Shown here piece by piece: positions 1-64,000 of a stretch of DNA of 64,000 nucleotides. The stretch lies in assembly GCA_035352955.1 (NCBI GenBank), contig DAOPYQ010000003.1, forward strand, positions 76,901 through 140,900, given 5' to 3'. The translations under genes and the position numbers were made by a program. The first letter of the stretch is position 1. Every line of letters begins with the position of its first letter. Origin of the DNA: Candidatus Omnitrophota bacterium. Lineage in GTDB: Bacteria; Omnitrophota; Omnitrophia; Omnitrophales; Aquincolibacteriaceae. The notes under the pieces are model-generated. The model worked only from the letters and a program-made list of their open reading frames with translations, did not search any database and was not told the origin of the DNA.

Positions 1-706
1 GTTTCCGGTTCTTGATACACCAGAAGTCGAACAGATCACCCTGTTTGGCCACCCAGTTCCCCACCGGCCGCATCCGGCGCCGTGCCACGACCGGAAGTTT
101 TTTCTCCTCACCGTGGGCGAGCGTCATCTTGGCATAGTCCCCGCGCGGGATAAAATCCATCGCACGGTCCACGGCCTTCTGGGCCAGTTCCGCCCACGAG
201 AGGCTCAACGTCAACTCCTCCGCGAGTTTGCGGAGATTGTAGTAGGTTGAATATTTCTCGAAAAACGTGCTGATGCCTTCGCCTTTGGCCTTAAAGATCA
301 CTTCGAGGTCGTTCGTCTCGTCCTGATATTTTTCCTGCTCGACGCCAAGCATGGCGATCTGACCTTCGAAAAATCCCTCGACCCGGTGAAGCACGATCAT
401 GAGCGCGACATAGAAAAGGAAGATCCAGAAAAAAACGGGCAACTTCGTGATCGAGACGATGAAAAGGACGAGCGGGATCAGGTAGGCGAACATGAGGACG
501 TTCAAGCCGGCCCATTTAAAACGCCACCAGACCGAAAAGACCACGAGCGAAAAAGCGACCAGGAGGATGGCAATGCGAAGAAGGTAGATCTCGGGAGAAA
601 CGGTGCCCTTCAGCTGGGACAGCGAAAGAACGATCAGGTAGGTCAGAAGAAAAGCGACCCCGAGGCCGATCGCAAAGACAACTCGCCGCAGGGTCAGTAA
701 ACCCAT
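1..706 (-). CDS. Hypothetical membrane protein. The ATG is at 706..704 and the C-terminal part runs off the window edge.
   Basis: The minus-strand frame is open from 706 to position 1 with no stop. The N-terminus MGLLTLRRVVFAIGLGVAFLLTYLIVLSLS... gives about three predicted TM helices, followed by a soluble domain. It starts 18 nt after the stop of the ABC ATPase gene. It is absent from the supplied ORF track only because it has no in-window stop. Confidence 0.5.
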   Translation of the reverse strand, partial: MGLLTLRRVVFAIGLGVAFLLTYLIVLSLSQLKGTVSPEIYLLRIAILLVAFSLVVFSVWWRFKWAGLNVLMFAYLIPLVLFIVSITKLPVFFWIFLFYVALMIVLHRVEGFFEGQIAMLGVEQEKYQDETNDLEVIFKAKGEGISTFFEKYSTYYNLRKLAEELTLSLSWAELAQKAVDRAMDFIPRGDYAKMTLAHGEEKKLPVVARRRMRPVGNWVAKQGDLFDFWCIKNRK

Positions 707-723
707 TATTACACCATGATCAT

Positions 724-1830
724 CTAAGAAACCGCGATCCCCGTCTGAGGATCAAAGAAATGCGCTTTACTCATATCGAACACCACCTGCAGATCCTGGT
801 TCATGGCCGCCGTATCCTGGTTGGAGACGCGCACGACGAAATTATTGCCGCCGCAGGTCAGGTACAAAAAGATCTCGGACCCCATCGGCTCGACGACATC
901 GACCGTCGCCATGATCGTAAATTCCGGACGCGCGTCCTGGGCGAAAATCTTATCGTAAATGTCCTCGGGACGGATGCCCATCGTGAGGGTCTGGCCTTTG
1001 AACGCCGCGATCCTGGAATAAAAATGCGGCAGGATCCGGAGTTTGATCCCGCGGTCCTGGAAGAAATAATCCCCTTCTTCGGCGACGATCGTCCCTTTAA
1101 GAAAATTCATCGGAGGCGACCCGATAAAACCGGCGACGAACTTGTTGTTTGGGCGTTCGTAAAGATTCACGGGATCGGCGACCTGCTGGACGTTCCCCTT
1201 CAACATGACAACGATCCGGTCCCCGAGCGTGAGCGCCTCGACCTGGTCGTGCGTAACGTAGATCATCGTGCAACGCAGGCGGTTGTGCAGCTTCTGCAAT
1301 TCCATGCGCATCTGGACCCGGAGCTTCGCGTCGAGATTGCTCAGCGGCTCGTCAAAGAGAAAGACCTTCGGTTTGCGGACGATCGCCCGGCCGACCGCGA
1401 CACGCTGGCGCTCCCCGCCGGAAAGTTCCTTGGGCCGGCGTTTCAGCATCTCGACCGTGAGGCCGAGGATCTCGGCGGCCTCGTGGACACGCCGCTCGAT
1501 CTCTTTTTTGGGATAATGCCGGAGTTTGAGACCGAACGCGAGGTTCTCGTAAACGGTCATATGCGGGTAAAGGGCGTAATTCTGGAACACCATCGCGATG
1601 TCGCGGTTCTTGGCCGGAACGTCGTTGACGAGCATTCCGTCGATATAGATCTCGCCTTCGGAGATCTCTTCAAGCCCCGCGATCATCCGGAGCGTCGTGG
1701 ACTTCCCGCAGCCCGAGGGGCCGACCAGCACGACAAACTCGCGGTCCTGGATCTCGAGGCTGACGTTATTGACGGCGCGGACGTCATCCTTGTAGATTTT
1801 CGAGACGTTCTTCAGCGTAACATGCGCCAA
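724..1830 (-). CDS. ABC transporter ATP-binding protein, MalK/UgpC/MsmX sugar-import family
   Basis: Walker A GPSGCGKST, ABC signature LSGGERQRVAVGRAI, Walker B VFLFDEPLSNLD, and a C-terminal MalK-type regulatory domain. Confidence 0.9.
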   Translation of the reverse strand: MAHVTLKNVSKIYKDDVRAVNNVSLEIQDREFVVLVGPSGCGKSTTLRMIAGLEEISEGEIYIDGMLVNDVPAKNRDIAMVFQNYALYPHMTVYENLAFGLKLRHYPKKEIERRVHEAAEILGLTVEMLKRRPKELSGGERQRVAVGRAIVRKPKVFLFDEPLSNLDAKLRVQMRMELQKLHNRLRCTMIYVTHDQVEALTLGDRIVVMLKGNVQQVADPVNLYERPNNKFVAGFIGSPPMNFLKGTIVAEEGDYFFQDRGIKLRILPHFYSRIAAFKGQTLTMGIRPEDIYDKIFAQDARPEFTIMATVDVVEPMGSEIFLYLTCGGNNFVVRVSNQDTAAMNQDLQVVFDMSKAHFFDPQTGIAVS

Positions 1831-1851
1831 GGGGTTTCTCCGATTTGGGAT

Positions 1852-2688
1852 CTAGGCTAGATATTCGAGCAACAGTGCAAGTTTTTGTTTCAGGTCCGCG
1901 CGGTTAACGACCATATCGATCAGCCCGTGGTCCAGCAGGAACTCGGACGTCTGGAAATCCGCCGGGAGTTTCTGTCGGATGGTCTGCTCGATCACCCGCG
2001 GCCCGGCGAACCCGAGAAGCGCACGGGGCTCGGCCACGATCACGTCGCCGATCGACGCAAAACTCGCCATCACGCCGCCCATCGTCGGGTTGGTGAGGAC
2101 CGAAATAAAGGGAAGCCGTTCTTTCTGGTAACGCGTCAACGCCACACAGGTCTTGGCCATTTGCATGAGGCTCAGGGCGCCCTCGTACATCCGCGCGCCG
2201 CCGCCGGACCCGGAAACCACGATCAGCGGAAGTTTGTTCTCAAGGGCGTGTTCGATCAGGCGCGTGATCTTCTCCCCGACCACCGACCCCATCGACCCCA
2301 TGATGAACCGCGAATCCGTCACGCCCAGCGCGCAACTTTTACCGAGGATCTTCGCCTCGCCGGTCAGGCAGGCGTCCTTGAGGCCGGTCTTTTTCTGGTC
2401 CTGCTTGATCTTTTCGGGATAGGCCTTCACGGCGGAGAATTTCAGAGGATCTTCGGAGCAAAGGTTGGCGTCCATCTCCTTGAACGTGCCTTCATCGGCG
2501 AGCTGGTGGAGGCGGTCCCAGGCCCCCATGATGAAATGGTAGGAGCATTTGGTGCAAACAAGCAGGTTTTCTTTGAGGGTCTTGTTGAACATCACCGTTT
2601 GACAGCTCGGACACTTGGTCCAGAGACCGGCGGGGATACTTTTCTTCCTGAGTCCCTTCGTGACCATCAACGCGGGCGCCTGCGACAT
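1852..2688 (-). CDS. accD: Acetyl-CoA carboxylase carboxyltransferase beta subunit. The ORF extends to 2802, but the homology-supported start is MSQAPAL at 2688.
   Basis: N-terminal Zn ribbon CPSC...CTKC. The conserved AccD core SMGSVVGEKI...PTMGGVMASFA...GFAGPRVIEQT is present. Confidence 0.88.
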   Translation of the reverse strand: MSQAPALMVTKGLRKKSIPAGLWTKCPSCQTVMFNKTLKENLLVCTKCSYHFIMGAWDRLHQLADEGTFKEMDANLCSEDPLKFSAVKAYPEKIKQDQKKTGLKDACLTGEAKILGKSCALGVTDSRFIMGSMGSVVGEKITRLIEHALENKLPLIVVSGSGGGARMYEGALSLMQMAKTCVALTRYQKERLPFISVLTNPTMGGVMASFASIGDVIVAEPRALLGFAGPRVIEQTIRQKLPADFQTSEFLLDHGLIDMVVNRADLKQKLALLLEYLA

Positions 2689-2898
2689 AGGATCATTCCT
2701 CGACTTGTTGTATTCCGGAGAGACCGCCTTATAAAAATGCCACGGAAGAGTTCTTGGCACCGGATCCCATTCCGTGGCGGACCATGACGAAAACTGCTCC
2801 ATTATAAAAAATCCTCCTGGTGTGTCAATCGGTTTCTTCCCCCTAAGTGCCGAAATCTCCTGGCTTTACAACATTTTTCCTGCATGGTATGTTGGCGC

Positions 2899-4335
2899 AT
2901 GGATCCGCAAATCCGTCAAACCCAATCCCAAAAGATGGTCCTCTCCCCGCAAATGCGGGAGTATCTCCGCCTGCTGCATCTTCCTCTCGCGGACCTCCGC
3001 CAGGCCGTCGAAAGCGCCCTGGAGGAAAACCCGCTGCTGGAAGAAACTCCCGGCAAAGAGGAAGAAGAGGCCGTCGAACCCGCGCCCGTTTCTCCCGTGA
3101 TGGAAAGCGACGACGAGATCGATGAAACCGAAGCCGCCCTTCCGGAATGGGCCCGAAAAGAACCGCTTTCCTTCACGCAATCCCCGTCGGACCTGGCGCG
3201 ACGCGATCCTGGGGACGCGAAAAAGATCCGGAATTTCCAGGAAACTCTCATCACCCGACCCGAAAGCCTCTTCGATTATCTCGAGTGGCAGCTCCCCTTC
3301 CTGGCACTCGACAAGTCCGAACAGAAGATCGCCGAAGAGATCCTCGGGAACATCGACCCGGACGGTTACTTGACCGCCTCCTTGGCGGAGATCGCCGCCG
3401 CCACGCACGGCACGTCGGAGCAGGTCGAAGAAGTCCTCCGGAAGGTCCAGCAACTGGATCCGCCGGGCGTCGGGGCGCGCAACCTCCGGGAAGCGCTTTT
3501 GATCCAGCTCGAGAGGAAAGGAACCCCGGTCGCTTTGGCCACAGAGATCGTCCGGGACCATCTGGACCTGCTGGCGAAAAAGGACTGGAAAATGCTGGAG
3601 CGGATCTTCAACGCAAGCGGGCCGGACATCAAAAAAGCGGTGGAGGTCGTCTCCCGGCTCGAGCCAAAACCGGGGCGCAGTTTTTATACCGAGGAAGCGA
3701 TCGCCGTCACGCCGGACGCAACGGTCTCGATCAAGGACGGTACGAATGACGGCCTGGAAATCGACCTCCATAAGGAATTCATTCCCGAGATCCGGATCAA
3801 CCCGGAATACCGGCGAATGCTCCGCGAAAAAGACACCGATGCCCAGACCCGGGAGTTCCTGAAAATGCGGCTTGCGAGCGGCCAGGATTTTTTGAAGGCG
3901 TTGGAGCAACGGAAATCGACGCTCCGTGCGATCACAGAAGAACTCGTCCGGGCCCAGCCGCTCTTTTTCACGCGCGGGTTTTCCGAGCTTCGTCCCCTGC
4001 GCCTCAAGGATATCGCCGAACGGTTGGGGCTCCATGAATCCACCGTCAGCCGCGCGATCCACGGGAAATACCTCAAGACCCCGCAGGGCACGATCCCGTA
4101 CAAAAGTTTCTTTTCAAAAAAACTTGAAACCGCGGACGGAGAAGGCGAATCCCAGAAAAGCATCCTGGAGAGGATCCGTTCGCTGGTCGAAAAGGAAGAT
4201 CCGAAAAAACCGCTGAGCGATCAGGCGCTCCTCAAGGCGCTTGAAGAAAGCGGGATCCGGATCGCGCGCCGCACGGTCGCCAAGTACCGCGACCTCCTGA
4301 AGATCCTCCCCACCCATCTCCGCAGGCAACGGTAG
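2899..4335 (+). CDS. rpoN: RNA polymerase sigma-54 factor. The ORF begins at 2884 and the homology-based start is MDPQ at 2899.
   Basis: N-terminal region I (MVLSPQMREYLRLLHLPLADL) matches the E. coli RpoN N-terminus. The C-terminal RpoN box ARRTVAKYR and the HTH motif are present. Confidence 0.92.
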   Translation: MDPQIRQTQSQKMVLSPQMREYLRLLHLPLADLRQAVESALEENPLLEETPGKEEEEAVEPAPVSPVMESDDEIDETEAALPEWARKEPLSFTQSPSDLARRDPGDAKKIRNFQETLITRPESLFDYLEWQLPFLALDKSEQKIAEEILGNIDPDGYLTASLAEIAAATHGTSEQVEEVLRKVQQLDPPGVGARNLREALLIQLERKGTPVALATEIVRDHLDLLAKKDWKMLERIFNASGPDIKKAVEVVSRLEPKPGRSFYTEEAIAVTPDATVSIKDGTNDGLEIDLHKEFIPEIRINPEYRRMLREKDTDAQTREFLKMRLASGQDFLKALEQRKSTLRAITEELVRAQPLFFTRGFSELRPLRLKDIAERLGLHESTVSRAIHGKYLKTPQGTIPYKSFFSKKLETADGEGESQKSILERIRSLVEKEDPKKPLSDQALLKALEESGIRIARRTVAKYRDLLKILPTHLRRQR

Positions 4336-4362
4336 CCCGCCCCAAAAACAGGACCTCTTTTC

Positions 4363-5115
4363 CTATTTCGGAAGGGTCCGGTAGGCGTCGCGGATCACGT
4401 TCGAAGCGATCGCCAAGGCTGCGTTATCGCCGCCCCGGCGGCCGCCGCTCACAAGTCCCAACAAATACCCTTTCCGGTCCAGGATCGGCGACCCGCTGTC
4501 GCCGCTATAAAGATGAAAACCGAAACGCACCTGCACGAAGGCCGGCCGGACCCCCTGGGGAGCGGGTTGTTTTAAAACAGCGCTGACCTCCCCGCCGAAA
4601 AGCGACCGGTTGTGGTCGAGGGCGTGCCCCATGCAATAGACTTTTGCTCCTGGCAAAAGACCGTCGGAATTCGCAAGCGGCACATAAGCGAGCGGAAACG
4701 GCGGCACGATGGAGAGAAAGGCGATATCGGTTTCCGGGATCACCTGAAGGATCCGCCCTTCGGCGCGGGTCCCATCAAAAAGTTTCACGGAGACCCCGGC
4801 CGCATCCCGGACGATATGGGCGTTGGTGACAAGGATCCCTCGCGGGTCGATAATGACACCGCTGCCGCTCCGCGCGTACTTGACGATCCTGCCGGGATTC
4901 CGGCTGAGGAAAAGCGCCGCCGTACCACTATAAGCGCCTGCTTTTTGTACGCCGGGTCCGGCCGCATTAACGCTTTCGATCGTCACCAAAGCCGCCGACG
5001 GTTGGGAGGACGCGGACCGCCCGGGAGCGCAGACCCCGGCCGACGCCCCCTCCAAGAGAAAAAAGACAAGGCACAGCAGCGCACAGACCTTCTTTGGCTT
5101 AGACAAAAGGATCAT
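4363..5115 (-). CDS. Secreted trypsin-like (S1/HtrA-like) serine protease without PDZ domains
   Basis: Signal peptide present. Catalytic triad motifs TNAHIV (His), DIAFL (Asp) and GDSGSP (Ser). Confidence 0.75.
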   Translation of the reverse strand: MILLSKPKKVCALLCLVFFLLEGASAGVCAPGRSASSQPSAALVTIESVNAAGPGVQKAGAYSGTAALFLSRNPGRIVKYARSGSGVIIDPRGILVTNAHIVRDAAGVSVKLFDGTRAEGRILQVIPETDIAFLSIVPPFPLAYVPLANSDGLLPGAKVYCMGHALDHNRSLFGGEVSAVLKQPAPQGVRPAFVQVRFGFHLYSGDSGSPILDRKGYLLGLVSGGRRGGDNAALAIASNVIRDAYRTLPK

Positions 5116-5185
5116 GCCTAATATTTCGACCGGGTATGCGCGAGACTTGAAACTGAAGCAGCCATGGAGAGAAGAAAACGCGATA

Positions 5186-5258
5186 AGCTGGTGGTCAGAA
5201 TCGAACTGACGACCTGCTGTTTACGAAACAGCTGCTCTACCAACTGAGCTACACCAGC
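5186..5258 (-). tRNA. tRNA-Thr (anticodon CGT)
   Basis: Manual fold of the minus-strand sequence gives acceptor GCTGGTG/CACCAGC, D arm GCTC-AGTTGGTA-GAGC, anticodon arm GCTGT-TTCGTAA-ACAGC, and T arm GTCAG-TTCGATT-CTGAC. The 3' CCA is not encoded. Confidence 0.85.
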
Positions 5259-5316
5259 ATGTCACGTTTTTGAAAAAGCAGGTGGGGATTATACCAAAAA
5301 GCCGCAGCAAATCGAG

Positions 5317-6744
5317 TTAAGATTTGAGAAAAACGTCGACCGCCTGCGCAGCCTGGCGACCCTGGCTGATCGCCCAGACCACGAGCGACGCGCCCCGGAC
5401 CGTGTCGCCCGCCGCGAACACACCCGGCGCCGAACTCAGGAAGTTACCGTTCGTCAGCACGTTCCCACGCGCATCGAACTGCACGCCGAGGTCCGTGAAA
5501 AGCTTCGAATGTTCCACGTGCACGAACCCCATCGCAAGGAGCACCAGATCGGCCTGGAGGACGAATTCGGCCCCGGGGATCTCTTTCATCGAATACTGCC
5601 CGGTCGTCTTGTCGAGCGACCATTCCACACGCGCACAATGCGCTTCATGGACGTTCCCGTCCCTGGCGGTGAATCGTTTCGTGGTGATCGCCCAGTCGCG
5701 CTCGCAACCTTCCTCGTGCGACGTGGAGTTCCGCAGGATCTGCGGCCAGTTCGGCCATACCGGATTCCACGGTTCTTTCCATTCCCGCGGCTTCGGGAGG
5801 ATCTCGTACTGATAAACTTTCTTGGCCCCCTGGCGGTTCGACGTTCCCACGCAGTCGGAACCCGTGTCCCCGCCCCCGATCACAAGCACCGTTTTCCCCT
5901 TCGCGGAGATCGCCGGCGCGGCAGAGGCCTCGCCCGAGACCCGACGATTCGAAAGCGTCAGGAATTCCATCGCAAAATGGACCCCCGGAAGTTCCCGGCC
6001 CGGGATCTTGAGGTCGCGCGGTTCCCCGGCACCCATCGTGAGCAGGATCGCGTCAAAATCCTTTTTGAGCTGGGCGGCCGTGACCGTCTCGCCAGCATTC
6101 ACGTTCATTTCAAATTTCACGCCTTCGGCTTTCATCTGTTCGATCCGGCGGTCGAGGACCCATTTTTCCAGTTTGAAATCCGGGATCCCGTAGCGGAGGA
6201 TGCCCCCCGCCTTCGCCGATTTTTCAAATAGCGTCACCTGGTGGCCCCTCCGGCGGAGCTGCTGCGCAGAAGTGAGTCCGGCCGGACCGGAGCCGATCAC
6301 GGCAACGCGCTTGGCGGTCTCGGTTTGCGGCGGCTGCGGTTTCACCCACCCTTCGGCGAACGCCCGTTCGACGATCGCGAGCTCGATCTGCTCGATCGTG
6401 ACCGGCGCCGAATTGATCGAAAGCGTGCACGCCGCTTCGCACGGTGCGGGACAAACGCGCCCCGTCACCTCGGGAAGATTGTTCGTCAGCGAAAGCCGCT
6501 CGTACGCATCGCGCCACTGCCCGCGGTAGACCGCGTCGTTCCACTCCGGGATAAGATTGTAGACCGGGCAGCCGATCGCATGGCAGTACGGAATACCGCA
6601 ATCCATGCACCGGGCCCCCTGTTTTTTCAGGTCCTCGGGAGACAATCGCTGCGGGATCTCTTTATAATCCTTCAGCCGCTCCGCGACCGGTCGCTTCGCC
6701 CCGAGCGCCCGCTGATATTCCAAAAATCCCTCTGGCTTACCCAT
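5317..6744 (-). CDS. gltD: Glutamate synthase (NADPH) small subunit
   Basis: N-terminal Fe-S cysteine cluster CMDCGIPYC. FAD/NAD Rossmann motifs VAVIGSGPAGL and VLVIGGGDTGSD. One-nt overlap with the gltB stop. Confidence 0.9.
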   Translation of the reverse strand: MGKPEGFLEYQRALGAKRPVAERLKDYKEIPQRLSPEDLKKQGARCMDCGIPYCHAIGCPVYNLIPEWNDAVYRGQWRDAYERLSLTNNLPEVTGRVCPAPCEAACTLSINSAPVTIEQIELAIVERAFAEGWVKPQPPQTETAKRVAVIGSGPAGLTSAQQLRRRGHQVTLFEKSAKAGGILRYGIPDFKLEKWVLDRRIEQMKAEGVKFEMNVNAGETVTAAQLKKDFDAILLTMGAGEPRDLKIPGRELPGVHFAMEFLTLSNRRVSGEASAAPAISAKGKTVLVIGGGDTGSDCVGTSNRQGAKKVYQYEILPKPREWKEPWNPVWPNWPQILRNSTSHEEGCERDWAITTKRFTARDGNVHEAHCARVEWSLDKTTGQYSMKEIPGAEFVLQADLVLLAMGFVHVEHSKLFTDLGVQFDARGNVLTNGNFLSSAPGVFAAGDTVRGASLVVWAISQGRQAAQAVDVFLKS

Positions 6745-9700
6745 CAGATGAAAACCTCCTCGGTCATGTCCGCGGTCTCAGAACCCCGCGTCTGGCGCTC
6801 CCGGAGCTTCTCGAGCGCCTTTTTATAATCCATCGGCATCACCTTCACAAAGCGCGGCAACATCTCATCCCAACTCGCAAGGACCGCCTTCGCAAATTTA
6901 CTCCCGGTGAACTTCGCATGCCGCTCGATGGAGGTCCTGAGAAACGTCGTGTCCTCCGCCTCGACCACCGGCTCCAGATCCACCATTTCAAGATTGCAGC
7001 GCGTGTCAAAAAGCTGGTTCTCATCCAGCACGTACGCGATCCCGCCGCTCATCCCCGCGGCAAAATTCACGCCCGTCTCGCCCAGGATCACGACCCGCCC
7101 GCCCGTCATGTATTCACATCCGTGGTCGCCGACCCCCTCAACGACCGCGATCGCGCCGCTGTTCCGGACACAGAACCGCTCGCCCGCGCGGCCGTGGATA
7201 TAAACCTCTCCGCTCGTCGCGCCGAACAGGTTCACGTTCCCCGTGATCATGTTGTCCTGCGGCCTGAACGTCGACGACTGCGGCGGGTACACGATCATCC
7301 GGCCGCCCGAAAGCCCCTTCCCGAAATAATCGTTCGCGTCACCTTCCAACTCGAACGTGATCCCGTGCGCCAGGAACGCCCCGAAACTCTGTCCCGCCGA
7401 ACCCTCGAACTTGATGTGCAGCGTATCTTCCGGAAGCCCCGCAAGACCGTACCGTTTTGCAACCTCGTAACTAAGCGTCGCCCCGACCGTGCGGTTACAA
7501 TTACGGATCTTCTGTTGAAGCACGACCGGCTGCTTGACCTCAAGCGCGGCCTTCGCCTTCTTGACCAGGTCCGGATCAAGCGACAGTGAAAGATCATGTT
7601 GCTGCTTCGACACGCATCGGATCGATCCGCCCTCCGGCACTTCCGCCTTCGCAAGAACCTTCGAAAAATCCAGCCCCTTGGTCTTGTAATGCTCGATCGC
7701 GTGATTCACCTCCAGCCGCTCCACGTGACCGACCATGTCCTCAAATTTCCTGAACCCGAGTTCCGCCATCCATTCCCGGACCTCCTGGGCCACGAACCGC
7801 ATAAAATTCATCAACGACTCCGGTTTCCCGGCAAAACGCTTGCGGAGCTCCGGATTCTGCGTCGCCACGCCGACCGGGCAGGTGTTCAGATGACACTTGC
7901 GCATCATGATGCAACCGAGCGTCACGACCGTCGAAGTCCCGAAACCGAATTCTTCGGCGCCAAGCAACGCGGCGATCACCACGTCGCGGCCCGTCTTCAG
8001 CTGGCCGTCGGTCTGCACGCGGATCCTGTCACGAAGCTTGTTCATCACGAGCACCTGTTGGGCTTCGGCGAGACCGATCTCCCACGGAGAGCCGGCGTAT
8101 TTGATCGACGAGATCGGCGATGCACCCGTCCCGCCATCGTGCCCGCTGATCAGGACCATGTCCGCTTTTCCCTTCGCAACGCCGGCCGCGACCGTCCCGA
8201 CCCCGACCTCAGAGACGAGCTTCACGGAAACCCGCGCTTCGGGATTGGCGTTCTTCAGATCAAAAATAAGCTGGGCCAGGTCTTCGATGGAATAAATATC
8301 ATGGTGCGGCGGCGGCGAAATGAGCATCACCCCCGGCGTCGAATGGCGAACCTTCGCGATCATCGCGTCCACCTTGTGTCCCGGCAGCTGTCCGCCCTCG
8401 CCCGGCTTCGCCCCCTGCGCCATCTTGATCTGTAGCTCTTTAGAATTCGCCAGATAATGGATCGTCACGCCGAAACGCGCCGAAGCGACCTGCTTGATCA
8501 TGCTCTTTGCGGAATCGCCGTTCGGAAGCGGCAAGTAGCGAGACTCATCTTCCCCGCCCTCGCCGGAATTGCTCGCGGCGCCGAGACGGTTCATGGCGAT
8601 CGCGATCGTTTCGTGGGTTTCCTTACTGATCGACCCAAACGACATCGCCGACGACACGAACCGTTTCACGATGGACTCGACCGGCTCGACCTCGTCGATG
8701 GGCACGGACGCGCCGGGCTTGAATTTAAAAAGGCCGCGGAGCGTACAGAGATTCCGGCTGATATCATTGACCTCGGCCGAATATTTTTTGAACGTCGCGT
8801 AATCGTTCTCGCGCGTTGCCTTCTGGAGAAGCGTGACCGCCATCGGCGACCAGAGATGTTTCTCGGAAAACAGGCGGTAGTGGTACTTGCCGCCGGAGTT
8901 GAGCGAATCCGCCACCGTCTCCCGGACCTGGAAAGCGCTCCGGAACCGTTCGACCGTCTCGCGCTCCACCGCCTCGATCCCGATCCCGTTGATCCGGGAC
9001 GCCGTACCCGGGAAATAGGTCGCTATAAAGTCGTCGTTCAACCCGACCGCCTCGAAGATCTGCGCGCCCCGGTAACTCCGGATCGTCGAGATCCCCATCT
9101 TCGACATGACCTTCAGCAGGCCCTTCTTGACCGCGGTGATGTAATTTTCGATCGCCGTTTCGATCGTGATCTTCCCGGACAGGCACCCGCGCCGCTTCAG
9201 ATCCGCCAGCGTCTCGAAGACAAGGTAGGGATTGATCGCGTTCACGCCGTAGCCGACCAGACACGCAAAATGCTGGACTTCGCGGGCTTCACCGGTTTCA
9301 AGCACCAGCCCTCCGAGGTAACGTTTCCCCACCCGGATCAGATGCTGATGGACCGCCGTTGCCGCCAACAGGGCCGGGATCGGCGCCTGGTCCGCGGAAG
9401 CCCCGCGATCGCTCAGAATGACCAGCGAATGACCTTCATCGATCTTTTTCTCGACGTTCTCGCAGAGTCCCTTGACCGCCTTGGGAAGATCCCCCGCGGC
9501 CGCAGGATTAAAAAGCATGGGAACCGTGGCGACACGAAAACTGCTGAGGTTCGAGGTCTTCAAACGGTCGATATCGTCGTTCGTCAGAACCGGATGGGAA
9601 AGCTTCAGCTGGTGACAGTGCTCCGGCCTCTCCTCCAGAAGATTCCCCTGGCGCCCCACGAAGCTCATCAGCGACATGACCAGGTTCTCGCGGTACGGAT

Positions 9701-11264
9701 CGATCGGCGGATTGGTCACCTGCGCAAAGAGCTGGCGGAAATAATTGTAAAGAAGCTGAGGTCGCTCGGAAAGGACGGCCAGCGCCGCGTCATTGCCCAT
9801 CGAGCCGACCGGTTCCTGGGCATTCTCGGCCATCGGCTGGAGGATCATCTTCTCGTCTTCAAGCGTGTAGCCAAAAATACGCTGGCGCAACGCGAGCGTC
9901 TTCTCGTCCACATCGACCGGGCCCGGGACCTGCAGCAGCCCCTTGAGCTCGATCCGGTTCTCCTCAAGCCACCGGCGGTACGGCTTACGGCGGGAGATGG
10001 CCGACTTGATCTCATTATCCTTGATGACGCGTTTGGCCGCCGTGTCGATCAGGAACATTTTTCCGGGGGCAAGCCGCCCTTTTTCAAGGACGTCCGGCGG
10101 ATTAATATCGAGCACACCGACCTCGGAAGCCATCACGACAAGACCGCTTTTGGTGATCACGTACCGTGCCGGCCGCAGCCCGTTCCGGTCCAGGATCGCG
10201 CCGACTTTCACGCCGTCGGTGAATGCGATCGCCGCAGGCCCGTCCCAAGGTTCCATGATCGCCGCATGGTATTCAAAGAAGGCGCGTTTCGCTTCGCTAA
10301 TGTGGTATTTGCTCCCGAACGCCTCCGGTACCATCATCATCATCGCATGCTCGAGCGAGCGGCCGCCAAGCGTCAAAAGTTCATAGACCGTATCAAATGT
10401 GGCGGAGTCGCTCAGCTGGGTATTGATGATCGGGAGAAGCTTTTTGATCTCCGGGCCGAAGAACTCGGAAGAGATCCGGACTTCGCGGGCCATCATCTTG
10501 TTGATGTTGCCGCGGAGCGTGTTGATCTCACCGTTGTGGGCCATGAAGCGGAACGGGTGCGCGAGAGGCCAGGACGGAAATGTGTTCGTGGAGTAACGTT
10601 GGTGGACCACCGCGAGAGCGCTGACAAAATCCTTTTCGGAAAGGTCGGGATAAAAAACTTCAAACTGCGGTGCGGCGAACATCCCCTTATAAACGATCTT
10701 GGAACAGGAAAGCGAAACAACGTAAAAATCCTCGATCGGCCATCCCGTCGCGAGCGCTTCGTTCTCAAAGACCTTGCGGAGCACATAAAGTTTCCGCTCC
10801 AAAGCGATCCCCTCAAGCCCGTCAAAAGCCACGAAAACTTGCCAGATGGAGGGCATGGATTCCCGGGCCATTTCGCCGAGACATTCCGGATGGACCGGCA
10901 CTTCCCGCCACCCGAGGAGCTTCCCGCCTTCGGCCGCGATCTTGGTTTCGATCATCTTCCGGGCCCGCGCGGAATCCTTCTCATTTTGCGGCAGAAACAG
11001 CATGCCGGCGCCGTAATGACCTTCCGCCGGCAGCTTGAATTTCAAAACCCGCGCGAAGAACTGGTGCGGGATCTGGAGGATCATCCCCGCGCCGTCGCCG
11101 GTCTTCTGATCGCCGCCGACCGCGCCACGATGGACGAGGTTGCAAAGGATCTGCACGCCGTCCCGGACGATCCGGTGGGAACGGGTCCCGTCGATCTTGG
11201 CGACGAACCCGACCCCGCAAGCGTCATGCTCCTGGCTGGGGTGATATAAACCGAATTCTTTCAT
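6744..11264 (-). CDS. gltB: Glutamate synthase large subunit (1506 aa)
   Basis: N-terminal Ntn amidotransferase Cys (MKEFGLYHPSQEHDACGVGF). The central, FMN-binding and C-terminal GXGXG domains are all present. Confidence 0.95.
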   Translation of the reverse strand: MKEFGLYHPSQEHDACGVGFVAKIDGTRSHRIVRDGVQILCNLVHRGAVGGDQKTGDGAGMILQIPHQFFARVLKFKLPAEGHYGAGMLFLPQNEKDSARARKMIETKIAAEGGKLLGWREVPVHPECLGEMARESMPSIWQVFVAFDGLEGIALERKLYVLRKVFENEALATGWPIEDFYVVSLSCSKIVYKGMFAAPQFEVFYPDLSEKDFVSALAVVHQRYSTNTFPSWPLAHPFRFMAHNGEINTLRGNINKMMAREVRISSEFFGPEIKKLLPIINTQLSDSATFDTVYELLTLGGRSLEHAMMMMVPEAFGSKYHISEAKRAFFEYHAAIMEPWDGPAAIAFTDGVKVGAILDRNGLRPARYVITKSGLVVMASEVGVLDINPPDVLEKGRLAPGKMFLIDTAAKRVIKDNEIKSAISRRKPYRRWLEENRIELKGLLQVPGPVDVDEKTLALRQRIFGYTLEDEKMILQPMAENAQEPVGSMGNDAALAVLSERPQLLYNYFRQLFAQVTNPPIDPYRENLVMSLMSFVGRQGNLLEERPEHCHQLKLSHPVLTNDDIDRLKTSNLSSFRVATVPMLFNPAAAGDLPKAVKGLCENVEKKIDEGHSLVILSDRGASADQAPIPALLAATAVHQHLIRVGKRYLGGLVLETGEAREVQHFACLVGYGVNAINPYLVFETLADLKRRGCLSGKITIETAIENYITAVKKGLLKVMSKMGISTIRSYRGAQIFEAVGLNDDFIATYFPGTASRINGIGIEAVERETVERFRSAFQVRETVADSLNSGGKYHYRLFSEKHLWSPMAVTLLQKATRENDYATFKKYSAEVNDISRNLCTLRGLFKFKPGASVPIDEVEPVESIVKRFVSSAMSFGSISKETHETIAIAMNRLGAASNSGEGGEDESRYLPLPNGDSAKSMIKQVASARFGVTIHYLANSKELQIKMAQGAKPGEGGQLPGHKVDAMIAKVRHSTPGVMLISPPPHHDIYSIEDLAQLIFDLKNANPEARVSVKLVSEVGVGTVAAGVAKGKADMVLISGHDGGTGASPISSIKYAGSPWEIGLAEAQQVLVMNKLRDRIRVQTDGQLKTGRDVVIAALLGAEEFGFGTSTVVTLGCIMMRKCHLNTCPVGVATQNPELRKRFAGKPESLMNFMRFVAQEVREWMAELGFRKFEDMVGHVERLEVNHAIEHYKTKGLDFSKVLAKAEVPEGGSIRCVSKQQHDLSLSLDPDLVKKAKAALEVKQPVVLQQKIRNCNRTVGATLSYEVAKRYGLAGLPEDTLHIKFEGSAGQSFGAFLAHGITFELEGDANDYFGKGLSGGRMIVYPPQSSTFRPQDNMITGNVNLFGATSGEVYIHGRAGERFCVRNSGAIAVVEGVGDHGCEYMTGGRVVILGETGVNFAAGMSGGIAYVLDENQLFDTRCNLEMVDLEPVVEAEDTTFLRTSIERHAKFTGSKFAKAVLASWDEMLPRFVKVMPMDYKKALEKLRERQTRGSETADMTEEVFI

Positions 11265-11363
11265 AGAGATCCCTCACGCTCCGTTGGGCCGCGGCACACG
11301 CGGGCACACGTAAACCTTCGAAATTAAGGTCATTAAGCTAGGGCAAGGCAGGCGATTCGTATT

Positions 11364-11903
11364 CTACTGATTTTGGAGAGTTTTCAAATAAAAAAAACCG
11401 ATAATCGTCTTTCCATCCACGATCTGCTTGCGCCGTATCATCCGGCCCAATTCAGCCAGGCTGAACTCTCCCAATTCAAAATCCTCGTCTTCATCCTTGG
11501 GCGCATGCGCCGGCACCATCCGGTCCGCGAGAAACACATGCATTTTCTCTCCGGAAACGCCCGGCGTCGGGTAGAACTCCAAAAGTTTTTTGAGCCGGCC
11601 GGGCTTCCTCCCGACCTCTTCCATCAATTCCCGTTTGGCCGCCGCCGGAAACGTCTCGCGTGGCTCCCGCCCTCCCGCCGGAAATTCCCAAAGATGCCGG
11701 CCCAGCGGAAAACGGTACTGCTTCACGAGAAGATATTTCCCCGACTTCGTCCTCGGAATGATCACGACGCATCCCGGATGTTCCAGGATCTGGCGCGACA
11801 GGACTTTCCCGTGGGGCGTGTGGATATCACAATCCACCAACCGGATCGGCCCCTTGGAAAAAATGACCTTTTTTTTGAGCGTCCTGTATTTTTTCTGGCT
11901 CAT
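11364..11903 (-). CDS. NUDIX hydrolase (ADP-ribose pyrophosphatase-like)
   Basis: Nudix box GGREPRETFPAAAKRELMEEVG. Confidence 0.8.
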   Translation of the reverse strand: MSQKKYRTLKKKVIFSKGPIRLVDCDIHTPHGKVLSRQILEHPGCVVIIPRTKSGKYLLVKQYRFPLGRHLWEFPAGGREPRETFPAAAKRELMEEVGRKPGRLKKLLEFYPTPGVSGEKMHVFLADRMVPAHAPKDEDEDFELGEFSLAELGRMIRRKQIVDGKTIIGFFYLKTLQNQ

Positions 11904-12060
11904 AAAGAAAAACGGCTCGCTGTCCTTATCGGGGCGAGCCTCACTTCAACATTTCGAAGAAAATTTGGAGCGGGATACGGGAATCCCAATGCCCGTGCAT
12001 TGGGACTGCAAACGGATCAAAACTTGACGTTTTGATCCGCGGTCTTCTCTTCCCGTATCT

Positions 12061-12110
12061 CCCAAAAAGCGCGGTGCCGTACACGGCTTTCCTAAAAAGT
12101 GACGGCACCG
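12061..12110 (-). terminator. Putative intrinsic terminator downstream of tRNA-Gly
   Basis: Stem GGTGCCGT/ACGGCACC followed on the minus strand by GCGCTTTTTGGG. The loop is large (21 nt), so confidence is modest. Confidence 0.35.
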
Positions 12111-12129
12111 TGCTGATTCATAAAGAATC

Positions 12130-12200
12130 AGCGGGATACGGGAATCGAACCCGTCTGACCAGCTTGGGAAGCTGGGACATTACCACTATGCTAATCCCGC
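12130..12200 (-). tRNA. tRNA-Gly (anticodon CCC)
   Basis: Manual fold gives acceptor GCGGGAT/ATCCCGC, D arm GCAT-AGTGGTA-ATGT, anticodon arm CCAGC-TTCCCAA-GCTGG, T arm ACGGG-TTCGATT-CCCGT, and discriminator T. Confidence 0.85.
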
Positions 12201-12223
12201 ACAAGATGTCAAAAATGCAACGC

Positions 12224-13138
12224 TCAGATTTTACAGATTTTTTTCAAAACTTCCAGCCGTTTGTCAAAGTCCGCGCGCTTCACTTCCCTGAGCCTCTGGA
12301 GCCCGAATTTCTCCACGGTGAACGACGCAACGATGGTTCCATAGGCGATGGCGGTCTTCATGGTCTTCAGGCTAACCTTCCGCGCCGCGGCCAAATACCC
12401 CATCACGCCGCCGGCAAAACTGTCTCCCGCGCCGGTCGGGTCGTACACGCTTTCAAGCGGGTACGCGGGATAAATGAAAACACCCTCGTGACTGTAAAGC
12501 AGCGCGCCATGCTCCCCTTTTTTGACGATGACATATTCGGGGCCCATATTGTGGATATGCTGCGCCGCCTTGATCAAATTTACCTCCCCGGTCAGTTGGC
12601 GCGCCTCGCCGTCATTCATGAACACCGCATGCACGCGACTGAGAACCTTCAGCACGGCATCACGTTTGTTCTGGATCCAAAAGTTCATGGTATCGCAGGC
12701 AACGAATTTAAGCGTCGAACCGTGCACCTGATCCAACACGGAAAGCTGGAGGTCCGGATCCACATTCGCCAAAAACACGAATTCCGGCATCTTGTCATAA
12801 TTCACTTTCGGTTTGAAATCCAACAGGACGTTCAAATCGGTCTGAAGCGTGATCGCCGAATTCATATCGGCTTCATACTTCCCCTTCCAGTGAAAGGTCT
12901 TGCCCGGCAGCGTCAAGAGGTGGCTGAGATCGATCTCGCGTTCCGTGAGGACCTTGCGGTACTCTTCCGGAAAATCCTTACCCACGACCGCCACCACACC
13001 AACGCGCGTAAAAAAGCTGGCCGCGTACGAAAAGAACGATGCAGATCCTCCAAAGACCGTCTGCTGGACGCCAAAAGGCGTCGAAAGCTCATCAATGGCA
13101 ACGGTTCCGATCACGATCAGATAAGGCGGCTTTGACAT
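12224..13138 (-). CDS. PfkB/ribokinase-family carbohydrate kinase, possibly the stand-alone heptose-7-phosphate kinase (HldE domain I equivalent)
   Basis: C-terminal anion-hole motif DPTGAGDSFAGG typical of the PfkB family. The heptose-kinase assignment is inferred only from the neighbouring gmhA and heptose adenylyltransferase genes. Confidence 0.7.
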   Translation of the reverse strand: MSKPPYLIVIGTVAIDELSTPFGVQQTVFGGSASFFSYAASFFTRVGVVAVVGKDFPEEYRKVLTEREIDLSHLLTLPGKTFHWKGKYEADMNSAITLQTDLNVLLDFKPKVNYDKMPEFVFLANVDPDLQLSVLDQVHGSTLKFVACDTMNFWIQNKRDAVLKVLSRVHAVFMNDGEARQLTGEVNLIKAAQHIHNMGPEYVIVKKGEHGALLYSHEGVFIYPAYPLESVYDPTGAGDSFAGGVMGYLAAARKVSLKTMKTAIAYGTIVASFTVEKFGLQRLREVKRADFDKRLEVLKKICKI

Positions 13139-13142
13139 GGTT

Positions 13143-13787
13143 TTATCCTTTGAGTATGTCCTTCAATTGTTGTGCGGCTTTTCCCGTATCCTTCGCCGCA
13201 AATAAGGCCCTGACAACAGCAACGCGGGTCGCCCCCGCATTCATGACCGAGCGAACATTTTCAAGATCGATCCCCCCGATCGCGACCCAGGGGATCCGGA
13301 CACTCCCCGCAACCTGGCGGACAAACTTCAACCCGAGCGCGTTCGCGTCCGGCTTGGTGGGCGTCGTAAATACCGCGCCGACCCCGATATAATCGGCCTT
13401 TTCACGTTGCGCCTCAAGCGCCTGCCGGAGATTATGGGTCGATTTTCCGATCCAGAGCTTCCGCCCGGCCTCGCGGATCAGCTGCCGCGCCGCCGGAACG
13501 GGCAAATCACCCTGCCCGAGGTGGACCCCGTCCGCTCCCGCAGCAAGCGCCAGATCCACACGGTCATTCACAAAAAATAATTTCCTGAAACGCGCCGCGA
13601 TCTTGCGGATCCTGAGACCCGCCCGGAGCATCACAGCATCCGTCAGGACCTTCGAGCGCAGCTGAACGATATCCGTCCCGCCGCGGAAGGCTTGTTCGAC
13701 TTTCCTGAAAAGATCCCCGCGTTCTTCCGCGAGATCCGTGACAGCGTAAAGACTAAAACTCCTGAAAACGTTTTCTTGCCAACCCAT
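13143..13787 (-). CDS. thiE: Thiamine-phosphate synthase. The ORF extends to 14003; the likely start is MGWQ at 13787, directly after the upstream gene's stop.
   Basis: ThiE motifs YAVTD, VQLRSK and GADGVHLGQ. The length matches ThiE when started at 13787. Confidence 0.8.
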   Translation of the reverse strand: MGWQENVFRSFSLYAVTDLAEERGDLFRKVEQAFRGGTDIVQLRSKVLTDAVMLRAGLRIRKIAARFRKLFFVNDRVDLALAAGADGVHLGQGDLPVPAARQLIREAGRKLWIGKSTHNLRQALEAQREKADYIGVGAVFTTPTKPDANALGLKFVRQVAGSVRIPWVAIGGIDLENVRSVMNAGATRVAVVRALFAAKDTGKAAQQLKDILKG

Positions 13788-13789
13788 AC

Positions 13790-14263
13790 CTAGGCCAGTT
13801 TCAGAGCCTTGATCACACGCGTCGACGACCGCCCCGGGACCATCGGGATCCGCTTCACCTTCCCGCCCCAGGAGAGAACTTCCTTCGCCCCGACGATATC
13901 CTTCAAGGCCCAGTCCGCGCCTTTCACGAGCACGCGAGGCCGGATCGCAAGAATCAGCTTCAGAGGGGTCGGGTCCCCGAAAAGGATCGCATAATCCACG
14001 CACGCAAGCGCCGTCAGGACCTTGATACGGTCCCGCTCGGGATTGACGGGACGGCTGGGATCTTTGTAGGACTTAACGGACTTGTCGGTATTCACGCCGA
14101 CGATCAGGACATCCCCGGCCGCTTTCGCTTTCTGGAGATAGGTCACGTGTCCGAGATGGAGGATATCGAACGTGCCGTTGGTAAAAACGACACGCTTGCC
14201 CCGCGCCCGCATACGGCGGACCCATCCGGGAAGTGTTTTATCGTTGAGGATCTTGGAAGACAT
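13790..14263 (-). CDS. D-glycero-beta-D-manno-heptose-1-phosphate adenylyltransferase (HldE domain II / RfaE-II-like cytidylyltransferase). The ORF extends to 14332; the likely start is MSSKIL at 14263.
   Basis: Nucleotidyltransferase motif VVFTNGTFDILHLGHVTYL, and adjacent to gmhA. Confidence 0.8.
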   Translation of the reverse strand: MSSKILNDKTLPGWVRRMRARGKRVVFTNGTFDILHLGHVTYLQKAKAAGDVLIVGVNTDKSVKSYKDPSRPVNPERDRIKVLTALACVDYAILFGDPTPLKLILAIRPRVLVKGADWALKDIVGAKEVLSWGGKVKRIPMVPGRSSTRVIKALKLA

Positions 14264-14291
14264 CGTACCGGCCTCTTTCGGAAACGTCCGT

Positions 14292-14864
14292 TTATCCGAA
14301 CAGGATCTTTTCCACGACCTCGCACACCGCATGGAGCGCGGTGATATGCATCTCCTGCACGTGCGTCGTTTTGTTAGTCTTGGCGATAAAGCAGTGGCTC
14401 ACGGCGTCTTTCATCGTGCCGCCGTCCTTACCGGTAAAACCTACCGTCAAGATCCCCTGCTGCTTGGCCTGTCCGATCGCCTCGAGAATATTGGGCGAAC
14501 GCCCGCTCGTGGAGATCACGATCAGCACATCGCCTTTTTTCCCAAGCCCCTCGATCTGCCTGGAAAAAACCTTGTCATACCCGAAATCATTCCCGATCGC
14601 CGTCACCGCCGCCATGTCCGCGTTCAACGCGATCGCCGGAAGGCTGACCCGGTCCTTTTCAAACCGGCCGACGAATTCCGCCGCAATGTGCAGCGCGTCG
14701 GAGGCCGACCCGCCGTTCCCGCACAGAAGGACCTTGTTGCCGGCCTTCAAAGCGAGAATGATCGCGTGCGCGATCGAGTTCAACACCTCGATCTGAGCGG
14801 GCGTAAAAGATTTCTGGAAGGCGTCCTGATGTCCCTGAAAGATCGCTTCAAAATGATTTTTCAT
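14292..14864 (-). CDS. gmhA: Phosphoheptose isomerase (SIS domain)
   Basis: SIS motifs LLCGNGGSASDALHIAAE and VLIVISTSGRSPN. Confidence 0.88.
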   Translation of the reverse strand: MKNHFEAIFQGHQDAFQKSFTPAQIEVLNSIAHAIILALKAGNKVLLCGNGGSASDALHIAAEFVGRFEKDRVSLPAIALNADMAAVTAIGNDFGYDKVFSRQIEGLGKKGDVLIVISTSGRSPNILEAIGQAKQQGILTVGFTGKDGGTMKDAVSHCFIAKTNKTTHVQEMHITALHAVCEVVEKILFG

Positions 14865-14867
14865 GGG

Positions 14868-15896
14868 CTAACCAAAGAATTTCTTGGCAAGTTCGTAAAG
14901 CTCCGGCGGAACCGTCTTGAGTTCCCCGACCGCTTCCTGAAGCGGCACCGCGACGATCTCGCGGCCGCGCAAACTCACCATTTTTCCAAATTGACCCTGT
15001 TCAATAAGTTCCACGGCTTTCACGCCGAAACGGGTGCCGAGAATACGGTCGAACGCCGTCGGAGTGCCGCCGCGCTGAATGTGGCCGAGCACGGTCGAAC
15101 GGGTCTCGATCCCGGTCTTCTTTTCGATCAATTTCGCGAGCCGGTCACCGATGCCGCCAAGACGGACGTGGCCAAACGCATCCAGTTCTTTCTGCGTGGT
15201 CGCAATATCTTCACCTTTGATCGAAAAACCTTCCGAAACGGCCACCACGCCAAAACGTTTGCCGCGCGCCAGACGCTTCATCAAGGGTGCGCAGATCTCA
15301 TCCGCGGTCATGGAAACCTCGGGGATCAACACGACATCCGCGGCTCCCGCGATGCCCGATTCCAAGGCGATCCAGCCCGCGTGGCGGCCCATGATCTCGG
15401 CCACGATGACACGTTCGTGCGATTCAGCCGTCGTGCGGAGCCTGTCCAGACAGTCCGTCGCGATGCCGAGCGCCGTATCGTAGCCAAAGGTATAATCGGT
15501 CGCGTTCAGATCGTTATCGATGGTTTTCGGAACGCCGACAACGTGCACGCCGTCCTTGAAAAGCTTGTTCCCGGCGCCCAGCGTATCCTCACCGCCGACC
15601 GCCACCAGCGCGTCAAGCTTGTTCTTCGCCATGGTGGCACGGACCTTCTGGACATCGCCTTCCTTCTTGTAAGGATTCGTGCGAGACGTCCCGAGGATCG
15701 TGCCGCCACGCTGAAGGATCCCGGCGACCGAATCATTCGACAATTCGACGAAATCATTCTCAATGATGCCCTTCCACCCGCGTTTAAAACCGATCACCGT
15801 CCAACCGTGAAGCTTTGCCGCGCGGACCACCGCGCGAATCACGGGGTTAAGACCTGGGCAATCGCCGCCGCCCGTAAGTATACCGATACGTTTCAT
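14868..15896 (-). CDS. pfkA: 6-phosphofructokinase
   Basis: N-terminal GILTGGGDCPGLN, the GGDGT-like region, and MGRHAGWIA. Confidence 0.9.
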   Translation of the reverse strand: MKRIGILTGGGDCPGLNPVIRAVVRAAKLHGWTVIGFKRGWKGIIENDFVELSNDSVAGILQRGGTILGTSRTNPYKKEGDVQKVRATMAKNKLDALVAVGGEDTLGAGNKLFKDGVHVVGVPKTIDNDLNATDYTFGYDTALGIATDCLDRLRTTAESHERVIVAEIMGRHAGWIALESGIAGAADVVLIPEVSMTADEICAPLMKRLARGKRFGVVAVSEGFSIKGEDIATTQKELDAFGHVRLGGIGDRLAKLIEKKTGIETRSTVLGHIQRGGTPTAFDRILGTRFGVKAVELIEQGQFGKMVSLRGREIVAVPLQEAVGELKTVPPELYELAKKFFG

Positions 15897-15940
15897 TTTC
15901 CTGCTCCTATGTTTTAATGTTTTAGTGATTTAAAAATACT

Positions 15941-16486
15941 TCAAACCTGCGGCGCACCGACTTCTTCGATCCCCTTCACATCACAGATCACCGTGACCTG
16001 GTTGTCGGCGCCCAAAAGCCGTTTCACCCGCTCATACACTTCCTGCTGCATCTCGGAAAGAAGCGATGCCACCTGCCCGCCGGCCCACAGAACCAGCCGC
16101 AACTTCACTTCCACGCTCTTCCCGCTGATAATGACCTTGACCTTCGCGTTTTTAACGAGCGTAAAGTGCTTCAAAGCCTTGAGCGAAGCGTTCTCGATCG
16201 TCCCCATAGAGACCACCACGGCCCCCGCGTCGCTATGAAAGATCACCGCTTCATTCGGCCGGCCGGACTTCACCAGCATTTTGGAAAACGAAAGCCCCAA
16301 GACGATAAAAATGATCCCGACAACCCCCACCTGCACCGACCGCCACGGATTTTGATAAATCTCCTGGAGCCGCAGAATAGCGTCGTCAAACGCCAGCAAA
16401 TGAAGCGACATGATGATCAGCAAACTTCCCAACGTCAAAAAGGAGAAGATCGCGAAGAGCTGAGCGAAGGCATTGCCGACTTTCAT
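15941..16486 (-). CDS. Membrane-anchored Asp23/Gls24-like stress protein (YqhY-like position downstream of accBC)
   Basis: Two N-terminal TM helices followed by an Asp23-like soluble domain. Its position matches the accB-accC-yqhY arrangement in Firmicutes. Confidence 0.4.
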   Translation of the reverse strand: MKVGNAFAQLFAIFSFLTLGSLLIIMSLHLLAFDDAILRLQEIYQNPWRSVQVGVVGIIFIVLGLSFSKMLVKSGRPNEAVIFHSDAGAVVVSMGTIENASLKALKHFTLVKNAKVKVIISGKSVEVKLRLVLWAGGQVASLLSEMQQEVYERVKRLLGADNQVTVICDVKGIEEVGAPQV

Positions 16487-16489
16487 GGA

Positions 16490-17872
16490 TTACTTCTTGG
16501 TCTTTTCCCCGTCGGGGACTTCAACCTTGCCCACTTCGAGGATGGATTCGATGAACTTCGTGTTGATCCCGCCCTGCCGGAACTTCGGATTGCTCAGGAT
16601 CTTCTGCTGAAGCGGAATGGTGCTCTTGATCGGACCGATCTGCATTTCATAAAGCGCCCGCAGCATCACGCTGATGGCCTCCTGACGGTTCCGCCCGTGA
16701 ACGATGAGCTTGGCGAGCATCGAATCGTAGAACGGCGGCACCGCATATCCGACGTAACCGTGGCTGTCGACGCGCACATGGGGCCCGCCCGGCATCAACC
16801 AGTTGTCGATCTTTCCGGGGCACGGCATAAAATTATTCGCCGGATCTTCGGCATTGATACGGCACTCGATCGCGTGCCCGGTAAATTTGACGTCTTCCTG
16901 CGTTAAGCTGAGCTTTTCGCCCGCCGCCACGAGAAGCTGCTCTTTCACAAGATCCAGCCCCGTCACCATTTCCGTGACAGGATGTTCGACCTGCAGTCGC
17001 GTATTCATTTCCATAAAATAAAAGTTCTCGTCCTTGTCGAGCAGAAACTCGATCGTACCGGCATTCTCGTATTTGAAAGCCTTGGCCGCCCGGATCGCCG
17101 CTTCGCCGATCTTCCTGCGGATCTTCAGGCTCAGGCCCGGCGCGGGAGATTCTTCGACAAGCTTCTGGTGGCGGCGCTGGACCGAGCAGTCACGTTCGCC
17201 CAGGTGCACCACGTTGCCAAAGCTGTCGGCCATGATCTGGACCTCGATATGGCGGGGTTCTTCGATGCATTTTTCAACATAGACGTCCCGGTTACCGAAC
17301 GCGGCCTCGGCCTCGGTCTGGGCCGTCAGAAACGCGCTGATGAGTTTACCATCGTTGTGAGCGATCTTGATCCCCTTACCGCCGCCACCCGCCGACGCCT
17401 TCACGATGACCGGATAGCCGAGCTTCTTGGCAAGGCGAAGGGCGTCTTCCTGGTCCGTCACCACCCCTTTGCTTCCGGGAATAATGGGAACTCCGGCCTT
17501 CTTCATTTCAAGGCGCGCGACGGACTTGTCGCCCGCAAGCCGGATGCTTTCCGGCCGCGGCCCGATGAATTTGATCTGGCAGGATTCGCAAATTTCGGCA
17601 AAATGCGCGTTTTCGGCCAAAAACCCGTAACCGGGGTGGATGGCCTCGACGTCCGCGATCTCCGCCGCGGAGATCAGCGCCGGAATATTGAGATAGCTTT
17701 CAGAACTCGGGGCTTCGCCGATGCAAATAGCTTCGTCCGCCAACTTGACGTGAAGGGACCCTCGGTCAGCCTTCGAGAACACCGCCACCGTCTGAATGCC
17801 CATTTCCCGGCAGGCGCGGATCACACGCACCGCAATTTCACCGCGATTCGCAATCATGATTTTTGAGAACAT
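16490..17872 (-). CDS. accC: Acetyl-CoA carboxylase biotin carboxylase subunit
   Basis: [21 protein letters not shown] and the ATP-grasp core. Confidence 0.95.
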
Positions 17873-17912
17873 ACCGTCTTCCCGTCTAAAAGGTTAAGAG
17901 GTTGAGGAAAGA

Positions 17913-18383
17913 TTACTTCCGGATCTTCAGGATCGGCTGATCGTATTCCACGGTCTGGCCGTTTTGGACCAGGATTTCGACGACCGTTCCGCCCGTCTCA
18001 GCTTTGATCTCGTTCATAAGCTTCATGGCTTCAATGATGCAAAGAACATCGCCTTCTTTGACCGCCTGATTGACCGACACATACGGCGGCTGGTCCGGCG
18101 CAGGCGCGGCATAAAACGTCCCAACCATCGGTGAGCGAACGATCGTCACGCCTTCTTCGACGGCGGCCGGCGCGGCCGCGGCGACAGAAGCCACAGGCGC
18201 CGCCTGCATGATCGGCGCCAGGGGCGCCATCATAGCCCCCATCGAATGACCGCCATCCACCACGATCCTGCCGTTCGGCTGCTTGCGGAGCTTGATCCTC
18301 ATGTTGTCTTTTTCAATCTCGACCTCGTTGACGTTGTGTTCCGCCATGAGTTCCAGAAGTTCTTTGATCTCTTTAATGTTCAT
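17913..18383 (-). CDS. accB: Biotin carboxyl carrier protein. The ORF extends to 18434; the likely start MNIKEI at 18383 forms an ATGA overlap with the aroQ stop.
   Basis: Biotinylation motif EAMKLMNEI. An Ala/Pro-rich linker is present. Confidence 0.88.
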
Positions 18384-18856
18384 TTGCTTTTCCTTGTCGC
18401 ATGGACTTTCTTCTTGGGTTTGATTTTCGAACAATAGGCCACCAGCCCCATCAGCCCGAGGAAATAGCTGTCTTTCCCGAGCCCCGTCACCTGCGCCACA
18501 CAGGCTGGTGCGGTCATGGAGTGTTGCCTGAAATCTTCACGCTTGTAGATATGACTGAGATGGACCTCGACGGCCGGAAGGCCGGAGGCAGCGAGGGCGT
18601 CACGGATCGCAACGCTGGTGTGGGTATATGCGGCGGGATTGATCAGGATCCCGTCATAACGGCCTCGGGCGCCGCCGATCCTGTCGACCATCACGCCCTC
18701 GTGGTTGCTTTGTTCGATGTCGAGCGAAACGCCGAGGATCTTCGCTTCCCGCTCAAGCCCCTGATTGATCTCGCGGAGCGTCACTTTCCCGTAAACCGAA
18801 ACCTCCCGCTCTCCGAGGAGCTGCAGGTTCGGTCCATGGATCACAAGTATCTTCAT
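18380..18856 (-). CDS. aroQ: 3-dehydroquinate dehydratase type II
   Basis: [18 protein letters not shown]...[16 protein letters not shown] matches the type II DHQase signature. Confidence 0.9.
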
Positions 18857-18892
18857 ATAAAGAATAATTCCTTAGATGATTGCGGCTTCCGG

Positions 18893-19885
18893 TTAATTTG
18901 CCGACCCCGGCATCATTTCTTTCTCGGCGGAAGCCTGTTCCTTCAGCCCGCCGCAGAAGGCGTACACAACCCCCGCGCCGACGCTGAACGAATAGATCAG
19001 GATGTCCATCAGAAGCGTCAGGGCTAGCGCCCGCTCCGCCGGCAAATAGCGGCTAAAAAGGTAAAGGACACTCGCTTCGCGCACGCCAAGTCCGCCGATG
19101 GACGGAGCCATACTAACGATGCTGATGACGGGTATCAAGATAAAAAATTTCCAGAAGTTGATATCGACACCAAGACTGACCGCGATCAGGTAGTTCACGG
19201 CGATAAAAACCGCTTGCCCGACGAACGACAGCAGGATCGCGACCAGGACCGGCCCCCGGTGGTGCCGGTAACCGTAGATCGCATGATAAACCTCCGCAAG
19301 ACGATGTTTCAGCTTCTCGCTCGGGACCAAAATTTTGAGCCCCTTGAACAGACGGGCGAAACGTTTGCTGGCAAAGAACACGACGAAAAAACCGAGCACG
19401 ACACAGGCCCCGTAAACCGCATATTCGATATAAGGGTTCGAGGCCTCCTTACTAAAATACATCATCCCGAAGACAGCCATCGAGATCGTCGCGAGGAACC
19501 CCAGTAACCGGTCCAGAAGGATCGAGGTCGCGGATTCGATCTTCTTCCCGGAATGCTTATAAGCGTAATAGGCCCGGACCACGTCCCCGCCAAGCGCTGA
19601 CGGTAAGAACAGGTTATAAAAAAGCCCCACAAAGGTGAGGTAATAGCATTCCCCAAACTTCATCCGGATCTCCTGGACGCGGAAAACCCACTGGATACGC
19701 TCCGAGACAATGGCCAGACCGATGAAATATCCGACCACGGCAAAGCCGAACCACTCCCAACGGACCTCGCTCTTGAGGATCCCGAGGGATTCGTGAAGCT
19801 TGTCTCGCATAAGAAAAATCACGAGGCCGAGAACGGCGAAACTGATAAAAAAACGGAGGATCTTGCCCCGGAGACCGTTCTTCAT
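18893..19885 (-). CDS. UPF0104/LPG-synthase-TM (flippase-like) family integral membrane protein. The ORF extends to 19975; the likely start is M31.
   Basis: About 8 predicted TM helices. The GGDVVRAYY motif is typical of the TIGR00374 family. The shorter start avoids overlap with the DUF1844 gene. Confidence 0.6.
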   Translation of the reverse strand: MKNGLRGKILRFFISFAVLGLVIFLMRDKLHESLGILKSEVRWEWFGFAVVGYFIGLAIVSERIQWVFRVQEIRMKFGECYYLTFVGLFYNLFLPSALGGDVVRAYYAYKHSGKKIESATSILLDRLLGFLATISMAVFGMMYFSKEASNPYIEYAVYGACVVLGFFVVFFASKRFARLFKGLKILVPSEKLKHRLAEVYHAIYGYRHHRGPVLVAILLSFVGQAVFIAVNYLIAVSLGVDINFWKFFILIPVISIVSMAPSIGGLGVREASVLYLFSRYLPAERALALTLLMDILIYSFSVGAGVVYAFCGGLKEQASAEKEMMPGSAN

Positions 19886-19904
19886 GAGAGAAAGGAAGCG
19901 CCGG

Positions 19905-20273
19905 TCATACGCTCTGGGAAAACTTGATCTGGAGTTGGCTAACGAGGGTTTCAAGCATTTTCTTTTCGTCGTCACTCAGGTTGCCCTGGGTCTTTTCACG
20001 AAGCGCAACCAGGATATCGATCGCTTCCTTCGCTCCTTCGGGATTGAGCTCGGTCTGCTGGGTCATGGGATTGGGAATGTCCCCGAGGTTCATCAGGGCC
20101 TGGTAGCCGAGGGACTGGACCAGGGAAAGAAAGGCCTTGGAAATCGAGGCCGGGGCTTTGGATTTCTCCGCGGGAGGGACAGGTGCGGCCTTAGCCTTGA
20201 CGTTTTCGACCTGCTCTTTCCAGCTGTCGTCGACCTTCTTTTCCGTAAACCGGATATCTTTATTCTTTTCCAT
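19905..20273 (-). CDS. DUF1844 family protein. The ORF extends to 20303.
   Basis: FLSLVQSLGYQALMNLG...IDILVALREKTQGNL matches the DUF1844 pattern as remembered from Pfam. This is from memory and was not searched. Confidence 0.6.
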   Translation of the reverse strand: MEKNKDIRFTEKKVDDSWKEQVENVKAKAAPVPPAEKSKAPASISKAFLSLVQSLGYQALMNLGDIPNPMTQQTELNPEGAKEAIDILVALREKTQGNLSDDEKKMLETLVSQLQIKFSQSV

Positions 20274-20452
20274 GACCCCTACGCTTCCGTTTGACCGGTC
20301 CAACCCCCTGGGTTAGACGACTCATTTCGCGCCATTGTAACCGATTTCCTATAAACCTTTCAACCTTTCACAACTTTTCCGTCTAAAACCCACTTCGGAG
20401 ACCCGGTCTCCGAGGCGGTGGGTACGCCGTTCGAAAAAAAACGCCCACGGAT

Positions 20453-20536
20453 AAAAAAAAAGAGGTTCGTGACCGAGTGGGGATCTTTGTGGCCACGAAC
20501 CTCTGCAGGTGAGTCGAGACCCGTAAGTCTCGCAAT
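20453..20536 (-). ncRNA. Candidate small RNA (about 84 nt) bounded by its own promoter and an intrinsic terminator
   Basis: Minus-strand -35 TTGACA (20571..20566), 17-nt spacer, and -10 TATAGT (20548..20543). The predicted transcript contains hairpin GAGAC-UUACGGG-GUCUC. It ends in a 10-bp stem GAGGTTCGTG/CACGAACCTC (20462..20503) followed by a T9 run (20453..20461). Confidence 0.35.
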
Positions 20537-20542
20537 GAAGAT

Positions 20543-20571
20543 ACTATACTCCCAAAATTCCGGACTGTCAA
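20543..20571 (-). promoter_or_regulatory. Near-consensus sigma70 promoter (TTGACA-N17-TATAGT) on the minus strand
   Basis: The hexamers and spacing were read directly from the sequence. Confidence 0.45.
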
Positions 20572-20654
20572 CGGCGCGGCCCGCCTTCTCACCCCATATT
20601 TTCATTGCAAAAACCCCAAGTAAAACCCGGCCTTGCTAGAATGACGGGCAGGAA

Positions 20655-20702
20655 AATAAAAAAAAAAAGAAGGGGCACGGTTTTCCCATATCCCCTTCTT
20701 TG
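20655..20702 (-). terminator. Intrinsic terminator of the giant gene
   Basis: Stem AGAAGGGG/CCCCTTCT (20668..20702) followed on the minus strand by a T run of 13 or more (A13 on plus, 20656..20668). It lies 30 nt after the giant ORF stop. Confidence 0.7.
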
Positions 20703-20733
20703 GTAAAGCCTTACGCCGCGATCGCAACCGGCT

Positions 20734-23700
20734 TTAAGCGGCCGACGCGATCCTCTGGAACGCTTCGAACAGCACCTGCATGTTCTGCAGCATGCCATCG
20801 ATACTCTTCTTCGTGATCGCCAAACCCGAGGCGCCTTCTTTTTCAAAACCCGGCATTTTCAACAAAAGATCGGCCATCTGCTCCGGCGTCATTCCGCTCA
20901 GATTCCAGATCTTCTGGGCGCCGCGCATAGCCACACGACCCACCGCAGCCTGCGAAACGGCCCCCTGAACATTGTCCGCTTCGCGAACCACCACCCCGGT
21001 GACAAAGCTAAGATTCAGAAAGCTCAGAGCATTCGCCGTACCGGTCAAGACATACCCTTTCCCTTTAACCAGGGCCAGGAACTCCGCTGCCTTGGAATTA
21101 AAATCGTGCGCTTGAGGATCAAAAACCCTGATATCCACCTGGCTGATGAACGCCGGCCGGTGGATCTTATTGGCCCACGCCGCAAAATCCAGGAGAACCT
21201 GACGCACCGCGGCAGCATCGATCCCCGAGCCCAGCACCATCGTATCAAACCGCATATTGGGGTTCAGAAGCAGATTAAACTTCAAGAGAGCCAGAAACAC
21301 CTTCGGGTCCTTGAAGCCTTCGATCACTTTCACCAGACGGCCCGCATCCCCGCTGATCGGCAGAGGCATATTCGGCACCGCATTCTGCAACTGCTCCGTC
21401 AGACCCGTAATGGTCCGCTCATCGACAAGCAATGAGATCGCGATGATCACCGGCGCGAGAGCTTCCATATTGTCGCGTGCAATCCCCTCCGTCAGCGCCA
21501 CCGCCACCTTAAGCGCCGGCGTTTTGAGCTCAGATTCCGGGATCCCCATCGCCTTCAGCGCTTCCCGTGTCGTCTCCATCGCCGTCCGGACCTGCTGCTT
21601 TGTAAAATTCTGTTCGACCCACTTGGCTACGGCAAGCTGCCTTTCGGAAACAGAAACGTCCCGGCGTTCGGCGCGCCCGGCTTCGGCGGCCTTGACCTTT
21701 GCAGCCTCCTCGAGACGCTCAGCCTTAGCCTTCGCCGCGAGAGCGAGAGCGATCGCCCGCATCTCATCAAAAGTCGCGCCCCGGTCGATCGCCGTCTTGA
21801 TCGCCACACGCCCGGCGCCCTCAATTTCAGCCAGCGACACCACCGCCGAAAGCAAGAGAACCTCCCGCTCATCCGACGTGGTCGCCTTGTCCGTAATAAT
21901 GTCGCGAAGCGAACGGAAACCAACGATTTCCCGGCCCTCGGCATCGCGGGCGGGAGCATCAAAACTATTAAAGAAATCCGTGTACTTCTGATATCGAGTG
22001 TCCGTCTGTCCCAGAATGAGCCCGGCCGCATCGGGCTTGGCATCCGCGGGAATCTTCAACACGTTCCAGAAGGCGTGACTGACCTGGTGCTTGGATTTTG
22101 CAGCCGCATTCCACACCTTGAAGTCCGCGATGTTATTGTTGTCCTCAAGCGCCAGACCCGGCACCTCGCGGCTCAGAATCTCAAGAGCTTTGTCCGAGGT
22201 CATTTCCAATTTCCCGGCGCGCGGCGACAAAGCCGTACGAACGGACGGCGCTTCGATCCTAGTGACAGCCTCCTCGCTCAGAACCCACTCCTGGGGAAAC
22301 GTATTGATCCCGGAAGTCAATTTTGTGAGATCCAGATCCTTCGGGATCATGACATTCTGCGGCGCGATCCCCCGCACCAGGTGGCGGATGTAAAGATTTC
22401 CTTCAAACGCGAACACCGCAACCACAAAATTCGCATCCAGAACAAACTGCGGATCGTTCGAGCTGACCCGGATCTCCACTTTTTTCTTGTCACCGCTCAA
22501 GCGCACATTGATACGGCTCGGAACACCTTCCAGGTCCGTCCTCGCGGCATTCACGGAAGTTTCGAGAGCCGTCGCCTCCAGTACTTCGGACTGGATCGCC
22601 AACGCCTGCTCCTTCGTGTATGTTTTGAGGCTCCGGATAAGCTCCTGAAGCTCGGTTTTCGTAGCACCTTCGGGGAACCCATACGTTTCAACGATCGTCT
22701 CCAACGTCCGCACAAGCTCCGGCCTTGAATTTTTCATGAAATACGCATTCTCAAACGCACGCACTCTCAAACCCAAATTGGTATCTTGCGGCGTGAACGA
22801 CCGCTGTCTTATAATGGAAGTCAAACGGAAAGCCTCGTCCAATTCGTTCAACGTCATCTCCCGCTTCTCTGCGCGGAGGGTGGAAAGGGCCAGCGACGAA
22901 AACAACCGGAAAGCCTCGTCGGCGCGGGCCTGATCCTCCGGAGCAACGGTAAAGAGTTTCGTTTTGATCGATCTCAGGGTCATGGAGGTATCATCCCCAT
23001 CGTCGTACTTTTGTTTCGCCATCTGGATGATCCCGACGAGGTCCATCGTCGTGATCCCCCGAGCCACACTCTCAGCTTCCGTCAAAGCGCTCAGGATCTG
23101 CGGAGGATCGATCACCCTTGAAAGATCCGAAGCCGTCAAGATGGGCTCTTCCTGTCCGACAACCGTTGGCGTCCTCTGAGCCGCAGTAGAAACCCTGATC
23201 GCTGAAGCCAGCGGCGGCACATTCGCCGCCATGGGAACATCCCGCTTCTCACTGTTGGCGCGAAGTTCCTTCGAAACAGCGGCCTTCGCGGCTTCCGAGA
23301 ATTTCCCGGTAAAAAACGGATTCAATTCCGCGAAAGTATCGCGACTGACCGAGGGCCTCCGGGCCTTCCGGTACAATTGCCACGCGCCATAGATCGCCTT
23401 AACCAACGATTCGTTGCCGGTGGCACTCTGGGTAGCCGCCCAAAACGCGGCATCGATCTCTCTGTCCGTTAAAGTCCCCTGTTGAACAACCTGCAGCGCT
23501 GTCCAATTCACCGTGGGGTCACCCTCCTCCGTCAGACCACGCTTCTCCGCGCGGATTTCTTTGCGCGACGCGGCATCGAGCATGGGACGAAGCCCGTCCA
23601 AATAGTGTTTCACGGCCGCATTGTAGGCCTTGGCTTTGAAAACGCTTGTATTGGCATAAAGATCCTTAACCGTTTTAAGAGCATCCCGGTCCAGCGGCGT

Positions 23701-26700
23701 GTCCACCGGTGTCGCGCTATCAAGTCCGACGCCTCCGTTCCGTCCTTTCCCCAAATCCGCGGCCTCGCTCCGCACCGCAGCGCCGCCGGCGTTAAACCGG
23801 TAGAAAGAGATCAGATCATCGAACAGCGCCATCCATTTTTCGGCACGCACAGCCTGCGAATTCTTGGGATCCAAGGCTCCCGCAAGAAGATCTTCCAAAA
23901 CAACGTGCTTGCGCGCGCGAACGATCTTGACAAGATCCTCAACCGTTTTCGGGGCTTCGACCAGCGCCCCAGCCGTCACAACGGTCCCCGTGGGAGTCAC
24001 GACCATCCCGGCCGTCGCAGCAACCGGAACCGACGTCATGAGCAGACCCGCAGCCGCCAGTTCCTGGATTCCGAGCCGCTTTTCCGCCCGGGTGATGTCC
24101 ACGATCTCGTTAGAACCAAGTAAAACCACCATCACACGGCCTGTTACCTGCCGGACCTCGGTACTGTTCGCGTTCAAGCCGGGCATGTGCTCGTCCCAAA
24201 GTTGACGCAAGATCGGAAAGACAATCCGCGAATTGACCGCGTAGAAATCAAGCCCTTTGAATGCGCCGACACCTTTACGCGCAACGATGGCATTCGCAAG
24301 CGCTTCGATCAGCCGGTCCTGCTCATCAGCGGCAGTAGCCAGACGCAATCTCGTCGCTAAATCAATGACCTCGGGCGCTGTGCTTAAGAATTCTATAGCT
24401 TCCAGATTTATTCCCTTCACCTCCGAGCGGGCGGGAGGACGGACCCCGAGCCGCTTTTCCGCCCGGGTGATGTCCGCGATCTCGTTAGAACCAAGTTTGA
24501 TCCGGTGAGTCACGGGACTCATGGCCCGGTTAATGACGACCCTGTAGGAAACTCCCGTCTTCAATTGTCCTTTGAGGAGCTCCTGCCAACGGAAAGTCCG
24601 ATCATCGAAAACAATCGTCGGCCCATCCGTCGTAACATGCACCGTCATCCCGATCCCCTTTGACGCATTCTTTTCCAAACGTCCCGCCAGGAAAGGAACA
24701 ACCTGGTCGGCGGAAAGTACTTCAGTCGCCAACTGGCGCGCGGCAACGACAACGTCGCGATTAGCCTCAACATGGGCAGTCTCGATCTTCCGCGCCAGAT
24801 CCTCTTTCTGAAGATCGTCGTAGAATTCGGCTCCCAACACGCCCTGCGAAATCTCCGCCGCGGAATAGCCCTTCGAATCGGACTGTTTGATCAGCTCGAT
24901 CTGCGCCGCATTCAAGCCGAAACTCTCAAGGCCCTCGGCCAACCTCGCCATAAGCTCGAAATTAACACCTCGCAGCGTCAGCGCAAGCTGCAACGTCTCA
25001 CGCTGGATCGCCAACGCGAGCCGCTGTCTCGCGCTTTTGATCCGGCCTTTAACAAGATCCCGGTCGATCGACAGGAAATCCTCGGCAAGCTCCGCGGTGG
25101 ACGCACGGTCCAACTCACTGAGCCTCTTAAACTGCGGAACCGCGCCCGTCCAGAGACGCAGCTGCAATTCGATACGTTCGGGGCTGGTTGTGAGCCACCG
25201 TTTAAGAGACTCACTCTGCTTCGGAAAAAGCGTCACAAAAGATTCGGCCAGATCCCTGAAAAGTCCGGTAAAGAGCATCGCCAAAGGTAAAAACAAAGCG
25301 ATCCCCCCCACCGCCAACGCGTACACCGGGATCCCGAGAGATGCATTAGCGAACGCCACCGCCGCCGCCACAGACACTCCGGCACTCAGGGCGAGACTCC
25401 CCCCGCGGATAACCTGCATAGTCTTTTCAGAAAGCGGTGACACCGAAGGCTCTTCGAGGGAAGATTGGTAGACCGCTGACCAGACGAACTTGAGGACTGC
25501 GCGGATCACGGTCGTAGAACCGGCCGCGATCAGCAAAAACACTGCGATAGTCGGCAGAACCGCCAGCGTACCGACTGCTGCTGCCAATGCCTGCAGAAAG
25601 AAAAACGCCGGGATCAACGCCAGCATCCAGCTGGCCGTTTCCAGGCTTCCACGAATCCCGGCTTCCCTGTCCTCACGGGCCTGTTCGGCTTGCATCGCTA
25701 CGGACATCGCCGGATTGAGCGCCGCGTTTGCGAGATTCACCTGACGGCGTTCCGCGACACGCGCGGCTTCTCCCGAGACGTAATAAGAGATCTGGTCATA
25801 AATAACCGCAAGCGACGGGATCGCAAGTGTCGCCGCGACGATCAGGGGCATGATAAAAATCCCGGTCACCCCGGCCAACACTCCGCTGATGAACGGATAC
25901 ACAAGACCGGCGATCGACGTCGCTCCGGCGGCGATATTCGCGCCCAGGGACGTTCCGATCGTCATAAAATCCTTTTTCTCGCCGCGCTTTTCCGCGCGGA
26001 TAGAAAAAGCAAAAGCATTGAAAGCTCTTTCAGCGACCGCAACGGTGATCCTGCCATCATCATCCACCTGCGGGGCGAAAAGAAGCTCCCACAAACGCGT
26101 CAGATCCGGATTAGCAGACATCTTCGGGATTTTCCCTGTCGCCCGCACCATGACCCCCTGACGTTGATGATAAGCCTCCCAGGCCGCCTGGAGGACATTC
26201 CAAACATTTTTGTCGCGTTCCACCGCCTGAGTAAGAACAGCCCTATGAAAAGCCGACTCGATCTCCACCGGGGTCGGCTTAAAATCCATCCCCATCGGAT
26301 CCTTGGCATACGCCTCAACAACCCGGGCAAAGGTTTCTTCGAGAATAGCCGCGTCCTTGATCCTTTTAGGGTCAAAACACTGCGTCTTAAGCGTCGCCAG
26401 GTCCATGTTGGCGGGCGTTCCCAGGCGCTTTTGTTCCTCTAGCCATTTGGAGTACTGTCCCATGGCTGAATCAAGAGCATCCTGGATCTTAGAGATCTTT
26501 ATTTTCTCAGGGGACTCCTCGGCCGCGTTCCGGAACGATGAGCTTTCAATTTCGGCGGCCAATTGGACCCTTTCAAAAGCCCTCCGGATCTGGAAAGATT
26601 CCAGATCCGCCCGCAGGTCCGCGCCGCGTCTTTCCGAGCGCAGACTGGACACGAACAGATCATAGGCCTCATCCACATCCGCCTGCGTGATCCGGGGTTC

Positions 26701-29700
26701 CGCGGTTTTGGGTTGACGGCCCGTCTGTTCGGTAAAAAACGACTTCATGCCGGACAACGTTAAGGCGGCTATTTTCTTGTAAGCTTCCGCTTGTCCCCGG
26801 GCAAGTGTCACCTCTTTGTTGTAAGCCTCCCAAGCCTGTTCGAGAACATTCAACGCGGAACCCGTCGCAAGGGCTGACGCCCGGTTAAAAGCGAACCACG
26901 CCCGAAGACCATTCACCGGCGTTTGCGGATTTACTCCGGTCGTTTCTTCGGCGCGTTTTTCCTGGCGCGACGCAGGCAGGCTCAATGGCTTGAGGATCCA
27001 AAGAACGCCGGCCACAGTGATGGTCGCGTTGGAAGTCGCTGTGGTGGCCCGGAGAATTATCGGCGTTTTGCGGTGACGAACCTCCATAAGAACGGCGTTA
27101 ACGCCCTGGAATTCCTCGTCGGTTAAAAACCGTCCGAGGCTCCCGCCTTTTTTACCATCCTCATATTGAACCACCGGATATTTCGCAAGGACCGCTTCAA
27201 GACGGCTCTGTTCCGCAACATTGTTGGTTTGCTGGGCCTGCGTAAGGGCTTCGGCGATCTGACCGATCTGGACCCGGACCTGGTCGGCGTCGACCTGGAG
27301 GAACTTCGCAAGATCCGCGACCTGCTTCTCGGTAAATACTATCTTCTGCTCCCCGGCAAGCTGCGTCGCCCGTTTTTCTTGGCGTCCGGCAAGTGTCACC
27401 GGGACGGAAAAAAGCGGCCGTATCTCGATCGCATTGTCCTTCATACTCACCGAATATGTTTTTTCCATCGTCTCGGGAATCGAGTCGGGAAGATCCATCT
27501 GAAGCTTGAACTGCGCCAATTCCCCGAGATTTAAACTGTTTTTCGTCAACATCTGATCGTCCCCGGAATAGTTCCCCTCAAAAATGGGGTCTTTTCCGAC
27601 GAGATCGCTGTCCCCGAATCCGAAGATCCGGAGGGCCACGGAAGTCCTGCGGCCTTTATTTCCACGCGCGGTCAGCGTCCAAAGAGTATTCACCACGCGC
27701 GGAATGTTCTCCAATTGCGTTCCGCGGAGCTCCTTGCGGCCAGCGGCATTGAGAAACCCATTCGTCCCGCCAATGATCCCGGCAAAAAGTGTCGGAGAAT
27801 TGAGAAAAGCATTTGTCATGATCGTGTAGCTCGGCGTTTGGGGAGTCGCCTGAAAACCCCGGCTCACGACCGCCCAACCATTCGTATCGGTCAACCGATT
27901 GTTCGCGACAATATAAAAAACCATGTTGGTAATGTCCGAGGAAGTCCCCATCGTCCAACCCGCGAGAACCCCAGTGGGGGTTTTCTCAAGAAAATTCATG
28001 CGAGGAGAAGCCTCAGTGGTCTCGCCTTTACCAAACGAAACAAGTTGCGTCCCCACAGGCACTTCATTTGTTGTAAAAGCACCCGCCACACTCGCTATCG
28101 AGAGAGCAAAGATCAACCCAAGTGCGCGCCACATAGCCGGCAACATTTTCAAATTAACGGGCCCGCGTTCTGACGGCGTTCCGCGGAGCTCCTTGCGGCC
28201 AGCGGCATTGAGAAACCCATTCGTCCCGCCAATGATCCCGGCAAAAAGTGTCGGAGAATTGAGAAAAGCATTTGTCATGATCGTGTAGCTCGGCGTTTGG
28301 GGAGTCGCCTGAAAACCCCGGCTCACGACCGCCCAACCATTCGTATCGGTCAACCGATTGTTCGCGACAATATAAAAAACCATGTTGGTAATGTCCGAGG
28401 AAGTCCCCATCGTCCAACCCGCGAGAACCCCAGTGGGGGTTTTCTCAAGAAAATTCATGCGAGGAGAAGCCTCAGTGGTCTCGCCTTTACCAAACGAAAC
28501 AAGTTGCGTCCCCACAGGCACTTCATTCGTCGTGAAAGCTCTCGCCGAGAGCACTGCCCCAAACGCGAGAGACACGGCCAGCAAAATCGATTGTAATCCC
28601 CGGGAAATATAGATCGGCGATTTCACAACGGGCGCCGTTTCCTCAACGCCGAGGCCAAGCGCTGTAAAAAAGTTCATACCCAACCTGACCCCCAGCGCGC
28701 TAAGCGACCTCATCAGAGTGACATCCGTAAGCACCGGCATCACGGCCAAAAAGTCCCGGATCTCCTGCGTCAAACCCGGTTCGAGCGGACGTGTCGCGAT
28801 AATGTTATTCAACTCGGCAGCGATCTTTTCTTCCTTCTGGGCCCGCGTCATGCGCTTTTCCGCGCGGGTGTACGTGACCAGGATCGCCGGATTCCCAAAC
28901 CTGGAAGGACGGATTTGCACAACAAACGGCCCCTTACCGTTAACAGCCGCTAAAGCGTTCGTCAGGCTTTCCGGACCGGAATAATTGACCGGTTGCTCCG
29001 CCGTATCGCCGCCCATGATGAGAAAAACTCTTGCGGAAGGATTCAGTTCGACAAGACGGGCCACGGCTTCACGGACCCCGTCCAGATTGTCCACCTGCTT
29101 GGGTCCACGATAGTCCCGCCCGTCGATCACAGCGTCCACCTCGCCCCTCTTTTCCGCGCGGGGAGTACCCACGTCCCGATCGTCTTGAATCACGCCACCC
29201 GCAACCGGACCCATTTTTAGTAGATTCATATCCCCCGTAGGAATTTCCGGGGATTTCATCCGCGTGGCGGGTCCGTCCGGAAAGATACTTTTGGAAAGAC
29301 TCGCTCTCTCGTTCCTGTTGCGGATCCAGCGGGCGGCCGAAACCGCTCCGGCGACAACCCCCACGCCAAGGATCACGGCGAGAGACACGCCGGTCGTAAG
29401 AAAAGCCAGTCCTGCCGCCGCCAACGCGATCGCGACGCCGCCGAGAACAATGCTGTCTTTCCAGGCAGGCTGAAAATAAACCATCGAAATTTTGGAGAAA
29501 TCGAACTTCCCCGACGTGAGATCAGGGATCTTCCACTCGGCCAGCATTCTCTTGGCCAGTGTTTCCCTTTCATTAATACTAAAAAGCCTGTCTTGTAGCA
29601 AATGGTGTGCGAAGTTCGTCCTCTCGTCCTGCAGCAGCCACGGACTTTGGGCGGTCTGGGGAAGCTCCCGCTTTTGGTCCTCAGACTTCCCGCCGTTAAT

Positions 29701-31788
29701 GGCAAGAAGCCGCATAAGCTCGTTAACTTTCTCGGGAGTGTAGATCGCGTTAAGCTTTTCGATCGCAGCCTGGCGGACCGCCGGATCCTCACTTCCCAGA
29801 TCCCTTAGCGATGCCGCGGCAATTTCATTTCCCTTGTCCAAGGTCGGCGCAAGCATCTCAGGCAAAATCTGCCCCATTTGAACGGCAATCGTGTCGTCGA
29901 CTATGGCAGTCGCACCGTCGATCCCGACCTGGTCGGGACTGACCTTGCGAAGAACGCGGTACGTTTCACCGCCCTCTTTCGCTTGGACGAGCCGCAACTC
30001 ATTGCGACGAGCCATGGGCCCGTCATTCACGTCAGGAAGGATCCCGGCAGGTGTTGGGACTTCTGCCACTTTGGTTGCGGTCGCAAGTAATTTGCCCAGG
30101 ACCCCCAGTTCCCCAACACCCTGCGCATCCTGGCCGACAGGTCCTTTGAGCGGCTGAGCGAGAAGGGTTTTTTCGACAAAAGACAGCTCGAAATTCTGCT
30201 TTCCGTCCTGGAGCATGGTGGAGCGGTAAAGTCTCTCGTCGGATTTTTCACTAAGGCGCGGGGTGACGATCCCATAGCTCACGGAATTTTCGCGGAAAAG
30301 GTCGCTCATGCCGTCCGTGTGAAAACCGCCCGTGATAAGGACGGCCTTCGTGATCTTGCGCTGGCTCATGGCGTTCTGCATTTCTTTATAGAAGACGCCT
30401 TCACGCTGACGGGCGAAACCGTAGAACTCAAGGCCGGTCTTGAACAGCTCGGTCATCTTTCCGCTAAAAGCCTTGGGCATGACCTCCTGGTCTTTGCGGA
30501 CCGAGGTATCCCCCGCGGCAATGATCGCGGTCTTCAGGCGTTCGACAAGGTTCGTCACGGTCACACGATCCCCGGCATCGACCAGCTCGCGCCACTGCGT
30601 GCGGCTCAACTCCAGATGCAAAAGCTTACGCAAAAGCTCACCGTCCCTGTAAAGGGCAAGGAGGGCCTTCTGCTGAGGCTCCTTGGCTAAGGCATCGAGC
30701 ATCTGCGTAAAAAGGTATTCAATCTCCGCGAACAGGACCTTGGGGTCAAGTTCGGCCCGGAGCGTCACGTAACCGGCAAAAAGGCTGAACGCAGGATAAT
30801 CGCTGAATTTGAATCCTTTGGGGGCGACTTCAGCGGCAAGGCGCTCGAGCACGTCGCGCGGAGAAACTTCCTGCGCGGATTTTCCGACGGAGATGCTCCC
30901 TTCATTGAAACTTTCAAGCGCGGCAAGAAGTTCTTTCGAGACGCCCTTCGTTTTGAGCATTTTGAGAAGCGCGGCCTTTTCTTCGAGTCCCTTGGCTTTG
31001 TCCAGGGACTTTTCCATTTCCTGGATGGCCAGAAGGCGCGTGATCTGCGGCCAGCCGGCCTGGGCGAAAAGGCTGTTAAGATCGACATCGAGGATTCTCC
31101 TGGACTGTTTGGCGAGCTGCTGAACGAAAGGCATGAATTCGCGGCGGCCCAGCTCGAAACGTTTCCAGTCGGCGATCAGGGCGCGCGTCTCGGGCGTAAA
31201 GACCTTGGAGGCGGCCCGGTCGAGCTTCTGATCAAATCCCTGAAAGAAACGGTTGACGTCGGGTTCGGCGCCGAACACTTTCTTCAGCGCTTCGTAGTTG
31301 GCCTTGTAAAGAGGCGCCTGCTCGATGCCGAGTGCTTCGACGTTCTTCTCGTTCTCCATCAGGAACAGTTCGGAACCGGTCAGCTCGCCCTGCTTGGCGA
31401 GTTCGTCGCACAGTTTAAGATTGCGTTCTTCATCGGGAAAAAGGCGGAGATAATCCGCATCGAGTTTGGTCGAGGCCCCTTCCACAAAAATGGTCGTGAA
31501 TCCGTATTTCTTGTTCATGTGCTCCAGAAGTTGCTTGATCTTCATCTGGGCTTGATAATTGGCGTGCGCGTTCTGGATATGAAGGATGAATTGCGGTGCA
31601 GTAGATGCGGGCGCTTCGTAAAGAGCATCGACGGTGCCGAGATCCACGGGAACATCAATGCTTAAATAAGTGGGCAGTTCTCTCTTGGACGCAATTTCGA
31701 TATTAGCACCGGGGGCCCCCCATGCGATCTGTGTCGTGAGAAAGCAAACCACGGTCGCCGCCGCGATCACCTTCAGGCCCTTTTTCAT
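20734..31788 (-). CDS. Giant 3684-aa secreted/membrane protein of unknown function, with an N-terminal TraB/GumN/Tiki-like domain
   Basis: Uninterrupted 11,055-nt ORF with a signal peptide MKKGLKVIAAATVVCFLTTQIAWGAPG. The N-terminal roughly 530 aa carry TraB/GumN-family motifs: HIQNAH, FVEGAS, and GGFHTDG...YGIV. A central cluster of 6 or more TM helices maps to about 25250..26000. The sequence also has a recurring RAEKR motif and an internal perfect tandem duplication. Confidence 0.8.
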   Translation of the reverse strand: MKKGLKVIAAATVVCFLTTQIAWGAPGANIEIASKRELPTYLSIDVPVDLGTVDALYEAPASTAPQFILHIQNAHANYQAQMKIKQLLEHMNKKYGFTTIFVEGASTKLDADYLRLFPDEERNLKLCDELAKQGELTGSELFLMENEKNVEALGIEQAPLYKANYEALKKVFGAEPDVNRFFQGFDQKLDRAASKVFTPETRALIADWKRFELGRREFMPFVQQLAKQSRRILDVDLNSLFAQAGWPQITRLLAIQEMEKSLDKAKGLEEKAALLKMLKTKGVSKELLAALESFNEGSISVGKSAQEVSPRDVLERLAAEVAPKGFKFSDYPAFSLFAGYVTLRAELDPKVLFAEIEYLFTQMLDALAKEPQQKALLALYRDGELLRKLLHLELSRTQWRELVDAGDRVTVTNLVERLKTAIIAAGDTSVRKDQEVMPKAFSGKMTELFKTGLEFYGFARQREGVFYKEMQNAMSQRKITKAVLITGGFHTDGMSDLFRENSVSYGIVTPRLSEKSDERLYRSTMLQDGKQNFELSFVEKTLLAQPLKGPVGQDAQGVGELGVLGKLLATATKVAEVPTPAGILPDVNDGPMARRNELRLVQAKEGGETYRVLRKVSPDQVGIDGATAIVDDTIAVQMGQILPEMLAPTLDKGNEIAAASLRDLGSEDPAVRQAAIEKLNAIYTPEKVNELMRLLAINGGKSEDQKRELPQTAQSPWLLQDERTNFAHHLLQDRLFSINERETLAKRMLAEWKIPDLTSGKFDFSKISMVYFQPAWKDSIVLGGVAIALAAAGLAFLTTGVSLAVILGVGVVAGAVSAARWIRNRNERASLSKSIFPDGPATRMKSPEIPTGDMNLLKMGPVAGGVIQDDRDVGTPRAEKRGEVDAVIDGRDYRGPKQVDNLDGVREAVARLVELNPSARVFLIMGGDTAEQPVNYSGPESLTNALAAVNGKGPFVVQIRPSRFGNPAILVTYTRAEKRMTRAQKEEKIAAELNNIIATRPLEPGLTQEIRDFLAVMPVLTDVTLMRSLSALGVRLGMNFFTALGLGVEETAPVVKSPIYISRGLQSILLAVSLAFGAVLSARAFTTNEVPVGTQLVSFGKGETTEASPRMNFLEKTPTGVLAGWTMGTSSDITNMVFYIVANNRLTDTNGWAVVSRGFQATPQTPSYTIMTNAFLNSPTLFAGIIGGTNGFLNAAGRKELRGTPSERGPVNLKMLPAMWRALGLIFALSIASVAGAFTTNEVPVGTQLVSFGKGETTEASPRMNFLEKTPTGVLAGWTMGTSSDITNMVFYIVANNRLTDTNGWAVVSRGFQATPQTPSYTIMTNAFLNSPTLFAGIIGGTNGFLNAAGRKELRGTQLENIPRVVNTLWTLTARGNKGRRTSVALRIFGFGDSDLVGKDPIFEGNYSGDDQMLTKNSLNLGELAQFKLQMDLPDSIPETMEKTYSVSMKDNAIEIRPLFSVPVTLAGRQEKRATQLAGEQKIVFTEKQVADLAKFLQVDADQVRVQIGQIAEALTQAQQTNNVAEQSRLEAVLAKYPVVQYEDGKKGGSLGRFLTDEEFQGVNAVLMEVRHRKTPIILRATTATSNATITVAGVLWILKPLSLPASRQEKRAEETTGVNPQTPVNGLRAWFAFNRASALATGSALNVLEQAWEAYNKEVTLARGQAEAYKKIAALTLSGMKSFFTEQTGRQPKTAEPRITQADVDEAYDLFVSSLRSERRGADLRADLESFQIRRAFERVQLAAEIESSSFRNAAEESPEKIKISKIQDALDSAMGQYSKWLEEQKRLGTPANMDLATLKTQCFDPKRIKDAAILEETFARVVEAYAKDPMGMDFKPTPVEIESAFHRAVLTQAVERDKNVWNVLQAAWEAYHQRQGVMVRATGKIPKMSANPDLTRLWELLFAPQVDDDGRITVAVAERAFNAFAFSIRAEKRGEKKDFMTIGTSLGANIAAGATSIAGLVYPFISGVLAGVTGIFIMPLIVAATLAIPSLAVIYDQISYYVSGEAARVAERRQVNLANAALNPAMSVAMQAEQAREDREAGIRGSLETASWMLALIPAFFFLQALAAAVGTLAVLPTIAVFLLIAAGSTTVIRAVLKFVWSAVYQSSLEEPSVSPLSEKTMQVIRGGSLALSAGVSVAAAVAFANASLGIPVYALAVGGIALFLPLAMLFTGLFRDLAESFVTLFPKQSESLKRWLTTSPERIELQLRLWTGAVPQFKRLSELDRASTAELAEDFLSIDRDLVKGRIKSARQRLALAIQRETLQLALTLRGVNFELMARLAEGLESFGLNAAQIELIKQSDSKGYSAAEISQGVLGAEFYDDLQKEDLARKIETAHVEANRDVVVAARQLATEVLSADQVVPFLAGRLEKNASKGIGMTVHVTTDGPTIVFDDRTFRWQELLKGQLKTGVSYRVVINRAMSPVTHRIKLGSNEIADITRAEKRLGVRPPARSEVKGINLEAIEFLSTAPEVIDLATRLRLATAADEQDRLIEALANAIVARKGVGAFKGLDFYAVNSRIVFPILRQLWDEHMPGLNANSTEVRQVTGRVMVVLLGSNEIVDITRAEKRLGIQELAAAGLLMTSVPVAATAGMVVTPTGTVVTAGALVEAPKTVEDLVKIVRARKHVVLEDLLAGALDPKNSQAVRAEKWMALFDDLISFYRFNAGGAAVRSEAADLGKGRNGGVGLDSATPVDTPLDRDALKTVKDLYANTSVFKAKAYNAAVKHYLDGLRPMLDAASRKEIRAEKRGLTEEGDPTVNWTALQVVQQGTLTDREIDAAFWAATQSATGNESLVKAIYGAWQLYRKARRPSVSRDTFAELNPFFTGKFSEAAKAAVSKELRANSEKRDVPMAANVPPLASAIRVSTAAQRTPTVVGQEEPILTASDLSRVIDPPQILSALTEAESVARGITTMDLVGIIQMAKQKYDDGDDTSMTLRSIKTKLFTVAPEDQARADEAFRLFSSLALSTLRAEKREMTLNELDEAFRLTSIIRQRSFTPQDTNLGLRVRAFENAYFMKNSRPELVRTLETIVETYGFPEGATKTELQELIRSLKTYTKEQALAIQSEVLEATALETSVNAARTDLEGVPSRINVRLSGDKKKVEIRVSSNDPQFVLDANFVVAVFAFEGNLYIRHLVRGIAPQNVMIPKDLDLTKLTSGINTFPQEWVLSEEAVTRIEAPSVRTALSPRAGKLEMTSDKALEILSREVPGLALEDNNNIADFKVWNAAAKSKHQVSHAFWNVLKIPADAKPDAAGLILGQTDTRYQKYTDFFNSFDAPARDAEGREIVGFRSLRDIITDKATTSDEREVLLLSAVVSLAEIEGAGRVAIKTAIDRGATFDEMRAIALALAAKAKAERLEEAAKVKAAEAGRAERRDVSVSERQLAVAKWVEQNFTKQQVRTAMETTREALKAMGIPESELKTPALKVAVALTEGIARDNMEALAPVIIAISLLVDERTITGLTEQLQNAVPNMPLPISGDAGRLVKVIEGFKDPKVFLALLKFNLLLNPNMRFDTMVLGSGIDAAAVRQVLLDFAAWANKIHRPAFISQVDIRVFDPQAHDFNSKAAEFLALVKGKGYVLTGTANALSFLNLSFVTGVVVREADNVQGAVSQAAVGRVAMRGAQKIWNLSGMTPEQMADLLLKMPGFEKEGASGLAITKKSIDGMLQNMQVLFEAFQRIASAA
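27717..28527. repeat. Perfect in-frame tandem duplication inside the giant gene (period 459 bp = 153 codons)
   Basis: 27717..28068 is 100% identical to 28176..28527 (352 bp). Both copies encode AFTTNEVPVGTQLVSFGKGETTEASPRMNFLEK...NAAGRKELRGT. Each copy is preceded by a diverged hydrophobic segment. Confidence 0.85.
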
Positions 31789-31960
31789 GTTTTGTATCCT
31801 CCTCGGATCAGATTATGAACCCTTTTTAAAAGATTAAAAAACATAAAGAAAATGTAACATATCACGGCCAGTTTGCAAGCCTAAAAATCCCCTCAAGAGG
31901 ACTTTTTTAAGATTTATTGTAAGTCTAACCGAATCAACCATTTGCACAGTTTTTCTCCGC

Positions 31961-32689
31961 TTAAATGGTTACGAATTCAACGCCAAAACCAAGTTGCTCC
32001 TTGCGAACTTCCTCTCGACGGATCTTCCCGGCAACCTGGTACTCCTCCGGAAAATTGGCACTTGGGAAGATATGAATGTCGACCTTGAGTCCCGCAAGGG
32101 GCCCAAGAGCCGAGATCCGATGCGCCGCACCAAGGTCCAAATACTCCGCAAACAGCCCTCCTTCGCTGATATTGGTCGCGATGGCGCGCGTTTGGAGAAC
32201 CTCCCCCTTCGGGCTTGTGATCGTGAGCTTCAGCGGGATCGCCACATGCATACGATGACTGCGGCGCTTTTCGAGCTGGTGCCCCGGCGAATCCTGCGGG
32301 TTTTTTACCCCCGGCGCCATGATGCGCTTTTCCGCGTCCTTGTCAAAAAGGAACGGCCCGAAACTTTCCGCCACTTCCTTTTCGTCCGCGCACACGTCGA
32401 CCTTCCCGGTAAAGCAATTATCCTCGAGATAATGGGCCATCTCCGCGGAGGCCCCATAGATCACACTGTGCTTGGGGCGGATGCAGACCGTCAGCAGCCT
32501 TCGCAGACCGATCGCGTCAAGCGCTCCGGCCTCCTGGAAATTCAAAATGATCCTCTGCAGACGGTGGCGCCGAATGTTCTTCTGGATCTTCCAGGCAACC
32601 TCCTGCACGGATTCAAAGGTCGGCTCTCCTTTCAAGTCAAAGACAGCGACCCCTCCGATCTCTCTGGTGGAATAGTGGAATTTGCTCAT
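31961..32689 (-). CDS. STAS (anti-sigma-antagonist-like) + PilZ (c-di-GMP-binding) fusion protein
   Basis: N-terminal STAS-like region VAVFDLKGE...ILNFQEAGALDAIGLRRLL. The SpoIIAA phospho-serine position holds Ala, so it is not phosphorylatable. C-terminal PilZ motifs RRSHR (RxxxR) and NISEGG (D/NxSxxG). Confidence 0.7.
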   Translation of the reverse strand: MSKFHYSTREIGGVAVFDLKGEPTFESVQEVAWKIQKNIRRHRLQRIILNFQEAGALDAIGLRRLLTVCIRPKHSVIYGASAEMAHYLEDNCFTGKVDVCADEKEVAESFGPFLFDKDAEKRIMAPGVKNPQDSPGHQLEKRRSHRMHVAIPLKLTITSPKGEVLQTRAIATNISEGGLFAEYLDLGAAHRISALGPLAGLKVDIHIFPSANFPEEYQVAGKIRREEVRKEQLGFGVEFVTI

Positions 32690-32924
32690 GACAGATTTTT
32701 CCTCTTTTTACTGCGTTCGATCCTTCTGAGGTTCCTGTGAAGTCTCGGGTACATATAACCCGATAACAAATCACCCCGCAAGATCACACAAGGAACGTGA
32801 GGACCTCCTTTCCCATTCATCATTCTCAAGCCTTTCATCACGCTCAAATCATGCGTCATTTTCCGTATCTCCCTTTTTCAAGATTATCAGTCGTTTTACT
32901 ATGCTTTTTTTCACTTCTACATGA

Positions 32925-32953
32925 AACATAACTCAATACAATACTTTTGTCAA
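32925..32953 (-). promoter_or_regulatory. Possible sigma70 promoter (TTGACA-N17-TATGTT) inside the AT-rich island, upstream of the STAS-PilZ and giant genes
   Basis: Hexamers were read from the sequence. It would give an unusually long 5' leader of about 230 nt. Confidence 0.25.
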
Positions 32954-33170
32954 TATCTTAAATAAATAAATAAGTATTAGATTTAATTAAGTCTTATGTT
33001 TATCAATATATAACAAGTTTAATCAATAATATACTTAGCGCGAGCCATTTCGACACACATTTTAAATATCACCAATGGAAACCAACGGGAGAGAAAAACA
33101 GCGGATTTCAACAGCCCAGGGTCAGCAAAAAGCCTCAGTTCACCCTGGCTCGAAAGAAAGAAACAACACT

Positions 33171-34577
33171 TTAAGCGACCGGCCCCCTCGGAGACTTCCG
33201 AAAAAACTTAATGCGCTCGATCAGCGTTTTTTCGAAACCGATAGGTTTGGGGATGTAATACTGCGCGGATTTATCGAGATAGACTTGGCCTCTGGCTTCC
33301 TCCGGCTTGTCGTGCGGATAAATATATCCGACCCCATGACCGAGATCCTTGGCGCCGGAATACGCGCTACTGCGGAGATGCTGCGGCACCTGCTCGAACT
33401 TTTTGGTCTTGATGTCCTCGGTAGCGGTTTCAATTGCCATGTAACTCGCATTGCTTTTCGGCGCGAGCGCGAGATACGTCACGAGCTGCGAAAGAATGAT
33501 ACGGGCTTCCGGCATTCCGACAAACTCCACGGCCGTAAAACCGCTCGACGCGAGGATGAGCGCCTGAGGGTCCGCGTTCCCGATGTCCTCACTGGCGAAG
33601 ATCACGAGACGGCGCACGATAAACCTGGGATCCTCGCCCGCGTAAAGCATCTTCGCAAGCCAGTAAACCGCCGCGTCCACATCCGAACCGCGAAGGCTCT
33701 TGATGAAGGCGCTGATCGTATCGTAATGCTGATCCTCGTCCCAGTCGTAATGGACGATCTTTTTCTGGCAGGATTCTTCGGCGACCTCCGGCGTAAAATG
33801 AACGATCCCCTTCTCATCCGGCGGCGTCGTCAGGACGCCCACCTCGAGGGCGTTCAATGCGCGCCGGGCATCTCCGGAGGCTTGCCGGGCAATGTGCGCG
33901 AGCGCCTCGGGGGCCGCCTCGATCTTCAAGTTCCCGAACCCTCGGTCCTTGTCGGCAAGCGCCCTCTTCATCAGCGCGATCAGATGGGATTCTTCGTGAG
34001 GCTTCAATTCACAGACCAGGGAGCGGGACAGAAGCGGGCCGCGGATCGCGAACGTCGGGTTTTGCGTCGTCGCGCCGATCAGGATAATGACGCCGGACTC
34101 GACGTCGGGCATCAGGATGTCCTGCTGGGCCTTGTTGAAACGGTGCATCTCATCGATAAAAAGAACGGTCTTGCGGCGCGATTGACGAAGCAACTTCCGC
34201 GCCTCGTCCTGGATCTTCCGCATCTCGGCGACGTTGCTCAACACCGCATTAATCGAGACATAACGCGCGGCGGTCATGCGGGCGATCACCAGCGCAAGCG
34301 TCGTTTTGCCGATGCCGGGCGGGCCGTAAAGGATCAGCGAAGTCAGCCGGTCGGATTCGAGGGTGCGGCGGAGAAGTTTTCCGGGCCCGAGAAGATGGTC
34401 CTGCCCCAGGATCTCCCCGAGGGTCGCCGGCCGCATCCGGACGGCCAGCGGCGCGCCATGCGGGACCTGCAGGGAATCGTCGACTTCGGATTGATGGAAT
34501 AATTCGTCAGAAAAGCCGGAGGAAGGATAACGGATGGAGGACGAAGCTTCGGCTTTCAGTTTTTCGTCATCCTTCAT
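33171..34577 (-). CDS. rarA: Replication-associated recombination protein A (AAA+ ATPase, MgsA/RarA)
   Basis: MRPATLGEILGQDHLLG, Walker A GPPGIGKTTLA, Walker B VLFIDEMHRFNK, and the MgsA C-terminal domain. Confidence 0.9.
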   Translation of the reverse strand: MKDDEKLKAEASSSIRYPSSGFSDELFHQSEVDDSLQVPHGAPLAVRMRPATLGEILGQDHLLGPGKLLRRTLESDRLTSLILYGPPGIGKTTLALVIARMTAARYVSINAVLSNVAEMRKIQDEARKLLRQSRRKTVLFIDEMHRFNKAQQDILMPDVESGVIILIGATTQNPTFAIRGPLLSRSLVCELKPHEESHLIALMKRALADKDRGFGNLKIEAAPEALAHIARQASGDARRALNALEVGVLTTPPDEKGIVHFTPEVAEESCQKKIVHYDWDEDQHYDTISAFIKSLRGSDVDAAVYWLAKMLYAGEDPRFIVRRLVIFASEDIGNADPQALILASSGFTAVEFVGMPEARIILSQLVTYLALAPKSNASYMAIETATEDIKTKKFEQVPQHLRSSAYSGAKDLGHGVGYIYPHDKPEEARGQVYLDKSAQYYIPKPIGFEKTLIERIKFFRKSPRGPVA

Positions 34578-34588
34578 CCGTCATCCTA

Positions 34589-36655
34589 TTAGCTCTGAAA
34601 AGACGCCTGATATTTTTCGACCAGCGTGCGGGCGATCGTATCGTGGATTTTCTGAACTTCGTCGGAAACGAGGGTGCGAACGGGCGACTGATAGATCACG
34701 CGGAACGCGAGGTTCTTGCAGCCTGAGGGAACGCGCTTGCCGCGAAAAAGATCGAACAAAACGACGTCCCGGATCAGCCCCTGCCCGAGGCCGCGGATCT
34801 CGCCCGTCAGATCCCCGCTTTTGACGGAGTCCTTCACAACGATCGAAAGGTCGCGTTCGATCGCGGGATATTTCGGCCATTCCTCGAATTTCCGAACCCC
34901 CCGGGCGTGCTCCAGAAGTTTCTCGAGCGACACTTCCGCGTAATACACCGGCTCCTTAAGATCCCATAGCTTCAAGAGTGCCGCGGACACCTCTCCCATA
35001 AAAGCCACCGGCGTCTGCCAAACGCGGAGCTCCTCGGCGATCCCGGGCGCGAAATAACTTTTTTCGGATTTTGCGACGCAAAGCTCCGTCGCTCCGGCGA
35101 TCCGGAGAATCGCCTCAACACACCCCTTGAGATCATAGAACGTCGCAGGCCTCGCCTGATCGAGCCAGGTCTGCGCCGCTTTCTTGCCGTAAAGGGCGAT
35201 GGCACAAATACACTCTTCCACGGGGTGTTTGTGACTATCGGGCATCGCATAGATATTGGCGATCTCGAACACAGCGACCGAATCAGCGCCCCCGGCATTC
35301 ACGTTCGTCCGGATCACGTTGAGGAGGCTCGTCACCATGGTCGGCCGCATCCAGTGGAGCCCATGCTGAAGCGGATTCACGATCTGCACGGCATGTTTCA
35401 GGTCTTTTTCGGGATCCAACCCGTCTTCGGCGATAAGGCTGAACGTCACGGTCTCGGAAAGCCCCGCGCCGCTTAGCTGCTGACGGACCTTCTGCTCGAG
35501 CGCGAGCCTCGGATTTTCGTTCACGGCGATCGGTGCCCTGGCCGGAAGCGTTTCGGGAATGTTCTCAAAACCGTAGATCCGCGCGATCTCTTCAACAAGG
35601 TCAACCGGACGCGTCAGGTCCGGCCGGAACGAAGGGATGCCGACGGTCCATACTTCGGCGGAATGCTGTTTCACGTCGAGGCCGAGCCTTCCCAGGATGA
35701 GCGAGATCTGGCTCGACTTGATCTCCACACCGAGAACCGACTTCACATCGTCGCTGCGGAGCGAAACGGTCTTGACGGCAAGCTGGGGCTTCTCCCCCGC
35801 CTTGATCATCGCGCTGATGTGGCGCGGCTTGGCGTACTTTTTGATGAGCGCGAGCGCGCGGCGGCTGCCGAGGTCCACGGCTTCGGGGTCCACCCGGCGT
35901 TCAAACCGGTACGAAGAATCGGACGATAACTGGTGCCGGCGCGAAGTCGCCCGGACGCGTCCGGGATTGAAGAAAGCGGATTCGAGGAAAACATTCCGCG
36001 TGCGATCCGTGATCTCGGAATCCTTACCGCCCATGACCCCGGCCAGGGCGACCGCGTGATCGCTGTCGGCAATGACCAGATCGTCGGGTTTGAGTTCAAG
36101 GGAACTGCCGTCGATCATCAAAAGTTTCTCGCCGGCCTTGGCCTTGCGAACCTGGACTTCTTTGCCCTTCAGCAGATCAGCGTCGAACGCGTGGAGCGGC
36201 TGGCCGACCTCAAACAAAACATAGTTCGTGATATCGACAATGAGGTTGATGCTGCGGACACCGCACGCGAGGAGACGGTCCACAATAAAATCCGGCGTCT
36301 TGGTCTCCGTGATCCCTTCGATCAGGACCCCGGTATAATACGGACAGCCTTCGACATCCTTGATCTTGATGTCCCATCCAGGCGGCGGCACACTGCGACC
36401 CGCCTCGGGATCAACCGCAGGACCTTTGACGGAGATATTCTCGACCGCGGCGATCTCGCGCGCGACACCCCAATGGGAAAGCCAGTCGGGACGGTTCGAG
36501 GTGATCTCGATCTCGAAGAGCGTGTCCGAGGGACTCTTGAGCGTCTCGCATTTTTTGACCTCGAGACCGGCAAGCGTCAGACGCTCGGCGATCCGCGAAA
36601 GCGGCGGCGCCAACGTGATGAAATCCTTCAACCAGTTTGTCGATATTTTCATCAA
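34589..36655 (-). CDS. pheT: Phenylalanine--tRNA ligase beta subunit (688 aa, TTG start; it lacks the usual N-terminal tRNA-binding domain)
   Basis: B3/B4, B5, FDX-ACB and catalytic-like domains are recognisable. The protein starts MMKISTNWLKDF. Confidence 0.88.
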   Translation of the reverse strand: MMKISTNWLKDFITLAPPLSRIAERLTLAGLEVKKCETLKSPSDTLFEIEITSNRPDWLSHWGVAREIAAVENISVKGPAVDPEAGRSVPPPGWDIKIKDVEGCPYYTGVLIEGITETKTPDFIVDRLLACGVRSINLIVDITNYVLFEVGQPLHAFDADLLKGKEVQVRKAKAGEKLLMIDGSSLELKPDDLVIADSDHAVALAGVMGGKDSEITDRTRNVFLESAFFNPGRVRATSRRHQLSSDSSYRFERRVDPEAVDLGSRRALALIKKYAKPRHISAMIKAGEKPQLAVKTVSLRSDDVKSVLGVEIKSSQISLILGRLGLDVKQHSAEVWTVGIPSFRPDLTRPVDLVEEIARIYGFENIPETLPARAPIAVNENPRLALEQKVRQQLSGAGLSETVTFSLIAEDGLDPEKDLKHAVQIVNPLQHGLHWMRPTMVTSLLNVIRTNVNAGGADSVAVFEIANIYAMPDSHKHPVEECICAIALYGKKAAQTWLDQARPATFYDLKGCVEAILRIAGATELCVAKSEKSYFAPGIAEELRVWQTPVAFMGEVSAALLKLWDLKEPVYYAEVSLEKLLEHARGVRKFEEWPKYPAIERDLSIVVKDSVKSGDLTGEIRGLGQGLIRDVVLFDLFRGKRVPSGCKNLAFRVIYQSPVRTLVSDEVQKIHDTIARTLVEKYQASFQS

Positions 36656-36693
36656 AACCTTTCGACCCGGATCAAAACCCGGTCTTGCAGAAG

Positions 36694-36833
36694 TTATGCA
36701 AATTGTCCTCGCGCCAATGCGCGAGGACTATCGCGTGCGGCCCTACGGACAACCCGCTACGCGAATTGCCTTCGCGCCAATGCGCGAGGACTATCGCGTG
36801 CGGCCCTACGGACAACCCGCTACGCGAATTGCC
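36694..36833. repeat. 63-nt tandem repeat (two full units plus a diverged third copy) at the pheS 3' end and the pheS-pheT spacer
   Basis: Units 36701..36763 and 36764..36826 differ by 2 nt. Each unit carries the hairpin TCCTCGCGC-CAAT-GCGCGAGGA. On the minus strand each unit ends in CAA-TTC-GCG-TAG (Q-F-A-stop) in frame with pheS. The third copy ends CAA-TTT-GCA-TAA at 36705..36694. Confidence 0.85.
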
Positions 36834-37794
36834 TCAAAAACCGCAGATCGTTCTCGTAAAAATGGCGGATATCGTTGATGCCGTGGCGAAGCATGGCAAT
36901 ACGCTCGACGCCCATACCGAACGCGAACCCCTTGGTCACGCTCTTGTCATAGCCGACCTCATCAAAAACGTTCGGGTCCACGCTCCCCGCGCCGAGGATC
37001 TCAAGCCACCCCTTCCCCCACTGGATATCGATCTCAACGCTCGGTTCGGTAAACGGAAAAAAGTGCGGGCGGAAACGGATCTTGGTTGAAGATCCGAAAA
37101 GTTCGCGCAGAAAAAGATGGAGCACGCCCTTCAGATCGCTGAACGTGACGGCGCCGTCGACCATCAGGCCCTCGATCTGGTGGAACATGAACGAATGGCT
37201 CGCGTCGACGGTGTCCGGGCGGTACACGCGTCCCGGTGCGATGATCTTAAGGGGCGGTTTCCGGTCTTTCATCACGCGGATCTGTACGGTCGACGTTTGG
37301 GACCGGAGCAGTTGTCCCCGTGGCGTATAGAACGTATCAAAGGAATCGCGCGAGGGATGGTCCAGCGGGATATTGAGTGCCGTAAAATTATGAAATTCAG
37401 TCTCGATCTCGGGGCCTTCGACGGTTGCGAACCCCATCCGGTGAAAGATCGCCGAAATTTCGCGGATCGTCTGTTGAAGGATGTGGATGCTCCCCTTGGG
37501 AAGCGGAACTCCGGGAAGCGTCGGGTCGAAAATCTCCCCGGAAGCCCCCGCTTGCGGCGCCTTGGCGCGTTGCTCCTCGACCGCGGCCTCAAGCCATTGT
37601 TTCACGCGGTTAAGTTCGGCACCGACCGCCTTTTTTTCTTCGGCCGGAACCGCACCAAGCTGCTTGAAAAGTTCGGTGAGTTTTCCTTTTTTTCCGAGGT
37701 AGGCGACGCGGAAAGCCTCGATCCCGTCCGGGGAATTCGCACGGGCAAGAGCCTCCCGCGCTTCATTTTCCAATTGGACGATCCGGTCTTTCAT
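36820..37794 (-). CDS. pheS: Phenylalanine--tRNA ligase alpha subunit
   Basis: Class II aaRS motifs FRPHFFPFTEPS and GFAFGMGVERIAML. Confidence 0.93.
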   Translation of the reverse strand: MKDRIVQLENEAREALARANSPDGIEAFRVAYLGKKGKLTELFKQLGAVPAEEKKAVGAELNRVKQWLEAAVEEQRAKAPQAGASGEIFDPTLPGVPLPKGSIHILQQTIREISAIFHRMGFATVEGPEIETEFHNFTALNIPLDHPSRDSFDTFYTPRGQLLRSQTSTVQIRVMKDRKPPLKIIAPGRVYRPDTVDASHSFMFHQIEGLMVDGAVTFSDLKGVLHLFLRELFGSSTKIRFRPHFFPFTEPSVEIDIQWGKGWLEILGAGSVDPNVFDEVGYDKSVTKGFAFGMGVERIAMLRHGINDIRHFYENDLRFLRQFA

Positions 37795-37855
37795 GGGGAC
37801 ACCGTTTCACGGACCGGGTTCGTGACTCGCGAACCCGGTCCGCGGATGGGTACTG

Positions 37856-38206
37856 CTAGGCTTTTTTGACGAACTTAATGATCTCTTGAAACGTCTTTTC
37901 ATCCCGCGCCGCGATCTCGGCCAGGGACTTCCGGTTCAGCGTGATCTTCGCCTTTTTGAGCGCGTCGATCAGGCGCGAGTAGGTCATCCCGTTAGCACGG
38001 CACGCCGCATTAATACGGGCGTTCCAAAGCTGACGAAACTGGCGCTTGCGCTGTTTGCGGTCGCGGGTCGCGAACGCCATCGCGCGGGCCACGGTCTCTT
38101 TCGCGGTCCGGAGCAATTTCCGGCGGCCGCTGAAGAACCCCTTGGCGCGTTTGAAGATCTTTTTCTTTTTCTTGCGGGATGCTACGGTATTGGTTGTCCT
38201 TGGCAT
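37856..38206 (-). CDS. rplT: 50S ribosomal protein L20
   Basis: The whole sequence matches the L20 family, including RQLWNARINAA. Confidence 0.95.
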   Translation of the reverse strand: MPRTTNTVASRKKKKKIFKRAKGFFSGRRKLLRTAKETVARAMAFATRDRKQRKRQFRQLWNARINAACRANGMTYSRLIDALKKAKITLNRKSLAEIAARDEKTFQEIIKFVKKA

Positions 38207-38277
38207 ACATGACTCCTTCTAAACCATCAGTGATTGGGCAACGAGTTGTGCGTCACTCGCCGCTCGTGACTAAACTT

Positions 38278-38478
38278 TCAACGATCGTACGGCATGCAGC
38301 GCTTGATCGCGTTGCAATGCATCGCTTCCACCTGGAGCGGACGGCGGGACTGGCGCTTGCTCTTCGGCGAGCGGTCCGCCATCATGTGACGCCGCTTCGA
38401 GCGCGGGGCGATCACTTTCCCGCTGCTGGTGATACGGTAACGCTTCTTCATTGCTTTCTTGGTTTTTAATTTTGGCAT
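38278..38478 (-). CDS. rpmI: 50S ribosomal protein L35
   Basis: MPKLKTKKAMKKRYRITSSGK. Confidence 0.92.
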   Translation of the reverse strand: MPKLKTKKAMKKRYRITSSGKVIAPRSKRRHMMADRSPKSKRQSRRPLQVEAMHCNAIKRCMPYDR

Positions 38479-38488
38479 TTTATTTTCC

Positions 38489-39085
38489 TCATGCTGTCTT
38501 CTGCGGCGGCGGAGTTGCCGGCGCCGTGGGTTGGGATGAAGCCGATACAGCTTCTTTTTTCTTCACGGGCGCGATCTTGGTCAGGTAGACCTGAATGGCC
38601 TTCCCTTCCAACCCGACGTTGCGTTCGATCATCGCGATATCCGAGAGGTCTAGCACAAAACGGTTCACAAGTTGGCGGCCCTTGTCCACGTACACGATCT
38701 CGCGACCCCGGAAGAAGACCGTCAGCTTCACCTTGTCGCCGCGTTCGATGAAACCGCGCGCGTTGCGGAGCTTGGTCTGGTAATCGTGGTCCCCGATTTT
38801 GGTCGTCATTTTGACTTCCTTGATATCGATGACCTTCTGCTTCTTGCGGGACTCTTTTTCCTTCTTCTCAAGCATGTACAGGTATTTCCCGAGATCCATG
38901 ATGCGGCAGACCGGAGGGGTCGTCGTTCCCGCGACTTCCACGAGGTCGAGCCCGGCATCCTGCGCCTTCTGAAGCCCTTCCTGCGATGTCACGATCCCGA
39001 ACTGTTCCCCGGCAGCCCCGATCAAACGGATCTGCGGCGAGCGGATACGCTCGTTTGCCCGAACTTTCTGTGAACTGAGTGCCAA
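38489..39085 (-). CDS. infC: Translation initiation factor IF-3, with a TTG start codon
   Basis: IF3 N- and C-domains are present (IRLIGAAGEQFGIV...). The SD AAGGAGG lies 4 nt upstream of an in-frame TTG. A TAA stop three codons further upstream rules out any ATG start. Confidence 0.9.
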   Translation of the reverse strand: MALSSQKVRANERIRSPQIRLIGAAGEQFGIVTSQEGLQKAQDAGLDLVEVAGTTTPPVCRIMDLGKYLYMLEKKEKESRKKQKVIDIKEVKMTTKIGDHDYQTKLRNARGFIERGDKVKLTVFFRGREIVYVDKGRQLVNRFVLDLSDIAMIERNVGLEGKAIQVYLTKIAPVKKKEAVSASSQPTAPATPPPQKTA

Positions 39086-39111
39086 TGCGCCTCCTTATGG
39101 GTTATACAGAA

Positions 39112-40848
39112 TTAAATTCTTTGCGCGATTTCCTGGCGAATACGCTGGATCATCGCTTCCGGGGCCTGCACCCCGAGGTCCTGACGCCCGCGCCCGCGGA
39201 CCGCGACCTGCCCTGCTTCCATTTCTTTGTCACCAATGACAAAGACATAGGGAATCTTCAACATTTCGGCTTCGCGAATCTTGTAACCGATCTTCTCGGA
39301 CCGGAAGTCCGAATCCACGCGAAGGCCCGACTGCTTCAACTTCTCGACGATCGTCCCGGCAAAGGCTTCCTGCTTCTCCGAGATCGTCGTGACACGAACC
39401 TGAACCGGCGACAACCACACCGGAAAAGCACCCGCGTAATGTTCGACCAATATCCCGATAAAACGTTCCAGACTTCCGAAGATCGCCCGGTGGAGCATAA
39501 TCACGCGATGCTCCCGGCCGTCCTCGCCGACATAATTCAGATCGAACCGCTCCGGGAGGTTCATATCCAGCTGGATCGTCCCGCACTGGAGCGTCCGCCC
39601 GATCGCATCCTTGAGATGAAAATCGATCTTCGGCCCGTAAAACGCGCCGTCCGCCTCATTGACCTTGTAAGGCATCTTCATTTCATCAAGCGCGTCTTTG
39701 AGTCCCGCCGTCGCGACCGCCCACTGCTCCTCGGTCCCGATCGATTTCGGAGGTCTCGTAGAAAGCTCCACATGATAATCAAAACCGAACGTTTTGTACA
39801 CTTCATCCGTAAACCGGATGATCTCGATCACGCTCGCCTTGAGGTTCTCCGGCGTCGCGAACACATGCGCGTCATCCTGCGTAAAACCGCGGACGCGGAA
39901 AAGACCGGCCAGCACGCCGGACCGCTCGTAGCGGTGTACTTTTCCGAACTCCGCCACCTTAAGCGGTAGTTCACGGTAGGAATGCTTTTCCTCCTTGTAC
40001 ATCAGCATGCCCCCCGGACAATTCATCGGCTTCAGCGCGTAGATCTCCTTCTCACGCTCGAGAAAGAACATGTTTTCGCGGTAATTGTCCCAGTGGCCCG
40101 AAATCTTCCAAAGTTGCTCACGGAGGATCGTCGGAGTTTCGACCTCCACATAGCCAAACGCGGAAAGCTTCTCCCTCATGAACGCGATCAAGAGATTCTT
40201 AAGGAGCAACCCCTTCGGTTTCCAGAACGGAAGCCCCGGACCTTCTTCATGAAAGCTGAAAAGTCCGAGCTGCTTGCCGACTTTGCGGTGATCACGTTTG
40301 AGCGCTTCTTCCTGCTGTTTCAGGTACGCGTCGAGCTCTTTCTGGGAGAAGAACGCTGTTCCGTAGATCCGCTGAAGCATTGCATTGTTCTCGTTCCCGC
40401 GCCAGTAAGCGCCTGCGACGGAAAGAAGCTTGAAGGCTTTAACCTCGTCGCTATTGAGAACATGCCCGCCCTCGCAAAGATCCGTGAACGGCCCATTCTG
40501 CACCAGGTTGACCGTCGCGCCGGGGATCCCGTCGATGATCTCAAGCTTGTACCGCTGCCCTTTATCACCGAAAAACTTGCGGGCCTCTTCTTTGGACACC
40601 GACCATTGTTTGAACGCCTGGCGTTCCTTCACGATCGCTCGCATGCGTTCTTCGATCTTCGGAAGATCCTCTTCCTGGAACGTCACCGACGACTCGAAAT
40701 CATAGTAAAACCCTTCATCGATAACGGGACCAATGGCGAATTTCGTGCCGGGATAGAGTTCAAGAACAGCTTGGGCGAGGATGTGCGATGCAGAATGCCG
40801 CAACCTGTAGAGCGGTTCGTAGTTTTTATCGTCTGACATATCTGACAA
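39112..40848 (-). CDS. thrS: Threonine--tRNA ligase (578 aa; it lacks the N-terminal TGS domain)
   Basis: Editing-domain HxxxH (SASHILAQAV), the class II core, and the anticodon-binding domain are present. Confidence 0.9.
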   Translation of the reverse strand: MSDMSDDKNYEPLYRLRHSASHILAQAVLELYPGTKFAIGPVIDEGFYYDFESSVTFQEEDLPKIEERMRAIVKERQAFKQWSVSKEEARKFFGDKGQRYKLEIIDGIPGATVNLVQNGPFTDLCEGGHVLNSDEVKAFKLLSVAGAYWRGNENNAMLQRIYGTAFFSQKELDAYLKQQEEALKRDHRKVGKQLGLFSFHEEGPGLPFWKPKGLLLKNLLIAFMREKLSAFGYVEVETPTILREQLWKISGHWDNYRENMFFLEREKEIYALKPMNCPGGMLMYKEEKHSYRELPLKVAEFGKVHRYERSGVLAGLFRVRGFTQDDAHVFATPENLKASVIEIIRFTDEVYKTFGFDYHVELSTRPPKSIGTEEQWAVATAGLKDALDEMKMPYKVNEADGAFYGPKIDFHLKDAIGRTLQCGTIQLDMNLPERFDLNYVGEDGREHRVIMLHRAIFGSLERFIGILVEHYAGAFPVWLSPVQVRVTTISEKQEAFAGTIVEKLKQSGLRVDSDFRSEKIGYKIREAEMLKIPYVFVIGDKEMEAGQVAVRGRGRQDLGVQAPEAMIQRIRQEIAQRI

Positions 40849-41119
40849 ATCTTGAAAAAAATTTCCTCCGTAATAATGGTGAAAGAGGCCGTATTGTACA
40901 ATCGAGGCTCAAAACCCGCAACTCTTTTCCTAACTTGTTGTCCGCTCTTGAATTAGGTCGTCTTGAAACACGCCGGCATGATTTGTTTTTGTTTCCGCCT
41001 TCCTTTCTCTGTGAATTTTTTTCACAAAAAATTGTGCCATTTTTAAACGCGACACACCCGGCGCATAAATCGCCTTCTCGTAACCTATTTAATACAAATA
41101 GGTTATGGGATTTAAATTC

Positions 41120-41134
41120 TGGCACGAAAACTGC
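41120..41134 (+). promoter_or_regulatory. Sigma54 (-24/-12) promoter upstream of the first hsp20 gene
   Basis: TGGCACG-N4-CTGC with correct GG/GC spacing. It sits 54 nt upstream of the ATG, with an SD AAAGGGAGG in between. Confidence 0.55.
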
Positions 41135-41187
41135 CACATAAAGAGCAGGAAGTTCAAACATCAACTTATTAAAAGGGAGGAAATACC

Positions 41188-41643
41188 ATGAACCCACTGA
41201 CCAAATATCAAAGCCACTGGTTCGATCCGCTCGAAACGATGTCGGACCTTCAAGGGGATATCAACCGCCTTTTCTCAACCTCGCTCCGGAGAAGCCAGCC
41301 GGGATTCGCCGCAGATTATTTTCCGGCAGTCGATCTCCATGAGTCGGAGACTCAATACGCCCTTTCCATGGACGTGCCCGGGATGGAACGGAAAGACCTG
41401 GACATCTCCGTAACCGGCAACACGCTCACGGTCAAAGGCGAGCGGAAGAGCGAGGAAAAAAAGAAAGAAAAGGGATGGTTCTATTCCGAACGGAAATACG
41501 GATTTTTCCAGCGATCGATCGAACTCCCGACCGAAGTGGACGGGGACAAAATCACCGCCACCTACAAGGACGGGGTGCTTGAGTTGCTCGTTCCGAAATC
41601 GGAAAAAGCCCGGCCCAAACAGATCCGGGTCGATGTAAAATAA
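41188..41643 (+). CDS. Hsp20/alpha-crystallin family small heat-shock protein
   Basis: ACD core SMDVPGMERKDLDISVTGNTLTVKGER...GVLELLVPK. Confidence 0.9.
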   Translation: MNPLTKYQSHWFDPLETMSDLQGDINRLFSTSLRRSQPGFAADYFPAVDLHESETQYALSMDVPGMERKDLDISVTGNTLTVKGERKSEEKKKEKGWFYSERKYGFFQRSIELPTEVDGDKITATYKDGVLELLVPKSEKARPKQIRVDVK

Positions 41644-41650
41644 ACGCCCG

Positions 41651-41693
41651 GGGGACAGGTTCCTGTGACCGACCTGTCCCCTGCGGATTTTTT
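41651..41693 (+). terminator. Intrinsic terminator after the first hsp20
   Basis: 10-bp stem GGGGACAGGT/ACCTGTCCCC, followed by TGCGGATTTTTT. Confidence 0.7.
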
Positions 41694-41740
41694 GTGTTCG
41701 CCAGGAGTGACTCAAAGAAGTAAACAGAGGAGGTTCTTCC

Positions 41741-42454
41741 ATGACTGAATCCGATACGCCCCAAAAGAAGATCCAGGCATCCCATGTAATAATCGCGTTG
41801 CTTATTCTCGTCGTTTTGCTGCAAACGGCGGTCCTTCTGCACCAAAACCGCCGGCAGGCCTCGCTCGAACGGCAGCAACGCAAAGAGACTTACGAAGCCG
41901 TTCTTCCACGCCCTCCTTTCAGAGGGCACGCATTGGCAGCGAACCGCGCGACGCCGCAACCGGTCGCAGCCAATCCCGCCGCAAGTTTTTTCGAGGAAGA
42001 TCCGTTCGAGGAATTCGACGCGGTGTCGCGGAGGATAAGCAATATGATGCGGAGCGCCATGATGTTCAGCGCCCCGGCACTGCAAAGCATGCGGCAGGCG
42101 ATGAACCAGGACCTTGGCTCCGCGTTCTCGCCGTCGGTCGATCTTGAAGAAACGGAAAAATCTTATATCGTGCGGAGCGATCTTCCGGGTCTCGAAAAGG
42201 ACAAGATCAATCTGACGGTCCGGGATAACGCTCTCACGATCGAGGGTATGCGCGAAACGAGCCAGGAAACCCAGGACACGAGCAGCGGTTTTTACGCTCA
42301 CGAAAGGAGCTATGGCTCCTTCTCGCGGACCGTCCCCCTCCCCGGCCCGGTGGATGAGTCAAAGATCGCCGCCGAATACAAAAACGGCGTCTTAACGATC
42401 ACCTTGCCGAAGATCAAGGGGCAAACGAACGTGCAAAAAGTCCCGATCCAATAA
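41741..42454 (+). CDS. Membrane-anchored Hsp20 family protein (an N-terminal TM helix, a roughly 90-aa linker, then the ACD)
   Basis: TM segment VIIALLILVVLLQTAVLL. ACD region VRSDLPGLEKDKINLTVRDNALTIEG...GVLTITLPK. Confidence 0.8.
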   Translation: MTESDTPQKKIQASHVIIALLILVVLLQTAVLLHQNRRQASLERQQRKETYEAVLPRPPFRGHALAANRATPQPVAANPAASFFEEDPFEEFDAVSRRISNMMRSAMMFSAPALQSMRQAMNQDLGSAFSPSVDLEETEKSYIVRSDLPGLEKDKINLTVRDNALTIEGMRETSQETQDTSSGFYAHERSYGSFSRTVPLPGPVDESKIAAEYKNGVLTITLPKIKGQTNVQKVPIQ

Positions 42455-42458
42455 GAAA

Positions 42459-42505
42459 AGGCCAGGCATCCTTTTCCTAAGAGGATGCCTGGCCTCCCTT
42501 TTTCC
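42459..42505 (+). terminator. Terminator after the second hsp20
   Basis: 13-bp stem AGGCCAGGCATCC/GGATGCCTGGCCT followed by CCCTTTTTCC. The hairpin overlaps the last codons of the convergent vanZ-like gene. Confidence 0.65.
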
Positions 42506-42896
42506 GCGGACCTTCCTGATGCTTCCGTAGCAAGATCACGTCGTCATAGAAAAAAACACCCAAGACGGCATAAGCCGCGTCAAAAAAAACTGTCTCGATC
42601 TGGGCATGACGGCCGGGAACGAAGCTCTGCCGCCATTCGTCAAAGCAGGCGAAAAGAACGATCAGGACTACGGAAAGAAGCGAAAGCGTCCAGACATTCA
42701 GTTTAATATTCAGGTGGGCCAGCGCCCGCGCCAACAGGACCCCGAAAACCGTGTATTCCACCCAATGCGCTGCCTGATGGGCCCAGTAGCTTCGCGGGAG
42801 GTACTGCCCGGGGATCGACGAAAGGCCCGCAATGATCAACATCCACAAGATGGGCGGAAAACCGAAAACCCAAAAACGCCTTTTCCATGCTTCCAT
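42477..42896 (-). CDS. VanZ-like family membrane protein. The ORF extends to 43133; the likely start is MEAWK at 42896.
   Basis: About 4 TM helices and the VanZ motif FDEWRQSFVPGR. Confidence 0.65.
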   Translation of the reverse strand: MEAWKRRFWVFGFPPILWMLIIAGLSSIPGQYLPRSYWAHQAAHWVEYTVFGVLLARALAHLNIKLNVWTLSLLSVVLIVLFACFDEWRQSFVPGRHAQIETVFFDAAYAVLGVFFYDDVILLRKHQEGPRKKGGQASS

Positions 42897-43096
42897 ACGT
42901 TGTCTCCGGAAGGGTCTTATGAAAACGACCGGCAGTGAAATGAAACTTTGACCGCCCCAGCAGCATCCATCGTCCTGCCGGGGACCCCGCGGATGATCGG
43001 AAATATAAAAGGCCTGCGCTGTCCCAATACCGATCATCCCGCCAGCGGCGGGATGGGGCTGCGCAAATCTCCATTGATAAAAGGAAAATAAAGACT

Positions 43097-43170
43097 TGCG
43101 CTGTAGAGGATTCGAACCTCTGACCCCTACCATGTCAAGGTAGTGCTCTAACCAACTGAGCTAACAGCGC
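43097..43170 (-). tRNA. tRNA-Val (anticodon GAC)
   Basis: Manual fold gives acceptor GCGCTGT/ACAGCGC, D arm GCTC-AGTTGGTTA-GAGC, anticodon arm CTACC-TTGACAT-GGTAG, T arm AGAGG-TTCGAAT-CCTCT, and discriminator A. Confidence 0.85.
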
Positions 43171-43230
43171 TTGTAAAGAAAACTCCTGGAAGGACGCACA
43201 TCTTAAACTGCCGCCTCGGGGAATTCAACG

Positions 43231-43250
43231 AAAAAAGAGGTCCGACCTCT
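43231..43250 (-). terminator. Terminator at the end of the pilus operon
   Basis: On the minus strand the TAG stop is followed immediately by AGAGGTCGGACCTCT and then TTTTTT. Confidence 0.6.
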
Positions 43251-43713
43251 AAAGATCGAGTTTGCGGGTCGTCTGGTCTTTAAGATTCGTGACAATGACC
43301 GAATCGGGAGCGATCGAAGTGACTTCATAATCCCCGATCCGGCCCTTGGGCTCGATCATCTGTCCGTTGAGGATCGCAAACGGCTGCGTGGGATTGTAAA
43401 TAATCCCTTCGAGAACGATCCCCGCCACGACGGGAGCTGCCGGGGGCGTAACGACATGGGACACCGCAACCGAAGGTTTCGGAATCCGGACCGGACGATT
43501 CCCGGCAAGGCTCGCCTCCCCCTTCACGATAAAAACATAAGCCCCGGCCGCCACAAAAATACCCCCCATAAAAAGAAAAACGATAAGTCTCCAGTTGTTT
43601 TTTTTCCGGACAACTTCGATTTTCGGCATCGAAACGTCCCGCACCGGAACGACCGGCGCTTCGGATTCCTTCGTCGCCTGGATCTGTTTCAGGTAATCAT
43701 AAACAATGCTCAT
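43249..43713 (-). CDS. GspB/ExeB-like bitopic membrane protein. The ORF extends to 43800; the likely start MSIVYD at 43713 forms an ATGA overlap with exeA-like.
   Basis: Single TM helix LIVFLFMGGIFVAAGAYVFIV and a periplasmic C-domain. It sits downstream of the ExeA-like ATPase gene, as in exeAB/mshMN loci. Confidence 0.45.
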   Translation of the reverse strand: MSIVYDYLKQIQATKESEAPVVPVRDVSMPKIEVVRKKNNWRLIVFLFMGGIFVAAGAYVFIVKGEASLAGNRPVRIPKPSVAVSHVVTPPAAPVVAGIVLEGIIYNPTQPFAILNGQMIEPKGRIGDYEVTSIAPDSVIVTNLKDQTTRKLDL

Positions 43714-44516
43714 TGGATCTCTTCCATCGAAGCGAGCAGGATATCCTGGTCGAGCACCTTCTGTTTTCGGACGAATCCGAGCAACAGCGCGCGATCGCAA
43801 AGAAGATTGATCAGACGCGGAACACCTTTCGAAAAGTCGTTGATCACCTGGTACGCCTCCGGCGTCACCATGACTCCTTCCGCCCCCGATCGGGAAAGGC
43901 GGAAATCCACGTAGGCCTTTACATCGCCGGAGTCGAGCGGCTGAAGGTCATATTTGATCACGACGCGCTGATAGATCTGACGGAGGTCATAACGGCGAAG
44001 GTTGGCCTTGAGCTCCGGCTGCCCCACCAGAACGATCTGGAGCAACTTGCCGTGCTTCGTCTCGAGATTCGACAAAAGGCGTATCTGCTCGAGCTGGCGC
44101 GGCTTCAGGTTCTGTGCCTCATCGATCACGAGCACCGCGTTCCCCTGCTGCAGGCTCAGATCGATCAAGAATGCATCGAGTTTTTTTACAATATCAAGGC
44201 GGGTCTTTTTCTCGGCTTCAAGCCCGAAATCCTCAACGATCGCCTGCAAAAGCTGGATATCGCTGAAGTAAGGGCTCAGGATCAGCGAGGTCCGGACGGT
44301 CTTGGGAAGGCGTTCCATAAGCGCTTTGCAAAGCGTGGTTTTCCCCGTCCCGACTTCCCCGGTGATCAAAAGAAGTCCCTTACGTTCTTCGATCCCGTAC
44401 ATCAGGGACCCGAGGGCTTCCTGATGGGAACGGCTTTCAAAAAAGAGATCGGCGTCGGTCGTGATGTGAAAAGGCTGGGTCTTGAATCCGTAAAACTCGC
44501 AAAGGGCCGTGGTCAT
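43710..44516 (-). CDS. ExeA/GspA/MshM-like AAA ATPase
   Basis: Walker A GEVGTGKTTL, Walker B VLVIDEAQNL. ATGA overlap with pilQ. Confidence 0.8.
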   Translation of the reverse strand: MTTALCEFYGFKTQPFHITTDADLFFESRSHQEALGSLMYGIEERKGLLLITGEVGTGKTTLCKALMERLPKTVRTSLILSPYFSDIQLLQAIVEDFGLEAEKKTRLDIVKKLDAFLIDLSLQQGNAVLVIDEAQNLKPRQLEQIRLLSNLETKHGKLLQIVLVGQPELKANLRRYDLRQIYQRVVIKYDLQPLDSGDVKAYVDFRLSRSGAEGVMVTPEAYQVINDFSKGVPRLINLLCDRALLLGFVRKQKVLDQDILLASMEEIQ

Positions 44517-46069
44517 ATGCCTTGCATTTTTTGATCGATCTTGGTCCGGTCCAGAACATCCGCCGGAAGCACGGTCGAAGGTTTCACGATCTTCACCGTC
44601 AGAAAAATAACGAGATCCGTTTTCAACCCGTTATTGGTGTTCCGGTCGAAGATCTTCCCCAAAAGGGGTATCTTACTCAAATAAGGGACTCCCCCGACCT
44701 CGGTCGTCTTCGCATCGCTCAGAAGCCCGCCCATCACCGCCGTATCCCCATCATCAACGACCATTTGCGTCTCGGCCTCACGGGTATCGATGATCGGATA
44801 GGAGGCGATCGTCGCCGTGCCCAGCGTTCCGCCTTTAACGTCCACCGTGCCATTTTGATTGGAAACCGTCGGATGCACGATCAGATTGACCTTGTCCTCA
44901 TTGTCGCCGACGATCTGGGGAACCACCTTGAGCTGAATGCCGATATTCTGATAATACGAAAGCGAGCCACCGACCGTGTTGTTGACATTCGTGCTCGACG
45001 TAGTCTCCAGGATCGGGTACTGCTTACCAACCAGGATCGTCGCCTCGCGCCCATCCATCGTCAAAACGGTCGGCGTAGACAACGTGTTGGTATTTTCATC
45101 CTGTTGAAGCGCGTGCAAAACCATTTGAAATTTCGTCCCATTCACCTTGGCGAGATTGAATTCAAGACCTGAATTCGCGGCAGTCGTCCCGGTCTCCATG
45201 GGAACAAAAGCATCCGGAGTGACAGACGTCGGAAAACGACTCCCGAGCCCCGCGGTAAAATCCTTGTTGAAGATTGAGGCGCTCCCGGGCGTTTCCGTCG
45301 GCGTCCCGAAGTTGATCCCGAGATCAAAAAGCTTCTGCGCCGTCACTTCCAGAATGACTCCCCGGATCAGGACCTGTTTCGGCGCAACATCCATTTCGAC
45401 GATAAGCTTCGCGATCTGACGGACCACGGTCGGTGTATCGGAGACCGCCAGGATCTTTGTGCGGGTCATTTTTGTCGTGTTGGCCGGCGCCGTCGGCGGC
45501 GTATAAGTGCTGCTGCCGGAAGAACTGTCCGGGACACTCATCAAACCGCTCGTCGACGCGGAAAACCCCCAGCCTTGCTTGTTCACGACATCAAGCACCG
45601 AAACCTTGCCGTCCTTGGTCAAGAACGGCTGGATCATTTTTGCGACATCCGCGGCCTCGATATGCGTCAGTTTGAAAGCCTCGATCTTCATGCCGCCGGA
45701 GGCGAACAACGCATCATCCTCTTTTTTCTGGTCTTCCTGCAGTTTCGTGAGAGTCGAAACGGTCAGGATACCCCCGTCCTGGGTATAACCGAGATCGTAC
45801 ATCTTGAGAATGATCTTGAGCGCGGTCTTCCAGTCCACATTCTCGAGATCCACCGTCACGAGCCCGAACACTTCAGGCGTCGTCACGATATCGATCTTCT
45901 TCCCCTCCTGCTCGGCCTTCTTCTCGATGGCCTTGAGAACGGTCGCGATATCCGTATCCTTGAACTTAAGGCTTCCCAACTCGGCCGCAAAGGCCGCGGA
46001 CGTCGCGGCGCACAGAACCAACGCTGCGATCACGATGATGGTTCGGACCTTCATGATTCCTCCGTTCAC
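44513..46069 (-). CDS. pilQ: Type IV pilus secretin
   Basis: Signal peptide, N0/N1 domains, and the C-terminal secretin domain (VVDDGDTAVMGGLL...GVPYLSKIPLLGKIF). Confidence 0.88.
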   Translation of the reverse strand: MNGGIMKVRTIIVIAALVLCAATSAAFAAELGSLKFKDTDIATVLKAIEKKAEQEGKKIDIVTTPEVFGLVTVDLENVDWKTALKIILKMYDLGYTQDGGILTVSTLTKLQEDQKKEDDALFASGGMKIEAFKLTHIEAADVAKMIQPFLTKDGKVSVLDVVNKQGWGFSASTSGLMSVPDSSSGSSTYTPPTAPANTTKMTRTKILAVSDTPTVVRQIAKLIVEMDVAPKQVLIRGVILEVTAQKLFDLGINFGTPTETPGSASIFNKDFTAGLGSRFPTSVTPDAFVPMETGTTAANSGLEFNLAKVNGTKFQMVLHALQQDENTNTLSTPTVLTMDGREATILVGKQYPILETTSSTNVNNTVGGSLSYYQNIGIQLKVVPQIVGDNEDKVNLIVHPTVSNQNGTVDVKGGTLGTATIASYPIIDTREAETQMVVDDGDTAVMGGLLSDAKTTEVGGVPYLSKIPLLGKIFDRNTNNGLKTDLVIFLTVKIVKPSTVLPADVLDRTKIDQKMQGI

Positions 46070-46074
46070 TCTGC

Positions 46075-46554
46075 CTATTTCAGATGAAGTTCAAATTCCG
46101 ATGTTTTATCTTTAAGTTTCACACTATCGGGCTGTATCTTGACTACCTGAAACCCGTTCAGGGTGTCCCCTTCTTTCAGAAAAGTCTGATTAATGACCGC
46201 CGTGGGGATCTTGTCACCCCACAGGATGCCTTCCAGAACCAGCATGCTCCGGGGATCTCTCGGGCCGATCTGTCCCCCCACGAACGGATCACGCTCAACG
46301 GAAAGCGCGTCCGTCACTCCGTTAAATCTCCCAAAAAAACTATCGTCCAAAACCGGCTTTCTCTTGACCAGAGAAGGAACAGAAACGGTCCCACCCTGAA
46401 ATGAGACGGATGCGGCAACGTTCGGAGCCGGGAGCGGCAAAACCCGCTTCGCAGCGTTGATCTTTTTGACAAGAGAACCCGTCGCCGACACCAAGAGAAG
46501 TGCCGTGACGACCACGACCCCGAGTTCAATGATCTCTTTTTTTCTCATGGTCAC
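46075..46554 (-). CDS. pilP: PilP-like pilus assembly protein
   Basis: Size, N-terminal membrane/lipo-anchor, and its position between pilO and pilQ. Confidence 0.6.
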   Translation of the reverse strand: MTMRKKEIIELGVVVVTALLLVSATGSLVKKINAAKRVLPLPAPNVAASVSFQGGTVSVPSLVKRKPVLDDSFFGRFNGVTDALSVERDPFVGGQIGPRDPRSMLVLEGILWGDKIPTAVINQTFLKEGDTLNGFQVVKIQPDSVKLKDKTSEFELHLK

Positions 46555-47138
46555 TCCAAAAAAAACAGGCTGAGTTCAAGGACGGCCGAAAGAGGCGGCG
46601 AATCCGCGGACCGTCTAACGACATCCAGACGTTCCACCGCCATGTACGCCGGCAAGATTTTTCGCAAAGCCTCGATATACCGGATCAGGTTCAGGTACTC
46701 GCATTTCACGGTCATGGTAACCAGCTGAACCTTCGCGGGCTTCCCGTCCACGCGCAGGACCTCGCCGCGGCTGTCTCTGAAATTCCCGGCAGGCTTCGTC
46801 GTAATTTTGTCCACCTTGATCTGGAATTTGTAGGCGTATTCCGTAAGCATCAAAAGAGACTTCGCCTCCTCGGCCGGAAATCTCCGCAAAAGCTCCTGGC
46901 GGATTTTCATGAAATAGGCGGCCGCCTGGTCCGGATTCTTCTGTTCCCGGATCACTTGTCCGACCCATTTAAGCTGTTCCTCGACCAAATGATATTTTCT
47001 CCGAAGAGAGATCAGTCGCTCGTCCGTCTTCCAATCGACGAACACCTGGAAGGCCAGGGCCAGAGCCAGGACGGCGAGGCTGCCGGCAAAGATAGCGACT
47101 TGCGACGCTGATATTTTAGGCTTTCCGACTTCAATCAT
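46551..47138 (-). CDS. pilO: PilO-like pilus assembly protein. The ORF extends to 47246 and the start is uncertain (M18, M20 or M37).
   Basis: Single TM helix, then a coiled-coil and the PilO periplasmic fold pattern. ATGA overlap with pilP. Confidence 0.6.
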   Translation of the reverse strand: MIEVGKPKISASQVAIFAGSLAVLALALAFQVFVDWKTDERLISLRRKYHLVEEQLKWVGQVIREQKNPDQAAAYFMKIRQELLRRFPAEEAKSLLMLTEYAYKFQIKVDKITTKPAGNFRDSRGEVLRVDGKPAKVQLVTMTVKCEYLNLIRYIEALRKILPAYMAVERLDVVRRSADSPPLSAVLELSLFFLE

Positions 47139-48702
47139 TTTTAAACACGCCCCTGATACGGAATTCGGACCCCGAAACGGGTTCCGCATAAACATTCCCA
47201 AAAAAAGACGACCCTTTGAGCCTTTTGACGAGCGCTTCGGCCGCACCAGCCCGCTGCAATTCGGGAAGGTTTACCGTCACCTCAAGCGCCAATCGACGCC
47301 CCGCGGCATCGAGATCAAAACGCTTGAGCACGAGCTCCGGCGGCAGCAGGTACCCCAAAAGTTTAAGCATCTTTTCAGCCGGAACGACGCCGCGGTCGAT
47401 TTCGCGCGTCAAAAAATACCGGGGAAACGCCGCGGACGAAAGGTCGGAAAACGTCCCCAGGGTTTGCAAGTGACGCTTGGCAAACGCGAGACGGTCCAAA
47501 TAATAACCGGTCTCGATCTTCGCGAAAAAAAACGGCGTTGCGAGAATCGCCGCCATAGCGAGCGTCCCCAAAGCCAGAAATTTCCTCTGCATCGCCTCAA
47601 ACTTCGCGGTACGGAACTCATACGGGAGAAAATTCACGGTTTCATGTCCTCCGAGCACTCCTGCGATCCCGCTGACACACTGACTCAGACGAACTGGGTC
47701 CTGAACGCCCTCCCCTTGTTTGCATTGAATCGTCGGAGGAAGAAGAAAATGATGGACGCCGATCCCGAGCTCGCGCCCCAGAAAAACATCGAGGTTCTTA
47801 AACTTCGTCCCGTGGCCGGTCAGATAAAGCGCGACGGGCTTTTCATCCTTAAGGTTCGTCATGAAGTACGTGAAGGAATAACGGACCTCACGGACCAGCC
47901 CCTCGAGAAGCGGCCGCAATAAATTGAAAAATTTGGCCTCCCGGCCCTCCCCGCTCCCGACCGGAGACTCTTCGAGAGGAACGCCGATCGACAGCACCGC
48001 GGCTTCGATCTCGCTATCGGCCTCGGGGGTCTGGAATTTTGTTCCAAGAAACAAGGGATCATTCAGGATCAGTTGGACCTTAGAGTACGAAAAACCCAGT
48101 GTCCGGATAAAGATCAGCTTCCCTTTGACGTAGATGGAAAGGGTCGAATCACCGTATCCGAGATCCAGCACCGCCTGAGGGGCTGACCCCTGCCCGTAGT
48201 TTTCGAGGATCTTCGCGTTGTTCAGAGGCGCAGCGGTAACCTGCGCCACTTCGTACCCGAACCGTCCGAGCATGCGGACATAGTCACTCAAAAGTTTTCG
48301 GTTCACGACCGAATAAAGCGCCACCTCTTGTTTAGCGCCTTCCTCATCGGAAAATTCTTTAACAACGTCGTAATTAAAAAAAACATTCTCTTGGCTAAGC
48401 GCCCCGTCCTCCTTCGCCTGCCAAGCGATCGCGGAGGCAAGTTCTTTGGGGGGCATTGCGGGAAGTATCGTGGCCTTGACGGTGATCACCCGGGGATCGG
48501 AAATGGTGAGGTAAACCTTCCGAGCGTTCACTTTATTCTCTTTGACAAACTGACGGAGGGTTTCGCTGATCCGGGACTTGAGGTCTTCCGTCGGAGGAAT
48601 CGTCAGAACCTTCTCCTGACGGATCACGAGAGACGGACCATCCTTGTCTAACAGAAGCACCTTCAGCCGGTGCCGTCCGATCTCAAGTGACAAAAATTGC
48701 AT
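47131..48702 (-). CDS. Fused PilM-PilN protein (523 aa)
   Basis: N-terminal actin-like PilM ATPase domain of about 350 aa. This is followed by the PilN signature NFLPYEFR (INLLP motif), a TM helix LALGTLAMAAILATPFFFAKI, and the PilN periplasmic domain. Confidence 0.75.
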   Translation of the reverse strand: MQFLSLEIGRHRLKVLLLDKDGPSLVIRQEKVLTIPPTEDLKSRISETLRQFVKENKVNARKVYLTISDPRVITVKATILPAMPPKELASAIAWQAKEDGALSQENVFFNYDVVKEFSDEEGAKQEVALYSVVNRKLLSDYVRMLGRFGYEVAQVTAAPLNNAKILENYGQGSAPQAVLDLGYGDSTLSIYVKGKLIFIRTLGFSYSKVQLILNDPLFLGTKFQTPEADSEIEAAVLSIGVPLEESPVGSGEGREAKFFNLLRPLLEGLVREVRYSFTYFMTNLKDEKPVALYLTGHGTKFKNLDVFLGRELGIGVHHFLLPPTIQCKQGEGVQDPVRLSQCVSGIAGVLGGHETVNFLPYEFRTAKFEAMQRKFLALGTLAMAAILATPFFFAKIETGYYLDRLAFAKRHLQTLGTFSDLSSAAFPRYFLTREIDRGVVPAEKMLKLLGYLLPPELVLKRFDLDAAGRRLALEVTVNLPELQRAGAAEALVKRLKGSSFFGNVYAEPVSGSEFRIRGVFKND

Positions 48703-48719
48703 GAACCGCCTTCGTTCGC

Positions 48720-49274
48720 TTAAAGGTACTTGTTCACTTTAACGGAAGAACTTTGCGTGCTAGTCCCATCTAGTGTATCGGACGAACCCGTCCCGTTTTT
48801 AGCGATTAAATCGACCTTTATTCGCCGGACATTGGCCGGTGTCACGGGCTGGGTCAAGGGCGCGTCGCTGGCATCGGTGTAAGTGAAAAGCGATCCTCCG
48901 ACGCCCGCAATCGTCATGTCCGCAGGCATGTAATACGGCACAAGGGCATCGGCCCCGGTAGCGATCTTCCGGTACAGTTTCCCCGCCGTCAATCGGTATT
49001 CGATCGTCTGGTCATCCTGATTCGTCACGATAACTTGGTTCGCGCCGGCCGTGGTGACGGCTTTGCAGAAACGAAGCCCCTTCGCGGTCTTATCCCCTTC
49101 TGTCAGGATCTCAAGGGCGTCGGCCGCAAGCGTGTCGGCCCGAACCTGGTTGGGAAGATAAAAAGTGGTCTTCGTAACAAACCCCAGGATATGAAGACCG
49201 CCCACGACGAGCAAGGCGGCGATCAGCGTCACCATCACCAGCTCGATCAATGTAAATCCCGATTGTTTTTTCAT
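48720..49274 (-). CDS. Type IV minor pilin / pseudopilin
   Basis: Prepilin N-terminus MKKQSGFTLIELVMV (peptidase cleavage and methylation motif). Confidence 0.8.
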   Translation of the reverse strand: MKKQSGFTLIELVMVTLIAALLVVGGLHILGFVTKTTFYLPNQVRADTLAADALEILTEGDKTAKGLRFCKAVTTAGANQVIVTNQDDQTIEYRLTAGKLYRKIATGADALVPYYMPADMTIAGVGGSLFTYTDASDAPLTQPVTPANVRRIKVDLIAKNGTGSSDTLDGTSTQSSSVKVNKYL

Positions 49275-49642
49275 GGCGCGTACGTCACATCTTTGGCGAT
49301 GGAACCGTAAAGCGTTGCCAGGACCGCCGAAGTCCCCGAACGCTTAGCGGTCAGCACGATGTCTTTCCTTTCCGCACCGTTGCTTCCTGTCACCGTCGTC
49401 ACCGTCCAGTTAACGATCATGGAGTTGATCGTGGAACTTCCCGTCGCCACGGAGGCATACGCCGTGTTATTCAGCCGCTCCATTTCACTGCGCGCCGCGT
49501 TGCCGGCAATGGTCAAATCTCCGGACGATATCGTCCCCTGAACCTGCTGGCCGATCATATACCCGACCGGGATCGCGATAAGCGTCAGGATGATCATCGC
49601 CATGATCAATTCAATCAGGGTGACTCCTCGTCGGCAATTCAT
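49271..49642 (-). CDS. Type IV minor pilin / pseudopilin
   Basis: Prepilin N-terminus RRGVTLIELIMAMIIL. ATGA overlap with the downstream gene. Confidence 0.8.
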   Translation of the reverse strand: MNCRRGVTLIELIMAMIILTLIAIPVGYMIGQQVQGTISSGDLTIAGNAARSEMERLNNTAYASVATGSSTINSMIVNWTVTTVTGSNGAERKDIVLTAKRSGTSAVLATLYGSIAKDVTYAP

Positions 49643-49657
49643 TTTTCGCTTCCCACC

Positions 49658-50686
49658 TCAGCACCCCGTTCCGATCTTCACTTCATCGATTGAGATAGGT
49701 TCTTTACCGCTTGCGTTATTTGTATACTTCGTACCGAATTGAAGCGTCCCGGTCGTATTCCGGACCGTCACAACCGTCGTGTTGGAATTTTTCAGCACCC
49801 CGTCCACATAGATCCTCATACCCGAACTGCCCCAAGCGCCTTGCACAAGATACCACGTCCCCAAAACCGGGGTAACGTTACTGTTCAAAACCGTGGTCAC
49901 TCCTCCCGAATTTGTAAGTTCAAGCGCGAATTTTCCGCCATTGAAAGTGATCCCGTACGCCGTCACCGAATTGTTTGAAAGATGCCCCTTGAAAACAATG
50001 CCCCCGCTGGCACCGACCGAACCATCCACACGGACACGCACAAGGATCGAACCGCTCGTGGTCAAATCCAGCCCGGAGCTATCCGCGACCCAGGCATACG
50101 TATGGGTATTCGAAATATTGAACTTCAGGGCATAATCCAAAGCGCCGTCCGGGCCGGCCACCCACGCCGTCTGGGACGGCTGGTTTCCCATGATGGTCGC
50201 CTGATAAGTTCCGGAGGTCGGAGAACTGCTGCCGGAACCTTCCGGAAATTCCCAGTCATAGACCGCAGTTCCCGTTCCGGCCGGAGGCGGAGGGATCCCG
50301 GTACCGTCGCCTTCCATGTAGATCTGCACTTTGTTCGAGGCCAACTCATACTGGGCAAAAACGGTCCGCGAAATCGAACCAGCGGGCGAGACGGAAGTTC
50401 CGGTACATTTGAGTTGATAGATCCCGCAGCCGGATGCCACTTGCACCAGATTGATCTGGTTATTCGCGTCGATGTTCGAAACGGGAAGCGCCGCGCCGGT
50501 CGATCTCAGGTTGAAGATCCCTCGATGGATACCGGCCTGCGCAAGATAAAGCGCGTCCATGTTCCGGTTCTGGGATTCGTTGCGGGTGACACTGTTGGTG
50601 ATGTAAAACGTAGCACCGAAGACAATGATGGGGACAAGAATAACGATTAACAGAACAGCCGGCAGAGCAAAACCCCTGCTCTTCAA
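49658..50686 (-). CDS. PilX-N-like minor pilin fused to a C-terminal LamG/concanavalin-like domain (putative tip adhesin)
   Basis: N-terminus MKSRGFALPAVLLIVILV...ALYLAQAGIHRG is PilX_N-like. The C-terminus GTWYLVQGAWGSSGMRIYVDGVLKN is typical of LamG jelly-roll domains. Confidence 0.6.
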   Translation of the reverse strand: MKSRGFALPAVLLIVILVPIIVFGATFYITNSVTRNESQNRNMDALYLAQAGIHRGIFNLRSTGAALPVSNIDANNQINLVQVASGCGIYQLKCTGTSVSPAGSISRTVFAQYELASNKVQIYMEGDGTGIPPPPAGTGTAVYDWEFPEGSGSSSPTSGTYQATIMGNQPSQTAWVAGPDGALDYALKFNISNTHTYAWVADSSGLDLTTSGSILVRVRVDGSVGASGGIVFKGHLSNNSVTAYGITFNGGKFALELTNSGGVTTVLNSNVTPVLGTWYLVQGAWGSSGMRIYVDGVLKNSNTTVVTVRNTTGTLQFGTKYTNNASGKEPISIDEVKIGTGC

Positions 50687-50762
50687 TGGAACCCCCGCGA
50701 AAGGAGCGTGAGCGGCAGCCGCTTTGGCCGCCGCTCACGCATTACGAAAAAAAAGGCGACAA

Positions 50763-51131
50763 CTAGTCTGTAAAAGAGCCGGTCGTGCTGTTGTAAACGT
50801 AGGCGCCATTGGCAGGCCCTGTATAGCCCGTGGCAGTCTTGGTCCAGTCCTGCTGGATCCCGTCCTGATCCAGGACCGTCGTGAAGCACTTATTGGTCTT
50901 TGAACAAGCTCCGTTGGAAGCACTGTCCAGCGTTGCGGGATAAGCCTTGTTCTTCGCGAAATAGGTGTAAATGCCGGAACGAACGCCGCCCACGACCCCC
51001 TGCTCGGCTGCCGTCTTCGCATCCGTCTGGAGATCATAGTATTTGGGAATGGCCACAACCGCCAGAAGCCCCAACAAAACAATCACCATGATCAATTCAA
51101 TGAGCGTAAAGCCTCTTTTATTCATCAACAT
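50763..51131 (-). CDS. pilA: Type IV major pilin. The ORF extends to 51161; the likely start is M11 or M13.
   Basis: MNKRGFTLIELIMVIVLLGLLAVVAIPKY is the canonical type IVa pilin N-terminus. The protein is small (about 120 aa) with a C-terminal Cys pair. Confidence 0.85.
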   Translation of the reverse strand: MLMNKRGFTLIELIMVIVLLGLLAVVAIPKYYDLQTDAKTAAEQGVVGGVRSGIYTYFAKNKAYPATLDSASNGACSKTNKCFTTVLDQDGIQQDWTKTATGYTGPANGAYVYNSTTGSFTD

Positions 51132-51179
51132 TTTCGTTCTCCTTTCGCTGAACTGCTGCACTCAATTAACAACTTTAGA

Positions 51180-52394
51180 CTAACGGCGGAAAAGACTGAT
51201 CATATTCCACATCGGGAGGAACATCCCGAGCGCCAGCACCAGGACCATCAGACCGAGGATCACGATCAGCATCGGTTCGATCAAAACCATCAGATTGCTA
51301 ACAATGTAATCCACCTGCATATCATAATAGTCCGAGACCTTCAAAAGCAACTCATCTATTTTTCCGGTCTCTTCCCCCACCCGGACCATCCGCACCACCG
51401 ACGGAGGGAAAATACCGCTCTCCTTCATCGGCTGTGTCATCCCGGTACCTTCGGTCACGCTGACCCGGATCTTTTCGATCGCCCCGGCGACGACGCGGTT
51501 GTCGGCGCTTCCGTAAGCGATTTCGAGAGCCTTGAGCGCCGCGATCCCGCTTTGCAAAAGAATGGCCATCACCCTGGCAAAACGGGACATCTCGGCCTTG
51601 AGGATTAACGGACCCAACACAGGGACCTTGAGCCACACGCGGTCAAAAAGAAGTTTCCCCGAAGGGGTTTGCGCAAACCTTACGATCAAGATCCCCGCCG
51701 CGACCGCACCGATCGCGATAAAGACACCGTAGTGCTGCATCACATCGTGGATGCCGAGCAGGATCCGGGTCGGGAGCGGCAATTCGACATTGCTCTGTGC
51801 AAAAAGTTTCGCAAAGCGCGGGATGATAAAATTCGTCAGCGCAAGAAACGCGAGCACGATCGCGCTCAGCACGATCGTCGGATAACGCAACGCGGATTTC
51901 ACGCGCAACCGCAGCTTTTCTTCCGCCTCGCCGAGATACATCAGCCGCTCCAGGATCTCCTCAATCCGGCCCGACGTTTCCCCGGCACGGAACATGTTCA
52001 CATAAAGAGGCGTAAAGATCTTGGGATAGCGCGCCAGACTGTCTGAGATGCTCGCGCCCCCGCGAATGCTCGTGATCAACCCGTCGACCATACGTTTCAG
52101 CACGGGATTGCGGTCCTGCTCGCTGATCACCTCCAGCGACGCAATGGCCGTAAGACCCGCTTTGATAAGCGTGTAAAATTCGCGGGTAAACGCGTTGATA
52201 TCGGCGATCTTGAGACGGCGGAATTTTAAAAGAAATTCCGTGGAGAGGTCCGCGCCTTCCGGGCGTATCCATACGGGGGTCATCCCCTGCTGCCGGAGCT
52301 TGGCCGAAACATCGAGATCGGAGTCGGCCGTCATTTTCCCTTCCGTGACATTTCCGAAATTATCGCGGGCCTTATAGAGGAAGGAAGCTTCCAT
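51180..52394 (-). CDS. pilC: Type IV pilus platform protein (GspF/T2SSF family)
   Basis: Two T2SSF repeats and three TM regions. Confidence 0.9.
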   Translation of the reverse strand: MEASFLYKARDNFGNVTEGKMTADSDLDVSAKLRQQGMTPVWIRPEGADLSTEFLLKFRRLKIADINAFTREFYTLIKAGLTAIASLEVISEQDRNPVLKRMVDGLITSIRGGASISDSLARYPKIFTPLYVNMFRAGETSGRIEEILERLMYLGEAEEKLRLRVKSALRYPTIVLSAIVLAFLALTNFIIPRFAKLFAQSNVELPLPTRILLGIHDVMQHYGVFIAIGAVAAGILIVRFAQTPSGKLLFDRVWLKVPVLGPLILKAEMSRFARVMAILLQSGIAALKALEIAYGSADNRVVAGAIEKIRVSVTEGTGMTQPMKESGIFPPSVVRMVRVGEETGKIDELLLKVSDYYDMQVDYIVSNLMVLIEPMLIVILGLMVLVLALGMFLPMWNMISLFRR

Positions 52395-54064
52395 TATTCG
52401 ATCTCGGTGACCCGGAGGACCTCTTCCAGCGTAGTGATCCCACGCTGAAGTTTCTCGAATCCGTCCTGCCTCAAGGTCTTCATTCCCTGTTCAATGGCCT
52501 TTTTGCGGATATCGGTGGAGGGCCGCTTGGCATCAACCATGCTTTTGATCTCGTCGGTCATCAGCATCAACTCAAAAATACCGGTACGGCCGAGGAACCC
52601 GGTCTGATTGCAACGAGAGCATCCCTTGCCGCGGATCAACTGAGTGCCCTCGGGAAGCCCCGCGTTCTTAAGCGCCGCAGGAGAGGGCGAATACTGCTCA
52701 CGGCATTTCGTGCAGTTCTCGCGAACGAGCCGCTGCGCGAGAATAGCCACGACGGTGCTCGAAATAAGGAACGGTTCGATCCCCATATCGATCAGACGCG
52801 TCAGAGCCGACGGCGCATCGTTCGTATGCAACGTCGAAAAAACAAGGTGCCCCGTAAGAGACGACTGAATCGCCACTTCAACCGTTTCGCGGTCGCGGAT
52901 CTCACCCACCATCATCACATCGGGGTCCTGGCGGAGAAACCCGCGAAGACCGTTGGCGAACGTGATCCCGGCCTTGGCATTAACCTGAGTTTGACGGACA
53001 CGCGGGATAACGAACTCCACCGGGTCCTCGATCGTCACGATATTCTTGTCCTCGGTATTGATCCGGGAGATCGCGGAATAAAGAGTCGTCGTTTTACCGC
53101 TTCCCGTCGGGCCTGTCACGAGAATGATGCCAAACGGCCGGGCAATAAGTTTCGTAAAGACCTCCAGGTTCTCTTTCGAAAAACCGAGTTCGCCAAGATT
53201 CGGGAGCATCGCACGCTTGTCGAGAAGGCGAAGGACCACGTTCTCCCCGAAAACCGTCGGAAAAGTCGACACGCGAATATCCAGATCCTTACCTTCCAAC
53301 TCCATGTGGATCTTGCCATCCTGAGGCTTGCGGTTCTCCGTAATATCCATTCCGGAGAGGATTTTGACCCTCGAAACAACGGCGCTGTGGATCGGCAAAG
53401 GAAAGGTCGTGATCTGTTGAAGCAGTCCGTCCACGCGGAAACGCACCGAAACGATACCCTCCTCAGGTTCAATGTGAATATCGGACGCACGGGCCTGAAC
53501 GGCCTGGGAAAGAAGGCTGTCCACAAGCTTGCTAACGGGTGTCTGCTCCGAGATCTCCCCCATCAGAGTTTCCTGCATGCTCGGAGCTTTTCCCTTTTCG
53601 AGCGATTTTACGATCTCCGCGACCGAACCGAAAGAACGGTAATAGGCATTGAACGCCTTCTGAAAACCGGACGAGGAAACCAAGATCGGATCGACCGCGT
53701 CATACGGGGTACTCTTCCGGACAAAGTCGATGGCGACAATGTTCTGGGGATCAACCATCCCGACGGAGATCGTCTTGCCCGTCGTGAAAAGCGGAATCAT
53801 GGCATATTTCTTGGCGGCGCTCTCGGGGATCAGTTTGACAAGGGAACGGTCGAGGCGATAACTGCTGAGATCGATATAAGGAATACCGAGGATCGCAGCC
53901 TTGATATTGGCGACGTCTTCTTCGGTCACAAAACCATTCCTGACGAGCACCACTTCGAGAGGCTGCCCGACGCGCGAGGCTTCTTTTTGCGCCTTTTCAG
54001 CTTGGTCCGGCTGGAGAAGTTCCTGCTTCAGTAACAACTCGAGGATCTTCGCCTGCGGAACCAT
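52394..54064 (-). CDS. pilB: Type IV pilus assembly ATPase (GspE family)
   Basis: Walker A GPTGSGKTTT, Asp box, His box, and the tetracysteine motif CTKC...CSRC. Confidence 0.92.
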   Translation of the reverse strand: MVPQAKILELLLKQELLQPDQAEKAQKEASRVGQPLEVVLVRNGFVTEEDVANIKAAILGIPYIDLSSYRLDRSLVKLIPESAAKKYAMIPLFTTGKTISVGMVDPQNIVAIDFVRKSTPYDAVDPILVSSSGFQKAFNAYYRSFGSVAEIVKSLEKGKAPSMQETLMGEISEQTPVSKLVDSLLSQAVQARASDIHIEPEEGIVSVRFRVDGLLQQITTFPLPIHSAVVSRVKILSGMDITENRKPQDGKIHMELEGKDLDIRVSTFPTVFGENVVLRLLDKRAMLPNLGELGFSKENLEVFTKLIARPFGIILVTGPTGSGKTTTLYSAISRINTEDKNIVTIEDPVEFVIPRVRQTQVNAKAGITFANGLRGFLRQDPDVMMVGEIRDRETVEVAIQSSLTGHLVFSTLHTNDAPSALTRLIDMGIEPFLISSTVVAILAQRLVRENCTKCREQYSPSPAALKNAGLPEGTQLIRGKGCSRCNQTGFLGRTGIFELMLMTDEIKSMVDAKRPSTDIRKKAIEQGMKTLRQDGFEKLQRGITTLEEVLRVTEIE

Positions 54065-54098
54065 AGGTCCTCCGGAAGCAGCCGGCTGAAATGCGCGC

Positions 54099-54467
54099 CT
54101 AGCTTCCTATCAGTTTCTGAATGGTTTGTTTGAACGTTTCCTGATTGAACGGCTTCGTCAGGTAGGCATCGGCGCCGACTTCTTCGGCCATTTTCTTGTC
54201 GGCCACGCTTCCTTTTGCGGAAAAAATAACAATGGGAATGTGGTCATACGTCTTGTCGAACTTGAGCATCCGGCAAACCTTGTAACCGTCCAACTTGGGA
54301 AGCATCAGATCGAGAAGGATCATATCGGGACTTTCCTTGCGGGCCGTATTGAGCCCTTCCTGCCCGTCCCTCGCCGTCAGGACCTCGTAGCCGAGCGCGA
54401 TGAGGCGCGCCTCCACGATCGAAAGAATGTCCGGCTCATCGTCCACAACCAAAATTCTTTTTTTCAT
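54099..54467 (-). CDS. Single-domain CheY-like response regulator
   Basis: ILVVDDEPD...LLDLMLPKLDG receiver motifs with no output domain. Confidence 0.85.
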   Translation of the reverse strand: MKKRILVVDDEPDILSIVEARLIALGYEVLTARDGQEGLNTARKESPDMILLDLMLPKLDGYKVCRMLKFDKTYDHIPIVIFSAKGSVADKKMAEEVGADAYLTKPFNQETFKQTIQKLIGS

Positions 54468-54584
54468 TGTTCGCTCCGTCCTTTATCTTATCAAGAGAAC
54501 ATACGGAATACCACACTGCCGGAAACCCAAGTCCCCGGTCGACCCCAGATGAAATATCGACACAACCGACGCGAACTGAATCAA

Positions 54585-55199
54585 TTACGAACGCTTGGCG
54601 AGATACGCTTCGAGGAGCTTCCGGAGCTTGGAAAAAGCCTTCCCGCGGTGGGACACGACATGTTTCATCACCGGAGGCACTTCACCAAACGTTTTCTGGT
54701 ACGGCGGATAGAAAAAAAGAGGGTCGTAACCGAATCCCCCGGCACCTTGCAACTCGCGCGTGATCAGGCCATGAACTTGCCCGCGAACGACCCCGACCAG
54801 TCGGTCGGGTTCCGCAAGCGCGATAGCGGATTCGTAATACGCCGTACGTTTTTCATCGGGTACGTCCTTGAGGGAAGCGAGAAGCTTTTCATTATTGGAC
54901 TCATCCGTGCGATACTCGGAGAACCGGGCAGAAAAAACGCCAGGGGCCCCGCCGAGAGCTTCGCAGCAGATCCCGGAATCCTCTCCGATCGTGAGCATCC
55001 CGGTTTGTTCGGCATAGCCGAGCGCCTTGATCTTGGCGTTCTCTTCAAACGTCCTTCCGGTCTCTTCGACACTGGACACTTGCGGGAAGTCCTTGAGACT
55101 GAGACAGCGGACCGGGAGACCGACCACAAGGTCCTGGAGTTCCTTGAGCTTTTTCAGGTTCGACGTGGCCAACAAAAGCCGGACGGGTTCCTCAGACAT
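54585..55199 (-). CDS. rdgB: dITP/XTP pyrophosphatase (Ham1/RdgB family). The ORF extends to 55244.
   Basis: [12 protein letters not shown]...GFGYDPLF. Confidence 0.85.
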
Positions 55200-55902
55200 T
55201 TTTTTTCTGGATCGCCGAAAGTTCGCGGATCCCTTTTTTGCCAAGTTTCAGGAGCTGCATGAGTTTCGCCTCGGAAAAGGGTTTTCCCTCGGCCGTCCCC
55301 TGGACTTCCACCAGCTTGCCGGAGCCCGTCATGACAACATTCATATCGACCTCGGCCGTGGAATCTTCCGCATAACAAAGGTCGAGCACGGCATTCCCGT
55401 TCACCACTCCGACGCTCACGGCCGCAACGGAATCAAGGACCGGACTTTTTTTGAGAAGCCCCTGGTCCATCAGCTTTTTCACGGCATGCATCAGGGCGAT
55501 ATAACAGCCGGTGATCGACGCGGTACGCGTCCCGCCGTCGCCCTGAATCACGTCCGCATCAAGCCAGATCGTCCTCTCGCCGAGATTTTTAAGGTCCACG
55601 ATCGAACGAAGGCTCCGCCCGATCAACCGCTGGATCTCCTGCGTGCGACCCGAGAGTTTTCCTTTGGCGGCTTCGCGCGCGATACGTTCATTGCACGACG
55701 CGGGCAACATCCCGTACTCCGCAGTCACCCAGCCCTTTCCCTCAACCTTGCAGAAAAAAGGGACTTTTTCCTCAACCGAAGCCGTGCAGATCACCTTGGT
55801 GTCGCCCATCTCGATCAGACAGGAACCGTGCGCGTTCTTCAGATAATTTGTCCGGACGGTCACGTTGCGAAGCTGGTCGTTTTTGCGTTTATCGATCCTC
55901 AA
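55192..55902 (-). CDS. rph: Ribonuclease PH
   Basis: [16 protein letters not shown]...[18 protein letters not shown]. Confidence 0.92.
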
Positions 55903-55911
55903 GAGATCCTC

Positions 55912-56625
55912 CTATCGGATGTTAAGTACTTTATGGAGCTGGACGCCGACCCGCACGTCCGGAAGCCGGCGGCTCCCAAAACGTTGCAGGGTGTTCAAAA
56001 GTTTCATCAGTCGAGGATCGTCGTACCCTTCCCGCCCCCGGCTCGCGGGCTGTAAAAAAACAGGAGTCGCGGGCGCAACGGCCGCCACCATACAAAGGTG
56101 ATCATCATACTCGATCTCATCAATGTCTTTGGAGACCACGATCTTCAGATAGGTCTCCTTCCCCCGCGCAATCTTAAGGAATTTCGCGTGATCATCAAGA
56201 AAATCCTTTTCATGGCTGACGCTTGAAAGCTTGAGGTCCATCGCGATCAAGTCGCAATCTTTCACCACGTCTTCGAGCGCCTGCCAAAGGATCCCGTTCG
56301 TTTCGAGCAAAATCTTGTAATGTTTCTCGCGGAGACGGTGACAGAGCGGTTTCAGGAACGGCACGTAAAGGAGCGGCTCGCCGCCGGTGAGGCTCACGTA
56401 AGCGTGCGGCCCCGCCTCCGTCTCAAGCCGGTCAATCTCGGCCACCACTTCATCGACCGACATCTCCCGGCCTTCCCGGCCGAGTTCATCGCAGTATTCG
56501 CATTCTATGTGGCATTCTTCGAACCGGACGAACAGATGCCGCTCTCCCATTCTCGGGCCTTCGCCCTGAAGCGAGGAAAAGATCTCGGTGATACGCGCCC
56601 GGTCAGCGGTCGGAGGGTGTTTCAT
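55912..56625 (-). CDS. queE: 7-carboxy-7-deazaguanine synthase (radical SAM). The ORF extends to 56661.
   Basis: EIFSSLQGEG and the CxxxCxxC radical-SAM cluster (ECHIECEYCDE). Adjacent to queC. Confidence 0.8.
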   Translation of the reverse strand: MKHPPTADRARITEIFSSLQGEGPRMGERHLFVRFEECHIECEYCDELGREGREMSVDEVVAEIDRLETEAGPHAYVSLTGGEPLLYVPFLKPLCHRLREKHYKILLETNGILWQALEDVVKDCDLIAMDLKLSSVSHEKDFLDDHAKFLKIARGKETYLKIVVSKDIDEIEYDDHLCMVAAVAPATPVFLQPASRGREGYDDPRLMKLLNTLQRFGSRRLPDVRVGVQLHKVLNIR

Positions 56626-57295
56626 AAGATAAGAGCGGATCCGCAAACCCTGCTTCCGCAAAGCCTTTAGCGCGGAGCAAGCAGGAGTCGCACTCTCCGC
56701 AGGGCTTGTCGCTTCCTTCGTAGCAAGACCACGTCCGCTCGAAAGGAACGCCGAGTTTTTGACCGAGAAGGACGATCTCCTTTTTGGATAATCGGATGAG
56801 CGGCGCCTTGATCTCGATGCGTTTGCCTTCGATGCCAGCCCGAGTCCCGAGATTCACGGCATCCGCAAACGCTTGGAGATACTCCGGACGGCAATCCGGA
56901 TAACCGCTGTAATCCAGCGCGTTGACCCCGATGAAAACAGTACCGGCCTGAACGATCTCCGCGCAAGAAATGGCCATGGCAAGAAACACGCTGTTCCGCC
57001 CTGGGACGTACGTCGCCGGGATCCCGCCGCCGGAGATCGTCGCCGCGTCCCGGTGCTTCGGAAGCGGCGCTTTTTCGTCCAGGAGCGCGCTCCCCTTCCA
57101 CGGCATGCTGAGCGACGCGAAGTAGTGCTTGAGTCCGAGCGATCGCGTCATGTTCTGGGCGAGGGATATTTCCTTGTAATGACGCTGGCCGTACTCGATC
57201 GAAAGCGCGACGGGTTCGAAGCCCTCCCGGCGCGCGGCATACAAAGTGACGGTCGAATCGAGCCCTCCGGACAAAAGACAAACAGCCCGGTTCAT
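56603..57295 (-). CDS. queC: 7-cyano-7-deazaguanine synthase
   Basis: PP-loop SGGLDSTV and a C-terminal Zn cluster CGECDSC. Confidence 0.9.
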   Translation of the reverse strand: MNRAVCLLSGGLDSTVTLYAARREGFEPVALSIEYGQRHYKEISLAQNMTRSLGLKHYFASLSMPWKGSALLDEKAPLPKHRDAATISGGGIPATYVPGRNSVFLAMAISCAEIVQAGTVFIGVNALDYSGYPDCRPEYLQAFADAVNLGTRAGIEGKRIEIKAPLIRLSKKEIVLLGQKLGVPFERTWSCYEGSDKPCGECDSCLLRAKGFAEAGFADPLLSYETPSDR

Positions 57296-58161
57296 GGGAT
57301 TTTAACGACCTTGACGCTTTTGAGCTCTTCACCGAGGAACGCTTCGCCGATCCGCGCAAAATTGCGGACATAATCCGTCACACGGATCTTGAGCGGCGCA
57401 CGACGGTCCGCACGGCAGAGGATCCCCCGTCTTTCGAGGAGCGCTTTCAGCTTCAACACCGTCGGGATCGCGGAATCGATCAACCGCACCTTCGGGCCCA
57501 TCACACGGGCAATCACTTTCCCAAGCAACGGATAATGCGTGCAACCGAGGATGAGCGTGTCGATGTTCTTCCTTTTGATCGGAGCGAGATACTTTTTCGC
57601 AGTACCCAAAGCGATCGCATCCTCGAGCCAGCCTTCCTCGGCAAGGTTCACGAAAAGCGGACAGGCCTTCAAAAAATATTCTGCGTCGATGGCGCGGTCC
57701 GTTAACGCTTTGGCGTAACTTCCGCTTTCGATCGTGGCGTTCGTGGCAATCACCCCGATACGGCGGTTGCTCGTGGAAGCCAGCGCTTCTTCCGCGGCAG
57801 GCGTGATCACATCAAGGACCGGAACGGGAAGCGTCCGGCAAAGGGTCTTATACGCAACGCTGGAGGCAGAGTTACATGCGATGACAAGCGCCTTGACCTT
57901 CTGCTTGAGAAGGTAACGGGCGCACTCTTCAGAGCGTCGGCGGATTTCATCCGTGGACTTGGTGCCGTAAGGAAGATGGGCCAGATCGCCCAGATAAAGA
58001 ATCTCCTCGGCAGGAAGCATCCGGCGAAGCTGCCGGACAACGGTCAGGCCGCCGAGGCCCGAATCAAAAACACCAATGGGCCGCTTCGAGAAACGGGCGG
58101 ACATCGCCTTCGCTTCTGATTTTGTCGCGGGCCGAAAAACAACGGAAGGCATGCGAGACAC
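57292..58161 (-). CDS. murI: Glutamate racemase
   Basis: VFDSGLGGLTV and the second catalytic Cys region GCTHYP. Confidence 0.9.
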   Translation of the reverse strand: MSRMPSVVFRPATKSEAKAMSARFSKRPIGVFDSGLGGLTVVRQLRRMLPAEEILYLGDLAHLPYGTKSTDEIRRRSEECARYLLKQKVKALVIACNSASSVAYKTLCRTLPVPVLDVITPAAEEALASTSNRRIGVIATNATIESGSYAKALTDRAIDAEYFLKACPLFVNLAEEGWLEDAIALGTAKKYLAPIKRKNIDTLILGCTHYPLLGKVIARVMGPKVRLIDSAIPTVLKLKALLERRGILCRADRRAPLKIRVTDYVRNFARIGEAFLGEELKSVKVVKIP

Positions 58162-58185
58162 CTTAATTCGTCCGGGGCGGCAACA

Positions 58186-59253
58186 TCACAGGACGCTCAC
58201 TTTTTTCATCGCGTCTTTGATACGGCCCAGACCTTCTTCCATTTGCTTGATATCAAGGGCATAACTGAGACGCAGTCGCTCGGGCGCCCCGAACCATTCT
58301 CCCAAATAGGCGATAACTTTGTATTCCTGAACCAGGACGCTCAGGAACTTGCGCGCATTATTGCACTTGGGCAGCACATAAAAAGCGCCTTCCGGTTTCC
58401 AAAGGTCAAAGCCGAGATTCAAAAGCCCCTGGTAAATAAAATCCCGCCGCTCGCGCCAGACAAGTTGCTGCTTCTTGATATAGTCCTTGGGCGCTTTCAT
58501 GGCATGGAGGGCCATGTCCTGTCCGACAAGGTTGGTATTCATGGAAGTATGGGTTTTTTCTTCGCAGACATCCTCCACCACCTTCTTGTCCGCGCTCCAT
58601 AAATAGCCGACCCGCACTCCGCACATGCAATAGGTCTTGGAAAAGGAATTGACCGTAATCACATGATCGCCCTGGAGATGATAATTTTCGCGTTCATAGA
58701 TCAGGTCCTTATAAACTTCGTCCGAGACCACATAAACACCGAGCTTTTGCGTAACCCGTTCGATCTCCTTAAGCGTTTCGATCGACTCCACGCACCCCGT
58801 GGGATTGGAAGGTGAGTTAATGAGCACGGCTTTACATCCCACAACCTTCTTTTTAAAATCCTCGATATCGATCCGTCCCCCAACCAGGTCTGTATAGACA
58901 GGAACCATGCCGGCCATTTCGATAATGGGAGGATAAGAATAGTAGTAAGGCCGGGGCAAAAGAATCTTCCCGCCTTTGCCCCAACTCCGGAAAATAAGGT
59001 CCAGCGCCTCGGAAGCGCCGTTTGTGATGACGAAGTTTTCGGCCGTAGATCCGGAATATTCATGGCTCAGGGCTTCTCTCAATTTGAACTCGCCCTGGAT
59101 AAGCCCGTAACGAAGATCCCTTTTTAAATGAATGCCCTCAAAGGCTTCGCTGGGAGGAGGCAGATCGGGCTGACCGGACCCGAAACTGATGTATCCCTGG
59201 CCTTGCTTGCCGATAAAATCCGCCGGACTTTTAAGTTTAAGAAGTTCAGACAT
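58186..59253 (-). CDS. PLP-dependent class I/II aminotransferase
   Basis: PLP lysine region SFSKTYCMCGVRVGY. Confidence 0.8.
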   Translation of the reverse strand: MSELLKLKSPADFIGKQGQGYISFGSGQPDLPPPSEAFEGIHLKRDLRYGLIQGEFKLREALSHEYSGSTAENFVITNGASEALDLIFRSWGKGGKILLPRPYYYSYPPIIEMAGMVPVYTDLVGGRIDIEDFKKKVVGCKAVLINSPSNPTGCVESIETLKEIERVTQKLGVYVVSDEVYKDLIYERENYHLQGDHVITVNSFSKTYCMCGVRVGYLWSADKKVVEDVCEEKTHTSMNTNLVGQDMALHAMKAPKDYIKKQQLVWRERRDFIYQGLLNLGFDLWKPEGAFYVLPKCNNARKFLSVLVQEYKVIAYLGEWFGAPERLRLSYALDIKQMEEGLGRIKDAMKKVSVL

Positions 59254-59380
59254 GGCAGAACCCGAATTCCGGCAGCGACTCGAGCCGAACAGGCACTGTC
59301 CGATACGCTTCGTTCATCAACATGACATCCCACGCTCTTTCCGAGAAATGATTCTCATAAGTTCATCCGTTAAGACAACG

Positions 59381-59665
59381 TTACTTCTCATCTTCATCAT
59401 CGTCCGCTTCCTCGTCTTCCATTTCCGGCGCCTCGTCATCGATGATGCAAATCACTTCGTCCCGCTGCACTGTTTCGTCTTCGTCAAAATAAACTTCGGT
59501 GAGGATCCCCGAAGCCGGCGCCGAGATCACCACGACCGAATCCTCGGTCACAAGCTCGACCAGATCGTCACCCTCATTCACCGGATCCCCTTCTTCAATG
59601 AACCACTTCTTGATGGCAGCCTCGTCAACTTTCGAACCAAGACCTTTTGCAAGGACTTCAATCAT
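59381..59665 (-). CDS. Small lipoyl/biotinyl-domain-like protein lacking the modifiable lysine, with an acidic C-terminal tail
   Basis: Fold pattern IKKWFIEEGDPVNEGDDLVELVTEDSVVVISAPASGILTEV. The canonical E-T-D-K-A position reads T-E-D-S-V. The C-terminus is EDEEADDDEDEK. Confidence 0.5.
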   Translation of the reverse strand: MIEVLAKGLGSKVDEAAIKKWFIEEGDPVNEGDDLVELVTEDSVVVISAPASGILTEVYFDEDETVQRDEVICIIDDEAPEMEDEEADDDEDEK

Positions 59666-59702
59666 CTTCCGATCTCCCTTTTATTGGAATTTTTAGGACC
59701 GG

Positions 59703-60605
59703 TCAGATACCGGTCTGCGTTTCCGCCGTCCCAAGGGTCCGCTCCGCGCCGGGGCCCGCAAAGGTTTCCTTCGCATGATATGAACTCCTCACGTACGCCC
59801 CGGAAGAAACCTTGTCGAACCCCATGGCCCGAAGCTTCCGGGCCAGGTCTTCAAATTTCTCCGGTGAAACATATTCTTGCACTTCAATGTTTTTGGGTCC
59901 CGGCTGGAGATACTGCCCAAGCGTCAGAATGCTAACGCCCACGGAAAGCAGGTGCCGGCCGGTTTCAAGGATTTCAGGAACGGTTTCACCGAGCCCCAAC
60001 ATCAGGCCGCTTTTTGTGACCCGCTCCGGCGCCAAGCGTTTGGCGGTCTCAAGCGTCTTCAGAGAACACTGATAATCCGCCTGAGGCCGGACGAACGCCT
60101 GAAGGCGCTCGACCGTCTCAAGATTATGATTAAAAACGTCGGGCGCGGACTCCACCACGCGACCGATCAGCGCTTCGCGCGCATGGAAATCCGGTGTCAG
60201 CACCTCAACCCGCGAATCGGGAATTTCCCGTTTCACGGCGCCGACCGTTTCGGCATAATGACCCGAACCTTCGTCCGCAAGGTCATCCCGCGTGACAGAA
60301 GTGATCACCACATATTTCAGCCCCAACTCCTTGGCCGCAAAAGCAACGCGCTCCGGCTCATCCGCCCGCAACATCTCCGGACGGCCGGTCCGCACGGCAC
60401 AAAAACCGCAGTGGCGCGTGCAAATCTCTCCGAGGATCATAAACGTGGCCGTATCCCGGGCGTAACATTCGTGGCAGTTCGGACACCTCGCGGAGCGGCA
60501 CACGGTGTTCAGCTGATATTTTTTCAGGATCGCGTGCGTCTTCTCGGCAGAGTCTTCAGGCAGAGAACGCCTCAACCAATCGGGGAATCTTCTAAAGGAA
60601 CGCAC
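59703..60605 (-). CDS. lipA: Lipoyl synthase
   Basis: Two cysteine clusters: CRSARCPNCHEC and CTRHCGFC (radical SAM). Confidence 0.93.
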   Translation of the reverse strand: MRSFRRFPDWLRRSLPEDSAEKTHAILKKYQLNTVCRSARCPNCHECYARDTATFMILGEICTRHCGFCAVRTGRPEMLRADEPERVAFAAKELGLKYVVITSVTRDDLADEGSGHYAETVGAVKREIPDSRVEVLTPDFHAREALIGRVVESAPDVFNHNLETVERLQAFVRPQADYQCSLKTLETAKRLAPERVTKSGLMLGLGETVPEILETGRHLLSVGVSILTLGQYLQPGPKNIEVQEYVSPEKFEDLARKLRAMGFDKVSSGAYVRSSYHAKETFAGPGAERTLGTAETQTGI

Positions 60606-60732
60606 CAGAGGTCCTTTACATTAAACCGGGTTCACAACGCGAAATGAGTGTGGATTTTAATCGGAAAACTCCCGGGGTGTCAAGAGCAACAGACGGCCGG
60701 GAAAGACTCGCAACTCTTTTAAAAAAAACGGT

Positions 60733-61401
60733 TTAACGCAGGAACGGCACAAGCAACGGCCGGGGAATCCCGATATCGGCCACTTCGATCTTTCCGGCAT
60801 GCGCCGGACCTTCCTGGCGGGTCAATCCACGCTTCGGAAGCCCCAGCGTCACGGTCCGTTCTGCCGTCACCGCATCCCCGTGAATTTCCCCCGTATCCGC
60901 GTCAAGACCTGAGGGAATATCAATACTCACGACCGGCCGGCCGCTCCGGCGAATCGCCCGGATCGCGGAAGCGAACACCCCGCGGACCGGGCTGTTAAGG
61001 CCAATCCCGAAGATCGCATCCACAATCACCGCCGCCTTCCGGCTACAGGCTTCGAAAACACGTTCTGTCATTTTGGGACGAGCCAACGTCATCGGGATCT
61101 TCATTTTCCGGGCGATCCTGAAATTAAGAAGCGGGTCGGGTTTCAATTGCTCAGGATCCTCGAGAAGAACGACGCGCACGGGACTGCCGTGATTGACCAG
61201 ATCGCGGGCAACCACAAGACCGTCGCCTCCGTTATTCCCCTTCCCCGCAAAGACCAGGACCGGGCAGTTTCCGTATTCACGGATCACGGCACTCGCAACC
61301 GCGCGACCGGCGTTCTCCATTAAGAGAATGGAAGGAATGGAATATTTCTCGATCGAGGCCTGATCAAGACGCCTCATCTGCTCCGATGTGACGGCTTTCA
61401 C
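60733..61401 (-). CDS. NAD(P)H-hydrate epimerase (YjeF N-terminal domain only)
   Basis: VLVFAGKGNNGGDGLVVARDL signature. Confidence 0.85.
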   Translation of the reverse strand: MKAVTSEQMRRLDQASIEKYSIPSILLMENAGRAVASAVIREYGNCPVLVFAGKGNNGGDGLVVARDLVNHGSPVRVVLLEDPEQLKPDPLLNFRIARKMKIPMTLARPKMTERVFEACSRKAAVIVDAIFGIGLNSPVRGVFASAIRAIRRSGRPVVSIDIPSGLDADTGEIHGDAVTAERTVTLGLPKRGLTRQEGPAHAGKIEVADIGIPRPLLVPFLR

Positions 61402-61410
61402 GCCGGCCTC

Positions 61411-62928
61411 TTACGGATTCTTTTTTTCCGGAGAAACCGAAGGACGCCCGACAGGTCCGCGGACGGCGGGTTTTGCTCCAGTATCCATCACGGCTGATTC
61501 GTTGCCGAGAAAAACCGTCAATTTCTGAAACCCCAGCCGGAGCGTGTCAAGACTCCGGCCCCAGGTCCCGAGTTCGCGGGTCGCGGCCGTGATCTTCCGC
61601 TCCATGCGACTCCGATAACGGCGGTGTTCTTCCTCGATTTTTCCGCACCGGGTTTCGAAATCCAAAAGCTTCGCTTCGTAGGCCTTCCGCTCCTGCGTCA
61701 ACCGGGTATACTCCAGACGCAAGGCATCGCACTCCTGAGCCTTCGCGGCAAGCTCCCCCACCCGTTTTTCCAAAGCCACCAGAGCGTTATCCCTCGCGCG
61801 GAGCGCTTCCTCCTTGACCCGAAGTTCTTCCGCGACGACCGCGGAATTCCGCTCAAACGCGTCAATCTTTTTCAAAGCTTCTCTTTCGCGTTCTTGGATG
61901 CTGCTCAGTTCCCGGGACAAAAGTTCCATGGCCTTGGATTTTTCAACGATCTCGTTTTCAAACGTCTGCGCTTTGTCCATCCAGCGTTGTACTTCAGACT
62001 GTTTCGCGTTGGACTCCGATTCCTTCTGGGTTAAAAGCCGTTCCAGCTCCTCGGCCCGCGCGGCAGATTCCCGGATCTTTTCTAATTCAGCGGACAGCTG
62101 CGCCAGCTCTTCCGTTTTCCTCGCGAGCGCATCTTCGAGCTCATAGACCCGGTCGCCGAGCGCCGTTGCCTTAAACCGCCATTCGTCAGACTCCTCTTTC
62201 TTCTGGGCCTCGCGACGCCGCATCTCCTCCCGAAGGCCTTCATCGTCTTGCGCGGGCACTTCGTGAACAGACGGCTCCGGCGCCGAAGCGGGTGCCTCAA
62301 AAACCTGCGGCGGGGCCTCCTGGATCTTTTCGAGCTTTTCCGAAAGATCTTTCGCCCGCTTTTTCCAATCCGCATCTTCAGCGACCGGCGGCACGGGAGA
62401 AATCCCGGACGCTTCCTGAGAGGTCTTCGACGGAACCTTGGGTTCCTCCTGAGAGATCTCCGGAGAGAAAGACCGGGGGGTCTCACCCTCAACAGGCACC
62501 GATGGAACCGGAGCGGCTTTTCCGGAAGCGGGCTTGGTGCCGTCTTTCAGAAAATAGGAAAGGTCCGGCTTCTGCGGCCAGAGGATCTGATAACAGTTTT
62601 TTTTGATCACTTCGTGGTTAGAGATCTCGGTCACGGTGCCGAGTTTCTGAAAAAAACCTTTGATCCGCGTGGCGGCGGTAAAAGAAAGACCATCGAGAAG
62701 AATGAGGGGAAGATTCGAGATCGCCTGCTCGGCATCACTGCGGTCAAGGTCGAAGATCTCACTCAGCCGTTTGGCGAGATCTTTCTTCTTCTTTGAAGGA
62801 AAGGATTGCAGAATGACGCTCCAGTCCTCAGATTGTTGCGGAGACTTCGCTTCATCCATTGCCATGACTCGACCTCTCTTTTTGAATTTTCGCTTCGGCC
62901 GGAAAGAGTTTACGGGTATTATACCCAA
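61411..62928 (-). CDS. Coiled-coil protein of unknown function. The start is possibly M22 at 62865.
   Basis: Small N-terminal globular region (about 100 aa), a Pro/Ser-rich linker, then roughly 250 aa of E/R/K/L-rich heptad-like sequence. Confidence 0.5.
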   Translation of the reverse strand: MGIIPVNSFRPKRKFKKRGRVMAMDEAKSPQQSEDWSVILQSFPSKKKKDLAKRLSEIFDLDRSDAEQAISNLPLILLDGLSFTAATRIKGFFQKLGTVTEISNHEVIKKNCYQILWPQKPDLSYFLKDGTKPASGKAAPVPSVPVEGETPRSFSPEISQEEPKVPSKTSQEASGISPVPPVAEDADWKKRAKDLSEKLEKIQEAPPQVFEAPASAPEPSVHEVPAQDDEGLREEMRRREAQKKEESDEWRFKATALGDRVYELEDALARKTEELAQLSAELEKIRESAARAEELERLLTQKESESNAKQSEVQRWMDKAQTFENEIVEKSKAMELLSRELSSIQEREREALKKIDAFERNSAVVAEELRVKEEALRARDNALVALEKRVGELAAKAQECDALRLEYTRLTQERKAYEAKLLDFETRCGKIEEEHRRYRSRMERKITAATRELGTWGRSLDTLRLGFQKLTVFLGNESAVMDTGAKPAVRGPVGRPSVSPEKKNP

Positions 62929-62962
62929 AAATCAGAAAGGCAAAAGAACATCCTCAAATTTT

Positions 62963-63925
62963 ATGCTCCGTCTCGGTTCTATTAAACTTAAAATACCGGT
63001 CTTTCAGTCCCCCATGGCAGGGTGCACCGATCCGGCCTTCCGTTTGATCGCCCGCGAACACGGACTGGAGCTCGCCTTCACCGAAATGATCTCCGCCGAA
63101 GCACTCGTCCGGGGGCACAAAACAACCGCCGCGTTCCTCCGCCGGGTCCGGGGAGACAAACCTCTCGGCGCGCAACTCGTCGGCCACAATCCAGTCTCCA
63201 TGGGCAAGGCCGCAGCGATTATCGAAGACATGGGACTGGATATCCTCGACCTCAATTGCGGCTGCCCCGTTCGGAAAGTCGTCTCCCCCGGCGCGGGATC
63301 CGCGCTTCTGCAAACTCCGGACCTTGCGAAAAAGATCTTCGCGAGCGTCATGGCACATATCAAAAAAATCCCCGTTACGGTCAAAATGCGGACCGGTTTC
63401 GAGGACGCGTCCGGAAAAGAGGCGGTCCGCCTCGCCCGGATCGCGGAAGATTGCGGGCTTTCGGCCGTCACCGTCCACGGGCGCACCCGGCTTCAGGCCT
63501 ATACCGGAAAAGCGGACTGGAACGCGATCGGCCACATCAAACGATCCGTCAAGATCCCGGTCTTCGGGAACGGCGATATTTTTGCACCCGAAGACGCGGT
63601 CCGCATGCTCGAAACCGCTGGCTGTGACGGGGTTGCCATCGGGCGCGGAGCCCTTGGAAATCCATGGCTTTACGAAGGAATCCTCGCCCTTCTGAAAGGA
63701 AAAACGCCGGCCACGCCGTCATTTGAAGAGAAAAAGCGCGTTGCTCTTAGGCACATCCGTCAGGAAGTGAAATTCGAGGGAGAAAAAACGGGGGTATTAC
63801 AGTCCCGCAAGATCGCCTGCTGGTATTTCAAGGGGTGTCCGAACGTGGCGCAGTTCCGGGAAAAGATCAACCGGGCGAACACACTCCGGGACCTGACCAA
63901 AGAGATCCGGGATTTTGGAACTTAG
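62963..63925 (+). CDS. dus: tRNA-dihydrouridine synthase. The ORF begins at 62660; the homology start is MLRLGSIKL at 62963.
   Basis: PMAGCTDPAFR, a TIM-barrel FMN pocket, and catalytic Cys (LNCGCP). Confidence 0.88.
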   Translation: MLRLGSIKLKIPVFQSPMAGCTDPAFRLIAREHGLELAFTEMISAEALVRGHKTTAAFLRRVRGDKPLGAQLVGHNPVSMGKAAAIIEDMGLDILDLNCGCPVRKVVSPGAGSALLQTPDLAKKIFASVMAHIKKIPVTVKMRTGFEDASGKEAVRLARIAEDCGLSAVTVHGRTRLQAYTGKADWNAIGHIKRSVKIPVFGNGDIFAPEDAVRMLETAGCDGVAIGRGALGNPWLYEGILALLKGKTPATPSFEEKKRVALRHIRQEVKFEGEKTGVLQSRKIACWYFKGCPNVAQFREKINRANTLRDLTKEIRDFGT

Positions 63926-64000
63926 CCCGGCTTATTTCGACCAGTGCCTCCGAACCCAGTCCGACGAACGGTCCGAGGAAGAACGGTAAGCGATGGAATA

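Follow-up and report, generated by a model that had tools for sequence, protein, structure and literature searches.

What does a single uninterrupted reading frame of 11 kb encode in a Candidatus Omnitrophota bacterium, if most of its product resembles no known protein family? We addressed this question for the ORF at positions 20734..31788 of a 64,000-nucleotide stretch of DNA (GCA_035352955.1 DAOPYQ010000003.1:76901-140900; hereafter, the window). All coordinates refer to the window, and all features described lie on its minus strand. The original prediction had read the ORF as one giant envelope protein of 3684 aa, opened by a signal peptide and followed by a terminator, and these expression signals stood up to scrutiny. 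The frame starts with an ATG and spans 3684 codons, with a Shine-Dalgarno sequence (GAGGAGG; 31798..31804) 9 nt 5′ of the start. Judged from the sequence, residues 1–25 (31714..31788) have the form of a Sec signal peptide, MKKGLKVIAAATVVCFLTTQIAWG/AP (the slash marks the putative cleavage point), comprising an n-region (MKKGLK), an h-region and AWG/A, a layout shared by homologues. The intrinsic terminator (20655..20702) consists of a GC-rich hairpin (AGAAGGGG...CCCCTTCT) and a run of 13 T, and the 96-nt stretch bearing it has a folding energy of −32.8 kcal/mol. A consensus scanner overlooked this terminator because the hairpin loop is too long, and an Rfam search 3′ of the gene returned no family.

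A frame of this length, containing a perfect 352-nt repeat and a body without a homologue anywhere, might be suspected of being an assembly chimera or a pseudogene-like fusion. We assign this explanation a negligible probability: the exact 3684-aa protein is recorded on four contigs of a public collection (one of them a 204,942-bp ENA contig), making a one-off chimeric assembly unlikely; an 11-kb open frame is impossible by chance at 56 % GC; and dozens of genomes show this head-body-tail architecture with conserved ends at the corresponding syntenic site. As anticipated, the protein beyond the head could not be assigned to any family of Pfam, NCBIfam, PADLOC or PHROGs, and an exhaustive HMMER search of 1.84 billion representative proteins with residues 882–1935 of the body retrieved only the query itself. 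With neither PADLOC nor PHROGs models matching the ORF, and no relatives found on phages or plasmids, we found no membership in anti-phage or phage-derived systems.

The head domain (aa 42–545; 30154..31665) had been placed in the TraB/GumN/Tiki/erythromycin-esterase superfamily on the strength of three motif blocks, all of which are present: HIQNAH (aa 70–75; 31564..31581), FVEGAS (aa 101–106; 31471..31488), and GGFHTDG (aa 487–493) with YGIV (aa 505–508). The GGFHT portion (aa 487–491; 30316..30330) constitutes a second GxxH motif. Across 63 heads, H70, Q72 and H75 (63 of 63), E103, G104 and H490 are invariant, as are E156 and R251. In the predicted model, a TIKI/TraB/ChaN/erythromycin-esterase-like alpha/beta core is split by a helical insertion of ~320 aa (aa 158–476), and the catalytic-type residues sit at strand ends. 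H75 and E103 are 28 residues apart, the same His-Glu spacing as in Bcr135 (H85/E113) and RRSP (H3902/E3930) (PMC6254334); N or D stands in place of the first Glu in the 2His/2Glu set. The superfamily assignment held for the fold and appeared to hold for the catalytic-type residues, but it did not hold for sequence profiles, the outcome that the original prediction had named as counting against it: neither Pfam (TraB PF01963, Erythro_esterase PF05139, Cofac_haem_bdg PF04187) nor the equivalent NCBIfam models matched the head, even at E ≤ 1, a profile of 17 heads found no match among all PDB sequences at E ≤ 10, and Foldseek against the PDB gave insignificant helical matches only. At the fold level, then, the model supports a hydrolase-like head, which shares with the TIKI superfamily a helix-flanked parallel beta-sheet, the His-Glu spacing and the second GxxH (GGFH), but differs in its first motif (HIQ[ND]AH in place of GxxH), its invisibility to sequence profiles and Foldseek, the large insertion, and the long modular body fused to it. 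It appears to define a branch of the TIKI/erythromycin-esterase superfamily that is new and dark to sequence searches. Further along, a hydrophobic stretch of 41–45 aa (hydropathy; aa 778–822, 29323..29457) precedes the segment RWIRNRNER and probably anchors the head module in the membrane, with the tail on the cytoplasmic side according to the positive-inside rule.

The body carries a recurrent pentapeptide that the original prediction had overlooked, with 14–16 copies of R-[A/S/Q/K]-E-x-R, mostly RAEKR. Shuffling gave expectations of 0.28 for R[ASQK]ExR and 0.0085 for RAEKR, against 14 and 7 observed, respectively, and the other ORFs in the window contain at most one R[ASQK]ExR copy each. 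A motif scan placed RAEKR at aa 877–881 (29146..29160) and 975–979 (28852..28866), RKELR at aa 1198–1202 (28183..28197) and 1351–1355 (27724..27738), RQEKR at aa 1469–1473 (27370..27384) and 1608–1612 (26953..26967), and RSERR at aa 1717–1721 (26626..26640). It further located RAEKR at aa 1931–1935 (25984..25998), at aa 2442–2446 (24451..24465) and 2567–2571 (24076..24090), these two lying within the 56-nt direct repeat D2, and at aa 2972–2976 (22861..22875). RKEIR and RAEKR overlap at aa 2742–2750 (23539..23565), degenerate versions occur at aa 2648–2652 (RAEKW; 23833..23847) and 2845–2849 (NSEKR; 23242..23256), and RAERR at aa 3372–3376 (21661..21675) directly precedes a conserved C-terminal domain.

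Within the body, an exact 352-nt repeat encodes aa 1088–1205 (28176..28527) and again aa 1241–1358 (27717..28068), both copies ending in RKELR-GT. Hydropathy revealed a signal-peptide-like or TM segment at aa 1064–1086 (28531..28599; ...LLAVSLAFGAVLSARA/F), and hydropathy together with a signal search an internal signal-peptide-like segment at aa 1216–1240 (28069..28143; ...MWRALGLIFALSIASVAGA/F), 13 aa after the first RKELR. The dense TM cluster reported for the middle of the protein was recovered as hydrophobic segments at aa 1956–1998, 2051–2102 and 2129–2181 (25246..25923), about six helices that begin 20 aa after an RAEKR and open the module at aa 1936–2446; a weak hydrophobic segment lies at aa 2579–2597. 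Paralogous domains of this protein (M6/M7 and M8/M9) are right-aligned to the motif. The window's protein contains no Tat-type signal; its own support for a modular reading comprises the motif enrichment, the domain boundaries and one clear signal-peptide-like segment.

Relatives of the head are encoded in at least 388 stretches from GTDB species-representative genomes. All 79 loci examined belong to Omnitrophota, several paralogues occurring per genome, and the gene family is undescribed and so far found only in this phylum. Family proteins range from 0.9 to >3.9 thousand aa, and their bodies are mostly unalignable yet share the motif. R[SA]ExR occurs 1.97 times per 1000 aa in family bodies as compared to about 0.03 times in flanking ORFs, an estimate of ours that leaves out family genes missed by our filter, their fragments, and large motif-rich ORFs of unclear status adjoining them. 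Inside the heads the motif is absent but for two copies (aa 425 in locus L012 and aa 447 in L049), and it is missing from some short family members (L039, L055 and L059). While R, E and R are set by the search pattern itself, position 2 is S in 82 % and A in 18 % of family copies, and the neighboring residues on both sides show hardly any conservation. When related bodies were aligned, R, E and R of the motif were kept in 56–63 % of cases versus 25 % for the flanks, and the sites turn over, about 40 % being missing at the homologous position in relatives.

The variable residue is specific to the genome: both loci of one MAG have RSESR, three loci of another have RSELR, and the present genome has RAEKR. 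Sharing of this residue amounted to 0.34 among loci of the same genome versus 0.15 between genomes, a value reached in 0 of 2000 permutations. Such genome-specificity fits a single reader of the motif per genome.

Is the motif read as protein or as nucleic acid? The motif draws on all six Arg codons and on both Ser codon families, which argues for selection on the protein level. A DNA-level repeat as the source of the motif was rejected for the same codon diversity and since conservation is limited to 15 nt. We also considered a stop-less operon, in which modules would arise by internal translation initiation or by mRNA cleavage at a motif acting mainly as a nucleic-acid signal. A synonymous-site bias (consensus CGC TCC GAG NNG AGG/CGG), the presence of Met at the variable position in 13 % of copies versus 2 % in the background, and junctions such as ...RSE-M-R-AIARRSFLA, where that ATG would provide an ideal N-terminus, speak for such a scheme. 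We nevertheless deem it very unlikely: nucleotide conservation stops at the motif's 15 nt and every Arg and Ser codon family appears; Met is no more frequent after motifs than elsewhere (2.4 % vs 2.1 %), an ATG with a full Shine-Dalgarno match occurs at 0.5 % in both sets, the variable-position codon here is AAG or AAA rather than a start codon, and upstream ribosomes would still read through. Internal initiation as a general mechanism was rejected given this lack of Met and Shine-Dalgarno-ATG enrichment. The synonymous-codon bias within the motif could still reflect a function at the nucleic-acid level.

Of the homology blocks between family members, 23 % start no more than 5 aa from a motif, compared to 4 % for random positions, a statistic dominated by the repeated C-terminal domain. 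Of the hydrophobic segments, 27 % start in the 15 aa that follow a motif, versus 6 % for random positions. Signal-peptide-like segments follow 14 % of motifs versus 4.6 % of control positions, these signal and TM assignments being crude hydropathy heuristics; in all, an export signal comes after only about 10–14 % of motifs. Of the Tat-type signals, all seven detected downstream of any motif in family bodies sit 3–19 aa after RxExR (for example, RSEMR-AIA-RRSFLA, RSEVR-ETN-RRGFLK and SRRSFLK...ASWAA). By our estimate, this placement has a chance probability near 1e-9, as ~5 % of body positions lie so close to a motif. One of these body signals passes the NCBIfam model TIGR01409 (19.4 bits; cut-off, 16.7), and a Tat signal at residue ~3040 of a protein makes sense only as a new N-terminus. 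An approximate E. coli TatA sequence matched nothing in roughly 1 Mb of DNA, a result uninformative as to Tat presence. Heuristic detection also found Sec-like and lipobox signals directly after motifs. Hence, the motif is a recurring short site at the boundaries of independent units, and these units appear able to stand alone, each type of signal (Sec-like, lipobox or Tat-type) being heuristically predicted from their sequences.

Taken together, the family-wide pentapeptide that punctuates the body and the Sec and Tat signals right after it in relatives make the original view of one giant 3684-aa envelope protein probably wrong. The ORF is most likely to be read as a polyprotein of about 15 modules, and we favor, with moderate confidence, a scenario in which cytoplasmic cleavage of the chain would yield proteins that are exported independently. 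In an uncut multi-pass envelope protein, R[SA]ExR would instead be a structural or interaction motif, such as a linker cap, a docking site or a topogenic positive patch. No protease is known and most motifs do not lie beside a hydrophobic segment, both in keeping with this alternative; yet the retention of a context-free pentapeptide in bodies that cannot be aligned is the behavior of a recognition site rather than of a structural element, and internal Tat signals would have no role in an uncut chain. Moreover, identical or homologous tandem modules are each led by a TM segment (in the window's protein at residues 1064 and 1216, in L001 at 1383 and 1522, and in L002 at 1438 and 2199), and would therefore adopt opposite topologies, facing opposite sides of the membrane, if the chain stayed whole. 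We consider the uncut protein improbable. Counted by crude hydropathy, the number of TM helices between head and tail, which sets the parity of an uncut topology, was even in about nine cases and odd in six.

Cleavage might alternatively take place outside the cytoplasm. The chain would then be inserted whole, and the exported TIKI-like head would itself be the protease, cutting R[SA]ExR in the periplasm in cis or in trans so that surface domains are shed or matured, as with gingipain polyproteins or Tiki at the cell surface. The TIKI superfamily does include true endopeptidases, Tiki and RRSP (PMC6254334), and the head's catalytic-type residues are invariant; in ~0.8 Mb of Omnitrophota DNA, motif-rich ORFs were confined to family genes or large ORFs adjoining them, and a naive uncut topology would place most motifs of the window's protein in the periplasm. 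Set against this, Tat- and Sec-type signals directly after motifs require cytoplasmic motifs and new N-termini, and duplicate modules would again assume opposite topologies in the uncut chain. Also, heads from the same genome are only 30–45 % identical yet share the variable-residue variant, for which a single reader is the simpler explanation. A periplasmic head protease therefore appears unlikely to us, albeit less so than an uncut protein.

In the polyprotein scenario, one promoter and one ribosome-binding site would yield an equimolar set of envelope proteins, encoded in the order Sec signal peptide, secreted hydrolase-like head, fast-evolving modules of about 80–510 aa, and a C-terminal domain of ~310 aa whose tail reads ...ASAA. 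The chain, either nascent or finished, would be cut at or beside each R-[S/A]-E-x-R on the cytoplasmic side (the cleavage, its scissile bond and the compartment are all inferred), which would free each module as a separate polypeptide. Modules opening with an export signal (Sec, lipoprotein or Tat) or a TM anchor would be exported or inserted individually, signal-less modules would remain cytoplasmic, and the head may have the exported modules, or some other component of the envelope, as its substrate. The protease would probably be a trans-acting factor and not the head, which is disfavored as a cytoplasmic cutter because its Sec signal peptide should place it outside the cytoplasm; no other protease candidate was found within the window.

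The C-terminal domain (aa 3377–3684; 20737..21660; ending in ...IASAA-COOH) has homologues at the C-termini of L011 and L018, and is a distant relative of the C-terminal domain in 12 further loci (hhalign probability 87.5 %, E 3.6e-6). It is present in short family members too, in 12 of 15 proteins its start coincides with a motif or closely follows one, and the tail is kept in 27 of 31 complete members. It matched nothing in Pfam, NCBIfam or the PDB, homologue searches with the single sequence or a 15-sequence alignment retrieved nothing, and a single-sequence AF2 model was unusable (pLDDT 41.6), with low-confidence secondary structure suggesting a mixed alpha/beta composition. We rejected this domain as the protease: its conserved catalytic-type residues amount to one Ser, and the shortest members carry it joined to the exported head without an intervening motif.

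Many proteins in one motif-divided frame are known from viruses but have not been described for bacterial chromosomes, and literature searches for bacterial polyproteins with internal Tat signals, or for Omnitrophota polyproteins, returned nothing relevant. The polyproteins of flaviviruses and pestiviruses derive many proteins from one ORF, with internal signal sequences directing the following parts across the membrane. The family described here would resemble such enveloped RNA virus polyproteins in its single ORF, its short basic-rich sites cut in the cytoplasm and its internal signals; it differs in being a bacterial chromosomal gene at a housekeeping locus, in having no recognizable viral-type protease module, and in its Tat-type and lipoprotein-type signals and hypervariable modules. 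Gingipains and HagA of Porphyromonas gingivalis likewise combine a secreted hydrolase head with further domains and are cut at Arg/Lys into non-identical products. However, gingipains belong to the C25 cysteine proteases, leave the cell via the type IX system and are processed extracellularly, whereas the family here has a different fold, lacks a T9SS C-terminal domain and seemingly needs processing prior to export. Neither an autotransporter beta-barrel nor a T9SS sorting domain was detected at the C-terminus in Pfam, NCBIfam or PDB searches. In Euglena plastid and fungal Kex2-processed precursors, repeated short linkers mark the cuts between units of one ORF; the units are repeats of the same or a similar mature protein, cut after import or in the secretory pathway. 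The EKR variant found here resembles the Kex2 site, but the units are unrelated to each other and have their own export signals.

Like the present family, MARTX toxins are large modular proteins cut between modules, and their effector RRSP is a TIKI-fold endopeptidase (PMC6254334). They differ in relying on a cysteine protease domain that is activated by inositol phosphate and cleaves after Leu within host cells, and in their RTX-type repeats; Pfam and NCBIfam searches detected neither feature in our ORF, and its flanks are housekeeping in nature, with no type I secretion context. Closer phylogenetically are the Omnitrophota giants (Archaeovorin-type and Dockerin-type; 10–147 thousand aa), for which two preprints describe Pfam domains including C39 peptidase, SecA-like and dockerin (bioRxiv 10.1101/2023.11.21.568195; bioRxiv 10.64898/2026.06.07.730766). 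Post-translational cleavage of the giants into several products is suspected, at sites that are not known (West-Roberts et al. 2023, 10.1101/2023.11.21.568195; Nielsen and Lui 2026, 10.64898/2026.06.07.730766), and term searches of the two preprints found no mention of a motif. Whether very long Omnitrophota proteins act as a single chain or as cut pieces is explicitly left open in the literature, with no cleavage points known. The giants share with the present family the phylum, a signal peptide with TM helices, and suspected cleavage, while our family is shorter, dark to Pfam, and offers an explicit candidate site. The window's protein itself has none of the giants' hallmarks, with 3684 rather than >10,000 aa and no C39, SecA-like, dockerin or carbohydrate-binding domain.

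With at least 388 members in species-representative genomes, the family supplies a concrete five-residue candidate site and predicts protein termini at R[SA]ExR; the motif would also provide a rule for splitting such ORFs into units for structure prediction and annotation. If true, the cytoplasmically cut polyprotein would represent the first bacterial chromosomal system for producing, from one ORF, numerous envelope proteins that are unrelated and exported separately, and would imply a novel site-specific cytoplasmic protease. More tentatively, and with doubt outweighing conviction, Omnitrophota may possess "protein-level operons", that is, ORFs composed of unrelated Sec, lipoprotein, Tat and membrane pre-proteins, served by a dedicated, genome-specific cytoplasmic R-[S/A]-E-x-R endopeptidase, and some of the phylum's giant genes may likewise be polyproteins punctuated in this way.

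The genes flanking the ORF in the window are housekeeping genes. Immediately upstream lies the STAS-PilZ gene noted originally (31961..32689), both domains of which exceed the Pfam cut-offs; it and the polyprotein gene look separately transcribed. The possibility that homologues might always be paired with such a gene did not hold, as it accompanies 21 of 79 loci, all of them at the PheST-MgsA locus, and a second conserved locus (GcvTP-UvrD), which harbors paralogues, has no STAS-PilZ gene. The pairing is local synteny only, and the adjacency data give no indication of a functional partnership. At this syntenic housekeeping locus, bodies have diverged beyond recognition between conserved ends, and the cause of this divergence is worth studying.

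The 11-kb open reading frame at 20734..31788(-) starts with an ATG, 9 nt downstream of a GAGGAGG ribosome-binding site, encodes 3684 aa, and is followed by a strong terminator (a hairpin and then a run of 13 Ts; 20702..20655). In agreement with the original prediction, the protein begins with what looks like a Sec signal peptide, all three motif blocks of the N-terminal head (aa 42–545) could be located (aa 70–75, 101–106, and 487–508), and hydropathy analysis placed hydrophobic sequence worth six helices at aa 1956–2181 (nt 25246..25923), with further hydrophobic segments at aa 778–822, 1064–1086, and 1216–1240. The gene immediately upstream encodes STAS and PilZ domains, as proposed, and the remaining neighbors are housekeeping genes (PheS, PheT, MgsA, AroQ, AccB, AccC, and a lysyl-phosphatidylglycerol-synthase-like membrane protein). 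Since four contigs of a public collection carry the exact protein (the one shown being a 204,942-bp ENA contig), a one-off misassembly of the frame is unlikely, and we regard the notion that the gene is an artefact of assembly as hardly credible.

Between the terminator and the adjacent DUF1844 gene (20300..20650(-)), we observed a near-consensus promoter (TTGACA-17-TATAGT; 20571..20543), followed by ~150 nt of structured sequence with two hairpins that each lead into a T-run (~20520..20455 and 20413..20395). This region is weakly conserved in six syntenic loci, matched no Rfam family, and could represent a small RNA or the 81-aa ORF at 20360..20605.

From residue 877 onwards, the body of the window protein repeats a pentapeptide of the form R[ASQK]ExR, with seven copies of RAEKR, two each of RQEKR and RKELR, and single copies of RSERR, RAERR, and RKEIR, besides one degenerate RAEKW and one NSEKR. 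Compared with shuffled sequences, this amounts to 14 observed vs 0.28 expected copies for the general pattern and to seven vs 0.0085 for RAEKR, and no other ORF of the 64-kb window contains more than one R[ASQK]ExR. The motif had escaped the original prediction, which took the product for one 3684-aa envelope protein; we instead prefer, with somewhat more confidence than doubt, to read the frame as a polyprotein that would be cut at these motifs in the cytoplasm.

Among the GTDB species-representative genomes, patterns back-translated from the head retrieved at least 388 relatives that could be confirmed. The 79 loci that we examined (L001–L079) all belong to Omnitrophota, often with several per genome, and the encoded proteins range from ~920 to >3900 aa. 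Almost all of them repeat R-S-E-x-R in their bodies, while the head, with two exceptions, is free of it. In family genes the motif occurs at 1.97 copies per 1000 aa vs an estimated ~0.03 in flanking ORFs (213,043 aa, an estimate that leaves out family genes missed by our filter, their fragments, and adjoining unresolved large motif-rich ORFs), so that within the examined DNA it is almost restricted to the family. Position 2 is Ser (82%) or Ala (18%), position 4 is variable, and R, E, and R were set by the search pattern; the flanks carry almost no information, leaving a bare pentapeptide. In alignments of related bodies, the motif's R, E, and R are kept in 56–63% of cases vs 25% identity in the flanks, and the variable residue in 14%.

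The motif is encoded with all six Arg codons and with both families of Ser codons, which argues that selection acts at the protein level. Even so, in the window ORF and L001–L079 there is a synonymous bias towards CGC TCC GAG NNG AGG/CGG: AGG accounts for 34% of the final Arg codons vs 13% in the background, 65% of the variable codons end in G, and 13% of copies have Met at the variable position vs 2% in the background. That the modules—the stretches between motifs—are produced separately through a signal at the level of RNA or initiation appears very improbable to us. Internal translation initiation found no support as a general mechanism, as Met is about as frequent after motifs (2.4%) as elsewhere (2.1%) and an ATG with a full Shine-Dalgarno match is equally rare in both places.

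Several observations place the motif at module boundaries. In family bodies, 23% of homology blocks start no more than five residues from a motif vs 4% for random positions, a figure dominated by the C-terminal domain, which begins at or just past a motif in 12 of 15 proteins. Within the window protein, paralogous domains line up by their right ends at the motif (module M6 with M7, and M8 with M9). The frame further contains a perfect 352-nt direct repeat (27717..28068 and 28176..28527), each copy of which encodes a beta-rich domain and ends three codons past RKELR (RKELR-GT). Because two different signal-peptide-like segments precede the copies, this repeat looks like gene conversion between modules rather than a simple tandem duplication.

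Motifs also stand in front of export signals. By heuristic calling of signals and transmembrane (TM) segments, a hydrophobic segment starts within 15 residues after 27% of motifs vs 6% of random positions, and a hydrophobic core with an AxA-like end follows 14% of motifs vs 4.6% of control positions. Signal-peptide-like examples are RSELR-KIIPVVIAAALTASAVLA/QE and RSELR-SNWWQKIGLALMGLALSLNVARA/QG, and the window protein has its own case in RKELR-GTPSERGPVNLKMLPAMWRALGLIFALSIASVAGA/F. Family bodies contain seven Tat-type signals (RRxF[LFVIM] and a hydrophobic core) with at least one motif upstream, and all seven sit 3–19 residues past RxExR: two in L015 (RSEMR-AIA-RRSFLA and RSEMR-GIN-RRGFLA) and one each in L014 (RSEVR-ETN-RRGFLK), L016 (RSELR...T-RRTFFA), L030 (RSEMR...S-RRSFLK...ASWAA), L077 (RVEAR-QVG-RREFMQ), and L045, where it is a Tat lipoprotein signal (RSEVR...S-RRDFV...ALTGC). 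With ~5% of body positions that near a motif, we estimate the chance of seven out of seven at ~1e-9. The L030 segment scores above the cut-off of NCBI's curated Tat-signal model (19.4 vs 16.7 bits). No motif precedes an eighth Tat-like signal, which is found in the truncated L078, and the window protein itself is without a Tat-type signal.

Tat signals work N-terminally, on proteins folded in the cytoplasm; one at residue ~3040 would be sensible only as a new N-terminus. This speaks against a giant protein that stays uncut, as does the predicted topology, since an uncut chain would put tandem homologous or identical TM-led modules of the window protein, L001, and L002 on opposite sides of the membrane. 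We consider an uncut giant improbable.

The variable residue of the motif is specific to the genome. It is Ser (RSESR) at both loci of one metagenome-assembled genome (L007/L011), Leu (RSELR) at three loci of another (L047/L077/L079), Met (RSEMR) in L032/L045, and Lys (RAEKR) in the window protein. Sharing of the residue was 0.34 between loci of one genome vs 0.15 between genomes, a value reached in none of 2000 permutations. Given that heads from one genome can be as low as 30–45% identical to the window head, a single trans-acting reader of the motif per genome would be a more economical explanation than each head reading its own body.

This bears on the head as a candidate protease. The original assignment of the head to the TraB/GumN/Tiki/erythromycin-esterase superfamily found no backing in sequence profiles, as Pfam and NCBIfam models matched no part of the window protein, but it is supported by an AlphaFold2 model and by conserved residues. 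A profile of 17 heads matched none of the PDB sequences. The model of aa 1–560, built from 17 sequences, is confident (pLDDT 79.6, pTM 0.73); Foldseek returned nothing significant with it, a comparison that we think is dominated by a helical insertion of ~320 residues (aa 158–476). Across 63 aligned heads, 30–76% identical to the window head, ten residues are invariant (H70, Q72, H75, E103, G104, E156, R251, G487, G488, and H490) and lie at the ends of beta-strands in the model. H75 and E103 are 28 residues apart, the same spacing as in the catalytic His-Glu pairs of Bcr135 (H85/E113) and RRSP (H3902/E3930) (PMC6254334). Based on the modeled fold, the invariant residues, and this spacing, and despite the silent profiles, the head is predicted to be a new branch of the TIKI/erythromycin-esterase superfamily and probably an active hydrolase.

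A signal peptide and the acidic region after it further predict that the head is exported. Head and motif always co-occur; export, however, makes the head an unlikely motif protease for cleavage in the cytoplasm, and the genome-shared variable residue fits a trans-acting reader better than a head reading its own body. We hold periplasmic processing by the exported head to be unlikely.

Under the preferred polyprotein reading, we infer that the chain would be cut in the cytoplasm, at or beside R[SA]ExR and possibly while still being translated; cutting after the last Arg or at the bond between Glu and the variable residue would in either case yield plausible signal-peptide N-termini. The head module would cross the membrane by its own Sec signal, and that of the window protein would probably be anchored by the hydrophobic stretch 778–822, with a cytoplasmic tail ending in RAEKR. 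Any module that carries a Sec, lipoprotein, or Tat signal or a TM anchor would be exported or inserted independently, and one devoid of both would remain in the cell. Substrates of the head may then be the exported modules or other components of the envelope.

The gene occupies the same position in 21 loci (PheS-PheT-MgsA-STAS/PilZ-[gene]-small ORF-DUF1844-LPG synthase-AroQ-AccB-AccC), with identities of mostly 70–87% for the flanking proteins and 53–76% for the heads. The window body (aa ~700–3300) gave a single weak 80-aa BLAST match (aa 3070–3149) against 64 other family proteins, and for residues 882–1935 the only homologue among 1.84 billion representative proteins was the window protein itself. 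A second conserved domain comprises the last ~310 residues; it is clearly common to the window protein, L011, and L018, is distantly related to that of 12 other loci (hhalign probability 87.5%, E 3.6e-6), and also occurs in short members of ~1000 aa. Of 31 complete family proteins, 27 end in [ST][AS]x[AS]A-COOH (IASAA in the window protein), resembling the end of the ssrA tag, and this tail could be a degron or recognition tail. The conserved ends, the hypervariable middle, and the short members together suggest an ancestral architecture of signal peptide, head, and C-terminal domain, between which variable modules seem to have been inserted. Three motif-free members of ~1050 aa (L039, L055, and L059), made up of signal peptide, head, and C-terminal region, may represent this two-domain form; among them, our model of the C-terminal domain detects its domain in L059 only.

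Paralogues occupy a second conserved locus beside the glycine-cleavage genes and UvrD, GCS2-GcvT-GcvP1-GcvP2-UvrD-[family gene] (L039, L047, L061, L064, L028, L042, and L058 (positions 1..10000)), which has no STAS-PilZ gene. The pairing with STAS-PilZ, floated as a possible family rule, hence reflects synteny at one locus. In both L028 and L064, two family genes follow one another in tandem, and in L060 a family gene directly follows a truncated motif-rich ORF.

Viruses are known to make polyproteins, processing occurs in certain bacterial surface proteins (gingipains, MARTX toxins), and in eukaryotes some precursors are cleaved at short linker sequences. Our literature search brought up no bacterial polyprotein that carries internal Tat signals, defence and phage models did not match the window protein, and a search of plasmids and phages for head relatives found none. 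As neither these searches nor the known systems offered an equivalent, we rate the putative polyprotein system, on the basis of sequence analysis, as a new kind of system for a bacterial chromosome; taken alone, the head would be a new member of a known superfamily. For giant proteins of Omnitrophota, cleavage has been suspected, with sites not known (bioRxiv 10.1101/2023.11.21.568195), and a term search of a 2026 survey of long Omnitrophota proteins turned up no mention of cleavage or motifs (bioRxiv 10.64898/2026.06.07.730766).

Elsewhere in the window, a 505-aa ORF (61411..62928(-)) had no Pfam match. Genes resembling those of type IV pili or type II secretion form a cluster (44513..54064(-)) that includes a secretin (44513..46069(-)), a PilM-like gene (47131..48702(-)), and a T2SSE ATPase (52394..54064(-)). 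The sigma-54 gene (2884..4335(+)) and the genes encoding both glutamate synthase subunits, large and small (5317..11264(-)), form an ordinary housekeeping context.

Follow-up and report, generated by a model that had tools for sequence, protein, structure and literature searches.

The pentapeptide RAEKR, which recurs along a giant protein of an Omnitrophota bacterium, is best read from its sequence as that gene's private dialect of an inter-module motif, R-[SA]-E-x-R, that is found throughout a family of Omnitrophota proteins. This class is very probably a selected motif that marks module boundaries across the family. It would probably serve as an inter-module recognition site for proteolytic processing, and the explanation that we favour as a whole, in which a dialect of the inter-module motif is read by an endopeptidase and the protein behaves as a bacterial polyprotein, is given a probability of about 0.42.

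Omnitrophota encode the longest known proteins. Their published giants have been described as 'Archaeovorins' (West-Roberts et al., 2023; 10.1101/2023.11.21.568195) and as 'multi-enzyme metabolic clusters' (Nielsen & Lui, 2026; 10.64898/2026.06.07.730766); in these reports cleavage is hypothesized, cleavage points are explicitly lacking and an inter-module motif is unreported. Whether such proteins act as a single chain or as many cut products has been posed as a question for which the cleavage points are unknown (10.1101/2023.11.21.568195).

The giant open reading frame and its RAEKR copies

The window, that is, the whole stretch of 64,000 nucleotides that was analyzed, translates at 20734..31788 on the reverse strand as a single ORF of 3684 amino acids (stop codon at 20734-20736). 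An SD-like GAGGAGGA located 8 nt 5' of the ATG forms its ribosome-binding site, and its N-terminal end is a Sec-type signal peptide (MKKGLKVIAAATVVCFLTTQIAWG, followed by AP). Since the N-domain (aa ~26-615; 29944..31713, reverse strand), which defines the family, and the C-domain (aa 3382-3684; 20737..21645, reverse strand), which carries an amphipathic helix and then ends in ...QRIASAA-COOH, are conserved and family-typical and stand at the two ends, the frame is taken to be intact. Pfam and NCBIfam recognized no domain in this protein or in its complete relatives, Tandem Repeats Finder reported no repeats in the ORF, and Rfam detected three tRNAs and nothing else over the 64 kb.

RAEKR occurs seven times in the 3684 residues, against 0.007 copies expected from the protein's own composition. 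The copies, all on the reverse strand, are located at aa 877 (29146..29160), 975 (28852..28866), 1931 (25984..25998), 2442 (24451..24465), 2567 (24076..24090), 2746 (23539..23553, overlapped by an RKEIR at aa 2742) and 2972 (22861..22875). An earlier note on this DNA had reported the recurrence, and all seven copies were found with the flanking residues that it quoted; it had put the chance expectation at about 0.001, and either value is negligible. The variants that it listed are all present on the same strand, namely RQEKR at aa 1469 (27370..27384) and aa 1608 (26953..26967), RAEKW at aa 2648 (23833..23847) and NSEKR at aa 2845 (23242..23256), but RSERR at aa 1717 (26626..26640) and RAERR at aa 3372 (21661..21675), the last copy, had been missed. 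The protein contains ten EKR tripeptides (0.88 expected), every one of which lies within these sites.

Counted strictly as R-[SA]-E-x-R, the protein has nine copies, to which the two RQEKR may be added, Gln at position 2 being approximately threefold enriched across the family. RAEKW ends in TGG and differs by one base from an RAEKR ending in CGG, so that it is probably a decayed copy; Trp at position 5 is not accepted elsewhere in the family. NSEKR is a doubtful member, either a chance match or a decayed copy; neither Asn as the first residue nor AGT as the serine codon is typical of the family. RNELR at aa 595 was left out because it is part of the confidently predicted beta hairpin that closes the N-domain, and two RKELR and the RKEIR were not taken as firm copies because Lys at position 2 shows no enrichment in the family (seven observed, 5.7 expected).

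RAEKR was absent from every other frame of the window, and R[AS]ExR was at chance level in its other ORFs. Synonymous codons differ between the RAEKR copies, which argues against a copied piece of DNA and for a motif at the protein level. A nucleotide-level repeat, such as an uptake sequence, a REP element or a recombination site, was rejected on the same grounds, as all matches in the window are in frame within the giant ORF and their codons vary. According to chunked self-BLAST, RAEKR 2442 and 2567 lie in an internal repeat of approximately 125 aa with 35-45% identity, RAEKR 1931 is paired with RSERR 1717 in a repeat with 32% identity, and the remaining copies have no detectable mutual similarity. 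The earlier view that the flanks are unrelated and that no domain repeat is involved is therefore correct for most copies and wrong for these two pairs; an ordinary domain repeat was rejected as a class because only they lie in homologous segments, and the description as a reiterated short linear motif stands, since most copies lie outside any single repeated domain.

The protein family

The giant protein belongs to an unannotated Omnitrophota family with 9130 representative homologues (E <= 1e-3). Its members share a layout consisting of a signal peptide, an N-domain of approximately 600 aa, a hypervariable modular middle and a C-domain of approximately 300 aa ending in -[SA]-A, and in the sample studied they range from 1 to 7.5 kaa. 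N-domain identities within the family are 28-76%, including 63% between the giant protein and L001, a syntenic orthologue titled Candidatus Omnitrophota whose body has no BLAST similarity past aa 572. The C-domain shares 27-32% identity with the C-terminal ends of P0039, P0031, P0052, P0054 and L016, and 143 of 205 family C-ends are AA (72) or SA (71) tails, as in the ...IASAA of the giant protein. A homologue search with its motif-rich residues 2230-3010 returned no matches and did not recover the query's own protein either. The variable middle holds orphan folds, TM helices and unrelated, fast-evolving modules, which in relatives include PFK-like, 6-phosphogluconolactonase-like, methyltransferase and HATPase domains.

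The AF2 model of the N-domain (pLDDT 85.9) has a small alpha/beta core split by a helical insert of approximately 320 aa and followed by a beta hairpin. Conservation is seen at residues H70, H75, E103, E156, R251, E259 and R311 and in the TGGFH490 stretch. AF2 models the part of P0049 that corresponds to the C-domain as a Rossmann-like alpha/beta domain, and a Foldseek search of the PDB with the C-domain yielded no more than a generic alpha/beta match, to NgBR (E 0.013). The family genes are surrounded by housekeeping genes, which differ between the giant-ORF locus and L001 on the one hand and P0042 on the other, and no conserved partner gene was found beside them in the neighbourhoods examined.

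The motif class and its dialects

R-[SA]-E-x-R was found 765 times in 119 non-redundant relatives. In 80 metagenome loci a single protein had as many as 16 copies (0.1-0.3 expected), beyond these loci 107 representatives together had 590 (14.6 expected), and the maximum in one protein was 23. The orthologue L001 has no RAEKR, and carries 12 R-S-E-[VMIL]-R where 0.13 were expected for R[AS]ExR. The non-family ORFs of 81 loci contained approximately nine copies, with approximately 8.4 expected. The motif is thus kept among homologues as a class, in bodies that have no detectable similarity to that of the giant protein. With most copies outside a shared domain, neither of the two outcomes that the earlier note had named as refuting it has come about. 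Chance recurrence, or the ordinary divergence of domain repeats, could call on the two copy pairs that do sit in homologous internal repeats, but against such expected numbers, in the giant protein as in the family, and with unrelated flanks and non-homologous bodies, its probability is negligible.

Arg1, Glu3 and Arg5 are nearly invariant, and Lys and Asp are no accepted substitutes: the family tallies are R 661 and K 8 at position 1, E 661 and D 16 at position 3, and R 661 and K 8 at position 5. Position 2 is S in 563 and A in 202 of the 765 copies, and position 4 is free (V 238, A 131, L 110, M 81, T 57, S 56, I 44). So strict a demand for Arg/Glu/Arg indicates that the motif is read at the protein level. 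Outside the pentapeptide the family-wide signal is at most 0.35 bit, with enrichment for small residues only; the conserved context T/I-R-A-E-K-R-G/L proposed in the earlier note is real within the giant protein and local to it.

The residue at position 4 forms a dialect that is particular to each protein, for example RAEVR 15 times in P0167 and RSESR nine times in P0093. Lys at this position is unique to the giant gene, and R[AS]EKR occurs more than once in none of the other family members. The processing site for a dibasic-specific protease that had been suggested therefore fails. RAEKR does resemble Kex2/furin sites and fungal Kex2-processed repeat proteins in ending in K-R and in recurring many times; however, position 4 in the family is V, A or L, P4 is S/A rather than Arg, and the invariant Arg1/Glu3/Arg5 form neither a K/R-R pair nor the furin pattern R-x-K/R-R. 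RxExR is wholly absent from one N-domain clade, which reiterates [AG]-x-S-L-G instead. The only other string found in the literature that matches the motif, 'RSELR/RSEVR' of PL7 alginate lyases, is a single-copy active-site strand and unrelated.

Position of the motif relative to modules

The idea that RAEKR marks the boundaries of cassette-like modules is borne out. The motif lies in the short linkers that separate modules. Copies are spaced by a median of 241 aa; the first lies just past the N-domain, at a median distance of 187 aa from GGFH, and the last a median of 312 aa short of the C-end. Hydrophobic content is lowered across positions -15 to +9 relative to the motif. In relatives, Pfam enzyme domains are found between copies, as in P0066, where the Glucosamine_iso domain (aa 1214-1423) stands between RSEVR 991 and RSEVR 1451. 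In the giant protein, internal repeats terminate at the motif and the C-domain begins directly after RAERR 3372. Its module at aa 3067-3200 (22189..22590, reverse strand), homologous to P0048 916-1044, starts with QSEVL where P0048 has PSEVR, and at its end the RSEAR of P0048 is aligned with RA-GKL, a decayed RAGKL. By spacing, Pfam edges, the start of the C-domain and repeat ends, a short conserved site is thus found at domain boundaries, as would be expected of a polyprotein.

The motif also has a polarity with respect to TM-like helices: for 15% of copies such a helix begins in the next 30 aa (4% at random), whereas for 1.3% one ends in the preceding 30 aa (4.2% at random). Two such copies in the giant protein are RAEKR 1931, followed by a run of TM-like helices (KD-window segment at aa 1959-2000; hydrophobic by eye from approximately aa 1945), and RAEKR 2567, followed by a segment at aa 2579-2597. 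Tat signals consist of consecutive arginines, S/T-R-R-x-F-L-K, ahead of a hydrophobic stretch; this class was rejected, as three residues, among them the invariant Glu, separate the arginines of the motif and only that 15% of copies precede a TM-like stretch. Sortase and exosortase signals combine a C-terminal motif, a TM helix and a basic tail, one per protein. R-[SA]-E-x-R is like LPXTG, PEP-CTERM and GlyGly-CTERM in being a short signature with clear polarity and a TM helix within approximately 30 residues, but it is internal and reiterated up to 23 times, and a TM helix fails to follow in 85% of cases. The neighbourhoods examined contained neither a sortase nor an exosortase partner.

Codon use

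The codons of the R-type motif depart strongly from each gene's own usage. For R1, CGC was used 112 times (42 expected); for S2, TCC 82 times (29 expected) and AGY four times (49 expected); for E3, GAG 114 times (72 expected); at position 4, GTG for Val 53 times (20 expected) and GCG for Ala 32 times (10.7 expected); and for R5, AGG and CGG together 113 times (65 expected). The 15-nt consensus is CGC-TCC-GAG-GYG-MGG. As Glu at conserved N-domain sites uses GAA in 66% of cases and Arg uses AGG in only 8%, the bias is not that of conserved sites in general.

Such a bias could arise if the 15-nt consensus, alone or with the nascent peptide, paused the ribosome at module boundaries, so that a finished module had time for folding or membrane insertion while its successor was still to emerge. 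SD-like GAGG cores are part of the consensus, whose final arginine codon is AGG or CGG, L001 contains CGCTCGGAGGTGAGG four times and within it GGAGGTGA, the ribosome-binding site of the giant gene is itself GAGGAGGA, the two arginines prefer different codons, and a TM helix often lies downstream. This translational reading is nevertheless rather improbable. The constraint is far tighter on amino acids than on nucleotides, with position 4 varying in its first and second bases; the giant gene's own copies, GCG GAA AAG CGS, are not SD-like; TCC is favoured over TCG, although TCG would be the better SD match; and the DNA motif occurs essentially only in frame and on the coding strand (L001 has one out-of-frame CGCTCGGAG only). 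The codon bias of the alternative SLG motif is only mild, which suggests that the function shared by the two motifs lies at the protein level. Initiation within the ORF, downstream of an SD-like motif, was rejected, since Met, Val and Leu are not enriched there, and a 15-nt RNA hairpin, judged by eye, was rejected because the pairing is lost across dialects. A narrower variant, in which peptide and codons together would act on the translating ribosome to cause a pause, a separation or a re-start at module boundaries, with the synonymous-codon conservation of CGC-TCC-GAG-GYG-MGG as the footprint of the mechanism, has a very slim chance of being correct; viral 2A 'StopGo' would then have a functional counterpart in bacteria.

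The nucleotide conservation might instead reflect recombination, with the 15 nt as a microhomology for the in-frame duplication, swapping or deletion of cassettes and with the peptide as a by-product kept uniform by gene conversion. A 56-nt tract at RAEKR 2442 and 2567 is 95% identical, against a protein identity of 35-45% in the surrounding repeat. A direct-repeat pair (27717-28016 and 28176-28475; span 27717..28475, reverse strand) is 100% identical over at least 300 nt with a spacing of 459 nt, and each tract stops, on the coding strand, a few bases past RKELR-GT (aa 1198 and 1351). Dialects within a protein extend to both residues and codons, and the bodies of orthologous genes are completely different. 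However, codon sharing at position 1 is 0.40 between genes and 0.44 within a gene, so the main signal does not come from homogenization inside single genes; the combination of an exact Arg/Glu/Arg and a variable position 4 is the mark of a protein-level motif; nucleotide conservation is absent from the SLG clade; and 15 nt would be a short target for homologous exchange. The dialects could be due to gene conversion even if the motif exists for another reason, and on balance recombination is a quite unlikely origin.

Cleavage or docking

The favoured reading, in which the motif is a candidate cleavage site, is held tentatively. Its most likely reader would be a site-specific endopeptidase, either a domain of the family itself or a lineage-specific factor, and the giant proteins would be bacterial polyproteins cut into products of module size. 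The dialects of each protein and the [AG]-x-S-L-G clade resemble co-variation with a reader. The N-domain is a candidate for this role, with its conserved His/Glu/His set and a weak hint of an erythromycin-esterase/Tiki-like fold. Like the erythromycin esterase/ChaN/Tiki/TraB-PrgY proteins it is built on a small alpha/beta core into which a helical segment is inserted, and its conserved H75, E103 (28 residues on) and the late His of GGFH490 may correspond to the catalytic residues of Ere. Foldseek against the PDB, however, gave nothing significant for this domain: EreC and an Ere-like entry, among the top rows, scored E 0.7-3.6 with TM <= 0.24 (6xcq, E 0.68, prob 0.23; 6xcs, E 3.6; 2rad, E 2.6), Pfam had no match, and the N-domain profile had 0 matches among PDB sequences. 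No protease domain was recognizable with Pfam, NCBIfam, N-domain Foldseek or the N-domain profile against PDB sequences. Since N164/D and L364/F are the only N-domain columns that separate the RxExR clade from the SLG clade, the domain is not clearly the determinant of specificity, and a factor at the level of the organism would explain the clade pattern equally well.

Several observations stand against cleavage. Cutting the copies of P0025 and P0030, which lie five residues from the C-end, would achieve little; the copy at aa 873 of P0049 lies inside a helix that is predicted with confidence; many family members of approximately 1000 aa have no copies; and the codon bias of the R-type motif, strong and specific to each position, is not what a purely proteolytic model predicts.

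The data on specificity, boundaries and dialects would fit a docking or tethering motif that is not cleaved just as they fit cleavage, with the N-domain, the C-domain or a partner binding the pentapeptide, for example as a beta-strand with Arg/Glu/Arg on one face, and with the chain of modules folded back, bundled or anchored as one scaffold. Docking needs no protease, consistent with none being found; the lack of a conserved adjoining partner gene would agree with a reader that is part of the chain itself; and the copies at the extreme C-end, together with natural C-termini of the form ...E-L-R-x-A-A-S-A, suit binding elements better than cut sites. Against it, no binding pocket was identified, the clade-specific N-domain columns number just two, and the fusion of unrelated enzymes into one chain is left unexplained. 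Sites decay readily (RAGKL, RAEKW), which multivalent docking would tolerate and cleavage equally. We regard docking as unlikely.

Comparison with known systems

For the favoured cleavage reading one likeness is to viral polyproteins (picornavirus 3C with its Q/G site, flavivirus NS2B-NS3), in which a short strict site recurs at domain boundaries of one long ORF, with otherwise free flanks and a dialect per lineage. The Omnitrophota family differs in being bacterial, in that no protease domain was found and in having hypervariable modules instead of a fixed gene order; its sites are candidates only. MARTX toxins are likewise giant modular bacterial proteins in which a domain of the same chain would free modules by cutting linkers. 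They carry an internal cysteine protease domain and are cut at loosely defined Leu sites, not at a strict pentapeptide; they are of another family and phylum, and the Omnitrophota family has no CPD domain according to Pfam. With the published Omnitrophota giants the family shares the phylum, signal peptides or TM helices, mosaics of unrelated enzymes, dark sequence and sequence-unique bodies; it is distinguished by its own N- and C-domains and by its smaller size.

Implications

The analysis brings to light a large protein family, so far without annotation, whose terminal domains are conserved, and the motif, which varies by lineage, gives the first concrete candidates for cut or docking sites in the giant proteins of Omnitrophota. 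These candidate sites are precise enough to be used for targeted proteomics, for reporter assays and for the informatic splitting of modules before structure prediction. The concerted dialects of so short a motif within hypervariable genes pose an evolutionary puzzle, and the synonymous-codon constraint in the R-type motif calls for an explanation of its own.

Reiterated motif in the giant protein and its relatives

A single open reading frame of 3684 amino acids occupies window 20734–31788 on the minus strand, and its translation contains all seven RAEKR copies reported in an earlier note (amino acids 877, 975, 1931, 2442, 2567, 2746 and 2972), against 0.007 expected from the protein's own amino-acid composition. 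The variants reported there were also located, namely RQEKR at 1469 and 1608, RAEKW at 2648 and NSEKR at 2845; RSERR at 1717 and RAERR at 3372 are additional copies absent from that list. No RAEKR was found in the remaining frames of the whole window, and R[AS]ExR occurred only at chance level in its other ORFs. Because synonymous codons vary among the RAEKR copies, a copied DNA element is excluded.

In homologous giant proteins the motif is conserved, but as a class, R-[SA]-E-x-R (R-type). The giant ORF of L001, a syntenic locus, has no RAEKR and 12 copies of R-S-E-[VMIL]-R (0.13 R[AS]ExR expected), proteins of the retrieved metagenome loci carry up to 16 copies (0.1–0.3 expected) and 107 further representatives carry 590 (14.6 expected). 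Residue preferences were tallied on 765 copies from 119 non-redundant proteins. Positions 1, 3 and 5 are R, E and R (661 each), with K (8), D (16) and K (8) as the respective near-alternatives; position 2 is S (563) or A (202), with Q mildly enriched, and position 4 is V, A, L, M, T, S or I. Flanking positions carry at most 0.35 bit, with small residues preferred. Each protein tends to its own version, or dialect, such as RAEVR ×15, RSESR ×9 and RSELR ×10, each within one protein, and position-4 identity is 0.33 within a protein versus 0.17 overall. Repeated Lys at position 4 is confined to the window protein among these 119, and on that ground the dibasic-specific protease site proposed earlier is rejected. 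In the non-family ORFs of 81 loci the motif count is at expectation, and the extra motif-rich ORFs are all neighbouring family paralogues.

Family architecture

The giant protein has no match in Pfam or NCBIfam, and a homologue search with its amino acids 2230–3010 returned zero homologues. The sole Rfam matches in the window are three tRNA genes (5186–5258, 12130–12200 and 43097–43170, all on the minus strand). A genome scan placed the nearest genomic relative, L001, in a Candidatus Omnitrophota MAG (contig JAZDJU010000067.1); the order pheT, mgsA (AAA+), STAS-PilZ, giant gene is common to window 31961–36655 and L001 19–3658. The L001 giant ORF, of at least 3954 amino acids, aligns to the window protein over amino acids 1–572 only, at 63% identity. 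The metagenome locus L029 (Ga0209099_1047860) is 100% identical to window protein amino acids 1–218 and therefore comes from this organism or one almost identical to it.

The N-terminal domain (N-domain) defines a huge family. Its relatives numbered 21 by word-indexed search and 69 by profile search; a metagenome scan gave 261, of which 80 loci were retrieved for analysis. When the profile search was made exhaustive, 9130 representative clusters were recovered at E ≤ 1e-3. The shortest complete members have ∼1000 amino acids, and lengths reach 7498 among the best 150 of the 9130 matches. A signal peptide is followed by the N-domain, a variable middle and a C-domain; window protein amino acids 3382–3684 share 27–32% identity with the C-terminal regions of five members. 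Complete members nearly always terminate in -[SA]-A. Of 205 tails, 72 end in AA and 71 in SA, and this ending resembles a C-terminal recognition tag. An amphipathic helix precedes it in complete members (window 20737–20790 and the C-termini of P0007–P0188), and Arg frequently lies 5–6 residues before the end (…RLAASA, …ELRTAAAA).

The middle of relatives includes domains of ordinary enzymes, namely Glucosamine_iso, PFK, PrmA-like and HATPase_c (P0066 amino acids 1214–1423, P0071 956–1043, P0062 762–854 and P0040 793–905), similar to that of 'multi-enzyme' Omnitrophota giants (10.64898/2026.06.07.730766). These types (6-phosphogluconolactonase/glucosamine isomerase, phosphofructokinase, PrmA-like methyltransferase and HATPase_c) are normally cytoplasmic, yet lie inside signal-peptide-bearing members; the same localisation paradox was described for larger Omnitrophota giants (West-Roberts et al., 10.1101/2023.11.21.568195). 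Family genes often form tandem or divergent paralogue arrays in which neighbours have the same motif class [L013 3–8435 (−), L016 1–4500 (+), L033 15170–21682 (+), L042 2–7858, L051 2–9997 and L056 3–9998]. In L074 (383–2104/1981–4422) a family gene is apparently split by a frameshift; the downstream ORF has RAEVR ×5 and lacks the N-domain, so the gene is probably either misassembled or a pseudogene.

The AF2 model of window protein amino acids 25–640 is confident (pLDDT 85.9), with a small α/β core interrupted by a ∼320-residue helical insert. The model of the 1049-residue member P0049 contains, beyond the N-domain, a β-sandwich, a disordered linker and a helical region; its C-domain is Rossmann-like and carries a long helix at the end. 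Neither model had a significant PDB match, and non-significant rows give only a hint of possible N-domain kinship with erythromycin esterase.

Placement at module boundaries

The suggestion that the motif marks the boundaries of cassette-like modules agrees with its placement. Copies are spaced by a median of 241 residues (IQR 122–412); the first lies a median of 187 residues past the late N-domain signature GGFH, just beyond the N-domain, and the last a median of 312 before the C-end, which is the C-domain length. RAERR 3372 of the window protein lies directly before its C-domain, and RSEVR at 1451 of P0066 follows the 6-phosphogluconolactonase-like domain. A module common to the window protein and P0048 ends in RSEAR in P0048 and in a decayed RA-GKL in the window protein. 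Hydrophobic content drops over ∼25 residues around the motif; a TM-like helix begins within 30 residues downstream in 15% of copies versus 4% at random, and one ends just upstream in 1.3% versus 4.2%.

The pentapeptide is selected at the protein level, restricted to the family and placed in inter-module linkers, with Arg, Glu and Arg exactly required. We infer that something recognises it. The favoured reading, with a probability of about 0.4, is candidate site-specific proteolysis at the motif, by which the proteins of this family would be polyproteins. The main rival, in which the same linker motif is recognised as a docking element with no cleavage, is rather unlikely.

Codon pattern and homogenisation

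Across L001–L081 and the window ORF, R-type codons are strongly off each gene's own usage, with the consensus CGC-TCC-GAG-GYG-MGG: R1 CGC 112 (42 expected), S2 TCC 82 (29), S2 AGY 4 (49), E3 GAG 114 (72), V4 GTG 53 (20), A4 GCG 32 (10.7) and R5 AGG + CGG 113 (65). The preference differs between the first and last Arg, and is family-wide rather than just within single genes; the E3 and R5 preferences are absent at conserved N-domain Glu/Arg sites. SD-like pausing, tRNA choice or recombination are possible but unproven sources. A minor rival, that the motif is a translation-level signal, would draw on this bias; it is improbable. One out-of-frame CGCTCGGAG lies inside the giant ORF at L001 7696–7704 (∼0.05 expected in 12 kb) and may be what remains of a motif copy that changed frame, or a chance occurrence.

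Chunked self-BLAST revealed three internal repeats in the giant protein: a near-perfect duplication (amino acids 1082–1205 and 1235–1358), a 32%-identical pair (1647–1722/1864–1936) that sets RSERR 1717 opposite RAEKR 1931, and a 35–45%-identical pair (2352–2507/2482–2629) that sets RAEKR 2442 opposite RAEKR 2567. The earlier view that the motif is not a domain repeat therefore stands; most copies have unrelated flanks, and only the pairs 1717/1931 and 2442/2567 lie in homologous segments. In the first two repeats, similarity breaks off exactly at the motif, or at RKELR, which resembles it. The near-perfect copies share at least 300 nt at 100% identity (window 27717–28016 and 28176–28475, spacing 459 nt), each tract terminating a few bases past RKELR-GT; upstream, protein identity falls to ∼48%, and this disparity suggests an old duplication with recent gene conversion refreshing the identical part. 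Around RAEKR 2442 and 2567, a 56-nt tract (window 24066–24121 and 24441–24496) encoding LGSNEI(A/V)DITRAEKRLG is 95% identical within a ∼125-residue repeat that is otherwise 35–45% identical in protein. It is a local homogenisation with the motif at its centre, and its identity despite the diverged surroundings suggests that gene conversion contributes to the dialects. A second minor rival, a recombination junction, would account for similarity halting at the motif; it is very improbable.

A clade with a different motif

In one clade of the N-domain tree R-x-E-x-R is wholly absent and [AG]-x-S-L-G (SLG) is reiterated in its place, with 8–14 SLG per protein versus ∼1.3 expected (L039, L040, L042, L045, L047, L048, L050, L051, L056, L060, L062, L065, L070, L078 and L079); motif class therefore follows N-domain lineage. 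SLG codon bias is mild. In P0040, SLG adjoins R-x-E-A-R (…TGSLGGRERPEARR…). The N-domain is a candidate, not a demonstrated, reader of the motif, because only two of its columns (N164/D and L364/F) distinguish the two motif groups and the putative catalytic set (H70, H75, E103, E156, R251, E259, R311 and H490) is common to both.

Significance

Preprints on Omnitrophota giant proteins describe no such motif (10.1101/2023.11.21.568195; 10.64898/2026.06.07.730766), and in a full-text search of a limited paper collection six motif strings turned up only in papers on alginate lyase, which is unrelated. The cleavage points of these giants were stated to be unknown (10.1101/2023.11.21.568195). The motif extends far past the window, to the family at large, and concrete experiments can now ask if Omnitrophota giants are processed and, if so, at which sites.

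Follow-up and report, generated by a model that had tools for sequence, protein, structure and literature searches.

The window, a stretch of 64,000 nucleotides from a MAG of an uncultured Candidatus Omnitrophota bacterium, carries on its minus strand a giant gene (20734..31788) that forms one uninterrupted open reading frame of 3,684 amino acids, preceded by a strong Shine-Dalgarno sequence (GAGGAGG). The protein, recorded as HNX68498.1 (hypothetical protein, Candidatus Omnitrophota), begins with an N-terminal signal peptide, and export or a location in the membrane is predicted for it; over its whole length of 3,684 residues no Pfam domain was found at E ≤ 0.01. The genes within 3 kb on either side encode STAS-PilZ, MgsA-like, PheT, DUF1844, LPG synthase, AroQ and AccB/C proteins, and a reverse-transcriptase domain is absent from the called genes in this range. 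In order, the STAS-PilZ gene is followed by the giant gene and then by an ORF of 80 amino acids.

The Omnitrophota family to which the gene belongs combines a conserved N-terminal domain with variable modules, punctuated by R-[SA]-E-x-R motifs at which the host protein may be processed into modules. Most other members of the family are 1,000–1,500 amino acids long, about 550 of which make up the N-domain. In the host gene this domain (30109..31788, minus strand) comprises residues 1 to approximately 560; its invariant residues include E103, G104, E156, Y161, E355, R462 and G487-G488-F489-H490, and H75 is nearly invariant. The AF2 model of the domain is confident (pLDDT 85); a Foldseek search with it against the PDB gave nothing significant (best matches E > 0.4), the match at rank 3 being 3b55 (E = 1.1), which we take to be an EreA-like protein. 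Membership in the Tiki/TraB/ChaN/EreA group is judged by a significant profile or fold match together with a His...Glu...His (GxxH) signature that is conserved. Sub-threshold matches to PF04187 (ChaN, Tiki superfamily), with E-values of 0.006–0.07, were obtained at GGFH for three of five divergent N-domains, and the domain appears weakly Tiki/ChaN-like. At the other end of the protein lies a C-terminal domain (20737..21660, minus strand; residues 3377–3684) that recurs in the proteins P0012 and P0014 with about 29% identity.

In the interior of the gene, positions 27717–28068 and 28176–28527 are identical in 352 of 352 bp and start 459 bp (153 codons) apart, exactly at the coordinates given in the original prediction; an exact match of this length cannot be due to chance. 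Both copies are in frame on the minus strand within the same open reading frame. Since the coding strand is the minus strand, the copy with the higher coordinates precedes the other in the protein. Copy 1 (28176..28527) runs from codon N1088 through T1204 and one base into codon 1205; copy 2 (27717..28068) runs likewise from N1241 through T1357 and one base into codon 1358. At the protein level the duplicated module, predicted to have about 120 residues, is identical over 121 (A1084–T1204 and A1237–T1357, AFTTNEVPVG...AAGRKELRGT). The segment of 494 amino acids that holds the repeat is opened by an RAEKR motif (28852..28866, minus strand; residues 975–979) and closed by an RQEKR motif (27370..27384, minus strand; residues 1469–1473).

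The description of the locus as a 100% identical tandem duplication of 459 bp had to be corrected. A simple head-to-tail duplication has all 459 positions of the period matching; here 352 match and 107 do not, and Tandem Repeats Finder reported no array. The 107 nucleotides form a non-repeated spacer (28069..28175, minus strand) that encodes the linker (P)SERGPVNLK and a signal-peptide-like stretch (SP2). When compared with the 107 nucleotides upstream of the other copy, the spacer showed no significant similarity, the observed score being reached by 154–183 of 500 shuffles of the DNA and by 404 of 1000 shuffles of the protein, so that the two signal-peptide regions are not demonstrably homologous. 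Beyond the identical tract homology continues for only about 19 nucleotides on the N-terminal side and ends abruptly on the other. Upstream of copy 1 this zone, in which homology decays (28528..28546, minus strand), agrees with positions 28069–28087 in 14 of 19 nucleotides; three of the five differences are synonymous third-position changes (TTC/TTT, ACG/ACA, ACG/ACA), and the encoded peptides, A-R-A-F-T-T and A-G-A-F-T-T, keep the pattern A-x-A-F-T-T. After copy 2, and only there, the module has an unduplicated C-terminal continuation (27385..27716, minus strand; residues 1358–1468, QLENIPRVV...PVTLAG).

The two copies are preceded by different hydrophobic stretches, each ending in an AxA motif, as had been noticed from the sequence: GLQSILLAVSLAFGAVLSARA before copy 1 (SP1; 28537..28599, minus strand; residues 1064–1084, with A-R-A before F1085) and MLPAMWRALGLIFALSIASVAGA before copy 2 (SP2; within 28069..28175, minus strand; M1215–A1237), the signal-peptide character of SP1 being judged by inspection only. 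SP1 is located 85 residues beyond the RAEKR motif at residues 975–979. A Sec-type signal processed by SPase I starts with a basic n-region, continues with a hydrophobic stretch of 10–15 residues (the h-region) and ends with small side chains at −3 and −1. In both stretches Arg or Lys stands upstream of a hydrophobic core with a Kyte-Doolittle mean of 1.85–1.87 over 19 residues, and A-R-A or A-G-A comes directly before F. Both lie inside the polypeptide, where we infer that they would serve as signals of the Sec type or as anchors. Placed in series, they would give an awkward membrane topology in which the second would act as stop-transfer, and for this reason the arrangement may not be a functional design but a rearrangement of neutral or slightly harmful effect. 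An internal translation start at M1215 was dismissed, there being no Shine-Dalgarno sequence before this ATG, unlike before the gene's own start and before several neighbouring genes. A type IV pilin-like module was also considered. Class III signals have a Gly at −1 before F-x-x-x-E and, behind it, a hydrophobic helix some 20 residues long; here Ala occupies position −1, and F-T-T-N-E comes after the hydrophobic stretch instead of before it. The only sequence match of the module in the PDB, PilA 6xxd, is not significant (E = 0.062) and was rejected as a relative.

The arrangement recurs outside the window. All four junctions (SP1 to module, module to linker/SP2, SP2 to module, and module to C-terminal part) are present in the window and in two further assemblies, namely in ERZ795026 NODE_10, an ENA assembly that is identical to the window and has both copies, and in GCA_035403665.1, a separate NCBI MAG contig that also has both copies and differs in 3 of 11,620 nucleotides. 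The junctions are therefore real. The exact protein of 3,684 residues was found on four contigs from ENA, NCBI and JGI sources, and the 90% cluster (three members, all consistent with two copies) contains no length variants. With exactly two copies in every assembly, the proposal of an actively expanding module finds no support, and neither does phase variation, because an in-frame repeat provides no on/off switch. Size variation is left as a mechanistic possibility: the two 352-bp repeats would be a substrate for homologous recombination that deletes or adds exactly 153 codons in frame, a change of which no example was observed.

How, then, did the two cores become identical? With moderate confidence we regard the locus as a real paralogous pair of units, each made of an export signal and a domain of about 120 residues, in which the cores of older duplicates were recently homogenised by intragenic gene conversion. 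An older duplication of signal peptide plus domain would have placed two neighbouring units in one modular protein; the signal-peptide parts of both units would then have diverged beyond recognition, and the 352-bp domain-coding cores would later have been made identical by non-reciprocal recombination between the units. The converted tract would have one end inside homologous sequence and the other where homology stops, the latter because copy 1 is followed by the linker and copy 2 by the extra C-terminal part of 110 amino acids. Gene conversion is recognised where two sequences stay identical over a significantly longer distance than is predicted from the divergence of the homologous sequence next to it; here there are 0 differences in 352 nucleotides and 5 in the 19 of the short adjoining homologous zone. 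By hand calculation the probability that all five differences fall into the terminal 19 of 371 alignable nucleotides is (19/371)^5, or about 3.5 × 10^−7, if differences are distributed uniformly. The older paralogy of the units is deduced from only about 19 nucleotides of decaying homology, and that duplication came before homogenisation is likewise a deduction from the sequence. With no relatives of the module in the collections searched, no date can be put on the duplication, and either copy may have been the donor.

Gene conversion is also supported by a second, shorter patch of like signature in the same gene. Residues 2432–2448 (24445..24495, minus strand; LGSNEIADITRAEKRLG) and 2557–2573 (24070..24120, minus strand; LGSNEIVDITRAEKRLG) are encoded by about 51 nucleotides with codons that match in all but 2 nucleotides across LGSNEI[AV]DITRAEKRLG, and identity in the paralogous segments around the patch is no more than about 35% over 97 amino acids.

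The original prediction, which is partly supported, had offered a choice between a very recent duplication and an assembly collapse or expansion, leaving out the homogenisation of an older pair, which fits better. The recurrence of the junctions makes a wholesale artefact unlikely, and the 107 unrepeated nucleotides do not suit a fresh duplication. A very recent segmental duplication without gene conversion, either of a 352-bp piece or of a larger piece whose 5′ part was later replaced, would explain the 0 differences in 352 bp, the offset by a multiple of 3 that preserves the frame and, the sampled populations being almost clonal (3 nucleotides in 11.6 kb), the short time that seems to have elapsed in the lineage. 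Head-to-tail copying, however, predicts 459 identical bases, and the upstream regions, which a fresh tandem duplication would leave identical, match no better than shuffled sequences. A copied 352-bp core would moreover have to land in frame right behind an independently evolved, signal-peptidase-like A-x-A-F-T-T site with different synonymous codons, and insertion behind such a pre-existing site would mean that an older paralogue was already at that position. We consider this explanation quite improbable. An unlikely explanation, to which we nevertheless give somewhat more weight, is that slightly different copies, or at least three units of module plus spacer, were collapsed by the assembler onto one consensus or minimal path. 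In a de Bruijn graph a shared node of 352 bp would be traversed twice, which would yield one consensus for both copies. The repeat exceeds typical short reads and k-mers, the name of the ENA contig has the SPAdes form, and its coverage is only about 7.8; the assemblies that show two copies may all be short-read. The junction from module to linker/SP2, which is specific to at least two copies, recurs however in separate assemblies, of which one comes from a population that differs slightly, the exact protein is found on the four contigs of different origin, and a pure mis-join is unlikely to leave a frame of 11 kb open. A wholesale artefact is thus unlikely. The removal of bubbles could have erased a few real differences between the copies, and the extent and recency of homogenisation are perhaps exaggerated by it.

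Programmed variability, either by expansion and contraction as in alpha C/Rib or by a template/variable repeat pair of a DGR, seems to us very improbable. Direct repeats of 352 bp that are perfect and in frame lend themselves to RecA-dependent deletion or amplification, and the protein is predicted to reach the membrane or the exterior; against this stand the number of copies, only two, with a unique spacer between them, and the uniform length within the three-member cluster. A DGR pair was rejected together with a mobile element and a structured RNA: there are no mismatches and hence no adenine-specific ones, no inverted repeats, no Rfam family and, as mentioned, no reverse-transcriptase domain within 3 kb of the gene. 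Nor does composition indicate a foreign origin of the module, its GC3 of 0.585 versus 0.657 for the gene being about 1.6 SD for 118 codons and not significant. Zero divergence as such does not reveal the age of a duplication.

The module itself is without relatives in the collections searched. A full HMMER scan of 1.84 × 10^9 representative proteins with residues 1206–1473 as query returned only its own cluster and two matches to Ig/cadherin-like arrays, P0004 and P0005, which were rejected as spurious and repeat-inflated. A word-indexed search of 5.8 × 10^9 proteins with a de-duplicated segment of 341 residues yielded no relatives, and neither did scans for the module in GTDB genomes and JGI metagenomes; relatives of the upstream flank (residues 882–1087) were not found either. 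Pfam and NCBIfam assigned no domain to the module. The match to the Minf_1886 family (TIGR04138) was 21.4 bits (E = 2 × 10^−4) with both copies in the query and 11.7 bits (E = 0.2) with a single copy, at a curated cut-off of 60 bits, and was rejected because the score was inflated by the duplication in the query; it may serve as a warning that duplicated queries inflate HMM E-values. A single-sequence AlphaFold model of the module was unusable (pLDDT 35). The stretch IIGGTNGF may resemble dirigent/allene-oxide-cyclase-like proteins.

Concerted evolution of intragenic repeats occurs in large bacterial surface proteins such as alpha C/Rib of group B Streptococcus and HagA of Porphyromonas gingivalis. 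These systems share with the present one large, in-frame, nucleotide-identical repeats in an exported protein that are kept identical by recombination and can change in copy number without a frame break. The repeat described here differs in having only two copies, a unique 107-nucleotide spacer, a signal-peptide-like leader for each copy and one copy without C-terminal continuation, and in that copy-number variants were not seen. By itself the repeat matters little, being probably one more case of intragenic repeats kept identical by recombination, which is commonplace in the large surface proteins of bacteria. It led, however, to the motif and module architecture of the host gene, which is the more interesting result. 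Polyproteins that are cut at internal signal peptides and at sites of basic residues are known from flaviviruses and from the gingipain precursors RgpA/Kgp/HagA. By analogy, the host protein would have in common with them heterogeneous modules in one open reading frame, internal signal-like stretches and a recurring Arg-rich motif at module boundaries; it differs in coming from a bacterium rather than a virus, in having no recognised protease domain and in that cleavage is only putative here. The N-domain is, by its sub-threshold similarity to the Tiki/ChaN superfamily, a candidate protease.

With the giant proteins of Omnitrophota (West-Roberts et al., 2023, bioRxiv 10.1101/2023.11.21.568195) the host protein shares the phylum, a very long and mostly Pfam-dark open reading frame, a signal peptide and many transmembrane segments, but it has 3.7 kaa rather than 10–147 kaa and belongs to a separate family defined by the N-domain. 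An archaeovorin- or dockerin-type giant protein was rejected, the host protein with 3,684 residues being below 10 kaa and having no C39 or S8 peptidase, SecA-like or dockerin domains. Strictly identical nucleotide tandems are rare and small in giant Omnitrophota genes (2026 preprint, 10.64898/2026.06.07.730766).

More tentatively, and as a possibility that we ourselves rate as doubtful, the duplication could be a snapshot of cassette-like polyprotein growth, in which unrelated modules accumulate between conserved N- and C-domains, the unit of accretion is an export signal plus a domain, and R-[SA]-E-x-R is a putative endoproteolytic site. Many modules would come with a Sec or Tat signal for export or with transmembrane segments of their own, some would be recognisable enzymes, and the gene would have grown through added modules from about 1,400 residues, the length of the positional orthologue, to 3,684. 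If so, R-[SA]-E-x-R would supply candidates for the cleavage sites that are so far lacking in giant proteins of Omnitrophota; whether and where these are cut is open in the literature, and a defined short motif would make the question testable. Across the family R-[SA]-E-x-R is enriched (56 observed versus 3.6 expected) and is found at module boundaries, often directly before signal or Tat-like peptides. The host gene has 12 motifs of the form R-[AQS]-E-[KR]-[RW], with RAEKR as the predominant R-[SA]-E-x-R variant. A signal at the nucleotide level was ruled out for the RAEKR motifs, the codons of which vary, so that the motif is conserved at the level of the protein.

The 352-bp identity of positions 27717-28068 with 28176-28527, at an offset of 459 bp, was confirmed. 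Both copies are read in frame on the minus strand within a single ORF (20734..31788 (-)) of 3,684 amino acids, which has a strong GAGGAGG Shine-Dalgarno sequence upstream of its start and begins with an N-terminal signal peptide. At the protein level the identity covers 121 residues (AFTTNEVPVG...GRKELRGT), A1084-T1204 in copy 1 (28176-28527, the first in the protein) and A1237-T1357 in copy 2 (27717-28068). The two hydrophobic, signal-peptide-like stretches of the original prediction are also present, one before copy 1 (SP1, aa 1064-1084, ...LLAVSLAFGAVLSARA followed by F) and one before copy 2 (SP2, aa 1215-1237, MLPAMWRALGLIFALSIASVAGA followed by F), each ending in an A-x-A motif that immediately precedes the identical F-T-T-N-E... 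The ORF thus contains two adjacent units, each composed of a hydrophobic A-x-A-terminated stretch and an identical 121-aa domain.

The 107-nt spacer between the copies (28069-28175) codes for SP2 and, ahead of it, the linker (P)SERGPVNLK. Since no Shine-Dalgarno sequence precedes M1215, there is no support for the second unit being translated separately. At its C-terminal edge the identical tract ends abruptly, LRGT being followed by PSERG in copy 1 and by QLENI in copy 2, and only copy 2 is followed by an extra 110 amino acids reaching up to an RQEKR motif. On inspection, the linker after copy 1 (28147-28182 (-), aa 1203-1214, ...GTPSERGPVNLK), reading ...RGTPSERGP, bears a faint resemblance to ...VGTPRAEKRGE at aa 873-883; speculatively, a boundary motif may have decayed here.

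The original prediction had weighed a very recent duplication against an assembly artefact. Four contigs, of ENA, NCBI and JGI origin, encode exactly this 3,684-aa protein, and its 11-kb reading frame is open throughout. The ENA contig ERZ795026 NODE_10 (205 kb, coverage 7.8) matches the window without a difference across 17 kb, and a contig of a different MAG (GCA_035403665.1, DAONFQ010000044.1) differs from it by 3 nt in 11,620, with the two copies, the spacer and the 352-bp identity all as in the window. The junction from the module (the repeated domain) into the linker and SP2, which requires at least two copies, is therefore reproducible, and the two-unit structure recurs across assemblies. 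Short-read assemblers may have collapsed a third unit of spacer and module, or a small number of genuine differences between copy 1 and copy 2.

Weighing recency against artefact was sound, but gene conversion had been missed, and the description as a 459-bp tandem duplication was overstated. Had a 459-bp unit been duplicated head to tail, all 459 positions should match at this offset; only 352 do, and Tandem Repeats Finder reports nothing. When the region upstream of copy 1 was compared with the spacer, the alignment did not outscore shuffled sequences: the observed score was reached by 154-183 of 500 shuffles for DNA and by 404 of 1000 for protein. The identity is limited to 352 bp, with homology decaying on one side and breaking off abruptly on the other. 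On the N-terminal side the homology runs about 19 nt beyond the identical tract (14/19 identical); there the F-T-T codons differ at synonymous third positions only (TTC/TTT, ACG/ACA, ACG/ACA), and the A-[R/G]-A ahead of them is partly conserved between the copies. Zero differences in 352 nt followed by five in 19 nt, a clustering with a probability of about (19/371)^5 = 3.5e-7 (calculated by hand, differences being assumed uniform over the alignable 371 nt), are the signature of an older paralogous pair with a recently homogenised core and not of a brand-new duplicate. An older duplication of the unit of signal and domain would have been followed by a recent gene conversion of the domain-coding core. 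A second, smaller homogenised patch of about 51 nt lies in the same gene at 24445-24495 and 24070-24120 (-); its codons (LGSNEI[A/V]DITRAEKRLG) are identical except for 2 nt, the paralogous segments around it being only about 35% identical over 97 aa.

Recombination between the 352-bp repeats could remove or add exactly 153 codons. No length variants differing by 153 codons are present in the 90% cluster, and the phase variation suggested earlier went too far. The repeat is real but ordinary; bacterial surface proteins offer well-known cases (alpha C/Rib, HagA) of identical in-frame intragenic repeats that recombination keeps uniform.

The module is an orphan: Pfam and NCBIfam contain no family for it, word-indexed searches, GTDB genomes and JGI metagenomes gave no match, and a full HMMER search of 1.84 billion representative proteins returned only its own cluster and two spurious matches (P0004 and P0005). 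TIGR04138 matched 27370-28851 (-) in two stretches with E=2e-4, but a single copy gave E=0.2, so that the match is an artefact of the duplication. This is a methodological trap: the duplicated query made a non-significant NCBIfam match look significant, and the HMMER 'relatives' were likewise inflated by the repeat. The best PDB sequence match, PilA (6xxd), was not significant (E=0.06), and a class III pilin signal is not present. A single-sequence AlphaFold model of the module was unusable (pLDDT 35). As a working reading we take the module to be an exported domain, probably rich in beta structure, that follows a Sec-type signal or anchor.

The first approximately 550 amino acids of the giant protein form a conserved N-domain shared, at 22-72% identity, by about 50 Omnitrophota proteins (P0006-P0056; loci L003 and L004), mostly of 1,000-1,500 aa and without Pfam domains in this part. 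Their C-terminal parts are heterogeneous and their middle parts variable and at times enzymatic, some with recognisable domains such as Glucosamine_iso, PFK, HATPase_c or methyltransferase; the C-terminal domain of the window's protein is found also in P0012 and P0014. The closest relative with genomic context, P0007 (1,415 aa, 72% identical in the N-domain), is encoded at L003 (GCA_005795915.1, SESF01002341.1), which was compared with window positions 20360-32689. Its genomic position matches that of the window's gene, with a PilZ-domain gene on one side and an ORF of about 80 aa on the other; the window's upstream neighbour (31961-32689 (-)) encodes a protein with STAS and PilZ domains. The window's gene exceeds this positional orthologue by about 2,270 aa, in segments for which no relatives could be detected. 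AlphaFold modelled the N-domain (30109-31788 (-), aa 1 to about 560) with confidence from a 52-sequence alignment (pLDDT 85, pTM 0.81), and the model has no significant neighbour in the PDB. PF04187 (ChaN, Tiki superfamily) gave sub-threshold matches at an invariant GGFH motif in three of five divergent N-domains, and H75, E103 and H490 vary little or not at all across N-domains. The N-domain may be a Tiki/TraB-like hydrolase or a protease, which is a lead rather than a classification.

Twelve motifs of the form R-[AQS]-E-[KR]-[RW], of which seven read RAEKR exactly, split the giant protein into 13 segments ranging from 81 to 881 aa. The motif starts are at aa 877 (29146-29160 (-)), 975 (28852-28866 (-)), 1469 (27370-27384 (-)), 1608 (26953-26967 (-)), 1717 (26626-26640 (-)), 1931 (25984-25998 (-)), 2442 (24451-24465 (-)), 2567 (24076-24090 (-)), 2648 (23833-23847 (-)), 2746 (23539-23553 (-)), 2972 (22861-22875 (-)) and 3372 (21661-21675 (-)), the repeat being located in the 494-aa segment bounded by those at aa 975 and 1469. 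Their codons vary among instances, which indicates conservation at the protein level, and within the window the enrichment is confined to this ORF. The same kind of motif punctuates the C-terminal parts of the relatives: in 52 proteins (the giant protein and 51 relatives) R-[SA]-E-x-R occurs 56 times versus 3.6 expected from shuffles, with little conservation in the flanks. Several motifs are immediately followed by a signal peptide or Tat-like leader, as in P0012 (RSEVR-GRWPTFLSWAGKHRRFLLVGGMTAAMLVG...), P0009 (RSEMR-AGGLKTLLLAALLLG...) and P0035 (RPEIR-SDLSRRQFLTTVAAAAGALMLPGGALGA), and in P0054 a Glucosamine_iso domain (aa 1214-1423) lies inside a segment delimited by motifs starting at aa 991 and 1451. 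The R-[AQS]-E-[KR]-[RW] motifs are candidate processing sites.

The hydrophobic stretches would act in export or membrane insertion, and the host would be a concatenated, possibly processed, multi-module protein. With SP1 and SP2 in series the membrane would separate the two copies if the chain were not cut first, so that the arrangement may lack adaptive value and may be neutral or mildly harmful. We regard it as rather unlikely that this gene family encodes a cassette-like polyprotein processed at R-[SA]-E-x-R sites, with the repeat showing its unit of growth. Giant Omnitrophota proteins have been described as mostly lacking annotation, associated with membranes and possibly cleaved, at unknown points (West-Roberts et al., 2023, 10.1101/2023.11.21.568195), and strictly identical nucleotide tandems as uncommon and small in their genes (2026 preprint, 10.64898/2026.06.07.730766). 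A linker or cleavage motif is mentioned in neither text, and the 2026 preprint contains no occurrence of 'motif', 'linker' or 'proteoly'. No paper describing an Omnitrophota polyprotein was found, the sole one with both terms being unrelated. The window's protein differs from the Archaeovorin and dockerin classes in lacking their descriptive features.

Elsewhere in the window, the 1,506-aa ORF at 6744-11264 (-) encodes an ordinary glutamate synthase large subunit (GATase_2, Glu_syn_central, Glu_synthase, GXGXG); the 930-aa ORF opposite to it (8457-11249 (+)) has no Pfam match and is probably spurious. Rfam gave no RNA family near the repeat, its only matches in the window being three tRNA genes (5186-5258, 12130-12200 and 43097-43170 (-)).
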